Shown in pieces: positions 1 through 64,000 of a stretch of DNA of 64,000 bases. Source of the DNA: Euglena gracilis. Taxonomy: Eukaryota. The notes beneath the pieces are model-generated. The model saw only the letters and a list, made by a program, of their open reading frames with translations. It was not told the DNA's origin and did no database searches. Both the position numbers and the translations under genes were made by a program. The stretch is from positions 16,262,140-16,326,139 of the forward strand of contig CP154954.1 in assembly GCA_039621445.1 (NCBI GenBank). The letters are read 5' to 3'. The first letter of the stretch is position 1; every line of letters begins with the position of its first letter.

Positions 1-894
1 GCTGGCTGGCTGGACCCCGGGGGGGGGGGTAGGACCCCCTCCGACTTAAGAAAACCCCGGTCCCTTGCAACAATGGCTCTAAATCGATGAATTTGGCACA
101 TTTTTCAAATCCGATTCCTTTGGCGCCAGGCAGCAATTATCAGTCGTTCTGGCCGACCTCACCCCCCCCATGGGGGAGAGAGCCAAAAAACACTGCGAAA
201 CCAATCAATTACCCCGGTGGTGGGTCAGGAACATACTTAACAAAAATATGGTCAATGGGGGTATTTTCTGGGTGTATGAAGCGGAACTTTGGTGTAGCAG
301 GGCTCAAAAAATCATTTAGGAAAAAACCACACAAAGAAAGAGTTTAAAAATGCAAAATTAACAAAAATGAAACCCTTCCAAAGAAAAACAGCCCATGCAG
401 GCTGGGGAAGAAACTACCACTGCACAATAATCAAAAACAAATTTGAACACAACAATGAAAAAAGAGTTGCTTGCAAAAGATCAACGAGGACTCTGTAAAT
501 AATGAAAATATAAATAAATAATACACAATAAACAATAATAATAATAATAAAAATAATAATATACTCTATAAATAACAATAATAAACTAAACAAAAACCTC
601 AGCCCCTTGCCCTCTTCCAAAAAGCAACAGCGGTTGCAGATGGGCCGAGTGGACCAGCACACTGCCTGTCCCGAGGTGGGATACACAGGGAGGGCACGGG
701 ACGCTGCTAATAGGCACCCGGCGAGAGCGACCCTCCGTTGCAACATGGTCTGGGGCGGGGCCGCGGAGGTGGGCATGTGGGAGGGCACCTGAAACGGAGC
801 TGTAAGTGAACAGCCACCCAGCATGGAATGTGTGCAGAGGACTGTCTGTCCCTGGACCTCAATGATGACGGGTGTCCCTAAAGTTAGCAAAAGT

Positions 895-1190
895 TTTCTC
901 TCCTCTTCTATCTTTTCTCCTCTCGTTCCTATTCTTTTCTCTCTTCCTCTTTCTCTCTCTTCTCTCCCTCTCTTCTCTCTTCTCCTTCTCTCCTACACGG
1001 ACCCCTTCTCTCTCTCTTCTTGTCTTCTTTCATCTCTTCCTTTTCCTCTTCAGTTCTCCCTCCATCCTTCTCCCCTCTTCTCTCCCCCTCTACTATACTC
1101 TTTCTCTCTCTCCTCCCTCTCCTCTCCTTCTCTCCCCTGTCCTCTCATCTCCTCTCTCCCCCCTTCTCAACTTGCTCTCTTCTCTCTCTC
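895..1190. repeat. CT-rich low-complexity tract
   Basis: Imperfect (CT)n/(CTT)n run seen directly. Confidence 0.9.
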
Positions 1191-2049
1191 GGTTATACGA
1201 TCACATTTTTTCCCCACCATTTCATGCCGTGGTGTCCGTGGCGTGTGGTTTGGCCATATGCCACAGACTACTGCAGAAATTTGCGGGGGGAAATAAAAAC
1301 ACATGCCAGATACAAAAAACACTGTGTGTAATGACTTTGATATGCTTTTATTTTGTGTAATACACACAAGGTTTTTGCTGATTGAGCCATCCTTTCTTGC
1401 ATCCTTTTTAACACCTTGTCATATTTTTTTCATGTGTTGGTGTTAAGTTTCATCCTTCGATGGCGTACAGTGGCAATTGTATGATAATATGTTTGTCACC
1501 ACGGGGGGGGGGGGTGTAAACCACATGGTGGTGCATTCTGCTTTCTCCCTATGAAGGCATATCCTTCAACCTCACCATTTTTTGCAGTTTCTGGGGTCGA
1601 GGTGCAAAGGAAGAAAGAAATCGCCTAGAAGCCAGAAAAAAACATCTGTCAGACATAGAAACGTTCGGTCTGCATTCCACGCTGTCTGTCATTTGCAGGC
1701 GTCGCCTATGGACCGTTCTGTCGGTTTCCCCACTCACTGAACCAAGGTGGGGCCCCAATTTTTGTTGTGGTCTTGGTGCGAAAGCTCTTGGAAGCTCTGC
1801 AAGTCTTCCGAATCGTGCGTCGCGTTCCCTCTGCTTGCGACCCAGCTCGGGCTTGCATCCGTCCGTGTGGGCCCCCACCTGATTGGTCCACCCCGAAGGG
1901 TTCATGGCAGGCAAATGACTGGTCTTTTTGCTCACTTTCCTGTGATTGGTTCCCAGGGGGGGGGGGAATTCCCCAAGAAGGAAGGAAGGAAAGAAGGAAG
2001 AGTGGACAAAATGGCCGAAAGTAACCGTGACTTTCGTGACCAAAATTGA

Positions 2050-2340
2050 CCAAATGCGCTCAAAAGCAGTCAAAAGCAGCCAAAAGTTTGCAACGTTGCC
2101 AAACGTTGCCTAAAAGCGGCCAAAAGTTGCCAAAAGTTGGCAAAAGCGGCCAAAAGCAACAACAGCAGCTAAAATAGCATAAAAGTTGCCAAAGAGCAAC
2201 TAGAAGCAGCCAAAGAATGCTTAAACTGGCCAGAAGTCACAAAAAAATTAGCCAAATATAAGCGAAAGCGACCAAAAATGGCCCAAGGCCCCTAAAAGCC
2301 TCCCAAAAGCAGCCAAAACAGCCAAAACTGGCAGAAGTGT
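2050..2340. repeat. Degenerate ~10-bp tandem repeat (AAAAGCAGCC / GCCAAAA-like); copy at ~18115-18405
   Basis: Recurrent gccaaaa/caaaagc units. Confidence 0.7.
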
Positions 2341-3131
2341 CTTAAAAGTGCAGTATGTGGTCGGGTACATGCTCATTTTTTATTGACTCCCCCTCAAATG
2401 CCCGACTACCTGCCGGCCAGGGCCGAGCCGGGCTGACTAGAGCACCAAAGTGGGAAGTGGCCGTAGGTGCTGGAGGGGGAAAATGTCTGACCTGGACATT
2501 TGCTGTTGGGAAATATACAGCCAGGAAAAATATTGGACAAATGCTTAAATGTAGGTGGAAAAAAATTCTGGACGAAAACGTCTCTTGAACCCATTTTTCT
2601 AAATTAAGCAAAGAACACATTTTTTTTGGATGATCAATGCACTTTCTAATAGGTGATTTGGAACAAAAATGCATTCCAAGAATTGGAGCAAAGCACCGAA
2701 GAAATCCCTTGGGCGTCCACTGGAGTTAATTGTATTTTTCTTAAATTTGCCAAGAAAAATCCTTGATGGATCTTTAAAATGGCAGGGAAAATCAAAATTT
2801 CGTCCAAAATGTTTCCCACAACAATTTCTCCTGTCAAGTCCCCCCCCCCAGGTGGAGGCCTTTGTTTTAAGCACTCCCTTTTCTCTACAAATTTAACTTT
2901 TCCTGCGTTTCCTCTATGAATATCAAATTGAATAATGGACCCCAAAGGTGAAGGAGAATAACGACTTTCGGCGCGACGTGGAGGATTCCAGTCAGTCCTC
3001 TTTGTCCAAGCACCACTCCCTGGTTCTGCCCACATTATGTGTTTATTGGAATAAGCACCCTACACCATGGTCTTCCACAAGGAAGGCGTCACATTTTGGC
3101 TTTCAGTGGGGTGTCCTCCCTCCCTTCATGC

Positions 3132-3476
<345 letters not shown>

Positions 3477-5258
3477 TCTGGACCCCTCTCTCCTGCCAAG
3501 GGAACAAGGAACCCCCAAAACGTCCACTTTTCTTTTCTTACGGCACTTTGCAGCAATTTTTTTTTGAAAATTTGTCAAATTTTTGCTATTGGAAGTGCCA
3601 CAAGTCCCGGCCGACCTCATCCCAGTTCCCCATCAGCGCAGCTCATCCCGCTGTACTTCTGCCCATCTGCGTGGAAGGGCCCTGGACTTTGCACTCAGTG
3701 TGTGTTTTTTGACTGAATAGTTCAAGGGGAAAACACCGGCAACATCGTCCTCACATTGCGTTTCTTGGTGCATTCCTGCGCCATTTGTGATATGGTGCCC
3801 CAAAAACCCCCTCCCCTCCTTGTCCCCAACACAGTAGGTCGTTGACCCCCCCCCCGGTCCAGATCTGTGCCATGTCTTGGCCAGGGGGTATACCACCCTC
3901 TGGTCTCTTGGGTCATCGGGGTCGATGCGGCTGGGGCTGATGGGACATTTTCCCCATTTTGTGCAAGGCGTATCGGGGGTCGCCAGAAATGACCGAAAGT
4001 GACACACGACTCCGAAGGAGCCGGAAGAAAATTCCCTCAAAAAATACACCCCCTCCGAAGCTTACCCGGGGGAATTTATGTCGGAGTGAGGATACAACAA
4101 TCTTAAACGGTCTTTTATCATGGCATCCCCACCGCATCCCCCTTCCAATTTTCAGGTTTTCTTTCAAGGATTCCTCCAGAATGGTACTGTTCTCCGATGT
4201 TCTCTTTTTCACATGTTCTTGACCCAAAAAAACCAATCAGTGGACCAATCACCCCTGGTTGGGGGGGATTGGAGCCCAATAAGCAACGGTATGAACGGGT
4301 GACATCAAACAAACGGAGTGGGGTTTCGATGCAGTGATTGGATGGTTATTTTGAACCGACCAAGCCTTTTTCTTTGGAGCCGCATGAAAGCCCTTTGGAC
4401 CTGTTGGGAAAACAGAGCCAGGGATGGTGTTGCAGCCAGGCTGCTGTTCATTTTTGAACATACCCTGGATTGCTCTGCACGCCCCTTCACCAGCTGCCCC
4501 CAACCCCAGGACCGCCAAGTTGGGGTTTTCTTTAAATAAATAAAAAAGACCCATGAGGGGGGGGGGGTCGTGTGGGTTGGCTGAAATAAGGTGCTGGCTT
4601 AACCCCACCCATAGGGGTGGGGTGTCCGGGGGTAAGGGTCCTGTCCAGAGATTTCTTTTAAAACCGCGGGAGAGGGGGGTCCCCCACCCACCCAGGGGGT
4701 ACCCCCAACCCCCTAACTCCTCCCCAGGGGAGGGGGGTCCGGGAGACCCACTTTTGGGGGTCAATTTGGGGGTCAAGAAGTCAAGAAGAAAACTCGGCTA
4801 TTCGCGCCGAAAAAGCCAAAACCCACGGGGACCCACAGCGCCCTTGCGGGTACCTGGGGGGGGGTCGGCGGGCTCACCGACCCCCCCCCCCGGAGGGTCC
4901 AAAGTTTAAAAATCCCTGGCCTTGCCAACTTGCAGCTGGACCTGGCTTTGACGGCAATCAGCCATTTCATGTGCGTTCCGTGTCCTGTGGTCTTGCCGGT
5001 GAAAATGCGTTTTTTGGAAAAATAGTTGGTGGGTGGCCTGGGCCTGGGTAAAAGTGCCCCCCCCCCCTCGAGAGGTCACTGAGTGAATCTACGCCTGCAC
5101 CCTTCATGCCTTGTTTTTCCGCACTGGTTGGATGGGGAGTCTTGTCTTTGCCCATCCGCAACCCACGTCAACCACCAGCTTCCCCCTCTCGCATATGTTT
5201 TAAAGCGACTGCAAGAAGGATGTTTTCTTTCAAATGCAGGGTACCCCCCCCCTAGTCG

Positions 5259-5480
5259 TATGACCGGGTTCCTGCAACCTGTGACCGGGGGGGGGGGTCA
5301 TAACACCCCCATAACCTGCAACCTGTGACCGGGGGGTGGTCAAAATGAGGGGGCGGTCGTAGGTAAGGTGGTGTTAAATTTTTCGAAACCTGCAACCTGT
5401 GACCGGGGGGGGGGGGGTCATAACACCCCCATGACCTGCAACCTGTGACCGGGGGGTGGTCATAAATGAGGGGTGGTCAT
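5259..5480. repeat. Clustered ACCTGCAACCTGTGACCGGGGGG repeats (subterminal-type TE repeats); copy at ~21383-21607
   Basis: Four to five copies of cctgcaacctgtgaccggggg arranged as a duplicated ~120-bp block. Confidence 0.8.
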
Positions 5481-5927
5481 ACGCCTAGGGGGGGGGGGGT
5501 AACAGAACAATCTTCAACATATTTCATTGAAATCAAGATTTCAAAGACTCCATTGAAAAATAAGCAAAAAAGGGACGAGATTTCGCTGTCTCTCTGGGGT
5601 GGGGTCAAAATCGATCGGGTGTGCGTCCGGCTGAACTGCAAGGTGCCACCCGATTCAGGGTGCCACCCACCTGATTGATTTTTGTCGCCAAATGCACAGC
5701 AGCATGGAGCAAATTTTGAAATAGATTGACAGCCTCGACAGAAACCAGACAAACAAAGCCCAAAAGACAGCTGGCTTGGAGCCTTTCAGCCGAGGATTTG
5801 GAAATGAAAAACCAAAACCGCCCTCGAAAATGCCGTTTTTTTCTGGGCCATTTTTGATCCTTCTTTTTCTGAAATTTTCAATGCTTTTGCATCGAAAAAA
5901 TTTTCTGTCCAGCCGGGCTGCCCCAAC

Positions 5928-6594
5928 CAGGTTTTTTTTTAACGGAAGTGCAGCCCCCTTGGGGGTAGGTGCTATGGGCAGGCGTGGGTGGGCTGGGGGG
6001 GGTAGGGTTTTGGGGTGGGTCGTGCTACAGCACACCCCCGGCCAGGGTTCGATATAAGGAGGGCGTACATGGTTTAGGTGGGGGGGTGTCCCCCCCACCC
6101 CCCCCTCCTGGCCCGCAGGGGGGGGGGTCCGGACCACCCCCCACCTGCAAGGGGGGTCCGGACCGACCCTCGGGGGGTACCCGGGACCCCCCCAAAAAAG
6201 GGTCAATTTTTTCCTCCGGCGCTTTGCGCCGAAATTTTTTTGCATTTTTGGCCAATTTTTGGTCGTTTTGGGGGGTCAAAATTTTTCGGCCCGGCGCAAA
6301 GCGCCGGGCCGAAAATTGGTCACCCTAACCGCGCCACTGTTTAGGTGGGGGGGGGGGTGTCCCCCCCAACCCCCCCCCCCCCCCGCCCCCCAGGGGGGGC
6401 CCGGCCCCCCCCCCCCCCCTCTCCTTATATCGAACCCTGCCCCCGGCGCCAAAGGCGCCAGGGGCCCGAAAATGGGAATTTTCAAAGGAAATTTGGCTGG
6501 GTCGGCGCAGGTACCGTGTGCCTGCTATGGGCAGGCACCCCATACCACAAGGCACCCCCCTCCCCTCCCCCTGGGGTTGGTAAAAAGAAGCCTG
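5928..6594. mobile_element. hAT-type MITE (CAGG...CCTG ends), host of a nested MITE
   Basis: Ends caggttttttt / taaaaagaagcctg, flanked by gccccaac / gccccgac (7 of 8 TSD match). Same family as the MITE at 59455-59709 (shared ggcgcc-aaggcgcc and ggggttggtaaaaa...agcctg). Confidence 0.75.
6043..6439. mobile_element. hAT-type MITE, 19-bp perfect TIR, 8-bp TSD
   Basis: TIR CAGGGTTCGATATAAGGAG at both ends. TSD CCCCCGGC at 6035-6042 and 6440-6447. Confidence 0.92.
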
Positions 6595-7567
6595 GCCCCG
6601 ACCCAGGTGGGGGGTTGGCTGCCCGGCATTCAAGGCATCCAGATCCGACCCGGGGGGGGGGGGGGGTCATGCCAAACTGGCACTTGTCCACGGCACGCTG
6701 GCGCCGAAGGCTGCGGAAGGTCAGGAAAAGCCCATCACACAGGTGTTAAGTCAATCGATGGTGCAGAAAGCACTTTTGCTGGCTTAGCCTGGGCGCCCTG
6801 TTGAAGCGCGCCAGGCTGAGCAACGTAAGGCTAAACTGCCACAAGCAGACATTTGCTTATGGACCCCGGGGGGGGGGGTACTGGCTAGCCAATCGGCCAG
6901 ACACTGGAAAAAATGGACTGCTAGACCCCCGGGGGGGGGGGGGGAGTCCGGGAGTACCCCCAACTGGAAAAAGATTTTTCCTCCGGCGCTGCGCGCCGAG
7001 GTGGAAATGAGGTTTTTAATAAGTTTTTGGCTGATTCTGTTCCAAAAATTCCCAAAAATGGCCAAAACCGGGCATTTTTGGCCATTTGGAGGGGGGGGGG
7101 GTTCCAAAGAAATTTTCCGGCGCTTCGCGCCGGTCACTGAAAAAAAAATTTCCACTAGCTAACCCTGCTAGCAGACCCCCCCCCCAGGGGGGGTCTGCTA
7201 GGAATGCCACTAGCCAAATTTGGACTCGCTGCAGTCCAGCCTCCCCCCCCAGGGGGGGGGGGTACTGCAATCCCTTAAGCAGAAGCCTGGCCACAAGCCA
7301 TCGCATTTCCAGCATGGAACGACCCAGGAAAATGGAGGCCGGGGAGGGGGGGGAAGGCCTCTCAACGTTTCTGCCGTGTCAAACTTTGCATCAATGCGGG
7401 AAGATGCAAGTTGCATCTGTAAGTATCCTGAGATCCTGCCAGAGTGAATATCCAACTGATATTTTGGGCCACATATCAGTGCGGGCTGTGGTGCCTTGTG
7501 CTGGCTATTCCCAGAGGGTTTTGCAGAAGTGGGCGGTGGCACAGCGGCACCACGCCACCTGACAACC

Positions 7568-7672
<105 letters not shown>

Positions 7673-10027
7673 GAGCGCACGCGCGCACACACACACAGGC
7701 ATGTGCAGAACGGTATAGATGGGGCTTGCCCAGTAGGGCTGCAACGATCCAGCCGCTGCCCCAACCCTGGGATTAAACACTTATTTTCTTTATTTGCGGT
7801 ACATTTATTTATGTTGGAAGCTCAGCTCATGAAAACGACAGACCCTAACTAAGCCTTCGCTTGAGAACCTCCGGGCCTCGACCTCCGAGGGTGCGGACTA
7901 AAATTCACTTGCTTGAAAGACAGCTGCTTCAACACAGGGCTGAGGGCAGGAGCAACCCGGGGCTGAACTGGGCACCAAAAAAAGCGAAAATTGCAAAAAA
8001 TGTATAAAAAAATGTAGAAAAATGTGGATAATGGCTCAAAACTCGCATCTATGTTGAAAAATGACCATATTTGTGAAATTTTGCTGGTTCCCTTCCAGCA
8101 AAAAGGTCCAAAAGCAGGATTTTTGTAAATTTGGGAAGATGCTGATTCTGGGAATATGGATTTTTTTGAGTGAAAAAAAAAAAAAAAAAAAACGGAAAAA
8201 AAAAAAAAATGCCAAAAAAAAAAAAATGGGACGAAAAAAAAACTTTGGTATCAGGTATAATCTGGTCCGGGATGCTAAATTTTTCTTGGTCAAATTATTT
8301 CTCAACAGAAATTGGAGAAAAGCCTTTTTTTTAAAAAAAAATTGCCAAATTTTGTCAAAAATTTGTGAATTTTGGCAAATTTTGGCAAATTTGCAACAAA
8401 ATAACAAAAAATCACTTCCCTTGTAAACGCTCAATGAATGTCCGGAACTCATTTTGCCTTCCATGCGGAAAAAATGCGGAAAGGGAAAAAAAACTGCAGA
8501 AAAAATTGCGGAAATCGCGGAAAAATTGCGGATATCAGTTTCCCACCCTGAGTGCTACTACCCCCCCCCTTGCCCACCGACCCAGTCCCTACAACCCCAA
8601 ACACGAGAGGTGGTCACAGACACTCCGCGACATGCAACCCCGAACAAATATGGGATGGTCAGTGGGCAAGGGGAGGTACCAGAGGAAACTTCTGGCCAAA
8701 GCCACTGCTGTGGTGCTGGCCGTTTCAGTCAAAAACAGGAAGGCAGCGCCTGGGGCAACCGGCAGCAGTGGCGGCTACCGGGGGAGGGGTGGGGGGAGGG
8801 GTGTCAGTGGGCTGGTTTGGAGTGCGGCCACGGTAAGCGCCAGCCATCCCCATTGACTGCCGCCCAGATGGGGGACTGGCACAGATTCATTGAACCTCTG
8901 CGTGACCCAATGGGGTAGGGGTCAGAGGGTATTTTTAGGACCCGGGGGGGGGGGTCCGGACCCCCACCCACCCCCTGGGAGGAGGGGTCTTGGGGGAACC
9001 CTTTTGGGGTCAATTTTGGGTCCAAAAGAATTTTCGGCGCTTTGCGCCGAAAATGGAGTGAAAACCCTCCTCTGGCGGGGTACCCACTTGTCCCAACCCC
9101 AACCCCCAGGGGAGGGTGAGGGGCTCGGCCTGGACCTGCTCACCCCACTGGGTCACCAAACTATGAAAAAAAGTCTCTGTTGGTGGGTTTTGAGTCGGTG
9201 TTTGACATAAAAACATGCAGGGGGGGGATCTGACCGGGAACAATTGGTATGGGGGTGGGGAACCTGGAGGGGGTTTGCCGGTTGGTTCAAGAAAAAGGTG
9301 CTGGCTTGGAAGAGAAAAAAGGGGCTGGCTGGACCTTCTGCCGAGGGGCATCTGGGGGGACAGGTCCGAAGCTGATCTGGAGCCCGAAAGTGGCAAAAAA
9401 AAGTCCAAACCCACCTAGGTTGGGATTTTTCCGCCGGACAGCCCCAGAAAAAAAAATTCCGTTTTTAAAACCATTTTGACCCTTCTTTTGGGGCTTTGTG
9501 CTGACGACTTTTGCGGGCCAGCCCGGCTTTGCCCGGTTGGCCCCAACGTTCCTTCGGCAGACCCCAGCAGGCGGGGTCCACAACCCAGCTGGCGAAGAGG
9601 GGGGAAGATGCCGGCTGGCTTGACCGCCCGGGGGGGGGGTCTTTCCGGCTTAAAAAAACCACCGGCTTTATATTTAACAAACCTGCGGGGGGGGGGAGCG
9701 TATGGAAGGGGGGGCCTGCTCACGGCTCCCTGTAGGGTATCAGTTTTGAGTCTCGGCCAGGTCCGACCCAGGTAACTTTATCCTAAAATGGCAAACCTCA
9801 GCCAGGCATCGTTTTGAGATGCCTTTAAAACCTTTTAAAAAAAAAACCTCAAAAGTTCAAAAAAAAACTTTGGGTCAAAATGCCTTTAATACCTTCAAAG
9901 AAAAACTTTGCAAATCATTGCGGCAAAATTTTTGTCGACTGAGCGAAAATGCAGTTGCCAAATCTCCACAACAGCAAGCCAATTGCCACTGAGGGGAAAA
10001 AAAGTATTTCTGGCATCGTTTGGAACA

Positions 10028-10320
10028 TGCTTGTGCTTACCGACCGGGGGGGGGAGGGGGGGTGGGTGCTATAGGGTGCCTGCCCCTAGCAGGCACCCCC
10101 CCCCGGGGGGGGGATAGGGGTCCGGGCCGGACCCAGAAAATTTTCATTGAAAATGGCCTTTTCCGGGCACCCGGCGCCTTCGGCGCCGGGGTCGGAGGGG
10201 GGTCGGATCCCCCAAAACCCTACCCCCCCCGGGGGGGGGGGTCGGATCGGGTGCTATGGGGTGTCTGCCCCTAGCACCCCCCCCCCCCGTGGGGTAGGCA
10301 CCCGACTAAGGGAAAGCCTA
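10028..10320. mobile_element. MITE with 10-11-bp target duplication (Mutator-like by TSD length)
   Basis: GTTTGGAACA(T) repeated at 10018 and 10321, with imperfect TIRs (tgcttgtgctta / taagggaaagccta). A related repeat at ~50515 (ggcatcgggggaacattg) shows the empty site. Confidence 0.6.
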
Positions 10321-13300
10321 GTTTGGAACATTGCCAACGCCGGGGAGGGGCGGCAAGCCCCCCGAGGGGGATCCACCCCCAAAAATGGGGGTTTCGCCTA
10401 TTTTGATCATCGACCCCGTTTGATGCTCGGATGGCCCTTGGACCGCCCTCAGGAAACTGAATCTTAGGACATCTTAAAAACGCCTTCAAAAACCCCTGAG
10501 AAAGTCCTTTACAAACCTTAATATTTATATTTTCTTTGGTTGTTGGGGATTGGGCATAGATAATGGTGGTGGGAAAAAGTTGGGCAGGTTTCTTAAAATG
10601 ATTCGGAAACATTTGGGCACTCTTTGGAAATCGGTCTGGGAAACTGATACCAGACAGTGAAAAAAAATGGGGGAATCCTGAAAAAGGTCCGAAATATTTG
10701 GGCGGGTTTTGCCAACCAACTTTTTTTTACGAAATTCTCCCTCGCGTGGATGGCACCCAAGGAGGTTCCAATGCCCTTGCTGCAGAAAAGGTGATGCAAT
10801 GGCTCTGGACTGTCCCCTCGTCTCGACTGGAGACAGGGCTTGGTTTTCCTGGACTTTGCTTGTTGGATAGAGAAAACGAAATGCCATTCTTCATTTTGAA
10901 GGTTGTTTTGGTTCTTTCTGGCATCCCTCCACAAGAACAACCCCTCTCCATTGAGGCGACGGATGACCCTTGTACAGCAGCGAAAAGTATTCCATGTTTT
11001 CTTTCTGGACACTGGCGCCCCAGAATTTTGTTAAAAAAGGATGTTTTCCCCCAACATATAAGGTACATCAAACAGTGAAACTCCCACCCGGCCAAGTCAT
11101 GTCACCCAGTAGAAGAGTACCTCTATGAATTCCAACCAAAATTGAATTGGTTCTGAAGCCCCCAAATTTGTAACTTAAACAAAAACGAAAAACTATAAAA
11201 AGATCTCTGCCGATGAGATGATGAGATGCTCGACCTCTGCAGTGTCCAAGTGGTGTTCTTTTCTGCAGCCGCACCGCCAGACCAAAAAGACGCACCGCCG
11301 GCTTTCTGGTCCGCACCGAAATGTCCACACCGGAAGGTGAAGACCATTTGGTGAGGCAGTCACCAGAAACAGACACATTACAAATTACAGGCACTTTACC
11401 CAAATTTTTGTCACCCGTAATTGTTGTCCGCCTTGTGAGGCCAGGGACGCCTGACCTGTTTCTCCTTTTTGGAGCATGCAATGCTTCCAGCTCAATGATA
11501 AAATTGCACAAACGTTAGCACGTATTGACTCTTGCTCTCAGAAAATCTGGGGACTTCTAGGCCCCAAGCAACCCTTTCAGCCCCAAGCAGTCCTGCGCAG
11601 GAGGCAGGGGGCTGAGGGCTGCGAAGTGCCTGCAAGGCAGGAACCCCACACCGCTTGAACCAAACTAGGGGTTACTGGGCTTTGGCTGCGGAGGACACAC
11701 TCAGAGAGTTGGGCAGGGAGGTGCTTGAGCAGGTTGTTGGGGAGGGGGGTTTCGCACAGGGGTGCTGGCAATGTGCACTGGCCAAAGAATCCGGAAGCCA
11801 CTGGATGTATGTGTGCTGTGTCTTTTGCTGTCACAAGCTATAAAGCTGGACAAGAAATGCGCGGCGGCACATTAGTGCTTCGTGTGCCGCACATCGTTGC
11901 CAGGAGGCTGAATTTGACCAACCCCGGGTGGGGAAGGGGGTATCGGAGTTCCGGGTGTGTTTCCATGCAGGCGATACCCCCAGGGGTCATACCTACCTCA
12001 GAAATCTGCCCAGAACAGGTCCCTTTGGGGACCCCAGAAGGGTTTGCACCTTTGCACCGGTGGTGGGGGTCAATCCCCACCACCCATGGGGTTTCGGGCA
12101 TTCCCAAACTGCCTCCCCCCCCCCAGGGGGCTTGGACTCATCTCGCGGGGGAGTGAAAAAAATTTTCGATCGAAAAGGCACTCAAACCCCCACTTTTCAT
12201 CATTTCGACTTTTTCTTGAAAATAATCTTTTAGGGTCATTTTTCCGGGTTTGTCTCAGAAAGAAAATTTCGAAACCCCAATCGCCCAACAATGTCGGCCA
12301 ATTTCTTAAAGTAAGTACCAGTACTTTGCATCGGAAACTTTCGGCTCGACCCATACCCAGGCCCTCCAGCACGAGAGCCACTCTTGTGCATGAAAAGCAC
12401 AAGAGTGGCAAAACGTCCAATTGTGAAGCCATTTTATTTATACCACATCATCCTTACCATGGACCCTGAAATATTTCCCTTGAACCTTGGGCTCTGGGTC
12501 TGAGTTGCAGGACAGCTCCGCATTTGTGGCAGAAAAAAATGCGCGGCTCGTATCATGTTTCGGGTTGAGCCAAGCCAGTGGGGTGAACAACCCCAGACAG
12601 AAAACATCACCCATGGGAGGGGGTCCGAGTCTGGGAATTGAAGCCGTCACCCCAAACAAAATATCAGTCAGCCACCTCCCTCTCTGGGTGTCTCGGTGTG
12701 AAGGAAACAACAAACTCTGGGGTGGGGCAGCCAGGCGGACCGCCTGAGCCTAAGCCTCAGCAGGAGCCTTGGGACGACCCGGCAGAAGGGGCAACAGACA
12801 GGACTAGAAAGGCTTGGGAGAGGAGGTCTTCCAAACACCCACCCCTTGGCTCCATCGTGGCAGGGATGAACTCTGTGCCCATATGGTGCATCCAGGGGAG
12901 TCCATGTGTTCCACCTGAGGCTCACTTTCGGGGAAAGCCAGGGGGATTTCTTAGGATTAGGATCACGGCTGGACTCCCGAGAACTACCTTTTTTTTGAAT
13001 TTGTCCCTGTTCCGGAAGAAGTTAGGCCGAAGATGGTCAGGAAAATTTAGACAAAAAAGGTCTAGAAGGCTTTCTGGGCGGCGGATCTCGCACTTCAGCT
13101 TTTTTTCTTTGTTGATGTGGGCAAATGCTCGCCTCGACATTTTTTTATGTAAGTCCTAAACCGGCTGACCGCACCTGGGGGAAAAAGAGATATGTTTGTT
13201 ACGAGTTTTGCAACACCCACCAGGAAACACAAAGGTTTCAAACCAATTTTATTATCCTAACGAGCGGTGTAATTACATCCTGAGCGACAGCTTGTGTTTC

Positions 13301-13504
13301 TGTCTGTCAAACAGGTTGGATGTACACGCTGGTTGTTGCGCCCAGAGGTATTGGTGTGTACGTGCCGCCTGTTCTTGCTGTGTGTTGCATCCCAGTTTTG
13401 TGCCGAGCGATGCCACCATTTTGAACTTCTAGAAAAAAAGGCAGGTGGTATGTTTCTTGTGGTAATAAAAATAATTTAGATACCTAACTTCAGATGAACC
13501 AGAC

Positions 13505-13810
13505 ACGGTCAGTGTGCGCATTTGCACACACCGGCGATGTGCGCATTTGTGCACACCTTATTTGTGTTAGTGGTCAATGTACGCATGTGCGCACATCGAC
13601 CACTTTGCCTTTCTTGTGTGAATGGTTGGTGTGCACAAATGCGCACATCGACCATTCACAAAAATACAAGTGGTCGATGTGCGCAAATACGCACACCGAC
13701 CACTCACACAATTGCACAGGTGGCCGGTGTACACGAATGTGCAAATCGACCCTCATTCTGCATATTTATGTCACGTGAAGGTTCCGTTTGACATATGCAC
13801 ATTTCGGTGC
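13505..13810. repeat. Cluster of imperfect palindromes GGTCGATGTGCGCA-NN-TGCGCACATCGACC; copy at ~29010-29315
   Basis: About six variants of gtgcgcatttgcac / gcacaaatgcgcacatcgacc / gtcgatgtgcgcaaatacgcac. Confidence 0.75.
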
Positions 13811-16800
13811 CTTAAAAGTGGAAATGTTCTGAAAAGGTTCTGTCATTCCATGATCATTGTCTAAGAAAAGTTGGGGCAAGGTTTTTGAATGGCTACCAGT
13901 TCCAATGTGCGACAGAGAACGGTGGCTTGTAAATGTGTCTTTGTTTTGACCTCCGTATTTGGCTGTCTCTTCGCCCTAAACGGTTGGCATGCGCACTTGC
14001 GCACACCAACCATTGTGGAGGCAAAACTTTTGCAACTTGCGTGGTGAAGAAATTCTGGTTTCAGGTAATAAGGAATGTTCAGTTGAACAAGCTCTATGAC
14101 AGGAGAAAACTGGTCCATCTGCAGGTTTGTTTGTGTTGTCTCCAACCCACACAGCCCATCGTGTTCACGCCATCCGTTTGGAAGGTGCGTGGGAGGAACT
14201 GATGAATTGGAACCCCCGTGACTTTTGGACACTTTTCTTCAAAAACAACGAGTTCCAGAATTTCAAAATTGCACATGTGTAATCTTCCGGTTATTTCGGC
14301 AAGTATCATTTTTCTGTTTTCACCACGATGATGTCTCTCTTTTTTTTTCCATCAGAAAACAGGAATCACGCCAGTTTTTGTGCATAATATCTGTGTGTTG
14401 AGTTCCAGTACTTTCTCACACCCCATTAATCCGCAAAAATTCAATGTTCTCTGTCTCCAAAACAGTGGGATTTGTGGCCACATTTATGATGCTGCAATTT
14501 TCCATTGTTTCCGTGGAGCTGCAGCATGTCTGCCCCACCCCCCGTCTGCTGTCCCAGTTGTGGTGGATAACACGACCACCCCCGTGGCTCTGAAGGGTTG
14601 ATGACAGCCTTGTGGCTGCTGAAGCGCCATCACCTGTCCTCAGTTGGGCATCTGTTTCGGCAAGCTGGTAACCTGTAGGGAATGATTATCACGAGTGAAG
14701 AGTGAAACATATCTCTTTTTTTGAAAACTCGAGCTTTACACTTGGCTACTTGAGCCTCCCTGTCTGGTTGACTCCGCAGAGGCTCCTTCAGATAACCGGG
14801 AAGGCAGGTTGCATTTTTGTTTTGCAGGTACACAGGGTTCGCACCCCCCCCACCAGCCCAACACCCATTTTTGGTCATTTCTGGGATTTCTTTTGTGGGA
14901 CAAAGTCAGCCAAAACACACATAGAAAACCACGTTTCCACCACGGCACGCAACGCTGAAGGAAAATATTTTATTGTCGGGGGGACCCCCCAGACCACCGG
15001 CACGATCATGTGCACCTGCGCACGTAGGGACACCCCACCTTCACGCGCACACTTGCGCACAATTTGAACCCACAATCGCACGCATATGCAGACGCTTGGA
15101 GGGTAAGTTTGGGCGGCGTGTGAATCAGCGCTGGGACACCCAGAACGGTCGGCGACACTCGCCACTAACCCCCAGTGGCTGCAGGACCACGAGTCGGCCG
15201 CCGAAAAACTACGGAACACACAGCAGGTGACAGGAACACACCCCCTTCGCCGCCCGTGTTGGAAATCCCGAGCCAGATGGACCCACACCCAGCACCGAAC
15301 CGCGCGAACCTGCGCCTGTGGACACACACACTTCGTGCCCACTTGAGCACGACTGAGGGCAGGTTGAGGGACCCTGTGACCCGGGCTGAAAACCCAGGCA
15401 GAGACGTGATGCTTCACGCAAGTGTCGTGCGTATGTCCGCACGTTAGTCACCCCCCAGCTCTTCGTCTGCGCGGCCCTATTTTGAAGCCCCTGCCAGCAA
15501 GCACGTCGCAGGGAGGCAGCCACTGTCCAGGCACAGCACCGGGCGGCTGAGGCCTTGAAGGTGGTCATGGAAGAGGGGTCTTTGGTGGCCGGGGTCGCGC
15601 GCATGTGCGCCTAATTGGGGGTCTTTGAGGAAAGAATCGCATGGGGGGTGGTGGGTCCTTGAGAGTGGGTGGGCGGTGGGGCGGGGGTTGGGCTGCTGGA
15701 CCAACCGGGCGTTGATAGTGCTGTATTTTCTTCAGAAGTGGCTCTGGATGGGTGTTCGTAAAGACACATAATCACTGGGGGGGGGGGCCCCGCTCCCCGT
15801 TCCTTGGGGCCTCCTGTTGTGGGATTTGTGTGCGTGCGTGTTGATGGATGACGTCGCTGATCGTCATTCTTTCGGCCAGGGCTCCCTCACCTGCTTGGTC
15901 CCCCCACCAGACGCACAACGCGACGATGAAGCCCACACGCATCGCTTCGTCATGTACCGCATTGCGCGTGCACGACGGACGTCAACTTGCCACGAAGAGG
16001 CAAGAACGGGCAAGAGGCCTCTGTCTGCACTGGCAACCGTTGGGGGTTCTTGGGTACGCAATCCACAGGACCCCCCAAAGATGCGAAGTCACAGGTTGGA
16101 CTAAGATTGGTCATTCTTGGCATCCCTTTGTGGGTCTCTAGAAAATTTTCTGTGACTGAGAACTACATCTGAATGGTGGCGTCACGTACAGCATTGCCAA
16201 CCGTTGCCAGACAAGAACAGGCTCAGATGAAATAGTTATAGTTTTCCTTGGTATATGAAGCGGGGTTGAGGGAGGACAGCGAAGACCCGCTTTGGCTTAG
16301 ACGGGGGCAGCCACCGCAAACGCAAAGACCCCCTGCTCGTTGGATTGGAAACCAAGCAAGAACCCTTCAAAAAATCACTGAACCAGGCTTAAAATTCCCT
16401 TGAGTGCGATTATGCGTCGTTTTTTATTTTGGGTCAAAAACCGTGAATTTTCTCTTGCAAAAAAAAAACCGCAGTTGGTGTCAGCTCCTACCCCCACCCT
16501 CCCCATCTTCCAGGGCGGGGGAGGGTTCAACAAGGCGTTCCCGTACAGCCCTGCCTCCGCGTTTTGGTACAAATTGCCAGTTTTCACCCACTCATCGCAT
16601 CGGAAGCCACTCAATTTCGAAAGCCACTCAATCGATTTTGGAAAAGGGGGTTGGTCACCAGGGGTTTTCGGACCATCCGGGGGGGGGGATCATGCGGGCC
16701 GGCTGTAAAAAGGTGCTGGTTGGACACCACCCCATCCAACCCAAATGGGAGGGGGGGGGGTGGGGGGGGGGGTGAGGGGGGGCAGACGCGAGCAGTGCTC

Positions 16801-19198
16801 CCACTTGGGATCAGGCCCCGGAGGGTTCCCAAAAATTCCCTCAAAAAAAGCCCAAATCCAGCTGGGTTGGCTTTTCGGATTTTGGTTTTTCAGCCAAAAT
16901 TTGGAGGTGAAAACCCAAAGACCATCCAAAATACCATTTTTGGCCATTTTTGACCCCTTTTTCAAAAATTTTCGGTGCTTTTCGCTGAAAAAAATTTCGG
17001 TCCAGACCGGCTTCGCCAGGAAGAACCCAACTGTATTTCAGCCGACCCCAGGGGGGGAGTCCGCAGCCCAGCTGGGAGGTGCTGGCTGGAAACAGGATGC
17101 TGGCTGGCTGGACCCCGGGGGGGGGGGGGTAGGACCCCCTCCGACTTAAGAAAACCCCGGTCCCTTGCAACAATGGCTCTAAATCGATGAATTTGGCACA
17201 TTTTTCAAATCCGATTCCTTTGGCGCCAGGCAGCAATTATCAGTCGTTCTGGCCGACCTCACCCCCCCCCATGGGGGAGAGAGCCAAAAAACACTGCGAA
17301 ACCAATCAATTACCCCGGTGGTGGGTCAGGAACATACTTAACAAAAATATGGTCAATGGGGGTATTTTCTGGGTGTATGAAGCGGAACTTTGGTGTAGCA
17401 GGGCTCAAAAAATCATTTAGGAAAAAACCACACAAAGAAAGAGTTTAAAAATGCAAAATTAACAAAAATGAAACCCTTCCACAGAAAAACAGCCCATGCA
17501 TGTGTTGGTGTTAAGTTTCATCCTTCGATGGCGTACAGTGGCAATTGTATGATAATATGTTTGTCACCACGGGGGGGGGGGTGTAAACCACATGGTGGTG
17601 CATTCTGCTTTCTCCCTATGAAGGCATATCCTTCAACCTCACCATTTTTTGCAGTTTCTGGGGTCGAGGTGCAAAGGAAGAAAGAAATCGCCTAGAAGCC
17701 AGAAAAAAACATCTGTCAGACATAGAAACGTTCGGTCTGCATTCCACGCTGTCTGTCATTTGCAGGCGTCGCCTATGGACCGTTCTGTCGGTTTCCCCAC
17801 TCACTGAACCAAGGTGGGGCCCCAATTTTTGTTGTGGTCTTGGTGCGAAAGCTCTTGGAAGCTCTGCAAGTCTTCCGAATCGTGCGTCGCGTTCCCTCTG
17901 CTTGCGACCCAGCTCGGGCTTGCATCCGTCCGTGTGGGCCCCCACCTGATTGGTCCACCCCGAAGGGTTCATGGCAGGCAAATGACTGGTCTTTTTGCTC
18001 ACTTTCCTGTGGTTGGTTCCCAGGGGGGGGGGATTCCCCAAGAAGGAAGGAAGGAAAGAAGGAAGAGTGGACAAAATGGCCGAAAGTAACCGTGACTTTC
18101 GTGACCAAAATTGACCAAATGCGCTCAAAAGCAGTCAAAAGCAGCCAAAAGTTTGCAACGTTGCCAAACGTTGCCTAAAAGCGGCCAAAAGTTGCCAAAA
18201 GTTGGCAAAAGCGGCCAAAAGCAACAACAGCAGCTAAAATAGCATAAAAGTTGCCAAAGAGCAACTAGAAGCAGCCAAAGAATGCTTAAACTGGCCAGAA
18301 GTCACAAAAAAATTAGCCAAATATAAGCGAAAGCGACCAAAAATGGCCCAAGGCCCCTAATAGCCTCCCAAAAGCAGCCAAAACAGCCAAAACTGGCAGA
18401 AGTGTCTTAAAAGTGCAGTATGTGGTCGGGTACATGCTCATTTTTTATTGACTCCCCCTCAAATGCCCGACTACCTGCCGGCCAGGGCCGAGCCGGGCTG
18501 ACTAGAGCACCAAAGTGGGAAGTGGCCGTAGGTGCTGGAGGGGGAAAATGTCTGACCTGGACATTTGCTGTTGGGAAATATACAGCCAGGAAAAATATTG
18601 GACAAATGCTTAAATGTAGGTGGAAAAAAATTCTGGACGAAAACGTCTCTTGAACCCATTTTTCTAAATTAAGCAAAGAACACTTTTTTTTTTTGGATGA
18701 TCAATGCACTTTCTAACAGGTGATTTGGAACAAAAATGCATTCCAAGAATTGGTGCAAAGCACCGAAGAAATCCCTTGGGCGTCCACTGGAGTTAATTGT
18801 ATTTTTCTTAAATTTGCCAAGAAAAATCCTTGATGGATCTTTAAAATGGCAGGGAAAATCAAAATTTCGTCCAAAATGTTTCCCACAACAATTTCTCCTG
18901 TCAAGTCCCCCCCCCAGGTGGAGGCCTTTGTTTTAAGCACTCCCTTTTCTCTACAAATTTAACGTTTCCTGCGTTTCCTATATGAATATCAAATTGAATA
19001 ATGGACCCCAAAGGTGAAGGAGAATAACGACTTTCGGCGCGACGTGGAGGATTCCAGTCAGTCCTCTTTGTCCAAGCACCACTCCCTGGTTCTGCCCACA
19101 TTATGTGTTTATTGGAAATAAGCACCCTGCACCATGGTCTTCCACAAGGAAGGCGTCACATTTTGGCTTTCAGTGGGGTGTCCTCCCTCCCTTCATGC

Positions 19199-19598
<400 letters not shown>

Positions 19599-22171
19599 TC
19601 TGGACCCCTCTCTCCTGCCAAGGGAACAAGGAACCCCCAAAACGTCCACTTTTCTTTTCTTACGGCACTTTGCACCAATTTTTTTTGAAAATTTGTCAAA
19701 TTTTTGCTATTGGAAGTGCCACAAGTCCCGGCCGACCTCATCCCAGTTCCCCATCAGCGCAGCTCATCCCGCTGTGCTTCTGCCCATCTGCGTGGAAGGG
19801 CCCTGGACTTTGCACTCAGTGTGTGTTTTTTGACTGAATAGTTCAAGGGGAAAACACCGGCAACATCGTCCTCACATTGCGTTTCTTGGTGCATTCCTGC
19901 GCCATTTGTGATATGGTGCCCCAAAAACCCCCTCCCCTCCTTGTCCCCAACACAGTAGGTCGTTGACCCCCCCCCCGGTCCAGATCTGTGCCATGTCTTG
20001 GCCAGGGGGTATACCACCCTCTGGTCTCTTGGGTCATCGGGGTCGATGCAGCTGGGGCTGATGGGACATTTTCCCCATTTTGTGCAAGGCGTATCGGGGG
20101 TCGCCAGAAATGACCGAAAGTGACACACGACTCCGAAGGAGCCGGAAGAAAATTCCCTCAAAAAATACACCCCCTCCGAAGCTTACCCGGGGGAATTTAT
20201 GTCGGAGTGAGGATACAACAATCTTAAACGGTCTTTTATCATGGCATCCCCACCGCATCCCCCTTCCAATTTTCAGGTTTTCTTTCAAGGATTCCTCCAG
20301 AATGGTACTGTTCTCCGATGTTCTCTTTTTCACATGTTCTTGACCCAAAAAAAAACCAATCTGTGGACCAATCACCCCTGGTTGGGGGGGATTGGAGCCC
20401 AATAAGCAACGGTATGAACGGGTGACATCAAACAAACGGAGTGGGGTTTCGATGCAGTGATTGGATGGTTATTTTGAACCGACCAAGCCTTTTTCTTTGG
20501 AGCCGCATGAAAGCCCTTTGGACCTGTTGGGAAAACAGAGCCAGGGATGGTGTTGCAGCCAGGCTGCTGTTCATTTTTGAACATACCCTGGATTGCTCTG
20601 CACGCCCCTTCACCAGCTGCCCCCAACCCCAGGACCGCCAAGTTGGGGTTTTCTTTAAATAAATAAAAAAGACCCATGAGGGGGGGGGGTCGTGTGGGTT
20701 GGCTGAAATAAGGTGCTGGCTTAACCCCACCCATAGGGGTGGGGTGTCCGGGGGTAAGGGTCCTGTCCAGAGATTTCTTTTAAAACCGCGGGAGAGGGGG
20801 GTCCCCCACCCACCCAGGGGGTACCCCCAACCCCCTAACTCCCCCCCCAGGGGAGGGGGGTCCGGGAGACCCACTTTTGGGGGTCAATTTGGGGGTCAAG
20901 AAGTCAAGAAGAAAACTCGGCTCTTCGCGCCGAAAAAGCCAAAACCCACGGGGACCCACAGCGCCCTTGCGGGTACCTGGGGGGGGGGGTCGGCGGGCTC
21001 ACCGACCCCCCCCCGGAGGGTCCAAAGCTTAAAAATCCCTGGCCTTGCCAACTTGCAGCTGGACCTGGCTTTGACGGCAATCAGCCATTTCATGTGCGTT
21101 CCGTGTCCTGTGGTCTTGCCGGTGAAAATGGGTTTTTTGGAAAAATAGTTGGTGGGTGGCCTGGGCCTGGGTAAAAGTGCCCCCCCCCCCCTCGAGAGGT
21201 CACTGAGTGAATCTACGCCTGCACCCTTCATGCCTTGTTTTTCCGCACTGGTTGGATGGGGAGTCTTGTCTTTGCCCATCCGCAACCCACGTCAACCACC
21301 AGCTTCCCCCTCTCGCATATGTTTTAAAGTGACTGCAAGAAGGATGTTTTCTTTCAAATGCAGGGTACCCCCCCCCTAGTCGTATGACCGGGTTCCTGCA
21401 ACCTGTGACCGGGGGGGGGGGGGGGTCATAACACCCCCATAACCTGCAACCTGTGACCGGGGGGTGGTCAAAATGAGGGGGCGGTCGTAGGTAAGGTGGT
21501 GTTAAATTTTTCGCAACCTGCAACCTGTGACCGGGGGGGGGGGTCATAACACCCCCATGACCTGCAACCTGTGACCGGGGGGGTGGTCATAAATGAGGGG
21601 TGGTCATAAGACTAGGGGGGGGGGGGTAACAGAACAATCTTCAACATATTTCATTGAAATCAAGATTTCAAAGACTCCATTGAAAAATAAGCAAAAAAGG
21701 GACGAGATTTCGCTGTCTCTCTGGGGTGGGGTCAAAATCGATCGGATGTGCGTCCGGCTGAACTGCAAGGTGCCACCCGATTCAGGGTGCCACCCACCTG
21801 ATTGATTTTTGTCGCCAAATGCACAGCAGCATGGAGCAAATTTGAAATAGATTGACAGCCTCGACAGAAACCAGACAAACAAAGCCCAAAAGACAGCTGG
21901 CTTGGAGCCTTTCAGCCGAGGATTTGGAAATGAAAAACCAAAACCGCCCTCGAAAATGCCGTTTTTTTCTGGGCCATTTTTGATCCTTCTTTTTCTGAAA
22001 TTTTCAATGCTTTTGCATCGAAAAAATTTTCTGTCCAGCCGGGCTGCCCCAACCAGGTTTTTTTTTAACGGAAGTGCAGCCCCCTTGGGGGTAGGTGCTA
22101 TGGGCAGGCGTGGGTGGGCTGGGGGGGGGGGTAGGGTTTTGGGGTGGGTCGTGCTACAGCACACCCCCGGC

Positions 22172-22570
22172 CAGGGTTCGATATAAGGAGGGCGTACATG
22201 GTTTAGGTGGGGGGGTGTCCCCCCCACCCCCCCCCTCCTCGCCCGCAGGGGGGGGGGGCCGGACCCCCCCCCACCTGCAAGGGGGGTCCGGACCGACCCT
22301 CGGGGGGTACCCGGGACCCCCCAAAAAAGGGTCAATTTTTTCCTCCGGCGCTTTGCGCCGAAAATTTTTTGCATTTTTGGCCAACTTTTGGTCGTTTTGG
22401 GGGGTCAAAATTTTTCGGCCCGGCGCAAAGCGCCGGGCCGAAAATTGGTCACCCTGACCGTGCCACTGTTTAGGTGGGGGGGGGGGTGTCGCCCCCCACC
22501 CCCCCCCCCTCCTGGCCCGCAGGGGGGGTCCGGACCACCCCCCCCCCTCCTCTCCTTATATCGAACCCTG
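22172..22570. mobile_element. hAT-type MITE (copy B of 6043-6439)
   Basis: Same TIR CAGGGTTCGATATAAGGAG and TSD CCCCCGGC. Confidence 0.9.
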
Positions 22571-23699
22571 CCCCCGGCGCCAAAGGCGCCAGGGGCCCGA
22601 AAATGGGAATTTTCAAAGGAAATTTGGCTGGGTCGGCGCAGGTACCGTGTGCCTGCTATGGGCAGGCACCCCATACCACAAGGCAACCCCCTCCCCTCCC
22701 CCTGGGGTTGGTAAAAAGAAGCCTGGCCCCGACCCAGGTGGGGGGTTGGCTGCCCGGCATTCAAGGCACCCAGATCCGACCCGGGGGGGGGGGGGGGGTC
22801 ATGCCAAACTGGCACTTGTCCACGGCACGCTGGCGCCGAAGGCTGCGGAAGGTCAGGAAAAGCCCATCACACAGGTGTTAAGTCAATCGATGGTGCAGAA
22901 AGCACTTTTGCTGGCTTAGCCTGGGCGCCCTGTTGAAGCGCGCCAGGCTGAGCAACGTAAGGCTAAACTGCCACAAGCAGACATTTGCTTATGGACCCCG
23001 GGGGGGGGGGGTACTGGCTAGCCAATCGGCCAGACACTGGAAAAAATGGACTGCTAGAACCCGAGGGCGGGGGGGGTGTGTCCGGGGGTACCCCCAACTG
23101 GAAAAAGATTTTTCCTCCGGCGCTGCGCGCCGAGGTGGAAATGAGGTTTTTAATAAGTTTTTGGCTGATTCTGTTCCAAAAATTCCCAAAAATGGCCAAA
23201 ACCGGGCATTTTTGGCCATTTGGAGGGGGGGGGGGTTCCAAAGAAATTTTCCGGCGCTTCGCGCCGGTCACTGAAAAAAAAATTTCCACTAGCTAACCCT
23301 GCTAGCAGACCCCCCCCCCAGGGGGGGTCTGCTAGGAATGCCACTAGCCAAATTTGGACTCGCTGCAGTCCAGCCTCCCCCCCGGGGGGGGGGGTACTGC
23401 AATCCCTTAAGCAGAAGCCTGGACACAAGCCATCGCATTTCCAGCATGGAACGACCCAGGAAAATGGAGGCCGGGGAGGGGGGAAAAGGCCTCTCAACGT
23501 TTCTGCCGTGTCAAACTTTGCATCAATGCGGGAAGATGCAAGTTGCATCTGTAAGTATCCTGAGATCCTGCCAGAGTGAATATCCAACTGATATTTTGGG
23601 CCACATATCAGTGCGGGCTGTGGTGCCTTGTGCTGGCTATTCCCAGAGGGTTTTGCAGAAGTGGGCGGTGGCACAGCGGCACCACGCCACCTGACAACC

Positions 23700-23801
<102 letters not shown>

Positions 23802-25989
23802 CGAGCGCACGCGCGCACACACACACAGGCATGTGCAGGCAAGAACGGTATAGATGGGGCTTGCCCAGTAGGGCTGCAACGATCCAGCCGCTGCCCCAAC
23901 CCTGGGATTAACCACTTATTTTCTTTATTTGCGGTACATTTATTTATGTTGGAAGCTCAGCTCATGAAAACGACAGACCCTAACTAAGCCTTCGCTTGAG
24001 AACCTCCGGGCCTCGACCTCCGAGGGTGCGGACTAAAATTCACTTGCTTGAAAGACAGCAGCTTCAACACAGGGCTGAGGGCAGGAGCAACCCGGGGCTG
24101 AACTGGGCACCAAAAAAAGCGAAAATTGCAAAAAATGTATAAAAAAATGTAGAAAAATGTGGATAATGGCTCAAAACTCGCATCTATGTTGAAAAATGAC
24201 CATATTTGTGAAATTTTGCTGGTTCCCTTCCAGCAAAAAGGTCCAAAAGCAGGATTTTTGTAAATTTGGGAAGATGCTGATTCTGGGAATATGGAATTTT
24301 TTGAGTGAAAAAAAGGCAAAAAAATGACGAAAACTTTGGTATCAGGTATAATCTGGTCCGGGATGCTAAATTTTTCTTGGTCAAATTATTTCTCAACAGA
24401 AATTGGAGAAAAGCCTTTTTTTTAAAAAAAAATTGCCAAATTTTGTCAAAAATTTGTGAATTTTGGCAAATTTTGGCAAATTTGCAACAAAATAACAAAA
24501 AATCACTTCCCTTGTAAACGCTCAATGAATGTCCGGAACTCATTTTGCCTTCCATGCGGAAAAAATGCGGAAAGGGAAAAAAAACTGCAGAAAAAATTGC
24601 GGAAATCGCGGAAAAATTGCGGATATCAGTTTCCCACCCTGAGTGCTACTACCCCCCCCCCCTTGCCCACCGGGGGGGAGGGGTGTCAGTGGGCTGGTTT
24701 GGAGTGCGGCCACGGTAAGCGCCAGCCATCCCCATTGACTGCCGCCCAGATGGGGGACTGGCACAGATTCATTGAACCTCTGCGTGACCCAATGGGGTAG
24801 GGGTCAGAGGGTATTTTTAGGACCCGGGGGGGGGGGGGTCCGGACCCCCACCCACCCCCTGGGAGGAGGGGTCTTGGGGGAACCCTTTTGGGGTCAATTT
24901 TGGGTCCAAAAGAATTTTCGGCGCTTTGCGCCGAAAATGGAGTGAAAACCCTCCTCTGGCGGGGTACCCACTTGTCCCAACCCCAACCCCCAGGGGAGGG
25001 TGAGGGGCTCGGCCTGGACCTGCTCACCCCACTGGGTCACCAAACTATGAAAAAAAAGTCTCTGTTGGTGGGTTTTGAGTCGGTGTTTGACATAAAAACA
25101 TGCAGGGGGGGGATCTGACCGGGAACAAATGGTATGGGGGTGGGGGACCTGGAGGGGGTTTGCCGGTTGGTTCAAGAAAAAGGTGCTGGCTTGGAAGAGA
25201 AAAAAGGGGCTGGCTGGACCTTCTGCCGAGGGGCATCTGGGGGGACAGGTCCGAAGCTGATCTGGAGCCCGAAAGTGGCAAAAAAAAGTCCAAACCCACC
25301 TAGGTTGGGATTTTTCCGCCGGACAGCCCCAGAAAAAAAAAATTCCAATTTTAAAACCATTTTGACCCTTCTTTTGGGGCTTTGTGCTGACGACTTTTGC
25401 GGGCCAGCCCGGCTTTGCCCGGTTGGCCCCAACGTTCCTTCGGCAGACCCCAGCAGGCGGGGTCCACAACCCAGCTGGCGAAGAGGGGGGAAGATGCCGG
25501 CTGGCTTGACCGCCCGGGGGGGGGTCTTTCCGGCTTAAAAAAACCACCGGCTTTATATTTAACAAACCTGCGGGGGGGGGGGGGGGGGGGGGGCTTGTGG
25601 AAGGGGGGGCCTGCTCACGGCTCCCTGTAGGGTATCAGTTTTGAGTCTCGGCCAGGTCCGACCCAGGTAACTTTATCCTAAAATGGCAAACCTCAGCCAG
25701 GCATCGTTTTGAGATGCCTTTAAAACCTTTTAAAAAAAAAACCTCAAAAGTTCAAAAAAAAACTTTGGGTCAAAATGCCTTTAATACCTTCAAAGAAAAA
25801 CTTTGCAAATCATTGCGGCAAAATTTTTGTCGACTGAGCGAAAATGCAGTTGCCAAATCTCCGCAACAGCAAGCCAATTGCCACTGAGGGGAAAAAAAGT
25901 ATTTCTGGCATCGTTTGGAACATGCTTGTGCTTACCGACCGGGGGGGGGAGGGGGGGGGGGGGCTATACGGTGCCTGCCCCTAGCAGGC

Positions 25990-26036
<47 letters not shown>

Positions 26037-29000
26037 TTTGGTCTCTTGGTCCTTCGTGTCCTGTTCGGTCCGGACCCAGAAAATTTTCTTGAAATTTCTT
26101 TGGCTTTTCCGGGCCCCCGGCGCCTTCGGGCCGGGGTCGGAGGGGGGTCGGATCCCCAAAACCTACCCCCCCCCCCCACCGGGGGGTGGGTCGGATCGTG
26201 TGCTATGGGGTGTCCTGCCCTAGCACCCCCCCCCCCCGTGGGGTAGGCACCCGACTAAGTAACGCCTAGATTTGGAACATTGCCAACGCCGGGGAGGGGC
26301 GGCCATCCCCCGAGGGATCCAATCCACCCCCAAAATGATCCATCACTATTTTCGCCCTATTTTTGATCCTTCCGACCCCCGTTGATTCTCGGATGGGCCC
26401 TTGGACCGCCCTCAGGAAACTGAATCTTAGGACATCTTAAAACGGCCTTCCAAACCCCTGAGAAAGTCCTTTACAAACCTTTAATATTTATTTTTTTTGG
26501 TTAGTGGGATTTGGGCAGTAAAATGGGTGGTGGGAAAAAGTTGGCATGTTTTCTTAAAAAAAATGTTCGGGAAACATTTGGGACTCTCTCTATGAATTCC
26601 AACCAAAATTGAATTGGTTCTGAAGCCCCCAAATTTGTAACTTAAACAAAAACGAAAAACTATAAAAAGATCTCTGCCGATGAGATGATGAGATGCTCGA
26701 CCTCTGCAGTGTCCAAGTGGTGTTCTTTTCTGCAGCCGCACCGCCAGACCAAAAAGACGCACCGCCGGCTTTCTGGTCCGCACCGAAATGTCCACACCGG
26801 AAGGTGAAGACCATTTGGTGAGGCAGTCACCAGAAACAGACACATTACAAATTACAGGCACTTTACCCAAATTTTTGTCACCCGTAATTGTTGTCCGCCT
26901 TGTGAGGCCAGGGACGCCTGACCTGTTTCTCCTTTTTGGAGCATGCAATGCTTCCAGCTCAATGATAAAATTGCACAAACGTTAGCACGTATTGACTCTT
27001 GCTCTCAGAAAATCTGGGGACTTCTAGGCCCCAAGCAACCCTTTCAGCCCCAAGCAGTCCTGCGCAGGAGGCAGGGGGCTGAGGGCTGCGAAGTGCCTGC
27101 AAGGCAGGAACCCCGCACCGCTTGAACCAAACTAGGGGTTACTGGGCTTTGGCTGCGGAGGACACACTCAGAGAGTTGGGCAGGGAGGTGCTTGAGCAGG
27201 TTGTTGGGGAGGGGGGTTTCGCACAGGGGTGCTGGCAATGTGCACTGGCCAAAGAATCCGGAAGCCACTGGATGTATGTGTGCTGTGTCTTTTGCTGTCA
27301 CAATAAAGCTGGACAAGAAATGCGCGGCGGCACATTAGTGCTTCGTGTGCCGCACATCGTTGCCAGGAGGCTGAATTTGACCAACCCCGGGTGGGGAAGG
27401 GGGTATCGGAGTTCCGGGTGTGTTTCCATGCAGGCGATACCCCCAGGGGTCATACCTACCTCAGAAATCTGCCCAGAACAGGTCCCTTTGGGGACCCCAG
27501 AAGGGTTTGCACCTTTGCACCGGTGGTGGGGGTCAATCCCCACCACCCATGGGGTTTCGGGCATTCCCAAACTGCCTCCCCCCCCCCAGGGGGCTTGGAC
27601 TCATCTCGCGGGGGAGTGAAAAAAATTTTCGATCGAAAAGGCACTCAAACCCCCACTTTTCATCATTTCGACTTTTTCTTGAAAATAATCTTTTAGGGTC
27701 ATTTTTCCGGGTTTGTCTCAGAAAGAAAATTTCGAAACCCCAATCGCCCAACAATGTCGGCCAATTTCTTAAAGTAAGTACCAGTACTTTGCATCGGAAA
27801 CTTTCGGCTCAACCCATACCCAGGCCCTCCAGCACGAGAGCCACTCTTGTGCATGAAAAGACACAGAGGGCAAAACGTCCAAAATGACGAAAGCCATTTA
27901 TTTATACCACATCATCATACCATGGACCCGGAAGTATTTCCCTTGAACCTGGGATTCTGGGTCTGAGTTGCAGGAGACAGCTCCGCATTTGTGCAGAAAA
28001 AAAATGCGCGGATCATCATGTTCGGGTTGCGCAAGCCAGTGGGGTGAACCAACCCCAGACAGAAAAAACATCACACATGGGGGGGGTCCGAGTCTGGAAG
28101 TGAAGCCGTCACCCCAAAACAAAAGATCAGTCAGCCACCTCCCTCTCTGGGTGGTCTCGGTGTGAAGGAAAACAGCAAAACTCTGGGGTGGAGCCAGGCG
28201 GACCGCCGAGCCAAGCCTCAGCAGGTAGCCTTGGACGACACGGCAGAAGGGGCAAACAGACAGGACGGAAAGGCTTGGAGAGGAGGTCGTCCAAACACCC
28301 ACACCTTGGATCCTAGTGGCGGGATGAAAACTCTATGCCCATTATGGTGCATCCGGGGAGTCCATGTGTTCCCTGTGGCCCACTTTCGAGCGAAAGCCAG
28401 GGGGATTCTTAGGATTAGGGTCACGGCCCCGGATCCCGAGAGCCTCGCCAGGGGGATTTCTTAGGATTAGGGTCACGGCCGGACTCCCGAGAGCTCCCTT
28501 TTTTTTGGAATTTGGCCCTGTTCCGGAAGAAGTTAGGCCGAAGATGGTCAGGAAAATTTAGACAAAAAAGGTCTAGCAGGCTTTCTGGGCGGCGGATCTC
28601 GCACTTCAGCTTTTTTTTTCTTTGTTGATGTGGGCAAATGCTCGCCTCGACATTTTCTTATGTAAGTCCTAAACCGGCTGACCGCACCTGGAGATATGTT
28701 TGTTACGAGTTTTGCAACACCCATCAGGAAACACAAAGGTTTCAAACCAATTTTATTATCCTAACGAGCGGTGTAATTACATCCTGAGCGACAGCTTGTG
28801 TTTCTGTCTGTCAAACAGGTTGGATGTACACGCTGGTTGTTGCGCCCAGAGGTATTGGTGTGTACGTGCCGCCTGTTCTTGCTGTGTGTTGCATCCGAGT
28901 TTTGTGCCGAGCGATGCCACCATTTTGAACTTCTAGAAAAAAAGGCAGGTGGTATGTTTCTTGTGGTAATAAAAATAATTTAGATACCTAACTTCAGATG

Positions 29001-32000
29001 AACCAGACACGGTCAGTGTGCGCATTTGCACACACCGGCGATGTGCGCATTTGTGCACACCTTATTTGTGTTAGTGGTCAATGTACGCATGTGCGCGCAT
29101 CGACCACTTTGCCTTTCTTGTGTGAATGGTTGGTGTGCACAAATGCGCACATCGACCATTCACAAAAATACAAGTGGTCGATGTGCGCAAATACGCACAC
29201 AGACCACTCACACAATTGCACAGGTGGCCGGTGTACACGAATGTGCAAATCGACCCTCATTCTGCATATTTATGTCACGCGAAGGTTCCGTTCGACACAT
29301 GCACATTTCGGTGCCTTATAAGTGGAAGTGTTCTGAAAAGGTTCTGTCATGCCATGATCATTGTCTAAGAAAAGTTGGGGCAAGGTTTTTGAATGGCTAC
29401 CAGTTCCAATGTGCGACAGAGAACGGTGGCTTGTAAATGTGTCTTTGTTTTGACCTCCGTATTTGGCTGTCTCTTCGCCCTAAACGGTTGGCATGCGCAC
29501 TTGCGCACACCAACCATTGTGGAGGCAAAACTTTTGCAACTTGCGTGGTGAAGAAATTCTGGTTTCAGGTAATAAGGAATGTTCAGTTGAACAAGCTCTA
29601 TGACAGGAGAAAACTGGTCCATCTGCAGGTTTGTTTGTGTTGTCTCCAACCCACACAGCCCATCGTGTTCACGCCATCCGTTTGGAAGGTGCGTGGGAGG
29701 AACTGATGAATTGGAACCCCCGTGACTTTTGGACACTTTTCTTCAAAAACAACGAGTTCCAGAATTTCAAAATTGCACATGTGTAATCTTCCGGTTATTT
29801 CGGCAAGTATCATTTTTCTGTTTTCACCACGATGATGTCTCTCTTTTTTTTTCCATCAGAAAACAGGAATCACGCCAGTTTTTGTGCATAATATCTGTGT
29901 GTTGAGTTCCAGTACTTTCTCACACCCCATTAATCCGCAAAAATTCAATGTTCTCTGTCTCCAAAACAGTGGGATTTGTGGCCACATTTATGATGCTGCA
30001 ATTTTCCATTGTTTCCGTGGAGCTGCAGCATGTCTGCCCCACCCCCCGTCTGCTGTCCCAGTTGTGGTGGATAACACGACCACCCCCGTGGCTCTGAAGG
30101 GTTGATGACAGCCTTGTGGCTGCTGAAGCGCCACCACCTGTCCTCAGTTGGGCATCTGTTTCGGCAAGCTGGTAACCTGTAGGGAATGATTATCACGAGT
30201 GAAGAGTGAAACATATCTCTTTTTTTGAAAACTCGAGCTTTACACTTGGCTACTTGAGCCTCCCTGTCTGGTTGACTCTGCAGAGGCTCCTTCAGATAAC
30301 CTGGAAGGCAGGTTGCATTTTTGTTTTGCAGGTACACAGGGTTCGCACCCCCCCCACCAGGGTGGGCTCGTACTCCAAATTTGGGCAGTGAAAATCCTAG
30401 TGGACCACCCGGGGGGGGGGGGGGATTCTGCCAGCAGGCCAGAAAGTGGATCATTTTTTCCAGTGACCAGTTTTTTTGAATCCCCAAAACCCGCCAAAAA
30501 CACCCATTTTTGGTCATTTCTGGGATTTCTTTTGTGGGACAAAGTCAGCTAAAACACACATAGAAAACCACGTTTCCACCACGGCACGCAACGCTGAAGG
30601 AAAATATTTTATTGTCGGGGGGACCCCCCAGACCACCGGCACGATCATGTGCACCTGCGCACGTAGGGACACCCCACCTTCACGCGCACACTTGCGCACA
30701 ATTTGAACCCACAATCGCACGCATATGCAGACGCTTGGAGGGTAAGTTTGGGCGGCGTGTGAATCAGCGCTGGGGCACCCAGAACGGTCGGCGACACTCG
30801 CCACTAACCCCCAGTGGCTGCAGGACCACGAGTCGGCCGCCGAAAAACTACGGAACACACAGCAGGTGACAGGAACACACCCCCTTCGCCGCCCGTGTTG
30901 GAAATCCCGAGCCAGATGGACCCACACCCAGCACCGAACCGCGCGAACCTGCGCCTGTGGACACACACACTTCGTGCCCACTTGAGCACGACTGAGGGCA
31001 GGTTGAGGGACCCTGTGACCCGGGCTGAAAACCCAGGCAGAGACGTGATGCTTCACGCAAGTGTCGTGCGTATGTCCGCACGTTAGTCACCCCCCAGCTC
31101 TTCGTCTGCGCGGCCCTATTTTGAAGCCCCTGCCAGCAAGCACGTCGCAGGGAGGCAGCCACTGTCCAGGCACAGCACCGGGCGGGTGAGGCCTTGAAGG
31201 TGGTCATGGAAGAGGGGTCTTTGGTGGCCGGGGTCGCGCGCATGTGCGCCTAATTGGGGGTCTTTGAGGAAAGAATCACATGTCTGAAAATGTGATGAAC
31301 GGGGGGTTAAACCTCATTGAGCAACACGGTAGAAACCTCCCACACTATTGGTTCTGAAACGCACCTCAAAACGCCCTGATTTATTGCGATAGCTGACATT
31401 GGTACGGCAGTCGCAAGGAGGGGGGCGGCGCGTATGACCAACCTGGGGTTGAAGGAACCAAGTCGGTGGCAGGGGGGGGTACATGGACAAGGCCTCGTTT
31501 TTTGAATTTGGGTCCAGGGTGCCTTCTTTTTGGGCAAGTCCGATTTCGACTGGTGTTCATGTTGTGTGCAATCCAGAAACCGGGTCTGTGGAGGGGGGGT
31601 ATCTCAAAAACAGACCAAACCTGCAACCCCCGACCAGACCGAAAGTTTTTGGTCTCCCAAAACAGTCAAAAGTGCCATTTTGGGCACTTTCTGGGCAAAA
31701 ATTTGTCAAAAAATCAGGGGGTATTGATTTCGGAGACCTTCGGGGAAATTGCAGGAAAATTGCAGAAATTGCAGAAAAAATTGCGGAAAAAATGCAGTTT
31801 TGGGAATGAGTAAACCCCCCACTTCTAATTAATAATTAGTAAACCTATCCTATAACCCCCCCACGTATACCCCCCCCCTGGGCCCGACCACCAAAGCGTG
31901 ACTATAATCTCTAATAATAATAATAATTAATATACATATCCCCCCCCTAGAGGGAAAAGTGGCTAAGACTTAGGCGGCGTAAATTGCCCATGAAAAAATT

Positions 32001-33648
32001 GACTGAAGTGGCACCCGGAACAGTAGAAAAATGCTCCAAAAAACAGCCAAAATTTTCGAGTTGTGCATCAGGACAGAAATTTTTCAGCGTTATTGCGTAT
32101 GTAACAGACGAAGCGGAAAACCGCTTCGATAATTTCTGAAATTCATTTTTAGTAGATTCACAGGTAAATACGACGCAGCAAAAAGGTTGCAGAAAACCTA
32201 CCACAATCGACACACAACGAATGATGTCATCTGTCAAGCAGACACACAGAGACAGAAAAAGAATATATACATAGCAAATACCTGCGAGCAACTAACGAAT
32301 CAGTATAACAAGGAAATTTAAGTAAAATGCCGAATGAAGCGGAATACCGCTTCATCGACACCCAGAGTCGTGATATTACATTAAGTGCAACTGAATCAGA
32401 GGTAACAGGAATACATGTACAATTATGCTGTACAGGATAAAAAGGAGGAGAGACCACGTTGCACCTTTGTGATCAACTCGACCTGACACCGACGTTGGCC
32501 ACCGTCGGTGTCGGTTGTTCCTGTGGGCTGCCGGGGCCGCAAGCGGCGGAAGCAGGCACCTGGCAGCCCCGTGGCTCCCCGCCTTGCATTGCCAGAGACA
32601 GACTGGTTTTAGGCCTAAACAGAATGAAAAACTAACATTTGAGGTTTGTGGTGCACTTGGCGGTTTGGTGGTTGTGTAGTGCGCGGAACAAATGCGTAGG
32701 TCCATGAGAAGCAGATAATGAATACAACGCAAGCGGTTTTCCGCTTCCTTTGCACGTAATGGACACAATTTCACAAAAAGGGGAGAGGCTGGACCGGGTC
32801 CAATTCACTTCCCCGTACCCCTGAACGGTGCCCAGCCGTCAGGGGTTCGGTTACGGCTTTTGCTGGACCAGGCAGGCGAGCGTACAGTCCAGGCTCCCCG
32901 TTCATCGCAGTACATACACGTTACGTAGTGTACGATGAACCTTGCGCATTGCACTTTGTGGTTCAGTCAAACGTTAAACGGTTAACAACATCGCGCATCG
33001 CATTGCAATGCGGACGAACGCACTCAGAATACAACGACAGAATGAACATGAAGCGGTTTTCCGCTTCTTTTTAATAAGATGAGCAATATGCTTAATGTCC
33101 ATCGCAAAGTGAGGTACATAACTGTTTACCGGTTGCGTGTACCATGAACAGGACACCAATCGTCATCTTAGCATCCAAATTGAAGAACTAAGTTACAGTG
33201 GTGTACCGAAGTCAAGATTGGTCCACTGCAACTCGTTGTGCACGTATCTCCGCCTGTGCTACGACACTTGCGCTGAGTTCATCGAGTCCATGAGAAGTCC
33301 TCTGCAAACATGACCTTGGCGGAGTTTTTATTATCAAAGTCAGGATGGAAGACAGTTTTATATGTCCAACAGATGAAAATGAAGCGGAAAACCGCTTCAC
33401 CTACGCCTGAAATCGCGATGCCGTCTGTTCATACCGAGTGATGTGACCACAAAGTACTACATTGTCCAGACCCCATGCATTCAGGTAGTTTAACTGAATG
33501 TGCTCTTCGGGCTGCCGCTGGCAATGGCCAGCAAAGGCCGTATGTGGCGGGGACTGCCCACCCCTCCCACGTACTGTCTGTGGTTCCCTACCAGTGACAG
33601 CCTCCTTTTTTGCTTTTACTGGAGGCAGCGGGAATCCACTTCATACGT

Positions 33649-33921
33649 GTGGGTAGCGACTGTGATCACCCAGGCAGTCGGGTTCATCAGTGCAGATTGG
33701 ACTCAATTTGCTGGACGATGTTTACTTTCTGGTGCAGTGCTAAGTCACATTGGTATGGACAGCTGAAGAAAGACGTGAGGTCAGTGTATATACCGAGATC
33801 AAGATACTACATACGCCTGTGATGTTGTGATTAGTTGGTTAGTCCGCAGGGCAGGGTAGTGACTGTGATCACGGCAGGCAGTCAAGCAAATGTGGGTAGT
33901 GACTGTGATCACCCAGGCGGT
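33649..33921. repeat. Three ~30-bp direct repeats GGGTAGTGACTGTGATCACCCAGGCAGTC
   Basis: Copies at ~33649, ~33854 and ~33892, with palindromic core GTGATCAC. Confidence 0.85.
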
Positions 33922-34395
33922 TGTACCAAAAAAACATGCATTAATTTAAAATGAGACAGAATAGGAAGCGTTTTTCCGCTTCCTGAAAAAATGGAAGAAA
34001 AAATACGTAAATCCAACCCTACGTTTCTGAATCGCGAGGTTTCTAACCGACGTAAAATGGCAGTTGTACCACCAACCACATCAATTCACCATAAGTTCCT
34101 AGGTACTCGTGTTTTGGGAAGGATTTTACCTGACATCGCGCTCTGGATGCGCCCATTTTGAGAGACCAACGTCCTGTTGCACCCCCCGTTTCAAAATCAG
34201 AATACCAAACAGCACCCCAAAAACAGCACTACCGTCCAAATGAAGCGGAAAACCGCTTCATAAATGAAACTATAAGCTATTTAACAAACAGTTCTGAGTT
34301 TAATGTGTTATAAACACCAGATTGCCAAGAGGAAGCGGTTATCCGCTTCCTTTTCTGTCAGTATATCCGTATCTGCCCATTGAAACAGAGAACAC

Positions 34396-37135
34396 ATGCC
34401 CGCTGTTGCATCGCCTGTCCAATTGGTCCTGAACATTCGGGGCCTTCGCGCCTATTTGCAACATGGCAGGCCTCGTTCGGGATGGGGCCTATTTTACGAT
34501 GCTTGCGTAGCTCGTCAAGTAGGTGCCCAAGCAATTGTTTCACTGTGCTGCATGGTGCGGCTGAATCGACGTTCACGTCGCACAGTGGAAGCGGTGCGGG
34601 AGGCCTACATGCGGTCTTCGTCTCACCGTCCACGTTGGCTGGGACAGCTCGCCACTGGGGCGTATGCTGTGTGGCGTACGCTGCATCGACATCGACATCG
34701 ACATCGGCATCGACAGGCACAACCCCTTGCAGACCCCAGTACAGTGGCCGAGAACAATCCCAGCATGCGGGCACTGCAGCAGCTTCCGAGGGCAATGCGG
34801 AGAACTCTACGGCACACTGGCATGGTGGGTTGTACGGAGGTGCCGGTTGCAGCCCGGGCAGCAGTGGCGGAGCGGGACATCCTGGCCTCCCTGGGGAACC
34901 ACCAGGTTGTCCTCTGGCTGGACAACTTCTGCTGGCTATGCTGGGGAACGGACCCGGCCACCCCAAACCTGAGCCAGAACCTCACTGCTTTTGGAACAGT
35001 GCAGGGTATAAATCATACTGATGTGTGCATGATTCAATGAATCACTGGTTGGATCCTGAAGCAGTTAAGAATTAAACGACTTTCGGTGAATGGTAATGAA
35101 GCGGAAAACCGCTTCATTAGTACTCAATATGTTTGCATGGTTGTTTGTGGTTCAACTGTAACAAGTAAATGATTCAGAAGCATGGTAACACCCGTACTTT
35201 GCACTGATGACGCTTTCTGCAGCTGGAGAACCTGTTGCACCGACAGGGGACGAGGACACGTTCCTTGACCTTCCCGGTGTCTCCAGGACACCCAGAGCTG
35301 AGCGACCTGATTGGCAACTTGGAGGTGGTGGCGTCCTCCTGTTGTACCGCATCGTTGCTGCTGCACCAAGCCGTGGGTCGCATACGACGGATGCAGCTGA
35401 CGGAGACAAGTATCAGGGTGCCGCTGGATGTGGCGCGGACCGACATGCGGTCACTGCAGTGGCGTCCGCTGTCGCTGACCGAGCAGGTGGTGTTAGCCAA
35501 CCTGGACCTGCTGCTGGTGCTGCAGACGGCGAAGTCACTGCAGCACCTCACTCGTCGCCAAACGCCTCTCCTGGTGGATGAGAACATCCACTACCGGTGT
35601 ATGCGGCTGCTGTACTCTGCATCGGCATCGCGGTACTACGTGTCCCGCTATCTGGCCGAGGTCCCCCTGTTGTACGGCATCTGGCACGCGTACAAACACA
35701 CGGTGATCGTCGTGTACCGGGCGTTCTTCCCGGTGCTGGCCCACCTGGAGGTGTCCCCTGGTGACCACCACTTGACGTGCAGCCTGCGGAGCCACCGGAA
35801 AGTGCTGTACATGGAGAAGCTGTTTGCCAGCCTTCTGTTGTCCCGCGAGTCGGTCATGTCCCACTCTGAGTCGCGCATAGCACCAGGGAAGCGGTTTTCC
35901 GCTTGCTTGACGTTCACTGATGCAATTTCATGATGTATGTGACATGCTATCTGCGATTCAGTAGTCAACTGGCAACCAGAATGGGAGATTGGAGTCGCTC
36001 TGGGAGTACACGAGCTGAACAACAGCAGCAACTCCGGTCCTACCCGTACCAGCTGCTGCAACGGCTGTGGAACATCCTGGTCTTATATGCCCCGGCCTTG
36101 CTGCACCTGGGACATGAGGTCCGACAGTGTACCTGGAGAGGTAGACCCGAGGACGAGGTGAAGGGCACCACCGCTCGGCTGGTGCTGCAGAAGTGCCTCC
36201 TGCTGATGTTGCACCTGGAGCGCCTGATGAGTCCCGGAAGGCCGCCCTCGGAGTACCAGCGGACCATCTCCCTGGCCCTGCTGGGGTGGCAGGACTGGAT
36301 GTCCCGGCTGCCGGGCTGCGTGTTCGTGGAGGAGGCTGGTGAGGCCATGCTGTCGAGGTTGTCCTCTGCCTGCAAGCGGAATCCCCACGTGACCAGCTTC
36401 GAGGGTACGCTGCAGCTGTTCGTGAACCTCGGCGAGCCCTCCGGCAAAACTCACCACAGCCGTGGCAGCCTCCGGAAGCAGCTCGTGCAGGAGATGGCAC
36501 GTCGTGTTCGTGGCCTGCTTGGCAGCCCTGGTGACCGTCCATTTCCGAAGCGGGTGGACAGCACAACCGTGCGGTGGCTGGTGGACCCAGAGACCTACCC
36601 CACCTGGATGGCACCGGAACCTCCACCAACGCGGATGACCACTGAGCAGCTGCTGCCCGTCCTGCGACACTCCGTGCAGACGCTGGTCCGAGGACAGCGC
36701 CTCGCTGCAGACGTGGAGGAGTGGCTCAGGACCAACGTGGGCACTGTTGATCCAGATATTCTGCAAGAAAGAGAAGAGGCGGTGTACCCCTTCCTCGCGC
36801 GCAGAAGAAGCAGGGCTGCCACAGCGGAACATCCTCTTCAGCATCCAGATGAAGCGGAAAACCGCTTGCACGACACGGATGAAGCGGATACCTGCTTCGA
36901 TGTCAACTCAGCTGAGATGGAGGTGGCAGAGGCCTCGATCGTGGTGGGTGACCAGGAGGAAGGCAGCAGTCTGTACGAGCCACCGGAGTCCCTCTACGAG
37001 CCGCCCGGTGACTTATCGGACGGCTACGTGTCCGTGGGGGCCTCCGACGGATTGGACTGGCTGGGCTCACTGCAAGGCAGTGATATATCCGATGCTTCGT
37101 CGGACGTATCCGTAGCAGTGGTGTGTAAATGCTGA
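34396..37135 (+). CDS. Putative DDE transposase, Academ/DUF6589-like (~800 aa, 3 exons)
   Basis: Exons ~34396-34998, 35223-35848 and 35962-37135, joined by phase-compatible GT-AG introns, with strongly GC3-biased codons. Motifs in order: VVLWLDNF (D1), PLLVDENIH (D2), YGIWHAYKH (GxF/WH motif), VFVEEAGEAMLS (E). Acidic C-terminal tail. Family call is from remembered motifs. Confidence 0.7.
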
Positions 37136-37496
37136 TTGCTGTTTGTGGGAGATTTCTGTTGTATATACGGTATTTGGGACACGTTGGGTTCACACGCTGG
37201 CTATTACTAACTAATACATAGGCAAATATGAGCATACCGGACCATGACCACTACAGACAACAAGAAAAGGGATGCCTTTTTTAAACATGGTGCTGTTTGG
37301 TCCAGGTTGGCAGTGTAAAATGGAGAGTGTTTTGAAAACAACAAGCAAAATCAAAAAAATAACCAATTTCGTTGGGTTTTATAAGTTCTTTTTTGGGAAA
37401 TAAATGATGCAAATCCATTCAACTCAGCTTTATTTTCCACAGATTGGATGATTATGTACATATTTTTCGATTTTTTTTCTTCACAGACCAGTACAC

Positions 37497-40400
37497 ATGC
37501 CTGCGAAGAAGCTGGCGAAGGCAGACACCACGGGACAGTCGATCCCGAAGCTGCTGGAAGACGAGGAGATGTGGCTGCAGAGGGAACAGGGTTAGATTTG
37601 TGGTTCCTTTTGGTGAATGAACATATATCGATTGGTAAGTGTTGACATTCTTCAATGAAGCAAACATTCAGAAGCATTGACAGATAAAAAATCACTTTGG
37701 TCAACTAATGAAGCGGAAACACGCTTCATTGCTGTGAATTGCATTATTTCTCCCACAAAAGAAATATATCTTAACTAACCCTGTAGTCGGGCAGCTGGTC
37801 CTGGACGTTGACCTGAGCCGGGGGCAGGTCCGGTGGCCCCGTCAGGAGCACGTGAACGACCTCATCACCGAGCTGAAGAACAATCCGCCGCAGGAGCTGG
37901 TGCTGACAGTGTGGCCGGAGAGAGGTGTCCACCAGCCCCCTCCATATTGTGTTTGTCGTTCCTGTGGATCAGACCCCCACACTTCAAATTGGTTGTTTGC
38001 CGGAAGTGGGTTGGCACTTTGGACATAGGTTCTGTGTTTCTCTGTTTCATCATATGGAAATCATCATGCGTTGTGTGGGGCAATGGATCGTTTCTGAATG
38101 TGTTCCCCTCTTCGCAGCTACGGGGAAGTGGGTCATCCTGAGTGGTCAACATCGTTTCCTGGCCGCGTCGGCCATCGCCGACGCCGCCATCGCCGATGCC
38201 CGGCGGCCGCCAGCCTTCACGGAGAAGTTCCGGTGCAAGGTGGTGAAGGAGAACACCAGCATCATCGAGCGCCAGCAGCTGGCCGGCGGGTTGCAGGCCA
38301 TGGACGGCAGCGTCATGGACATGACCCTGGCGGACCGCCTGCACTGGCTGCTGAAAGAGGACACCCACAACCGGGAGATTGCCGAGGCGGAAGGGGTGGC
38401 GTACAACCCCACCAAGACGGAGCTGTTGAAGAACGTGTACAGCAAGACGGGATGCCGCGAGACCGTGGACGGTGCCCTGGTATGTTCTGTCGCCTATGGA
38501 TGATTGTGCAGCCCAGAATGATTATATGATATTTAATGATTGATGGCATATTCAGTCTGTAGTCAGTTTGTTGTTGGTGGTTTTCAAATGCGATCGCAAA
38601 AAGAAGCGTTTTCCCGCTTCATTACCCTCCCGTTTTTAATTTTTACCCTTCTCAGGGTACGTGGGTCAAAGCCATGATCCCGGTCACGGAGTGGGTGCTG
38701 CAGAGTGGGACCGAGGCTGTGGAGGTGGTGAAGAGGATGGAGGCCCGTGGTGGGGACCGTGTGTCCCCACACACGTTCAAATGCCTGGAGGCCATCTACC
38801 ACCCGGACGACTACGCGGAGCTGGCCCAGGTGATGTTGGACGAGAAGTCCAAGCCCACCACCCAGCGGCTGGTCCAGTCTCCACATTTTGCATTCCACAT
38901 CTGGCGGATGGTTGTAATTCCCGAAAATAAAGAGGGATTTTTCAACAACAATGCAGACAGGAAGCGTGTTTCCGCTTCGTACGTAAACTTTTAATTTTTA
39001 ATGTATAATTGTGTTCATAGTATTCACCCACTCATCCAAAATACAAAATGGAGTCTGCTGCCAGGCAGGAGACGGCGAAGCTGGTGCGCCGCAGGACCTG
39101 GACGTGGCTGCTGCAGCACCCGGAGCTGGATGCCGACGTTCTTCACCCGACCAGAAGTGTGTGCTGTTTAATTATTTGCATTAATCATATGCGTGCACGT
39201 CTAAGAACTGCTGGCTTTCTCCATTTTTGATAACTGGTTCTTTACATGGATAAAATTCAGTCTGTATCATGAAGCGTTTTTCATATTCATTTAGCCAATT
39301 TGTGTTTTTTTTTGCAGAGGACCTGGCGCAGGTGGCCGCGCTGGAGACCGCCCTGCAGCCGGAGCACGTGAAGGTGCCGATGACCGGGGTGAAGTGGAGG
39401 TGGTCGCCCGAAGCCCCCTGCGTGGGGACCAACTTCTGCTTTGTAAAAACAATTCTCGTTTCACAGCCTGGAGTGAATGCACCCCTCCCAGTGAATGCAT
39501 GCACACCCCTCTCTGATGTGATGTCAGTTATTCCCCGGCATTGGCCACCTGTCGAGGTAGTACGCCGCGCGCCGCTGTGGGCCGACCCCCTGTACGAGGG
39601 ACTGAGGCAGCGGCTGCTGGGCCCAGTGATGGAGCCCGTCGTCAAGATCGGGGGCGTCTTCGGCACCCTGGACCTGCACGGCATGAGCCTGCCTGGCCGT
39701 GGACCGTCAACGCCCGGCAAACCAAAGAAACCGGAGGAGGAGGTGTCCAGCACCCAGGAGATCTCCACGCCGGGCCGGGCCTCGGCCAAGCGGGCCACCC
39801 AGCCTGAGGTGCTGAAGACCGGCCTCATCCACGTGGTGCCCATGCAGTCCACGGACAACGCCTGGCCGAAGGACCTCCGTCTGCTGGACCTGGCAGCTGT
39901 GGTGGTGGAGGTGGAGCCCCAGCAGTTCGCCGACAATGACAGCGTGCATACCGAGGTGTTCAGGCTCATGCTGACGGGGGTGCCCATGATCGCCGTCGGG
40001 AGGGACATCGACCTGCGAGATCTCCAAGCGCGGCTGACGAAGATGCTGGCCAGTGAGATGACCGTCTTCCGCAAGGACATCGTCCTCTTCATCCCGCAGT
40101 CGGGGCCCGACCCGGACTGGATCTGGGCGCGAAGGACCCTGTCTGTGATCACCACAAACAAGAAGACGATGAAGGTGCACCATCTATTTTATTTTATGAT
40201 GAAGCGGAAAAGCGCTTCCTGTTAATGAGAGCAGTTCTTTTCTTTTCTTGTCTATGTCATAGTGAATGCATACATGTACATCGTACAAAACAGAAAATCC
40301 TTGTCCCTTCCCGTCGTAGGACCCCGGCCAGATCACCTTGCAGGGGATGCACCAGGTCCCGGATTGCACTTAGCATGCCAGTTAAGAATGTTGTCTTCAG

Positions 40401-41638
40401 TTTTCATACTTCAAGCATGAACTTGTGTCCCTGTTGTTGAGGGCAGTGTCAACCAACCTCGTTAGTTTTTGGCGATGTCTGTTTTGAAGTGCAACCCGGT
40501 GCACCTGACGTTGCCCATCTTGTTCCTGTGGAGGTCGTCTGGTGGTTCCTGCGGCGGCTGGAGGTGGCCACCACTGACTGGGTGATGGTGCTGAGTTCCC
40601 GACCGGTGCTGTCCGCCCAGCTGGCCGTGCGGGCGGGCAGCGCCATCAACCTGCTGTGGGGCGTGCCGGCCCTCCCCTCCGACGACGCAGAGGCCCAGCA
40701 GCACTGCCTGGAGGACATCGGCCTCGAAGTGAGGGTGGCCGACGGGCTACCGCCGGTGATCTGGGTGCAGGGTAGCCCAGGCTTCTGTCTCTTACTTTCA
40801 CCGAACTTTAATTTCACATGGTTTGTCATTTAACGAATGCAAAAGCAAATCACCTGGTTCATTCTATGTCTTTTTTTCTGGATTTAACAATTGAAGCGTA
40901 AAACCGCTTCAAATTACTTTGCTTAAATTTTTTTTGCTGTTTTGTATCTGTATTACAATTCCCTTCTGATTCCGGATAAAATAATTTCATTGGGTTGCCC
41001 TGTGGTCAAGGACGTCCACCTGAGGATCGTACGCCACCTGGCCCTGAACGTGTCCGGGTACATCCCGGAGGGGACGGAGCCGGCCCCCGCACCACCGACG
41101 GAGGAGGAGCCCCCGTCCAAGCAGGGCGGCCGGGACCCGAAGGAGTCCAAGTCCAAGGAGACCAAGGAGTCCCAGGACAAGCCCAAGGAGAAGGAGACCA
41201 AGGACAAGCAGGACAAGAAGACCAAGGACACGCCCAAGAAGGGCGCCCGGGGGAAGCAGTCCGCCTCCTCGCAGCAGCCGGCCCGGCACTCCTACGAGTC
41301 GTCCCCGGAACCGCCTGAGCGCCCGACACACAGGGAACGGCCTAATGGTGGATTGTCTGTGATGATCTTATGTCCTGTTTCGATTTTGGCAGTAATTTTC
41401 ACAATTCTGTTTGATGGAGAGTTTTTCCGCTTCCTTATGATTAAAATCAGAGTAATTTTCCTAAGATTGGAAGTGCGTTCACGTTCTACTGTAAATTGGT
41501 TCCGCTGCGATGCAACACAATGGTATCTAATCAAAACCGTTATCTGCGTTCCACGCCTCCCGTTTGCGCCGCTCCCTGTTGCCGAGGAAGCGGTCCGCCC
41601 TGGAGAACATCCAGGAGATGCTGGTGGACGACGAGTGA
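37497..41638 (+). CDS. Multi-exon protein: ParB/Srx-like N-terminal domain, degenerate N6/N4 DNA-MTase-like region, K/E-rich tail
   Basis: Phase-consistent exons 37497-37590, 37787-37924, 38118-38479, 38656-38871, ~39054-39156, 39318-40174 (possible internal intron), 40320-40355, ~40490-40770, ~40990-41345 and ~41585-41638. Later boundaries are approximate. The spliced N-terminus reads ...SRGQVRWPRQEHVNDLITELKNNPPQELVLTVWPERATGKWVILSGQHRFLAA, a ParB-type xxGxHR motif. Confidence 0.75.
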
Positions 41639-43122
41639 GCGGGCGGCTGCGGCGGCCGCGGTGGCAGCGGGCGGCTGGTGCCGCCAGCGAGGGAGGGACA
41701 AGCGAGACCCAGACCCAGACCGGACCAGACCCATACCCACACCCAGACCCAGTCCCCAATCATGCGCACACCTTCGCCACACCACACCCACCCATTTCGC
41801 TGTTTTCTTTCCTTTGTGTTTGCCTTTGGCATGGCTGCGGAACTGGGGGCTGTGGGGTTTGCTCCAGCTGTGACCTTTGTTTTGAGAATCAAAGTTACAA
41901 ACCCACAACTTGCTCGGTTTAGGTTCTTTTCTTCGTGATACAATGCATCTTCTCAATATTGTTTGATGCGGGATTCACGTTTGTTGGTTACTTCAAGTTT
42001 GGCATATGTCATTACATTTTACATTCAGTTGGCTCAGTGATGTTGGCAATGTACTTAATTTGGGACCAGTACAATACAGTTTGTTTTGGACTTATTTCCT
42101 TCTCTCCGATTTGAGGAAGCGGAAAACCGCTTCATCGTTTTCCTGATTGTTTTTGCAGGTTTTCCCTCCTACCCGCTTACGATGGCCCAGTACCTCAAGT
42201 GCGGACTTTGACTACAGGTCTGTATCGTTCTGTGTCTTACATTTGTAAACCATTTGTTGTGGCTGTAATGTCTTCTGGGAAATGTACTAGTTAAACTTAA
42301 TGCCAATGATTACTACTGAGTGCGTGCGGTTCATCACACCCCTCCGGAAATGCTGAACGAATGTATGTTGACATTATTATTCACTGTTTGAAATGCATAC
42401 CCTTCCATCTGATTTGTCCTATAATTTTACCGTTTCTCATTAAAGCGGTTTTCCGCTTCCTTTTCGTTTTTGGAAAATTTTCTTGACTTTGCATTGCTAA
42501 TCCGTTTGGTATGATTCTTCCGGTGTCGATTTCGGTGACATGTGAATGATTTTGAAGCGGAATGTCATTTTTACCGCTTCCTATGTTTTGTATTTATTAT
42601 TTTCCCCCTTTTGCAGAGGGTTTCGCCTTCTTCTGTCTCCGGTGGCAGCCGACATGAGGTGTGTATTTGCACTTTATTGCTGTCTTTGAAATTTCTGTAG
42701 GGTTTTCGTTCATTTAGACTAAATTTCAAAATTTTAGTGCCATTTCAGGTGGTTTTGGGGTTTTCTAAAACTTCGTTACTGCAAGCCAAACGTCCAATCA
42801 GAAATGGCCGAAATCGGTACCTCTTCTAAAACCTTCAAAAAAAAACAGGCCGTTTTTGGAAGCGTTTTTCCGCTTCCTTTTCCGTTTCGAGGGGGTTTAA
42901 ATTTTTGGGCAGTTTATGCCTCCTAAGTAAGAAGCAAGTGGCAAAAAGGGCGTGGTGGGCATGCCAATTTATCCGAGACCAACGTTTTCGCAATTCTCTT
43001 TGGCAGTTTTGGATCAAGAAATTCCACATTTCCAGAATCAGCATGTTTCCAAATTTACAAGAAGCATGTTTTTTGGACCTTTTTGTTGGAAAAACTGTGA
43101 ATAACGGCTCAAAGCTTACACC

Positions 43123-43556
43123 TACCCCCCCCCAATTAGAAGCCCCCCGGGGCTACTATTCGGTCACTCTGCGGAAAACCCGAGGGGGGGGGGGGCTTCT
43201 AATTGGGTACCCTTTGTCTAAAGGAAAAACTTCAGCCGGCGGTCGATCCGGGGATCGAACGGGGTCCAAGTTTAAAAATTTGCAAGACTCATTTTTTCTA
43301 GTTTTTGGGTGGATAGGCCATGTTTCAAGGATACCAGATATCAATTTCGTTCCCAATGTTGACCTTTTTTCATGGAGAATTTTCGAGGTTTTCACCATTT
43401 TTCTGAAAAATTTTCGTCAAATTTCCCCCAGCTTTGCCGGGGGAGGGGGGGGTGGGCTGTTATTTGGATTTTTGGCGGGAAACCTGAGGGGGGGGGGGGC
43501 TTCTATTTGGGGGGGGTTGTTATTTGGGGGGGGGGGGGCTTCTAATTGGGGGGGTT
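43123..43556. mobile_element. MITE-like element with CCCCCCAATTAGAAGCCCC inverted repeats
   Basis: cccccaattagaagcccc near 43130 is inverted at ggggcttctaattggggg near 43535, with internal variants. TSD not resolved. Confidence 0.5.
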
Positions 43557-45751
43557 TATGTTGCCAAATGGCCAAATTTGTGATAATTTCCTCAGTTTCC
43601 TCCAGCAGAAGTGCAACCCCACCCTACTTATAACCCCCCCCGGGGTTATAGGTTCCTGTTTGGTGGTCGGTCCCAAGGGGGGTTGGGGGGGTTATACGTC
43701 AAGGTTTCGTGTGTGGCCAAAAACGGGTCCAAAAATTCCCTCTATTTTTGCACCAGGAGGGTAAAACAAGGGATTTTGGGCAGTTTTATGGTTTTGGCCA
43801 ACTTGGGAGGAATTATTTCCCAGCAGAAGTTGGGGGGGAAATCTAAAAAAGGCCGAGAAATTGCCAATTTTTTGACAATATTTGTAAAATTAAGCAAATT
43901 TGGCAAATTTGCAACAAAATAACAAACAAGAGCACCTGGGTTCCCTTGTGAAAGGTTGTCGGAACTCATTTCACCTTCCATTTCAGGTTTATGCGGAAAA
44001 TTGCGGAAGGGGAAAGAAATTGTTGAAAAATTTCGGAAAATTGCAGATAAATGCGGGAAATTACGGAATTTGTGGAAAAATTGTGGATACCCATTTCCTC
44101 CTGCAAAAATGCAAAAAAAATTGGTGCAAAGCGCCGGAAGGAAAAATTTGACTTTGGGGGGGGGCGGGTACCCCCCCCGCATTCAGTCCGGACCCCCTTG
44201 GCAGGTGGGGAGGTCCGTCCAGGAGGGGGGGGGACACCCCCACCTAAACCACGCCTAAACTACCCACACCTAAACACCCCCACCTAAACTACGCCCTCCT
44301 TCTATCGAACCCTGCCTTGGGGGGTCCGGCGAAACCACCCCCTACACCCCCCCAGGTTGGGTATAGAAAGAATTGTGGGTGGGTCCACTTCTGCTACCGC
44401 TGCTGCCATTCCACAGACTGCTCCCAGTCAGGTCTGGCTTCAGGGTAGGAGAGCCCAATGGCGTGCTGGGTTGCCCACCCGCCGTTCTCTGCTCTGCGGG
44501 AGAGGATATCGTATAACAAGGCCCATGGCAGGATTGCCGGTGAAATGAGCCGCGCATCGGAGGTGGGACATTGCACAGCAGCACCCCACTGAGGTGTAAT
44601 GGGAGTATCGTGCGGCTTTACAGCTCCACAGGGGGGAAAGAGGGAACCCTGGGGGGGGGGTCAAAAGAGGGTGTGACCTTCCTGAAAAGCCTGGATTCCT
44701 TGTTGATACCAGGCAATTGTTACGTGCATTAACACTAATCTCTTAACTGTTCGTTGACACATCTCTCTCTCTCTGCCTGTTTGTTAGTTTGTTTACAGGT
44801 TTTTCTGTCTGGTTGGCTGTCTGTCAGTATGTGTGAAGGTCAGGGGCCCATTCACTTAGACTCGTTCACTAGGCTCGAAAAAAAATGCAAAAAAAAAACG
44901 ACAAACAAGCGCTAAATTGAAAACAAATAAAAAACTGCAGTATGCCCAGAAAGGAAATTGCATCCCCAGAAATGTAAAAAAAAATGCACAAGGGAGAGAA
45001 ATTGATCGAAAGATAACTGCAAAGCGAAGCAAAGAAAAAAGAATGTCAATTGTGAAAGGAAAAAGGTGAAAATCACAAAAAAGTGAAAATTCCCTCAAAA
45101 ACTGCTCAAAACTGCACAATCTGTATTTTTTGCAAAAAAATGCAAAAAAAAAAGGTTAAAATGTACAGCACATCCCTCTCCGCTGTCTGTGTGTGTGCCT
45201 GTCTGTGCATCTATTCTCAGGGCGTCGCTCAACAACCCCTGTCAGGGGCAACGCCCCCAAAGCCCTCACCACATCCGGGACGGTGTTGCACGCAGTGAGA
45301 CGCCGCCTCTTCGCCATAGGCACAGCGTGCGTGTGGCGTGGACTCGGTGGCAGCAACCATCCTGTGGCAACAACGGCCAATTCTAACCCAAAAACAAGAC
45401 CCCCTGCCGGTTTTGAGCAAAAATCCAAAACTAGACCCCAAAAAACAATCCCTCGGGATGTTTGGGGGAAATACAAAAATGGACTCCCCAAAAAAACTGT
45501 GAAAATGCCCCCAAAACGGAGTATTTTGGACGTGTTTGATTTTGCCCACCAGTTTTTTGAGGTAATTTTTCGCTCACCAGCAAGAGCCACTCTTTTTTGG
45601 ACTTCTGTTTGGACTCCCCCCCCCCCGCGCAGGAAGGTTTTCTGCTGCCGAAATTTCAGCAAAAATAAACAAATAATACAAAACAGACCCCCCGAAAAAA
45701 GAGCACCCCATTGGGATTTTCAGCAACGGACCAAAAAAGAAGACCCAGGGT

Positions 45752-47150
45752 CTTAGGCAGCCAGAATCGCACTTAAAGGCTTTTTCTTGAGAATGGGCAC
45801 ATTTGGGCAAATTTACAATTTTTATGAAACACATGGACCCTGTACCCTGACACAAGCAAAAAAATTTATGAACTGTTGCAACCCTGTATTGGACGGCTGA
45901 AACTCCAGGTAGTTTGGTACACATGCTGCTTACCGAGTGACGCGGAAAGTGCAGAGGGTGAGATGGGTGCTCTCTGGTGTCAAACAGGTGGGAAGCACAC
46001 ACCCGCTGTTCCGACAATTGGTACTGGTGCTGATGTGGTGCCTGAACTGGCTTGGGCACTGCAGCCGCCTGTAAGGACACACGGTGCAATATTACATCAC
46101 ATACTGCATACTGCGTTCGCCAGCCGTCACGCAACTGATGTGTGTTTGTGCGCGCAAATGCGAGCACAAACAAATTGGGTTTGTGAGCGCATTTGCGCGC
46201 ACACACAACACAAAACGTTGAAGTTAAAACGACACGTCCTTGCGCAAATGCGCCCACAAACAAATTTTATTTGTGGGCGCAAATGCGCGCCAACATCTTG
46301 GGGAAACTGGTATGCAGAACGGTTTGTGCATGGGCGCAGACAAACAGCATGTTCATGTCAAAGGACACTGATGATTACCACAACCCTAGAAGGTTTTCGG
46401 ACGTGATAGGTGTGTTGGTGCGCGCATTTGCGCAAACCAAATTTCTTTGTTGGTGCAAATGCGCGCACGAACATTTAATCATTCACTTCAAAATAGTGCG
46501 TTGTGCGAGTCTTAGCACACACAAACAAAATTTGTTTGTGGGCGCAAATACGTGCACGAACACATATCAGTCGTGCGATACCATCTCCTGGTCTGTGGCG
46601 GTCTGTGACGTGCGAACGCAGTTCCGCACGCCAGCCATTGATTTGCACCACGACTGTGTGGTGATGAAATTTGTGGTGTGAAGTAGTGCATAATGTTCAC
46701 TTGAACACGTCATCTGACGTGCGAACATTTGCCTGCCTTAATGTGCGAACATTTGCACTGCTGTTCCCCGGCCCACACGGCCGGACTGTTCGACGCTTTT
46801 TCTGCAACAATACTGCGTTAATTTGGTACCTGAAATACCCGGATGCGTCGGGCCGAAACCCATTTTCTGGTATTCTCCACCGTTTCTCTTGAAACGCACC
46901 AGTTTTGCGCATGGTTTGTGGGTGGTAAGTCCCACCGCTTTCATGCAACCAATCGAGTGGTAAAGGTTCAACACTTCCTGTGCCCAAAGAAACGGGTGTT
47001 TGGGGCTACCTTTCTCCAGCAGTTGGTTGCCATGAACTAGCACCACGCCGTCCCCCCAGTCTCACGCCCTAGTTGTGGGGAATAGCGTGGCCGCTTTGGT
47101 GGGTGCTTTTGCGCTGGGGAGGTCGATGCCAGCCTGTTTTTAGTGTTCTG
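45752..47150 (+). mobile_element. Truncated relative of the CTTAGG-ended element, with a GCGCA-AA-TGCGC palindrome cluster
   Basis: Begins CTTAGGCAGCCAGAATCGCACTTA. About 7 copies of TGTGNGCGCA(AA/TT)TGCGCNCAC at 46145-46560. No right end found. Confidence 0.55.
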
Positions 47151-47329
47151 AAAAATAAAGTTTTTTTCGGGCCTGGGTCAGTCAAGAAAAAAATCCAAAA
47201 ATAAGACCCCCCATAAATAGGAGGTTCCCAGCAACGGACCCAAAGACGGGCATCTTATTTTGGGGATGGGGGGGGAGGTTAGGTCGTTGTAGGTCACTGT
47301 CAGCTCATTGTGTACCCACTGAATCCTTG

Positions 47330-50300
47330 GGTACGGATTGTGCACCGTATGGTGGGCTGCCGCCTTCCTGGGCGACATGGGGGGAGGTAGGCTGGGACCC
47401 ATCAGAGGGGGATCAGAGGCAGGCAGACCCTCACAGCGGCATCAGTTGCCCGTCTGTCAGAGCATCTGCCTGACCGCCATGTACCTCAGGCCATGGGGGT
47501 GCGGTGTGGGAGAGCGACACCTCAGCGATGATAATGCCGGGCTCTGCCGGTGAGACAGTCCCACCCATGCAGTCGCTTAGCTTGAATGAGTGGCAGGCAA
47601 GCACCCATGGTCATCCAGAATCCCAGACCCAGTCATACCCATCACTCACATCCACGCCATGCCAGTCATGTCAGTCACGCCCAGTCATTTCATAGGTATT
47701 TGGTGGCAGGCACGCCTTGGGGAGGTACGATGGACAAGTTCGGGCCAAAAACACAAGCCCCCCCCCCCAAAAAAAGACAAAAGAAGGCCAAGAAACGTCT
47801 TGTCAAAATGGTTGAGAGCATTCCCCAAATCAACAGAACAAAAAAAGCAGTCAGGGTATGCATCAGCAACCTTGCATGTCCCCACATCCCATGGCATGGC
47901 GCAGGGATGGGCGGACGAGTGGCGCCGACGGGCCCGCCGCCCAGTCACCCTGGGGGCCCCCGGTGGGTCGAAATCCACAGTGTGGTGGGCCACAGTCCAG
48001 CAGCCCGGGGGCCGGCGGGGGCTCTGGCGCAGGGAGGGAGCTGGCAGCCCTGTCCTCCGAAGGCGCATGCCTGCAGCGCAACACGCTTACTAACCCCGGG
48101 AGGCACAGCCCAACAACAACGTTCCAGGGATATGTCGCTCACACACGGGGCACTGGAAGCATTTTGTTTGAACGGCAGGGAGAAGGGCTTTCCATACGCG
48201 ATGCCTTCCCGGGGAGAACTAGTGATGAATTCTCAACCCCCCCTTGTCCAACAACCATCATTATTCTCCAACTTTATTTGGCTCAGTTCAGCCACTTTGG
48301 CCACTTTTTTGGCCATTCTTTGGCCACTATTGCCATTCTTTAGTCACCGTTGTCCATTTTTGCCCAGCCTTTGGGAGACTTTGGCCATTTTCACGATATT
48401 CATGCACACTGTGTACAAGCATCCATAAGAAAAATCAGCTTTTGGGAAAATTATTCCATTTTGGTCAATTTTGCCCATTTTGGGTAATTTTTAAACCGTT
48501 TTCGGCAGGGCATCGGCCTTTTTCTTCGACATTTTTGGCATTCTCAGCCATTTCTTGGTGGCTTTTGCCACGTTTGGGGGGGGGGGGGCTGAAAAAAAAT
48601 TCCGAAACTTATGGAATCAACAACGCGTCCAAAAAAAAACACATATTTGACCTGGGGGGGGGTTCGTTGTACAGGCCCAGTTGCTGGGGGGGGGGGTAAA
48701 TGGTTTTTGTCATCCATCAGGCAAAATTCCGAACTATTCTTACAAAACTGATTATTTGTCAGGTGTTCAATTGTCCACATCTATCAATATCGAGCAAACC
48801 TAACTTTGGGGCGCATGGGAAGCCGGTCTCGTCCAAAAAAAAACACTTCTGCTTCTTCCTCTTTCAGATCCTCAACACTGAATCCAGCCAGACCTCCTCT
48901 TCCTCTAAATCCCCCCAGCCAGCCGTGGCTGGCCAGACCTCCTCCTTTTTTGCCAGCCAGCCAGCCGCGGCTAGCCGCGGCTAGCCAGATACCCCAGCTC
49001 CATACTTCGGTGGGTGGGGCCTTTTCCAAACCCCCTTTATCTTCAGTGCAATGGCTCCATTTTCATTTGCACTTTCATCTCTCAGGTTTTTCTCCCTCCA
49101 CCTTAGTCTTCATGCCAAGTGGGATGTCAAGCCCGTGGTCTGTAAAGGTGTGCTATTCCCCATGAATGCAGATTGTGTAGTGCAATTTGGAGTGGTTCTT
49201 GGGTTTTCATAAAGGCATTTTCAAATTTCATAAATTTCATAAATTTTAAATAAAAAAATAATTTCAAAATAAATTTTCATAAATAAAAAAATTCAAAAAT
49301 TACTGTAAGTTACTGTAAGTTACAGCTGTGTAATTTATAAATCTTAAATTACGCAAAATTCACAATGCTAGTCCCAACACGTATGTGCCCAGGCACTGCC
49401 CCGACTCACACAGGGGGCGTTTGGCCGGACCAACCTAGCCGGCTGGCAGACCAACCTAGCCGGCTGGCAGACCAACCGAGCCAGCCAACATGCCGGCTGT
49501 CCAACCGTCCGTCCAGATGAAAGCCACTGTCGCTCCACGAGAGCCGCTGTCACGCTCGCGCCCAGCTATCCAGACCAAACAACACGCACGCCGTACGCAG
49601 TGGCGGCTGGATCAGGAATGAATGTGTACATCGGAGGGGACTAAGTTCGTTCTGCCCAAAGGACGCCCGGGTGGCCTATTGGCTTTAACCCGGAGGGGCG
49701 GACAAAAAAGATACCTGCCGGAGGCACCCCCGCCCAAAAAAACTTGTGGCCATTCGTTCGCCTCGTTGGAAAAATATCGCCAGCAAAAGTGGCCAAAAAC
49801 ATGGCCACCCATCGGTCCAAAACTGGCCACCACAAACCCTCCAAAGCTGACCCATTTGCCAGACTCAAAAACTGAACCCCCCAATTTTTTAGCTTTTTTG
49901 AGCGAGAGAACTTGTTGGACAGGAAAAAAAGAATGCAAGAAACAAAAAAAACAAGTTTCAGAAGAAAACGAGCATCTCAGGACAAAACGTTTCTGGTCAA
50001 AATCTGGCACCATCTGGCCCAAAACTGGCCACCACGTCTGGCCCAAAACTGGCCACCACATCTGGCCCAAAACTGGCCAACACATGTGGCCCAAAACTGG
50101 CCAACACATGTGGCCCAAAACTGGCCACCACCTGTTCAGGGCCACCAATGGTCCCCCACGGCAATGGAGGAGAGGACTGGAAGCCGTAGGGAGACTTGGG
50201 GGTACGACGAGGGGGGAGAGGGCCCCCAGGGTTGGATGGGTCGGGACTTGGGGGCAGTGCTGGACATCACGCTGGCCATGAGACAGGCACAGAATCCAAC

Positions 50301-51490
50301 TCCCTGCCGACCATGAGCCGTCTGTGGTCAAAGCAAGCAGACATTATTTTTGGGCACCTAAAAAATAAAATTTGGCCAAAATGTTGGAAAAAAAACCTTA
50401 AACCCCTGAAAAAACCTTTTACAAATTACTCTGGCAAAATATTTATCTGACCGAGCAAAATTGAAGTCGCAAAATCTCGACAAAAAACAAACAAATAACT
50501 CCGGAAAAAAATTTGGCATCGGGGGAACATTGTCTATCCACTCAAACTCGAAAAAATGAGGGTTTCAACTTTGGGCCCGTCAAATGCCCAGACGACCCTT
50601 GGAAAATAGAACCTTAAAAAATCTTAAAACGCCTCAAAGACAATAAAAAAAATAACTTCAGAGTAACTTAAAAATGTTTGAAAATGTTTGATTTAAAAAA
50701 ACAATGCGTGAAAACAGGGCTCTACATACAACAGGGTGGGCTTCCAGAAAACCCCTGGGACCGTAAGAGGGTGGACAGAGTAGTATCACCATGACCACAT
50801 GACCAGTTTTCAGTCTTGCACATGCAGCGCTGATCTGAAACATTAAATATCAGCATTTTTTTAAAAAATGCCGCTTCAGGCACTGCATGGGCAAAAATCT
50901 TGTCAAAGATCGTGGAAAAAAAATTGGCCCATCCTTTCTGGTGTTCCTGGTCTTTGGATAAAACCGTGCTTCTGGTCATGCATCCCTCAATTGTCACTAC
51001 AGCTGACCGATGGTTTTCAATGCACGAGGGGCAGGGCTTTACGGGAAGACCTGGTGGGGGGGGGTCGGAACGGAGATGGGGGGTGGGTCGACCCCCCTAC
51101 CCACCACCCTGGCTGTTTGGCCGATTCCTGTTCTGCCCTGCCAAAGGGGGGGGGGTCCTTCAGGTGGCTGGGAAGGGTGTTGGCTGGACCCACTGAAGCA
51201 AAGGCAACCTGCCCTACATCTGGGGTGGGGTGGCTTCTGCTCCACTGCCACCCCGCAGCCGAAAATGGGGGCTGTCCCCTGTGCCGAAATACCTCGTCGG
51301 TTTTGGTCACTTTCCCAAAAGAATCGACAAAGTTCCTCGCGTCGTATGAGGAACATGTGTGGCTGCACGGAGCGGGACTTGACGTCGTCAATTCATGTGA
51401 GCACGTGGCAATTGCCAGTCTTGTCATTCAGTGACGCAACCGATTCAAAAGAAATCCCGCTGGCACTCGTGGGTCAGTCCACCCTTTTGG
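47330..51490 (-). pseudogene. Decayed multi-exon gene of unknown function, copy X (interrupted by repeats)
   Basis: Blocks 47330-48130, 50160-50660 and 50700-51480 are homologous to 52157-52960, 53050-53660 and 53670-54135. Conserved minus-strand frames (LAIATCSHELTTS...YDARNFVDSFGKVTKTDE; EPGIIIAEV...HGGQADALTDGQLMP) are bounded by AG/GT. Confidence 0.5.
50015..50132. repeat. 24-bp minisatellite TGGCCCAAAACTGGCCA(C/A)CAC(A/G)T(C/G) x5
   Basis: Seen directly. Confidence 0.92.
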
Positions 51491-52156
51491 ACGCCCGTCC
51501 ACCCTTGAGATTCTTTTTGGATAAAAGCGACGGAAATGCAAACCGGCATCTAAACCGAGCGCTTACATTGGAGATCTCATTCGGGGGGAGGGGCTGAAAG
51601 CTCTATCTGAAACAGAAAAGACAATAGCTCCAATCATCTCCACAGAAGCTACCACGGTGCATACGGGGGTGCACCTGCCCAAGTGCACAGGTGCACAAAA
51701 GGTGTAGCGAGGGAGGGAGGGAGGGAGGGAGGAGGGAGGGGAAAGTCTGGGTATGGGTTGTCAGACTTTTGAGTTGATCACGAGCCAACGTGGACCACAC
51801 ATTGAGGGCCATCGCAAGGGTCCTGGGGCCAGGTTTAGAAACGAGGAAGACCTATTGGCCCTAAACCTTGGAGGACCGAATAAAAAGAGTGCGGCCTTGA
51901 AATGGGGCTGCAGTCCTCAATGTGGACAACTTCCAACTGCTAAAACCCAGAAATGTGCAATTCTGGAAGACTTTCATGGGACATCCAATAAAATGAACAG
52001 AACAATGATTGAAATGGTGAATCAAGAAATGAGCGCTTTCCTTCTTGACTCGCGTCGTTTACTCCGGGAGTTAGACGAAAGCTGAACATCCCCTGCCCCC
52101 CAGACACACACACTGCTGTACAGCAAACTGAACATTGCCAAAGCACCGTCAAAGGA

Positions 52157-54300
52157 GTACGGATTGTGCACCGTATGGTGGGCTGCCGCCTTCCTGGGCG
52201 ACATGGGGGGAGGTAGGCTGGGACCCATCAGAGGGGGATCAGAGGCAGGCAGACCCTCACCGCGGCATCAGTTGCCCGTCTGTCAGAGGATCTGCCTGGC
52301 CGCCATGTACCTCGGGCCGCAGGAGTGCGTGGGAGAGCGGCACGTCAGCGATGATAATGCCGGGCTCTGCCGGTGAGACAGTCCCACCCATGCAATTGCT
52401 TGGCTGGAATGAGTAGCAGGCAAGCACCCACAGTCATCCAGAATCCCAGACCCAGTCATGCCCGCTCACGCCCGGTCATTTCATAGGTGCTTGGTGGCAA
52501 GCACTCACTCGGGAGGTACGCTGGACAAGTCAGGGTTTGGGGGCAAAAATACAAACTCCCCCCCAAAACAAAACCACACAACGCAACGTCAAGAGAAACG
52601 CAGACGCCAGAAACCAGACGCCCTGCCAAAAGGGGTTGATCGGTTTCCCCAAACCAACAGACCAAAAAAAAGCAGTCAGGAGGGGGAGGGCAGGCATAAG
52701 CAACCCTGCACGTCCCCACACCCGGCAGCACGGTGCGGGGACGGGCGGGTGAGCGGCGCCGACGGGCCCGCCGCCCAGTCAGCCCGGGGAGCCCCGGCGA
52801 GCCGCAGTCCGCAGTGCGGGGGGCAGCAGTCCAGCACCCCGGGGGCCAGGGGTGCGGGGGCGGGCAGGGAGCTGGCAGCCCTGTCCTCCAAAGGCGCGGG
52901 CCTGCAGTGTAACGCAGCTACTGACCCCCCCCCGCACAGCAACGTTGGAACGTTCCAAAATAGAATCTCTGTCCAATGTTCAATTATCCACGTCTGCCAA
53001 TGTCAGGCAAAACTTAGAAAAAATCACATGGGAATCCGGCCTCGCAGGCTGGAGGAGAGGACTGGGAGCCGTAGGGGGACTTGGGGGAACGACGAGGGGG
53101 GAGAGGGCCCCCAGGTTTGGACGGGTCGGGACTTGGGAGCAGTGCTGGGCACCACGCTGGCCATGAGACAGCATCCAACTCCCTGCCGACCATGAGCTGT
53201 CTGTGGTCAAAGCAGGCAGTAATTATTTCAGGGCACCTAAAAAAAAAAACCTTAAAAAACCTTAAAACCTTAAAACCTTAAAAAACCAGAAAAATGGCCA
53301 AAATGTTGAAAAAACCCTTAAAACTCCAAAAAAAAAACTCTTAAAAATCATTCTGGCAAAGCTTGTTCCTGACGAGCAAAAACGATGTTGCAAAAACTCG
53401 ACAAAAAAGCAAACCAACTCCGGGAAAAAATGATTTATGGCACCACTCTAACTGGGGAAAATGGGTTTCAACTTTTTTGTTAATTTTGGACCCCATTTGA
53501 TGCCCAGGCGGACCCTAAAAAATATCCTGGGAATCTAAAGAATCCTAAAACACCGAAAACCCCAAAGAAAGAAAATCCGAAGAAAAAAATACTAAAACAA
53601 ACCTGCAAAATGCCGACTTTAAAACCTTTGAAATGTTTCAAAATATTTGACTTAAAAAATAATGCCTGAAAGCAGGGCTTTACCTACAACAGGGTGGGCG
53701 TCCGGTAAACTCCTGGATCCATAAGAGGATGGACAGAGTGTTATGACCATGACCATACAACCACTCTTGCCTGCGCAGCGCTGGTCTGAAAAATTAAATA
53801 TTTGGTGGCTGGAAAGCCCGCTGAATTGAAAGCAACCTGCCCTCCATCTCAGGTAGGGTGAATCTCCTCTGCTGCCACCCCACAGCCAAAAAAAATGGGG
53901 GCTGTGGACGGCACGCACCCTCCCATTGCCCAAATACCTCATCGGTTTCGGCCGCTTTCACAAAAGCATCGACAAACTTTTTTGCATCGTATGGCACACC
54001 CGTGTGGCTGCAAAGAGTGGGAATTGACGTCGTCAATGCATGCGAGAACGTGGCAACTACTGCCAGTTTTATCTTTCGCTGGTGTGACCGATTCAAAAGC
54101 ATTCCCGCTGGCGCTCGTGGGTCCGCCCACCCTTGCAAATTTGTCAGCCAGCAATGCCTCCTGCCACGACGAGAGTATGATGAGCCTGCAAGACGGAGAG
54201 CGGGGGCAGGCCACAATATCGGTCAGCGAAATGTTGCTACCAACCCCTCTGCCGTAGAGTCTCCCGGATGGAATTGGCTTGATGTGGGGTTGAGCCAGGC
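52157..54300 (-). pseudogene. Decayed multi-exon gene of unknown function, copy Y
   Basis: Paralogous to copy X. Exons KLAVVATFSHALTTSIPTLCSHTGVPYDAKKFVDAFVKAAETDE and EPGIIIADVPLSHALLRPEVHGGQADPLTDGQLMPR, then a 43-nt GT-AG intron, then LPPPMSPRKAAAHHTVHNPY. Confidence 0.5.
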
Positions 54301-54720
54301 ATTAGAAGAATGTCGAAACTGAAGGGAAAAAAGCCATCTGCAAATCGTGTAAAAGAAAATCGATTTTGACCAATTTTTGAGCTAGGCAGGACATATCCGA
54401 CGTATCCGATTTTTACCAATTTTCCCCCGTTTGCCCCGTTTTGACCCATGCACTTTGTCTTTGAAGAAAAAATACACTACACTGCAGCCGCCCTTCAGGG
54501 GCTGGACAGGAGGGGGTCCGAGGCTGGGAAAAGACGCTGGCTGGCTGGCTGGCTGGACACACCAGGGTCCAGCAAAAGTTCCCGTGCCTCTCCAGTCAAT
54601 ATCACAAAACCGGGTTTCTTCCCCCCATGTGCATGGTCAAGATTGGATATGAGGCCAGGGGATGAAGGCAACTTCACATGCGCGCGCACACACACACACG
54701 TGCGCACACGTGCATGCACA

Positions 54721-54722
<2 letters not shown>

Positions 54723-54763
<41 letters not shown>
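54723..54763. repeat. (CA)n microsatellite
   Basis: Seen directly. Confidence 0.95.
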
Positions 54764-54768
<5 letters not shown>

Positions 54769-55359
54769 GCAGTTGAGGTGGCAGGCAACGATCTTCAGGG
54801 TCTACCGTGTGATGTGGTCTGGGCGCAGTCCGGGCTGCTTCGGAGCCGCGCAGCTGCAGCCACAGGTCGGACTTGCCGGGGAGCTGCTGCAAGAGGCTGA
54901 ACGGGGCGGCCATATTTGGGAGGGGGGCCGGGGCAAAGACTAGCCGGAGAACCCTGTCAGAAGAGAGCAGGCGTACATCTGGGGTTTCTGCGGAAGCCGA
55001 CACGCTGGGCACAGCACCCAAATCGCACCCTGTGCACCATTTTTCCAGGTCAGGTGGAGGTGGTGTTAACGGGCGGGGCCCCAGGACCACAATCCAAAAA
55101 CGTGGATTTGTTCCTACCAGTGCTTTGAGCCAAAGGTCACAACATTGATGTACTTTTGCACAAAACGCACCTTCCTTGTGACCAATTTACATTTTTGTTT
55201 ACCATTTTTCGGCAAAAATTCAGCTGTTTGCCCTTTTTGCCTTTTTGGACCAAAAACTCCATGTCCATTGCATAAAACTGTCACAAAACGATACATTTTG
55301 CGATTTTCCGTGTCGACTGACGCTTGCATGGCACCTCTCGACGCACACTGCAGGTACAC

Positions 55360-55595
55360 TTGGTGGTGGTTGGGTGGGTGGGTGGTGGAGGTGGTGGTGG
55401 TGGGTAGGTGAGTGGGTGGGTGGGTCGTTGTGTGGGTGGGTGGGTGGGTGGGTGGGTGGGTGGGTGGGTCGGTGGATGGGTGGGTGGGTGGATGGTTGGG
55501 TATGTGGTGGGATGGGGGGGTAGGGGGGGGGATGGGTGGGGGTGGGTGGTGGTGGTGGGGTGGCGGCGGTGGTTGGTCGTGGTGGTGATGGTGGT
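55360..55595. repeat. (GGGT)n/(GGT)n G-rich tract
   Basis: Seen directly; G-quadruplex-prone. Confidence 0.9.
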
Positions 55596-56400
55596 GGCCA
55601 TCTTCGATTTTTCCACCAAAGGTGGCCAAAGGCATAGCCACCTTCGAGTCTTCCACCATGTACACCACCTTCAGCCAAAACACAATTGTGAGGCCTGCAA
55701 AAAACAAAGCAGAAAGAGGCCTCCCGCTGCCGGTTCCGAGATGTCAAACACGATGGAAGGCGGCTGGGTGTTCAGCACGGGTTGGAGCTACAAGGAAGTG
55801 GAGGCCATGATTCGCTTCAGCCTGGCGACTGCATACACAATCAACGGCGGGCAGGTGGGACGGCAGATCCAGGGCCATGCCCCATTGCTTGCCAATCATC
55901 GTCGAGCGCAACCACGTCCTAACCATCAACAAACAAAGCATCATCTGCTGCTACATCGATTACTTCTTCGTCAGAGCCAGCACGGCTCCGCCACCACAAG
56001 AGTCGTTTGGCATGACCCTCAACCAGACCTCACAGACCCTGCTGAAGTTTTCTCCCTCGGTGTCCGCTGCCGCATCATCGACGACCGCCTACGTACCACG
56101 CTCTTCGACCGCGAGGAGGAGTCCCCTTCCATACCCCGAGTGAGACACCACCGACCCCGCCCGCAGCTTGGTGGGGTGCTGATAGGGCGCTCCATCGCAG
56201 GCTAGGAAGCATTCTCCCATATGCGGGACTTCAAAGAGAGCGTAGCCAACGTCGCCCACCATGCCTTGTGGCAGGGGTACCCTGAGAAACTCGATTGTTC
56301 GGTCTGGAGCTGCTTCCTGCAACGCCGGTGGCAGGCCTCCGGTGTCCGCACCAAGGAGCTCCAATACCTGCGCTCCACTGCCCCCCAAAACCCAGGTACC
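55593..56400 (+). pseudogene. Penelope-like element reverse transcriptase relic (frameshifted)
   Basis: Motifs in order across frames: FDFST/STMYT, GRQIQG..PLLAN, CYIDYFF (decayed YIDD), FSLGVRCRII..LRTTLFDRE, LWQGYPEKL. These are typical of PLE RT palm and thumb. Confidence 0.75.
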
Positions 56401-57560
56401 CAGCCCCACACATCAGGCAAGCCAACAACCCATTGTTCTGGCAGACCTTTGGTCCCACACCGACCGCAACCCCTGCCCCCGCAAGTCCCCCCAGTTCCAC
56501 CTCCAGGCAGTCAAGTGCGCGATCGCAGCTTGTGCCTGGACACCCTGGCGGCCACACTGCCTCTGGGAGCCCCCATCGTCAAGGCCGTGGAAGGGCTGGA
56601 CGCGTCGCCCCTCGGCACCCTCCGGATTGGCACCGGCTCCGCGAGGAGGGCTGCTCGAGGCCTCACAGGAGTCCTCTGCTGTGGTCAGCTGGATGCCTTG
56701 GCCGTAGGGTTGGGAAATGGCTGCAAACCCTCCGAACCGAAACAGGACCGCCCCGGCAATGGCGCGCCATCGGCCCCCGGTGCCGGTGGTGTACCGTGCG
56801 GCTCTTAGGGGTGGACCTCCTCCGTCAACCGCGGTGTGATCCAAGAGGGGGCCCCGGTGGCAAGGTGCCGTCCCAAGTGTTGCCGTTGAGGCCGTCACCC
56901 GCCCCCCTCATGCACGGTGGGATACAGAAGGATGCCCTGGAGGCCGTGGCCGGCCCTCGAAGGTGCCGAGGCCTTGACCAGCCCTCCCCGCGCAGGCACC
57001 ATCCCGGAGGGTGCCTCAGAGGTAGGGCAATGCTCGCAGCTACCGCCAGCGCCAGAATTCAGTGGGGCCCACCGATGTGTGTTGGAAAGGCCAGTGTTGG
57101 TGGACCCATGCCCGTTCCGGTGCAATTGCCCACGCCCATGCCAGTGCCAGTGCCGGTGCCAGTGCAAGTCCGCGTGCCGGGGAGGGGGGGGAGATCGGTG
57201 GGTGAGAGAGCCTCGCTCTCTCCGTGTCGTCTGTGGCCTGGCAACCCCCGGTCAAGTGACATTGCGGCGTCACCCTCCCGGGACCAATTGGCCTCACACG
57301 CGGGCAGCATCCTTTCGGACTCGACTCTACTGCCCTCCCTGCATGGGTAGCAGGGGCGCCCAAGTGACCACACGCCCGAGGGCGTGTGGGTGTCTGGCAG
57401 GCCCTTCCGGGGCCATGTTCCAGGACCAAGGATGAGTCTTGGGTCTTGGGTTACCCCCCCAAGATCTTGCTTCTTGGGGGGGTACCCAAGAATGACAAGA
57501 TTCTTGGGTCTTGGGACCCCGGCCGAAAAATTTTTTCGTCACAGAAGGTTTCTCATTATC

Positions 57561-59795
57561 ATGGCTGTGTTCAAGAAGTTCTACAAAGCCGTTGATAAGA
57601 CGACCTTGCCTGATTTACCTGCGACTTGGAAAGGCCAGTTGTACAAGTGTACATTGGAAATTGATGCAAATGTTGATGGTGCCCTCACCAAAGTTCCTTG
57701 TAATCAGATTATCAAGGCAACCAATTTCTCCACAAATGGATTGCGTATTCACATCCGTGATGTGCACCGCAAGGAGTTTGCCTCGGTTGAGGGATCTGCA
57801 GAAGAACAGGGTTCAGGTCAAATGGACATTCGTGCTTTCGGAATGAAGGACGAAGTTGATCGCCAACAAAGGGAAAAAGTTGTCCTTGCGTTTGCACAAA
57901 ATGGGCTTCCTTACCAATTGGTGGATGATGAGTCCTTCCGTGACGCCTTCGGCGTTCAAATCCCACGGAAGATGGATCGAAATGAATTAGCATCCGCAAC
58001 CGTAACGCTCAAGAGTAATGCAGAGAATGTTCTTTTGCGAAGGTATTTTTTTCATTTTTACCGTGCATGCAAAAATATTTTTTCAGGTTGCGCAGTAAGA
58101 ACGTTTTCCTCCTGGTGGATGGGGGGACCTTGAACCGGATGAGATTATTGAACGTATCCATTGGTTGTGAGGGCAAATCTTATTTTTGGAGGAGCCTCCG
58201 TGTGCCATGCCTGAACACCCTTGAAATATTGAAGCAATTGGAAATAATCATCCAAGATTTGGATTCCAAGGAGGTGTTTGTCTTCTGTATTGTTGCTGAT
58301 AATGCAAAAGCATTTCAAAATGCAGCAGGTGACATTCGTTTCTGCCTCCTCCCACCGCGATTTCTTTTCAGCTGCATTTGAAAGAACAGGGAGAGTTAAC
58401 TGCGGTGAGGGCACTGATCCGGAAGAGGTAGAAGCCACTGAAGACCTCGAGGGGGCTCCACTTGAGGAAGCTTCTGAAATGTCCGCTTTGGAAGAGGCCA
58501 TCTCCCAGCTGAAAAGTAGAGGAATCTTTGCCGTTCGTTGTGCTGCACATTCCCTGCAGGTTTTCACGTTTTTATTTCCCTGCCGTAAGTTTTCTTCCTC
58601 ATCGTAGCTCGTCCTGAAAGACTTCCAGCATGAAATACCTCTCGTTGGCATGGCAGTTGAAGCCATTGAAGCTCTATTGATGGAACATGCAAGCACACCT
58701 GAGAGAGTCGCAAAGTTTGTGAACGCCCAGGTGGCTCTAGGTCGTGAACCTAAACTTTTAAAACGCGTCGGAGTCACAAGGTGTGATTTGAAATTGGTTT
58801 GCATTTTTTTTTTTCACAACACCATTTCGCACGCAGATGGAACACATACATTGATGCTTGGAAAGTTGCTCGGGAGTTCAAAGCGGTCATCACAGCAATG
58901 AACAGCCACGCCATTGAGCAAAAGCATTGGGATGTATTCGATCGAGCAATACTCCTCTGCGACCAGGTTAACAAACGTTCGTTGCAACTTTTTTGTACCC
59001 TTTTTTTTGGCAGATTGGAGTTGCAACAGACCGTTTGCAAAGTGACCAGGCATGTGACCAGTGTTGTTTTCGGTGACATTTTCATTCGTTGGTAGGCACC
59101 TCGTCGCAAAACTAAAGTTTTCTTTCTTGTGTGAGCCAACGATGTCGACCTTTTGGGCATGCGAACAATGTTATTTGGCCAACCCGTTTGTGTGTCCCTG
59201 AATCTTTGAAATACCTTTACAACCCTGCCATCAAAGCAACTTCGGCATTTGAGCTACCCCAGTTCGCGCTGGCGCTTGGAGAGGCTGCAGTGACGGAAGC
59301 GGCCGTTGAAAGGAGCTTCTCGATCCAGGGCAAGATGTTCACGAAGTTGCGGGCTCGCCTAACCGCTTCGCACTGCGAGTCACAGCTCTGGCTTGCCATG
59401 AACTATGTTTCTGTCATGCGTCCAAAGCTGGCCGAAGAAAGGACCAAGCGCAACCAGGCTGTTTTTTAGTGGGCAGGCACCCCAAGGCACTCCAACAAAC
59501 TTGGCCAAAAGTGCCTGGCAAGGCACCCTGGCGCCGAAGGCGCCGGAAGGCAAAAAAAAATGGCCTAAAATGGCCGATTTTCCAAGGAAAGTGCCTGGGC
59601 ACAGGCCGAAACCCAACCCCCCCCGGGGGGGTAGTGCCTGCCTGGGCAGGCACTCAAAGGCACTTCTGACCCCCCTCCCCCCCGGGGTTGGTAAAAAAAA
59701 AACAGCCTGAGCGCAACTCTGCTTTGCGTGAAAAGCATCGTGCTAAACAGGAGGCGTTGCTAGATGAGATCCTAGCAAAACGACGCAAATCTTGA
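57561..59795 (+). pseudogene. hAT transposase, spliced, disrupted
   Basis: BED finger (YKC...C...NGLRIHIRDVH), GLPYQLVDDESF, LLVDGGT (D), VADNA (D), RCAAH, TRWN and VERSFS dimerisation domain. Phase-correct introns at 58043-58086, 58329-58371, 58560-58607, 58781-58836 and 58967-59013. Frame is unresolved and short at ~59050-59240, and a MITE sits in the last exon. Confidence 0.9.
59455..59709. mobile_element. 255-bp hAT-type MITE inside the transposase last exon
   Basis: TIR CAGGCTGTTTTTT / AAAAAACAGCCTG. 8-bp TSD AGCGCAAC at 59447-59454 and 59710-59717. Confidence 0.93.
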
Positions 59796-60270
59796 TCCTT
59801 GTGAAGCACCATGCATGTGATGGCAAGGGCCAAGACTTGGTGTTGAGCATCTTGTTTCTTCACATTCGCATTGCCTGCACCCAAGATCTTGGGTCTTGGG
59901 TGGGGGGGCAAGAATCTTGGGTCACTCTTGGTACCCCCCCAAGAATACAAGACCAAGACTCATCCTTGCCAGGACACTCGTCCACCTTGCTTGGGCGACT
60001 TTAGGTGGGTAGGATCCACCCTGCCGCCGTGGGGTGTCCGGGACTGTGCAGCCCTGGCCGGGGGTCGGTGGTCTCTGCAGGGCACTGGGGGCTCGCTGGG
60101 GCCGGGTTGTTCGTGGCCGCCTGGGCACCCGGGCAACCGAGTGCGGCTTGTCGTGGCCCCTTGGGCAGCCCTCCTCCGCTGCAGCTCCCTGTCAGCGGCC
60201 CCCAGTGCCCCTCGAGACCCCAGACCGCCGGCCGGAGCTGCTCAGCTGCAGGCACCCGCCGGGCCGCATG

Positions 60271-60932
60271 CAGAGGGGGGGAGAAATTGCACATCGGGAG
60301 GTCGAAAATTGCAGCACAAAAAAAATTGCACAAAATTGCACAAAATTGCACATACCAGAAAAGCCATACCAGAAACCAGAAAAGCTGCATATTCTGCCAA
60401 TTTACCCGGTCGGTTCGCCCAAAAAGTTGCAACACAATCAGCCGTGGCAATATGCGATGGCAATACTTACGCCATTCATCCTGAATTTGTTCATCATCCA
60501 GCGGAAGACACAACAATTCATACTTAGAAGTTACCAAGGAACAAAATACGAACCTGTTGTAGAACGCCTGTTGCTCCTTTGCCAATTGGCCGATTGGGTT
60601 TGAAACCTGAGTAAACCAATAATAAACAGCCTTTGAACGGAAATTTTCACTACATACATCAATTTCCCAGCAAAAACTACCCCTGCTACCCATACATTGC
60701 AAAAACTGGCTCCTACACTGGTCAAATGTGGGGGGTGGGGGGTGGGTGGGGGGGTGGGGGGGTAGGGTAAATGTCCAGTGTAGGAGCCAGTTTTTGCAAT
60801 ACCTCCAGCAAAAAAAGGTTAAATTCTCAATTGCATCAAAAACTGACATTTTCCAAAACAAATGTCCTGGGCCATGTGCAATTAATTGCACAAAATTGCA
60901 AAAAATTGCACGGTGCAATTCCCCCCCCCCTG
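60271..60932. mobile_element. MITE with CAG-G-run TIR and AAATTGCAC subterminal repeats, 7-bp TSD
   Basis: Ends cagagggggggagaaattgcac / gtgcaattccccccccctg, with CCGCATG on both flanks. Confidence 0.85.
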
Positions 60933-61165
60933 CCGCATGGGCTTCACCTGCCTGACCGGCCCCCCGGGGGTTGCCCGGACGGCACTGAAGCTGCTTAGGA
61001 TCCGAGGCGGTCAGCCCACCCAACCCTCCTCCATCCTCACACACCGCGGGAAGCAGCGTGTGGGTTTAGGAGGGGTGCTGCCTGCGTTGGCGGCATGCCT
61101 CGGCTCCATGGCATGCCCCCAGGGTACCACCGTGCCACTGAGGCTGGAGGTGCAGGTCCGACTTG

Positions 61166-61323
61166 GTACCTTCAAGTCCCCGTGCCAGTCCACGTGCCTG
61201 CCCCAGTCCCCATGGACCGCATCGTCCATCATGGACCCCATCTAGTACCTTCAAGTCCCCGTGCCAGTCCACGTGCCTGCCCCAGTCCCCATGGACCGCA
61301 TCGTCCATCATGGACCCCATCTA
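61166..61323. repeat. 79-bp perfect tandem duplication
   Basis: gtaccttcaagtcccc...ggaccccatcta occurs twice. Confidence 0.92.
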
Positions 61324-61565
61324 CATCCCAGTGCACATGCCGGTGGCCTGCCCAACCCACATGCCTATCCGAGGTGCAGCGGCCACCTCTAGACCAGCCA
61401 AAATATGGACTGGAGGAAAATGAACAAAAAATATACACAACAGAAACGGCACATGAAGATTTCACCCCCCGGGCCTCAAACTGGTGAGGTTCAGTGAATG
61501 TTCATTGGTGACTTCACTTGGGAGGTCCGGGACCCCTCCTTCCATCTGCCTGACCTCCGGGCCCA

Positions 61566-61959
61566 TAACCCCCCCCAAAAATAAGACCGGGGGTCCATTT
61601 CATGGGTCGGTTGCTGGAAAGCCCGAGGGGGGGTCTTATTCATGGGGGGGGGGGTCCATTTTATGGATTTTTGCTGGAAATTTTCTCGACCCCCCAAAAT
61701 ACCAATTTTCGAAAAATTCGGCGCTTCGCGCCAGACAAATAGGAGAAAATATGCCGAATTTTTTTTGAAAACTGCCCCAAAATGGCAGATTTACCCCCCA
61801 AAAATGTCCCGTTTTTCAAAAATCCGGCGCTTCGCGCCGGCAGGGGGTGTCTTATTTATGGGGGGGGGGGTCCATTTCATGGATTTTTGCTCGGACCGGC
61901 CATATTTTTTTGAGGGGTCCATTTTATGGGGGGGGTCTTATTTTGGGGGGGGGGGGTAC
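61566..61959. mobile_element. MITE-like element with CCCCCCAAAAATAAGACC inverted ends
   Basis: cccccccaaaaataagacc vs ggtcttattttggggggg, with internal ggtcttatt/ggtccattt repeats. TSD not resolved. Confidence 0.55.
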
Positions 61960-63348
61960 GTTGGTTCATTTCTGTGGCCCAATCGGCCTCACCCCCCCAG
62001 CCGAGGGATTGGGCCCAAGTCATGATTGAAAGGGGGCACATTTGCATGCTGGGCGCTTGGCCCCCGACTTGGCTGCGCTTGTCCCTGAGGTTGAAACCCT
62101 GGCCTTGCCGTCAATTGTGATGGCAAGGCCGGGGGGGGGGTCAAATTTAGTCGGGCCAAATTTGCAGGTTAAGAATTTCGGCAGGCCATGCACAAAATGG
62201 GCCAAAAACCTTAAACCTTAAAAATGTGGGGCCAAAGTCGCAAGGGAAGGCTGAAGCCTAACTTTAGGGGGACAGGTTCGCCTGTAAGGAGGAGCGGAGC
62301 CAAGCGCCTGGGACTGGGGGGGGGGGGTATGTGATTGAACCCATTGGTTGGGTGCGACAAAAAACAGCTGCCGTGATATCTTCACCATCAATTCGTTTTG
62401 ACTGCCATTTGCATTCCCCCTCTCAAAACTGGTCTATCTCTCAAAATTGCTGTTGGTTGAAAAGAATCCAGCTGTTTTCAGGAAGCTGGGGGCGCTGGTT
62501 CTCCTCCCAAAACGTTCCGCAATAAACACACAATCCGACAACAAAGCCCACGCACACACAGTTCTGTCGCAGACCACATTGCAGGGGCTGCAGCGCATCG
62601 GGACGCCTGCGCATGACGGACATCCGCTCGCCATCCACTTGGGAGGCAAGGAGTGGGTCAGGGAGTGGCCCCGTGGCCCTGTATTGCGGGTGGAAGCCGT
62701 TGGGGTTTTGGGCCAGCTGTCCCCTCTTTTGGGCTTGTGGCCAAGCCGCCATATCACGGGGGGGGGGGTATGCAACTTGGCCTTTCGAATTATGCAAGTC
62801 AAAAAAATGCAAAAAAATGCAACTTTCAGAAAAACCTGATTATGCAAAAAAATGCAAATTATGCAAGTTGCATATCTCCCCCCCCCCTGCATATCAACAT
62901 CAACGGGGCCACACCGAAACGCCTGATGGGTGGGGGGGGGGTAAGGTACCTCCAGGCCAGAATGGGGGGGTGAGGGCCCCTCAACTATTCCTGCAGTTTG
63001 CATGAAAACTTTGGCCTAAAAATGGGCGTCTTGGAAAAAATGGAAAGGTGGGGGGGGACATGCAGGGGGGGGGGCGCAAAATATCCACACGGGCAGGCGA
63101 AAAAAATAACTGTATAAAACCGCACACAAGTACACACAATTGTAGAAATGCATGCACTGACATACACTGACTTCTGAAGAAAAAAAAACAGATTGTCAAC
63201 ATTCTGCTGTGACGGACTTTGGAAACATTTGTTTGTTTTTCAAAAAAAATTCACACTCAAGGGTTCTTGGCTCAGATGTGAAGGGTTCAGGGAGGCTTGA
63301 CCCAAAAATAGAGTCACCCAAAAGTGGGGAAGAAAAGACTCTGAGCCA

Positions 63349-64000
63349 CTTAGGCGGCCCAACTCGCACTTAGCTTTGAAAGTGACTGTAAATTTGCGCC
63401 GACGCGCAAATCCAAAAAAAAGTTTGGTTTTCGAACACCGTGGCCTGAGACTCGAGACAATCCGAAAATAGTGTCTCCCTGCACCCCAGGGCCTGGGGAC
63501 GAAAGCAACGACCTGGAACTCCACGGTCCACGGGCACAGCGCTCCCGGGGCCCCGTGTGCCTGAATACGAAGCGGCGGGTAATAAAACGAGGGGACTCCA
63601 TTGCGCATTTGCGCTTTGGCGCATTTTTTTTTTTCATCACGAAAAAAACATTTGCGCTTTCACGCAAATTTTGACTTTTTTGTAATTCAACATGTGGGTG
63701 ACCATTGCCGCACTTGGACAATGATAACAACTTTTGTGTCAACATGTGTTTCCCTTGCGCCAAAGCGCAATGGGCAGGCTTATGAAGAATGGAAATTTAA
63801 GAGTTACCTTGCGCCAAAGCGCAAATAGAAATACAATTTTTAAAATTGTAAAAGCAACATGGCTTGCGCCGAAGCGCAAATATAACTACTTGAAACTTAT
63901 CTCACAACGGAGGGAGAGAACGGCCCGGGTAGAGTATGAACACCAGAGGTGATAGAGCACAAGATATAGTGCAGGGGGACGGAAGCCTACTCTCAGTCAC
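63349..64000 (+). mobile_element. Left end of another CTTAGG-ended element, with TTGCGC-CAAA-GCGCAA palindromes (runs off the window)
   Basis: Begins CTTAGGCGGCCCAACTCGCACTTAG. Palindrome variants at 63392, 63610, 63651, 63755, 63809 and 63864. Confidence 0.65.

Follow-up and report, generated by a model that had tools for sequence, protein, structure and literature searches.

ParB-type proteins are a bacterial device: they load at short palindromes, from which they spread along the neighbouring DNA. In the ParB-CTPase clamps, the conserved nucleotide-binding box II is Gly-Glu-Arg-Arg. Some transposons also encode DNA-binding proteins with many short cognate sites in their own non-coding DNA, such as VANC, which acts in the anti-silencing of VANDAL21, and TnpA of En/Spm, whose sites are confined to the subterminal regions. 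Two bacterial members of the ParB family are described, in the sections cited here, as loading at short palindromes on a mobile element and acting on transcription over kilobases. KorB, with the OB operators of plasmid RK2, is a sliding clamp and repressor (PMC11790492), and VirB, with virS in Shigella, is an anti-silencer (PMC10770331).

Two genome papers from 2025 report that some accessory genes of giant transposons in algae encode ParB-like domains, and guess that these proteins bind their own element (10.1101/2025.02.11.637652, PMC12477816). The Bostrychia genome preprint describes PAG3, an accessory protein that giant Plavaka (EnSpm/CACTA) transposons of red algae encode. It has a ParB-like domain at its N-terminus, and inverted repeats within its element are put forward as the sites that it binds. 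The preprint also names VANDAL (10.1101/2025.02.11.637652). Sola1-1_Ec32 of Ectocarpus encodes a ParB-like/DNA-methyltransferase protein, and the passage on it makes no mention of cognate repeats (PMC12477816). Similar proteins in green algal transposons go back to a 2011 review, as cited in the same paper (PMC12477816).

The Euglena gracilis locus considered here lies in a window of 64 kb, the whole stretch of DNA that was analysed. The self-binding idea for the ParB-like proteins of algal transposons has, to our knowledge, been tested by nobody. A preliminary description of the locus knew of no precedent for ParB-type cargo. This view falls, because such cargo is already in print for a red and a brown alga and, as far as the published passages go, one of these cases comes with inverted-repeat arrays and the idea of self-binding. 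Relative to the algal precedents, with PAG3 taken by its description, the new features are a different transposase family, an accessory protein in which no enzyme domain is recognisable, and the scattering of the sites through introns.

Element boundaries and transposase

The transposon is 10,959 bp long (31969-42927) and is bounded by 22-bp TIRs at 31969-31990 on the plus strand and 42906-42927 on the minus strand. The two are identical at 19 of 22 positions and are the only matches in the window, against 0.01 expected by chance. The bases TAAGA are read from the sequence directly outside both TIRs (31964-31968 and 42928-42932) and therefore represent a TSD of 5 bp, or 4 bp if the boundary moves by one base, a length that rests on a single copy of the element. 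No empty target site is present in the 64-kb window. The element is multi-copy in the host: 14,833 contigs from one DNA run match a 13-kb stretch at 95% identity or more. RNA support is minimal, with 24, 28 and 81 reads from three RNA runs and no splice joints among them. The TIRs, the TAAGA repeats and the multi-copy status bear out the earlier view of a TIR/TSD-bounded DNA transposon, and the element is apparently an intact, autonomous cut-and-paste transposon.

Described Academ elements carry an XPG nuclease or a helicase as cargo. Of the Pfam families for these enzymes, none matched the 10 ORF pieces scanned from the element. The TSD of Academ elements is given, in the part of the source cited, as 3-4 bp for AcademX and 9-10 bp for AcademH (PMC10045372), and a TSD of 5 (or 4) bp from one copy does not settle the matter. 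A placement of the element in Academ is unsupported.

Gene 1 (34396-37135, plus strand; exons 34396-34998, 35223-35869 and 36007-37135) encodes a DDE-type transposase of 792 residues, and its introns, of 224 and 137 nt, are of the GT-AG type. The product is intact, with no internal stops and 43-44% identity over about 780 residues to P0001, P0002, P0005 and P0007; its relatives are full-length ORFs of 770-800 residues. The family has at least 60 relatives in environmental data and is named by no Pfam model. The Pfam transposase families, including Plavaka and KDZ, gave no match for 10 full-length relatives or for the ORFs of the window.

The fold was studied on the relative P0005, which is 43% identical over 790 columns (model pLDDT 85). 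In the VIA comparison with known structures, this model matched the P-element transposase with Z 9.9 over 290 residues, followed by Hermes (Z 9.6), ISCth4 (7.8), Transib (7.4) and RAG1 (6.9). The first 27 matches are all DDE/RNase H-like transposase-type enzymes, and the 28th drops to Z 3.3; the Foldseek E-values are weak (0.03 at best). The model of this relative confirms the predicted core as RNase H-like and interrupted by an all-helical insertion, the arrangement known from P, hAT, Transib and RAG1, and bears out the transposase-like gene of the preliminary description. Acidic motifs occur in the gene 1 product at 173 (LWLDN), 317 (LLVDEN) and 523 (FVEE), and 13 full-length relatives all share D181, D327 and E530/E531. 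From the order of the secondary-structure elements in the model, we infer that these residues form the catalytic triad.

Number and placement of the palindromes

The recurrent motif of the element is an 18-bp palindrome made of 7-bp arms and an A4/T4 spacer. Allowing up to 2 mismatches, it occurs 19 times, always within 32110-42876, and is absent from the other 53 kb of the window; dinucleotide-preserving shuffles give an expectation of 0.00. A relaxed search (any A/T spacer, up to 3 mismatches) returned 23 matches, every one inside the element, and the 7-mer half-sites number 34 inside against 7 in the remaining 53 kb. The earlier count of about 20 palindromes and the coordinates given with it were accurate, and the motif is indeed private to the element within the window. 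The palindrome is imperfect, as the 4-base spacer reads A4 on one strand only, which is the plus strand in 10 copies and the minus strand in 9. With its flanks, the consensus extends to about 22 bp: of the 19 copies, 18 have A at position -2 and 11 have T at position +2.

According to our own exon model, coding sequence makes up about 42% of the element, yet 18 of the 19 copies fall in non-coding DNA, and the sites therefore seem to be kept off the proteins yet spread element-wide. Eight copies (32110, 32336, 32730, 33050, 33381, 33965, 34242 and 34332) stand upstream of gene 1, in the 5' non-coding region (31991-34395), where a coding scan found two weak coding-like 90-nt windows on the plus strand and none on the minus strand. 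Seven copies are intronic: one in each intron of gene 1 (35098, 35888), three in gene 2 (37710, 38603, 38961) and two in the gaps between the exons that follow (40201, 40893). The 3' non-coding region (41348-42905) holds three copies beyond the last predicted exon (42116, 42442, 42859), together with one split copy with a 13-nt spacer (42554-42580). The single remaining copy (36851) falls in the poorly conserved acidic C-terminal tail of gene 1.

The copies are single and dispersed, not arrayed, with a spacing of 90-1240 bp. They are densest near the ends: the terminal regions carry 3-4 per kb and the interior about 1 per kb, and 11 of the 19 fall within the terminal 2.4 kb and 0.8 kb, with the closest ones 120 bp and 30 bp from the TIRs. 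This gradient is the pattern of transposase-binding subterminal repeats. The palindromes could accordingly be binding sites of the gene 1 transposase, in the manner of hAT, CACTA and P elements with their subterminal repeats, and aid the assembly of the transposition complex, while the ParB-like protein does something else. P and hAT transposases, the structurally nearest enzymes to gene 1, use internal or subterminal sites. In the P0005 model, roughly the first 150 residues fold with confidence into a helical domain, a possible DNA binder. However, eight copies lie deep inside the element, as much as 5 kb away from either end, at places where transposase sites would be needless, and the motif is absent from the TIRs themselves. 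It is also a dyad, whereas transposase end-binding sites are usually asymmetric. Binding by the transposase seems, on balance, somewhat unlikely.

The motif might also be read by a host factor, as a host transcription-factor site reused as an enhancer, or act as a 7-bp RNA stem-loop in the introns of the pre-mRNA. We take the core of the palindrome to resemble an E2F-type site, the eight upstream copies stand where a promoter is expected, and the seven intronic ones form the same stem in either orientation. Yet the absence of the motif from 53 kb of neighbouring host DNA is odd for the site of a host factor, three copies lie past the last predicted exon, the orientation is random, and a 7-bp stem is a weak RNA signal. 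There is a slim chance at most that either of these accounts is correct. A dyad of 18-22 bp whose half-sites are spaced by one helical turn would be a fitting target for a helix-turn-helix protein that binds as a dimer.

The ParB-like protein of gene 2

The N-terminal part of gene 2 (37497-39156, plus strand) was assembled from splice phases read in the sequence and a splice model, giving the exons 37497-37590, 37787-37924, 38118-38479, 38656-38876 and 39065-39156. Exon 2 is 40% identical to residues 47-88 of the relative P0075 (E 3e-10) and exon 3 is 37% identical to its residues 109-226 (E 2e-23), and the two map to both halves of the P0075 model. Exons 3-5 are collinear with the read-through relatives P0064 and P0090. 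Unlike the full-length relatives of gene 1, those of gene 2 turned up only as exon-sized pieces. The family has 93 relatives in environmental data and is named by no Pfam model.

The fold was predicted on P0075, which is 37-40% identical to the window exons and contains a read-through intron (pLDDT 84). The best Foldseek match is ParB 6sdk (E 6e-4), followed by KorB, Noc and sulfiredoxin. In the VIA comparison, the model matched Myxococcus ParB 7bnr with Z 10.5 and an rmsd of 2.5 A over 95 residues. The first 32 matches are ParB, Noc, KorB, PadC, pNOB8 ParB, sulfiredoxins, SerK/SbnI kinases and two structural-genomics proteins, and the 33rd falls to Z 4.7. The alignments reach helices 154-223 and cover 149-157 residues with pNOB8 ParB-N, 132 with KorB and 119 with Caulobacter ParB bound to parS. 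In the model of this relative, the predicted N-terminal domain of gene 2 is confirmed as a ParB/Srx fold followed by helices.

Sequence profiles were far less telling. Pfam PF02195 (ParB_N) matched 1 of 58 relatives at E 0.042, below threshold, and none of the window's ORF pieces; NCBIfam returned nothing for 7 relatives; and a profile of 58 sequences run against the PDB matched five sequences, all at E 0.22 or worse, with no ParB among them. A language-model search pointed to a ParB_N cluster (0.93), to be taken as no more than a lead. The ParB-type N-terminus that had been read from the letters thus stands by the fold of P0075 and fails at the level of sequence profiles, none of which detects ParB. 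The proposed search for a ParB/Srx fold did yield a match, on the relative P0075 in place of the window's own protein.

Across all 58 relatives compared, G115, Q116 and H117 are invariant and are followed by Arg or Lys. In the P0075 model, this Gly-Gln-His opens helix 116-131 directly after strand 110-114, a junction which we take to be the place of the GERR box of ParB. A Gly-Gln-Val/Ile-Arg motif precedes helix 1. The Gly-Gln-His-Arg/Lys motif presumably resembles DGQHR. The DndB/DGQHR family was considered and rejected, as no model matched at E <=5 (7 relatives in NCBIfam, 8 in Pfam) and a DndBCDE-DndI chain gave Z 2.9.

The fold is common to clamps and enzymes, and the domain could be an enzyme or nucleotide sensor (nuclease, kinase or NTPase) that serves transposition or DNA modification, with the palindromes read by another domain or protein. 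Sulfiredoxins and SerK/SbnI kinases do match P0075 (Z 6.4-8.0), SspE less so (Z 4.0-4.4), the invariant Gln-His after Gly differs from the Glu-Arg of ParB, and the published algal ParB-like domains are, in the passages cited above, fused to an oxygenase or a methyltransferase. Nevertheless, the ParB, Noc and KorB clamps score clearly higher than the enzymes (Z 8.1-10.5), the Dnd defence-system chain scores low, and the remainder of gene 2 yielded no catalytic domain. We regard an enzymatic role as decidedly unlikely.

Further exons lie at 39318-41347 on the plus strand (39318-39421, 39557-40174, 40320-40355, 40534-40764 and 41011-41347), as drawn from a coding-score scan and the splice model. 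They may belong to gene 2 as its C-terminal part or make up a gene of their own, and they finish in a Lys/Glu-rich tail. No Pfam family lies above threshold, the only relative is P0154 (93% identity), and the exon 39557-40174 gives a weak lead (0.88) to P-loop GTPase-like clusters.

PAG3 and gene 2 are alike as accessory proteins of eukaryotic DNA transposons, with a ParB-like domain at the N-terminus and inverted repeats in their own element. The described PAG3 has a 2OG-dependent oxygenase domain, whereas neither this nor another enzyme domain was detected here, and its repeats form tandem arrays adjoining the gene, whereas here single sites extend over 11 kb, introns included. It also accompanies two other accessory genes in Plavaka elements of 17-19 kb, as the preprint describes them (10.1101/2025.02.11.637652). 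A Plavaka/PAG3-type element was rejected, as there is no Plavaka Pfam match, no oxygenase and no tandem array, PAG3 being compared by description only.

As for the bacterial systems, KorB chains are among the fold matches of P0075 (Z 8.1-8.4). KorB and VirB are CTP-dependent and have the canonical box II, in contrast to the Gly-Gln-His-Arg/Lys, the eukaryotic chromatin and the putative nucleotide binding of the present case. ParABS partition systems share the N-terminal fold with the gene 2 relative (Z 9.6-10.5) and have several palindromic sites, but these are clustered there and dispersed here, and an integrated transposon has no obvious need for segregation. A Pfam scan of 10 ORF pieces from the element returned no ParA-type family at E <=1, and a partition system was rejected for want of this partner. 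The folds of VANC and TnpA are unrelated to that of gene 2.

Proposed function and significance

The reading we favour, with about as much confidence as doubt, is that the roughly 20 palindromes are cis sites for a dimeric DNA-binding protein encoded by an autonomous DDE transposon, and that this protein is most likely the ParB-like one. The boundaries and the multi-copy status of the element, the two folds on relatives, and the confinement of the motif and its position outside coding sequence are observed. A ParB-like protein with cognate sites is plausible, and the binder, its dependence on nucleotide and its purpose are inferred. Gene 1 would be the transposase of the element, and gene 2 would supply an accessory protein with the fold of the ParB nucleotide-binding domain at its N-terminus and helices after it. 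The candidate sites follow one another every 0.1-1.2 kb, on the promoter side, in introns and in the 3' non-coding DNA, and because of this spacing the protein would label or coat the entire element and leave other DNA free. The purpose would probably be self-recognition, through which the element is regulated: the protein would work against silencing by the host or adjust the transcription of the element, comparable to the action of the ParB relatives KorB of plasmid RK2 and VirB of Shigella and of the unrelated VANC of plant VANDAL transposons. Bringing the ends of the element together would be the second-ranked role.

Carried further, the ParB-like protein could be a eukaryotic nucleotide-gated clamp that loads at its private palindromes, slides and coats the transposon without a fused modifying enzyme. 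Such a coat would keep host heterochromatin off or switch genes, like VirB or KorB. We consider this stronger version unlikely.

The locus adds two protein families unnamed in Pfam, a DDE transposase and a ParB-fold family. It is also a compact and apparently intact case: a single transposase is joined by a single ParB-like gene, in which no enzyme domain is recognisable, and by about 20 copies of a sharply defined site of 18-22 bp. The self-marking of a transposon by its own site-specific coat therefore becomes directly testable. If the clamp reading were true, a bacterial-type system of loading sites and clamp would be at work on nuclear chromatin.

Limits, copies and surroundings of the element

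The element at 31969-42927 (10,959 bp) is an apparently intact transposon with three components: a DDE transposase, an accessory protein of ParB fold and a dispersed dyad site that is private to it within the window. Both folds were recognized on relatives. The preliminary description of a unit of about 11 kb bounded by terminal inverted repeats and a target-site duplication (TSD) holds. The 22-bp inverted repeats (31969-31990 and 42906-42927) agree at 19/22 positions and are the only matches to this repeat in the window. As read from the sequence, TAAGA directly flanks the element at both ends, giving in this single copy a TSD of 5 bp, or of 4 bp if the boundary is shifted. According to a passage on Academ elements, their TSDs measure 3-4 or 9-10 bp (PMC10045372), against 5 bp, or 4 bp with the boundary shift, here.

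In one host DNA run, from which the assembly itself may have been built, 14,833 contigs match 13 kb at at least 95% identity and 5,319 at at least 99%. These counts make the element family a highly repetitive one whose copies have diverged. Most alignment joints in this run have a shorter side of 21-30 letters that ends at a palindrome copy, and they are read as the aligner jumping among motif copies rather than as proven deletion derivatives. A paralogous empty site was not present within the window. One locus of 1.2 kb (L001), which contains just part of a relative of the transposase gene, was all that a metagenome scan yielded, and two scans of viral contigs returned no related elements.

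Over its first 31 kb the window consists of a roughly 16-kb tandem duplication (1-15643 and 16066-31283) that is unrelated to the element, with 98-100% identity over most 300-nt blocks, internal microsatellite-like arrays of 8-12 bp and long C/G homopolymer runs. Its offsets shift from 16,067 to 15,463 bp, so the units differ by indels. The element is bracketed by inverted repeats rich in C/G homopolymers (31872-31895 and 43659-43682, with 43120-43560 noted as well), which have 92% complementarity over 24 nt and would lie about 0.8 kb apart if it were removed. Because of this bracketing, the sequence suggests that the transposon was inserted into another small repeat. Ten long ORFs downstream (44000-64000) gave no Pfam family at E ≤0.001, and this neighbourhood probably consists of further unclassified repeats.

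Distribution of the palindrome

The 18-bp palindrome is built of 7-bp arms flanking an A4 spacer. It had been described as running along the whole element and occurring nowhere else in the window, and a whole-window scan bears this out. At up to two mismatches, 19 matches span 32110-42876 and none falls in the other 53 kb, with 0.00 expected from shuffled sequence. When any A/T spacer and three mismatches are allowed, 23/23 matches in the window lie inside the element, and the 7-base half-sites number 34 inside against 7 outside. A variant at 42554-42580 keeps both 7-bp arms intact around a spacer of 13 nt instead of the usual 4 nt. The A-rich spacer strand is the forward one in 10 copies and the reverse one in 9. 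The dyad reaches about 22 bp with its flanks, position -2 being A in 18/19 copies and position +2 being T in 11/19. It is very unlikely that the palindrome serves as a site for a host factor or as an RNA hairpin. The ParB-like protein, as a dimer, may instead read this dyad, a proposal that we give about an even chance.

Eight palindromes are found upstream of the transposase gene (gene 1; 34396-37135, + strand), in a region of 2.4 kb, two in its introns (one per intron) and one in its coding sequence, within the disordered acidic tail. Five occupy non-coding gaps of the ParB-like gene (gene 2; 37497-39156, + strand, maybe to 41347), and three are found near the right end, in the last 0.8 kb. 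The coding scan detected no convincing coding signal in either terminal region. By our own exon model, coding sequence makes up about 42% of the element, and 18/19 palindromes are in non-coding DNA. Under random placement such a split would be unlikely (our binomial estimate, ~5e-4). The idea that palindromes sit exactly on non-canonical splice donors was dropped, canonical GT-AG having been found at 3/3 junctions checked. Near the element ends there are 3-4 palindromes per kb, against about 1 per kb inside. This enrichment fits the main rival to recognition by the ParB-like protein, namely that the transposase reads the palindromes like subterminal repeats, which we hold to be rather doubtful.

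The two genes

Gene 1 has GC-rich exons and AT-rich introns. Alignment to relatives and junction reading gave three exons (34396-34998, 35223-35869 and 36007-37135, + strand) with GT-AG introns, and superseded an intron predicted at 36741-36911. The product has 792 aa, no internal stops and 43-44% identity to four full-length relatives across about 780 aa. A 210-aa exon stretch (35223-35852) has at least 60 relatives, with E-values as weak as 3e-18 among the matches listed, and many of these are 750-810 aa long. None of the relatives listed carries a Pfam domain or a name other than "hypothetical protein", a Pfam transposase family matched 0/10 full-length relatives, and exact look-up of 10 proteins from the gene-1 and gene-2 families returned no accession. 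In exon 1 (34570-34600), a short tandem repeat encodes a His-Arg run of five HR pairs, an in-frame insertion relative to 18/18 aligned full-length relatives.

The fold was assessed on the predicted structure of one relative, P0005 (pLDDT 85). In the VIA structure comparison, the stretch 151-570 of this model aligns with the P-element transposase (Z 9.9 over 290 residues), Hermes (9.6), ISCth4 (7.8), Transib (7.4) and RAG1 (6.9). Such enzymes fill rows 1-27, before Z drops to 3.3 in row 28; Foldseek E-values are weak (best 0.03). D181, D327 and E530/E531 are invariant in 13/13 relatives, and the window protein has matching motifs. Given this modelled fold, the invariant D/D/E and the lack of a Pfam family, gene 1 encodes a DDE transposase whose family Pfam does not cover, which upholds the transposase-like gene first proposed.

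The first exons of gene 2 (37497-37590, 37787-37924 and 38118-38479, + strand) join in frame by their splice phases, and a splice search agrees. Exon 3 has 93 relatives in an exhaustive HMMER search, 20/93 at E ≤1e-10. Nearly all are exon-sized; P0075, P0096 and P0131 are read-through ORFs that include the upstream half. Exon 2 aligns with residues 47-88 of P0075 (40% identity, E 3e-10) and exon 3 with residues 109-226 (37%, E 2e-23), the gap between the two coinciding with the low-confidence stretch 91-103 of the P0075 model. Relatives P0064 and P0090 show exons 3, 4 and 5 to be one unit, and no full-length relative occurs among the proteins >210 aa.

Sequence profiles do not pick out the N-terminal domain of gene 2. 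Pfam ParB families were absent from the window pieces and eight relatives, NCBIfam ParB from seven relatives, and Pfam ParB_N matched 1/58 relatives, below threshold (E 0.042). A 58-sequence profile searched against PDB sequences hit five chains at E ≥0.22, 0/5 of them ParB. The N-terminal domain thus escapes sequence profiles, yet its fold is clear from the predicted structure of P0075 (pLDDT 84). Foldseek ranks ParB, KorB, Noc and sulfiredoxin highest (top E 6e-4), and VIA scores the model at Z 10.5 against Myxococcus ParB (rmsd 2.5 Å, 95 residues). The ParB-type N-terminus reported earlier is accordingly recovered, by fold and not by profile. VIA rows 1-32 are all ParB-like or sulfiredoxin (Srx)-like chains. 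The ParB/Noc/KorB clamps (Z 8.1-10.5) rank above sulfiredoxins and kinases (6.4-8.0), with SspE at 4.0-4.4 and a DndBCDE-DndI defence-system chain at 2.9. That the domain works as an enzyme or sensor is unlikely. Gly-Gln-His, invariant in 58/58 relatives, presumably occupies the place of the ParB Gly-Glu-Arg-Arg box.

A language-model search with P0075, a relative of the stretch 37789-38479, named ParB_N (0.93), fungal DUF3723 (0.93) and DUF6551 (0.91) as the nearest clusters, as leads only. DUF3723, here as close as ParB_N, is a common accessory gene of the giant Starship elements. Among the papers searched, none mentions both "DUF3723" and "ParB". As a lead, this proximity hints that accessory proteins with a ParB fold could be a recurrent feature of giant mobile elements in eukaryotes.

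Exons downstream of the first part of gene 2, up to 41347, are coding on the same strand in our own model and belong either to gene 2 or to a separate gene. They showed no Pfam match above threshold and no match to PDB sequences better than E 4.8. One near-identical relative was found, and a weak P-loop-like lead (0.88) is not relied upon. Since RNA reads matching the element are few (24, 28 and 81 in three runs, with no splice joints), support for the exon models comes from the coding score, from GT-AG sites and from relatives. The gene-1 relatives (P0001-P0060) are uninterrupted ORFs of 750-810 aa, and their contigs, about 3 kb long, look like transcripts. The gene-2 relatives (P0061-P0153) are exon-sized or read-through pieces of up to 366 aa, apart from three longer hits that match partially, in several stretches. 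Gene 1 and gene 2 may be expressed differently, or may not form a constant pair.

Possible roles and known ParB-like cargo

In the mechanism that we favour, a dimer of the ParB-like protein would recognize the dispersed dyad sites on its own element. By analogy with KorB and VirB, the purpose would be self-directed regulation or protection from silencing. KorB loads at RK2 operator palindromes and slides to distant promoters (PMC11790492), and VirB is a ParB relative that counteracts silencing (PMC10770331). Partition of an excised form of the element seems unlikely, because none of the 10 element ORF pieces scanned has a ParA-type Pfam match.

The preliminary description knew of no ParB-type cargo; precedents are, nonetheless, in print. 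In giant Plavaka transposons of a red alga, the protein PAG3 is described as having a ParB-like N-terminus and, fused to it, a 2OG oxygenase. Inverted repeats stand in tandem arrays beside its gene, and the protein is proposed there to bind the element that encodes it and to modify it (10.1101/2025.02.11.637652). An Ectocarpus Sola1 element has an accessory gene with ParB-like and DNA-methyltransferase domains, and that paper cites earlier green-algal cases (PMC12477816). In view of these reports, neither ParB-type cargo nor the self-binding idea is new. Of the proposed system coating its own sites, the element, the transposase, the ParB fold and the sites private within the window stand, and the claimed lack of precedent falls. 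The original observation is upheld, and its interpretation finds partial support.

Compared by description with PAG3 and Ectocarpus, the transposase here is of a different family, one without a Pfam match, and profiles fail to recognize the ParB-fold family. In contrast to the oxygenase and methyltransferase fusions, no recognizable enzyme domain is present. Whereas the PAG3 arrays are, as described, tandem and beside the gene, the sites here stand singly, scattered over introns and both ends. The element is hence a fresh form of ParB-like transposon cargo, a known idea that is still at the proposal stage.

Follow-up and report, generated by a model that had tools for sequence, protein, structure and literature searches.

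Close to their ends, the P element and hAT transposons carry short repeats to which the transposase binds, and both produce a target duplication of 8 bp. Members of the P superfamily have an N-terminal THAP domain and P-type transposase Pfam domains, and those of the hAT superfamily have a BED finger and a C-terminal dimerisation domain. Transib elements are characterized by a 5-bp target duplication and a CAC-type heptamer at their termini. In En/Spm (CACTA) and Ac/Ds, an element-encoded protein recognises many short, element-specific motif copies that occur in both orientations, and non-autonomous derivatives retain the motif-rich ends. In REP/REPIN-RAYT systems, each enzyme lineage has its own short palindrome family; the RAYTs belong to the HUH/Y1 single-strand enzymes and are found in bacteria, where the palindromes are scattered among host genes.

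The locus described here is from Euglena gracilis, whose genome of 2.37 Gb is reported (PMC11252322) to consist of unclassified repeat for about one-third. We analyzed a stretch of 64,000 nucleotides of contig CP154954.1 (the window). The original prediction for this DNA proposed a transposon group with three related CTTAGG-type left ends, whose subfamilies have diversified site/protein pairs, as in plasmid partition specificity groups. We confirmed the sequence CTTAGGC(A/G)GC at 31969, 45752 and 63349, as well as the presence of a separate repeated palindrome after each of these three sites. In our preferred reading, to which we assign a probability of roughly 55%, CTTAGGC(A/G)GC is the TIR tip of a group of cut-and-paste transposons, each lineage of which has a private palindrome that serves as the site for an enzyme dimer.

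The prediction that CTTAGG marks a transposon terminus is true of the site at 31969, which has an inverted partner ending at 42927, a 5-bp duplication and a gene for a transposase of predicted DDE fold inside. The left terminal inverted repeat, CTTAGGCGGCGTAAATTGCCCA (31969–31990, forward strand), matches the reverse complement of 42906–42927 at 19 of 22 positions, and the right repeat reads CTTAGGAGGCATAAACTGCCCA on the reverse strand. The same five bases, TAAGA, stand directly outside both repeats (31964–31968 and 42928–42932). The inverted partner of the 31969 end had been overlooked in the earlier work. The unit so delimited, a TIR transposon of 10,959 bp on the forward strand (31969–42927) hereafter called element A, encloses the transposase gene and all 20 copies of its palindrome. 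A scan of the window returned four TIR pairs with a 5-bp target-site duplication, and only in element A could the duplication not be confused with a homopolymer run. Such a pair did not arise in any of 30 shuffles. Element A has the features of a class II TIR transposon, namely TIRs, a flanking target-site duplication and, by fold prediction, a transposase with a DDE core, and it is apparently autonomous. It also contains a second ORF of 318 residues (39269–40225, forward strand), which has a single match in all, a near-identical one (92%), and no accepted Pfam family. Proteins 92–95% identical to those of the window are present in other records (P0001, P0157 and P0158), indicating that paralogous copies exist; neither an empty site nor an insertion polymorphism was observed.

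The transposase gene (34396–37135, forward strand) consists of three exons (34396–34998, 35223–35869 and 35962–37135), separated by two putative GT-AG introns (34999–35222 and 35870–35961) with one palindrome in each. The exon model was built from three collinear tblastn pieces against the single-ORF homologues P0006 (756 residues) and P0007 (771 residues), with both of which the gene is collinear; the splice sites were taken from the sequence, and the introns are based on protein collinearity only. Intron 1 also fits N3-CAG ... CTG-N6|R, an intron signature given in PMC12501133. The joined frame of 807 residues is free of stops and keeps all 16 family-invariant residues, so that the gene, as read from its sequence, is apparently intact. 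A near-identical protein is on record from a Euglena gracilis transcript. A dinoflagellate origin had been considered before this Euglena-named cluster displaced it; a spliced-leader motif matched the DNA once, with three mismatches, which is below the shuffle mean of 1.53 (at least one match in 78 of 100 shuffles).

The family to which this protein belongs comprises 892 representative sequence clusters at E≤1e-3, a number that falls to 499 when the cut-off is E≤1e-10. Its invariant acidic residues are D160, D256, D306, E384, E511, E512 and E515; D160, D256, D306 and E511/512/515 are kept in the window copy, and three of the acidic residues are putatively catalytic. Pfam searches of 36 members detected no family, nor did those of P0006 and P0007 at E≤1, and the PDB gave neither a sequence nor a profile match for the family. 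Relatives of the transposase were absent from the viral_contigs and from the prokaryote genome_contigs, and the 24-base end pattern had no match in the metagenome_contigs. Our literature search found no description of this transposon family, although it may be listed among the transposable elements tabulated for the genome and GEVE papers.

A structural model of the transposase (pLDDT 83.4, pTM 0.78) was compared with known structures using VIA-align. The highest scores were those of the P element transposase (6p5a_A, Z 9.6, 294 residues aligned) and Hermes (8edg_A, Z 8.5, 291 residues aligned), followed by Tn5 (Z 8.1) and then by integrases, Mos1, Transib (6pqn_A, Z 5.9, 282 residues aligned) and RAG1 (Z 5.2). 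Hermes also occupied the first rows of a Foldseek search (probability 0.99, E 2.4e-3). The element A protein is thus predicted to be a DDE (RNase H-fold) transposase with an architecture resembling that of the P element and hAT enzymes. The N-terminal domain, which reaches a pLDDT of 88.9 when modelled on its own, is all-helical in the model and lacks a zinc-finger pattern; no known DNA-binding fold matched it (best VIA-align Z 4.1; no Foldseek match below E 2.8).

The palindrome of element A, GAAGCGG-(AAAA/TTTT)-CCGCTTC, occurs in 20 copies between 32110 and 42876, in both orientations and at distances of 30 to 1240 bp. When the window was searched with GAAGCG-N6-CGCTTC, allowing one mismatch, all 20 matches fell between 32110 and 42859, that is, within the TIRs of element A; 19 of them have an exact AAGCG..CGCTT. 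An unbiased statistic, the size of the largest palindrome family, exceeded that of all 100 dinucleotide shuffles in each of the three stretches. The half-site AAGCGG and the TIR sequence AGGCGG agree at five of six bases, a likeness too weak to be of use. We considered whether the palindromes could be tiny inserted mobile units, and rejected this, as they lack flanking duplications and the six copies in ORFs of the relatives are not discrete insertions of unit length.

The comparison set comprised six lineages, including five related loci from metagenomes (L001–L005). Four of these five distant relatives have an over-represented palindrome of their own, at counts that none of 100 shuffles reached: CGGCGAGGCCTCGCCG seven times in L001, GTGTT-N4-AACAC six times in L002 and three times in L003, and TCCGCG-N6-CGCGGA four times in L004. 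No over-represented palindrome was found in L005. Each of these lineages repeats its own short palindrome many times. L002 and L003, which share a palindrome, also have the most closely related proteins (47% identity versus 21–32% in all other pairs), and ancestry alone would also explain their common motif. Six palindrome copies of the relatives lie in frame within long transposase ORFs. Not one of the six is a discrete insertion of unit length, and that of L004 falls in a variable loop with two extra residues. Thus, the part of the original prediction that concerns diversified site/protein pairs stands insofar as related transposase lineages each have a different repeated palindrome (four of five loci); the likeness to partition systems was not borne out.

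The palindromes are probably lineage-specific binding sites. A different explanation, which we regard as unlikely, accepts the transposons and takes the palindromes as RNA or single-stranded DNA hairpins (for instance transcript-end or processing signals between the genes of the element) or as host-factor sites instead of transposase sites. Their placement agrees with this: those of element A lie at ORF boundaries and in both putative introns, those of L001 and L002 cluster directly before and after the transposase ORF, and both orientations are present, as a symmetric hairpin predicts. However, hairpins would be expected to show compensated changes, and in the inner seven pairs of the A-type palindromes 11 cells break a pair while not a single change is compensated, with the half-sites AAGCG and CGCTT letter-invariant in all 19 aligned copies. 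What is conserved is the sequence, not the structure. A generic hairpin, moreover, needs no 20-fold identical word that differs in each other lineage, and certain copies sit in coding sequence.

The evidence for the ends at 45752 and 63349 is of a different kind. Taken alone, the 10-mer CTTAGGC(A/G)GC is poor evidence: with up to one mismatch it has six matches where 5.03 would be expected, and six or more occur in 38 of 100 shuffles. In this repeat-rich window many 10-mers recur, 26 others having at least three dispersed copies between 31301 and 64000. These figures are what speaks for a chance recurrence of a short word near unrelated low-complexity palindromes, an explanation of almost negligible probability given the longer blocks. 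In local alignments of the 25-base end blocks, four of five pairs (45752 with 63349, 31969 with 45752, 31969 with 63349, and 13073 with 63349) scored above all 300 shuffles, and the palindrome families exceeded all 100 of theirs; the score of the fifth pair, 13073 with 45752, was reached by three of 300 shuffles. For element A, chance is ruled out by the joint occurrence of TIR, target-site duplication and transposase gene. The ends at 45752 and 63349 are identical at 20 of 24 bases.

The family B repeat (45752–47130, forward strand) begins with the end-like block CTTAGGCAGCCAGAATCGCACTTA and shows weak collinearity with 13073–14620, a diverged copy on the forward strand that has the degenerate end block TCTGGGCGGCGGATCTCGCACTTC and is itself duplicated from 28584. 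The two are connected by two BLAST matches at E≤0.01 and by three weaker collinear ones at 61–63%; the right limit at 47130 was set by eye on the sequence. Six GCGCA-WW-TGCGC palindromes (46152–46464) are nested in larger hairpin units of about 60 bases. A search of the window for GCGCA-N2-TGCGC, allowing one mismatch, returned 29 matches, comprising six at 46152–46453, 11 in each copy of a 16-kb tandem duplication and one at 63603; the palindromes at 13516–13991 are of the same type as those of family B. Contigs of two related organisms skip 90–152 bases of the array, which indicates that the units vary in number. Along 45752–47130, the summed depth of contigs in run X18 increases from 94 to 7570. 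Neither an ORF nor a right end was found for this repeat.

The family C repeat (63349–64000, forward strand) begins with CTTAGGCGGCCCAACTCGCACTTAG and continues past the end of the window. Its six TTGCGC-N4-GCGCAA palindromes (63394–63879), of which the final three are spaced 54–55 bp apart, account for all six matches to this pattern in the window (63394–63864, one mismatch allowed). Position 63360 is C in the window and T in 79 contigs of run X18 and 68 of run X19. Loose contig ends at 63669 and 63753 correspond to alternative arrangements of family C units. RNA reads over 44001–64000 are few, and 78–86% of them extend into unlike sequence, so that no transcript model could be derived.

Of the three related left ends proposed originally, that at 31969 is supported as a transposon terminus; for those at 45752 and 63349, the window contains no inverted partner at up to seven mismatches in 24 (the unit at 63349 leaves the window), no 5-bp target duplication and no protein. 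Nor do 45752 and 63349 delimit one element, as the region between them is a mosaic in which some stretches have low depth and others very high depth. We infer that related families, with no coding capacity in the window, have their left ends at 45752 (older copies of which lie at 13073 and 28584) and at 63349. A rather doubtful alternative is that both blocks belong to the interior of unrelated high-copy repeats, as conserved segments such as a promoter or a protein site, leaving 31969–42927 as the only transposon of this kind. The likeness of the blocks mostly stops at their edges, the 150 bases on either side being largely dissimilar, which argues against internal segments. The exception is the pair 13073/45752, in which similarity extends to the 150 bases that precede the motif (three of 300 shuffles), so that the CTTAGG motif may not be the edge of that particular repeat. 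The absence of an inverted partner of 45752 within 18 kb, the A-rich "AAAAG..GAC" appearance common to all three upstream flanks, and the summed depth of the bin ahead of 63349, which is also high (9119, versus 32757 in bin 63344–64000, where the stretch has its maximum), likewise favor internal segments. Yet the block aligns with either end of element A without a shift in register, starting at CTTAGG, and dense palindrome arrays start 45 to 400 bases inside it, as at the ends of element A.

Under the plasmid-partition analogy, the element would have an episomal form with a ParB-like or EBNA1-like protein, to which the palindromes would serve as centromere-like sites in partition or tethering. 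Many identical dimer-type sites over an 11-kb unit, and element ORFs with no assigned function, would suit such a role. On the other hand, element A is integrated with a target duplication, and compact relatives of 2.7–4 kb bear palindromes with, as far as seen, a transposase ORF alone. Neither a ParB-like nor any other accepted Pfam family was found in the 18 window ORFs scanned (at least 150 residues); the two sub-threshold matches, VMAP-M15 (E 0.0086) and OAF_C (E 0.03), were not accepted. We consider this role very improbable, and the analogy finds no support in the window. The ORF at 57351–58133, BED-like by eye, was rejected as a hAT candidate since it had no Pfam support at E≤0.1. No tRNA and no Rfam family was found in the window, and the protein atlas gave no score above 0.86.

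In the preferred reading of the palindromes as dimer sites, the two half-sites would bind a dimer, formed either by the transposase of that lineage or by some other protein that the element encodes. Many such sites, which are spread along the whole length of the large element and packed beside the end in the small ones, could mark and assemble the element DNA for transposition, and divergence of the sites would keep co-resident lineages off each other's enzyme. A more far-reaching version, which we put forward tentatively and consider less probable, holds that these proteins form an unclassified eukaryotic DDE superfamily in which a private palindromic word is placed at regular intervals over the full length of the element, selected even inside the ORF, and co-evolves with the N-terminal domain. 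Such co-evolution could give several orthogonal specificity groups per genome without cross-mobilisation.

One unclassified Euglena repeat family has now been given structure, with defined ends and a 5-bp duplication, and better annotation of euglenid repeats would follow. Its transposase comes from a family of 892 or more sequence clusters for which Pfam has no model, and the lineages have the unusual trait of retaining their specific palindromes in coding sequence as well. Should the palindromes prove to be enzyme sites, they would provide a natural set of orthogonal transposase/site pairs, in which one could test how lineages of transposons keep from competing for each other's enzyme.

Among known systems, the nonconventional introns and introners of euglenids share the organism group with element A, and both putative introns of the transposase gene contain a palindrome. 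The palindromes differ from them in being internal to the introns, in having no flanking duplications and in lying in frame in the unbroken ORFs of the relatives; their identification as the ends of nonconventional introns was rejected on account of the internal positions. Transib and RAG1 share the 5-bp duplication (here TAAGA) and a DDE fold with an insertion domain. In contrast, the termini of element A begin with CTTAGG, the Z scores (5.9 and 5.2) are below those of the P and hAT enzymes, and no likeness in sequence was detected.

The P element/THAP9 and hAT (Hermes) transposases resemble the predicted enzyme in their RNase H-fold core, which a large helical insertion splits after the second D and ahead of the E, and the elements have TIRs and a target duplication. 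However, the duplication of element A is 5 bp long, and its sites are palindromic and distributed over the entire element, the ORF included. THAP, BED and hAT dimerisation domains are absent by Pfam in all 36 members. Assignment to hAT is not indicated, as its Pfam domains are missing and the duplication is of 5 bp; the same applies to the P superfamily, for which there is no Pfam match, no zinc-finger pattern and, again, a 5-bp duplication. The likeness of the modelled fold to Hermes (Z 8.5) is best taken to mean that the enzyme may work like a hAT transposase, not that it is a member.

In En/Spm and Ac/Ds, the motifs are non-palindromic, occupy a few hundred bases per end and lie outside coding sequence, unlike those seen here. 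For a site and enzyme that together form a specificity group, the nearest precedent, by analogy, would be REP/REPIN-RAYT, with the differences that the enzyme is here a eukaryotic one of predicted DDE type and that all 20 A-type palindromes lie inside the element. If each lineage does have a private, co-evolving word, the REP/RAYT pairing would have a eukaryotic counterpart in these transposons.

The three left-end sequences named in the original prediction, CTTAGGCGGCGTAAATTGCCCA at 31969, CTTAGGCAGCCAGAATCGCACTTA at 45752 and CTTAGGCGGCCCAACTCGCACTTA at 63349, are present as written. Their common 10-mer is unremarkable alone (6 matches against 5.03 expected at up to one mismatch), and 26 other 10-mers have three dispersed copies in 31301–64000. 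The 25-base blocks starting at these positions, with a further one at 13073, are similar beyond chance. Blocks 45752 and 63349 are identical at 20 of 24 bases, and none of 300 shuffles reached the local score observed for this pair or for the pairs 31969/45752, 31969/63349 and 13073/63349; 3 of 300 did so for 13073/45752. Likeness of the 150-base flanks on either side is mostly not above shuffles. The 30–40 bases upstream of the four blocks (31940–31968, 45720–45751, 63310–63348 and 13045–13072) are A-rich with a loose common AAAAG..GAC pattern, which may reflect target choice or belong to the repeat itself.

The first block has an inverted partner. On the minus strand, CTTAGGAGGCATAAACTGCCCA ends at 42927 and agrees with the 31969 block in 19 of 22 bases, and TAAGA directly flanks both ends (31964–31968 and 42928–42932). 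Across the window, inverted pairs with 19 or more of 22 bases matching included four with a 5-bp duplication. This pair alone among the four has a duplication that cannot be confused with a homopolymer run; the same scan on 30 shuffles gave no pair with a duplication. Positions 31969–42927 (10,959 bp) are a complete TIR transposon, element A, which was overlooked in the original prediction and has all 20 of its palindromes (A-type) inside.

As had been proposed, a different palindrome family follows each of the three blocks. All 20 matches to GAAGCG-N6-CGCTTC lie between 32110 and 42859, and all six to TTGCGC-N4-GCGCAA at 63394–63864. GCGCA-N2-TGCGC has 29 matches in the window, six at 46152–46453 and most of the other 23 in two older versions of the repeat that starts at 45752 (family B). 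An unbiased statistic, the size of the largest family of 5-base-arm palindromes with no motif chosen beforehand, exceeded 100 of 100 dinucleotide shuffles in each block-led stretch. In the A-type palindrome the letters rather than the pairing are conserved, since the half-sites AAGCG and CGCTT are invariant in all 19 aligned copies, and the inner seven pairs show 11 departures, each of which breaks its pair, none being compensated. The half-site centres, counted on the alignment, are 11 bases apart, about one helical turn. A further family, CGGCGC-N3-GCGCCG (13 matches with at most one mismatch, at 6217–9035, 22346–24919 and 61719–61825), occurs within CCCCCAAAA...TTTTTC surroundings and has no relation to the CTTAGG blocks.

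Element A contains three ORF pieces, starting at 34423, 35214 and 35963 and each in another frame, which are collinear with P0006 (756 aa) and P0007 (771 aa), two proteins from elsewhere that are each encoded by one ORF. Two GT-AG introns, with splice sites inferred from the sequence, are predicted at 34999–35222 (224 nt) and 35870–35961 (92 nt), each with one palindrome inside. The frame joined at these sites runs for 807 codons from an ATG at 34396 with no stop and keeps 16 of 16 family-invariant residues. The protein of ORF 35930–37132 is 92% identical over 382 residues to a database protein (P0157) labelled by a source as a Euglena gracilis transcript product. This match places the DNA in E. 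gracilis or a close relative and indicates transcription of a copy of the gene somewhere in this species.

The transposase family comprises 892, 499 and 170 clusters at E≤1e-3, 1e-10 and 1e-30, respectively (HMMER, 1.84 billion representatives); searches of prokaryote genomes and viral contigs gave no relative. None of 36 full-length members matches a Pfam family at E≤0.01, P0006 and P0007 not even at E≤1, and no PDB entry matches by sequence or profile. Invariant in the 36 aligned members are D160, R252, P254, D256, R259, D306, G339, W341, H342, E384, G441, R445, E511, E512, E515 and A516. An AlphaFold model built with this alignment (pLDDT 83.4, pTM 0.78) was searched against structural representatives. 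The best matches, between which further integrases lie, were P element transposase (Z 9.6, 294 residues aligned), Hermes (8.5, 291 residues), Tn5 (8.1, 190 residues), retroviral integrases (7.7–6), Sleeping Beauty (7.3), ISCth4 (6.8), Mos1 (6.0), Transib (5.9, 282 residues) and RAG1 (5.2). Foldseek ranked Hermes first (E 2.4e-3, probability 0.99), with no match at E≤1e-3. These matches identify the protein as a DDE transposase, and its long helical insertion is of the type seen in P, hAT and Transib enzymes. Its helical N-terminal domain, which has no match to a known fold, contains a conserved arginine-rich stretch in which R53 is invariant and R59 nearly so.

Among 128 pattern matches in JGI metagenome contigs, five loci (L001–L005; 1.5–4 kb) encode relatives with 28–31% identity to P0006. 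L001 carries seven copies of CGGCGAGGCCTCGCCG (at most two mismatches) in 2.7 kb, L002 and L003 six and three copies of GTGTT-N4-AACAC, and L004 four copies of TCCGCG-N6-CGCGGA, a type found once in the 1.5-kb fragment L005. By the unbiased statistic four of the five loci exceed 100 of 100 shuffles, the exception being L005. L002 and L003, which have the same word, are the closest protein pair (47% identity); all other pairs have different words and 21–32% identity. The transposase of L001–L004 is a single long ORF (482–734 aa). Six palindromes lie in frame within these ORFs, and none is a discrete unit-length insertion in the family alignment, so the word has become part of the coding sequence; the one in L004 falls in a variable loop with two extra residues. 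Upstream of its ORF, L003 also has four copies (24–43, 441–460, 513–532 and 578–597) of a second palindrome of 22 bases, TTTAGGNGCGATCGCNCCTAAA, in whose outer letters the TTAGG of the element ends in the window recurs, like two end tips back to back. A related palindrome with a GCGATCGC core occurs three times in L002.

Neither the 45752 nor the 63349 block has an inverted partner in the window, even at up to 7 mismatches in 24. The stretch 45752–47130 is weakly collinear with 13073–14620 and its tandem twin from 28584; the first comparison gave two BLAST matches at E≤0.01 (71% and 61% identity) and three more weak collinear ones (61–63%). The 13073 copy starts with a degenerate block and has the palindrome type of family B. 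Contigs from two related organisms matching 44001–64000 numbered 15,800 (run X18) and 5,874 (X19). Summed contig depth in X18, which does not equal copy number, is very uneven: 7.5 to 33 in 48003–48669, 51338–52004, 53339–54005 and 55340–56006, 7570 at 46002–46668 and 32,757 at 63344–64000. Even so, 45752–63349 is clearly not the single unit that had been supposed but a mosaic, made up of unique DNA together with several repeat families. Position 63360, C in the window, is T in 79 (X18) and 68 (X19) distinct contigs. Related-organism contigs skip stretches of 90–152 bases at 46161–46524 and have loose ends at 63669 and 63753; copies therefore differ in how many palindrome units they contain and in how these are ordered. 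That family B and the repeat from 63349 (family C) are relatives of element A with site-rich ends and no coding capacity here is plausible but unproven; against it stand the right ends, not found in the window, and the similarity of 13073 and 45752 upstream of their blocks, a level reached by 3 of 300 shuffles. The transposon reading is right in kind and well grounded for 31969–42927, with its TIRs, duplication and DDE-fold enzyme, but only plausible for the other two.

In the same region, 57427–59631 (∼2.2 kb) forms one contig in both related organisms at 4–10 times the depth of neighbouring low-depth contigs, and its ORF 57351–58133 resembles by eye the zinc-finger start of a transposase, with no Pfam match. 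A local segmental duplication (47331–51486 and 52157–54134) consists of several pieces at 77–93% identity with large indels.

The window is eukaryote-like, given the lack of any tRNA or Rfam match, few long ORFs, long GT/AC microsatellites and C/G runs, and a 16-kb tandem duplication (1–15643 and 17099–31282, 96–99% identity). Of the latter, only the first copy has a ∼1-kb insertion (400–1430), and a unique spacer of 1.4 kb separates the two copies. Each copy holds an inverted pair of long (GT)n and (AC)n microsatellites ∼4.2 kb apart (3135–3475 and 7571–7697; 19202–19597 and 23703–23798). A 253-bp MITE-like unit at 5244–5496 (twin 21368–21623) has inverted ends C9-TAGTCGTATGACC (21 of 22 bases) and an apparent 5-bp duplication that is ambiguous, overlapping a homopolymer run. 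Similar C-run/G-run ends are scattered through the window, whose many poly-C/G tracts may derive from them. The genome paper gives a size of 2.37 Gb and a repeat content of 58.84%, with 32.7% of the genome in unclassified repeats (PMC11252322).

We infer that the palindrome is a protein site, because the A-type half-site letters and not their pairing are conserved, half-site centres are about one helical turn apart, each lineage has a word of its own, kept even inside ORFs, and family C, the repeat with the highest summed depth, has the densest array, adjoining its end. The 11-base spacing would suit a dimer on one face of the DNA. If sites compete for the enzyme, the densest end-adjacent array would be expected in the highest-depth repeat. 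The original idea of a recognition code, with site and protein diversifying together, gains comparative support from the relatives.

A literature search covering abstracts and passages of main text gave no description of this transposase family. Element A would work like P, hAT and Transib-type elements, and its transposase lacks their accessory domains. It has neither hAT nor P domains, and its 5-bp duplication also sets it apart from both superfamilies; duplication length is the only feature common with Transib. For private pairings of site and enzyme, the nearest precedents are the En/Spm and Ac subterminal repeats and bacterial REP/RAYT pairs, both of which differ from element A in enzyme type or site location.
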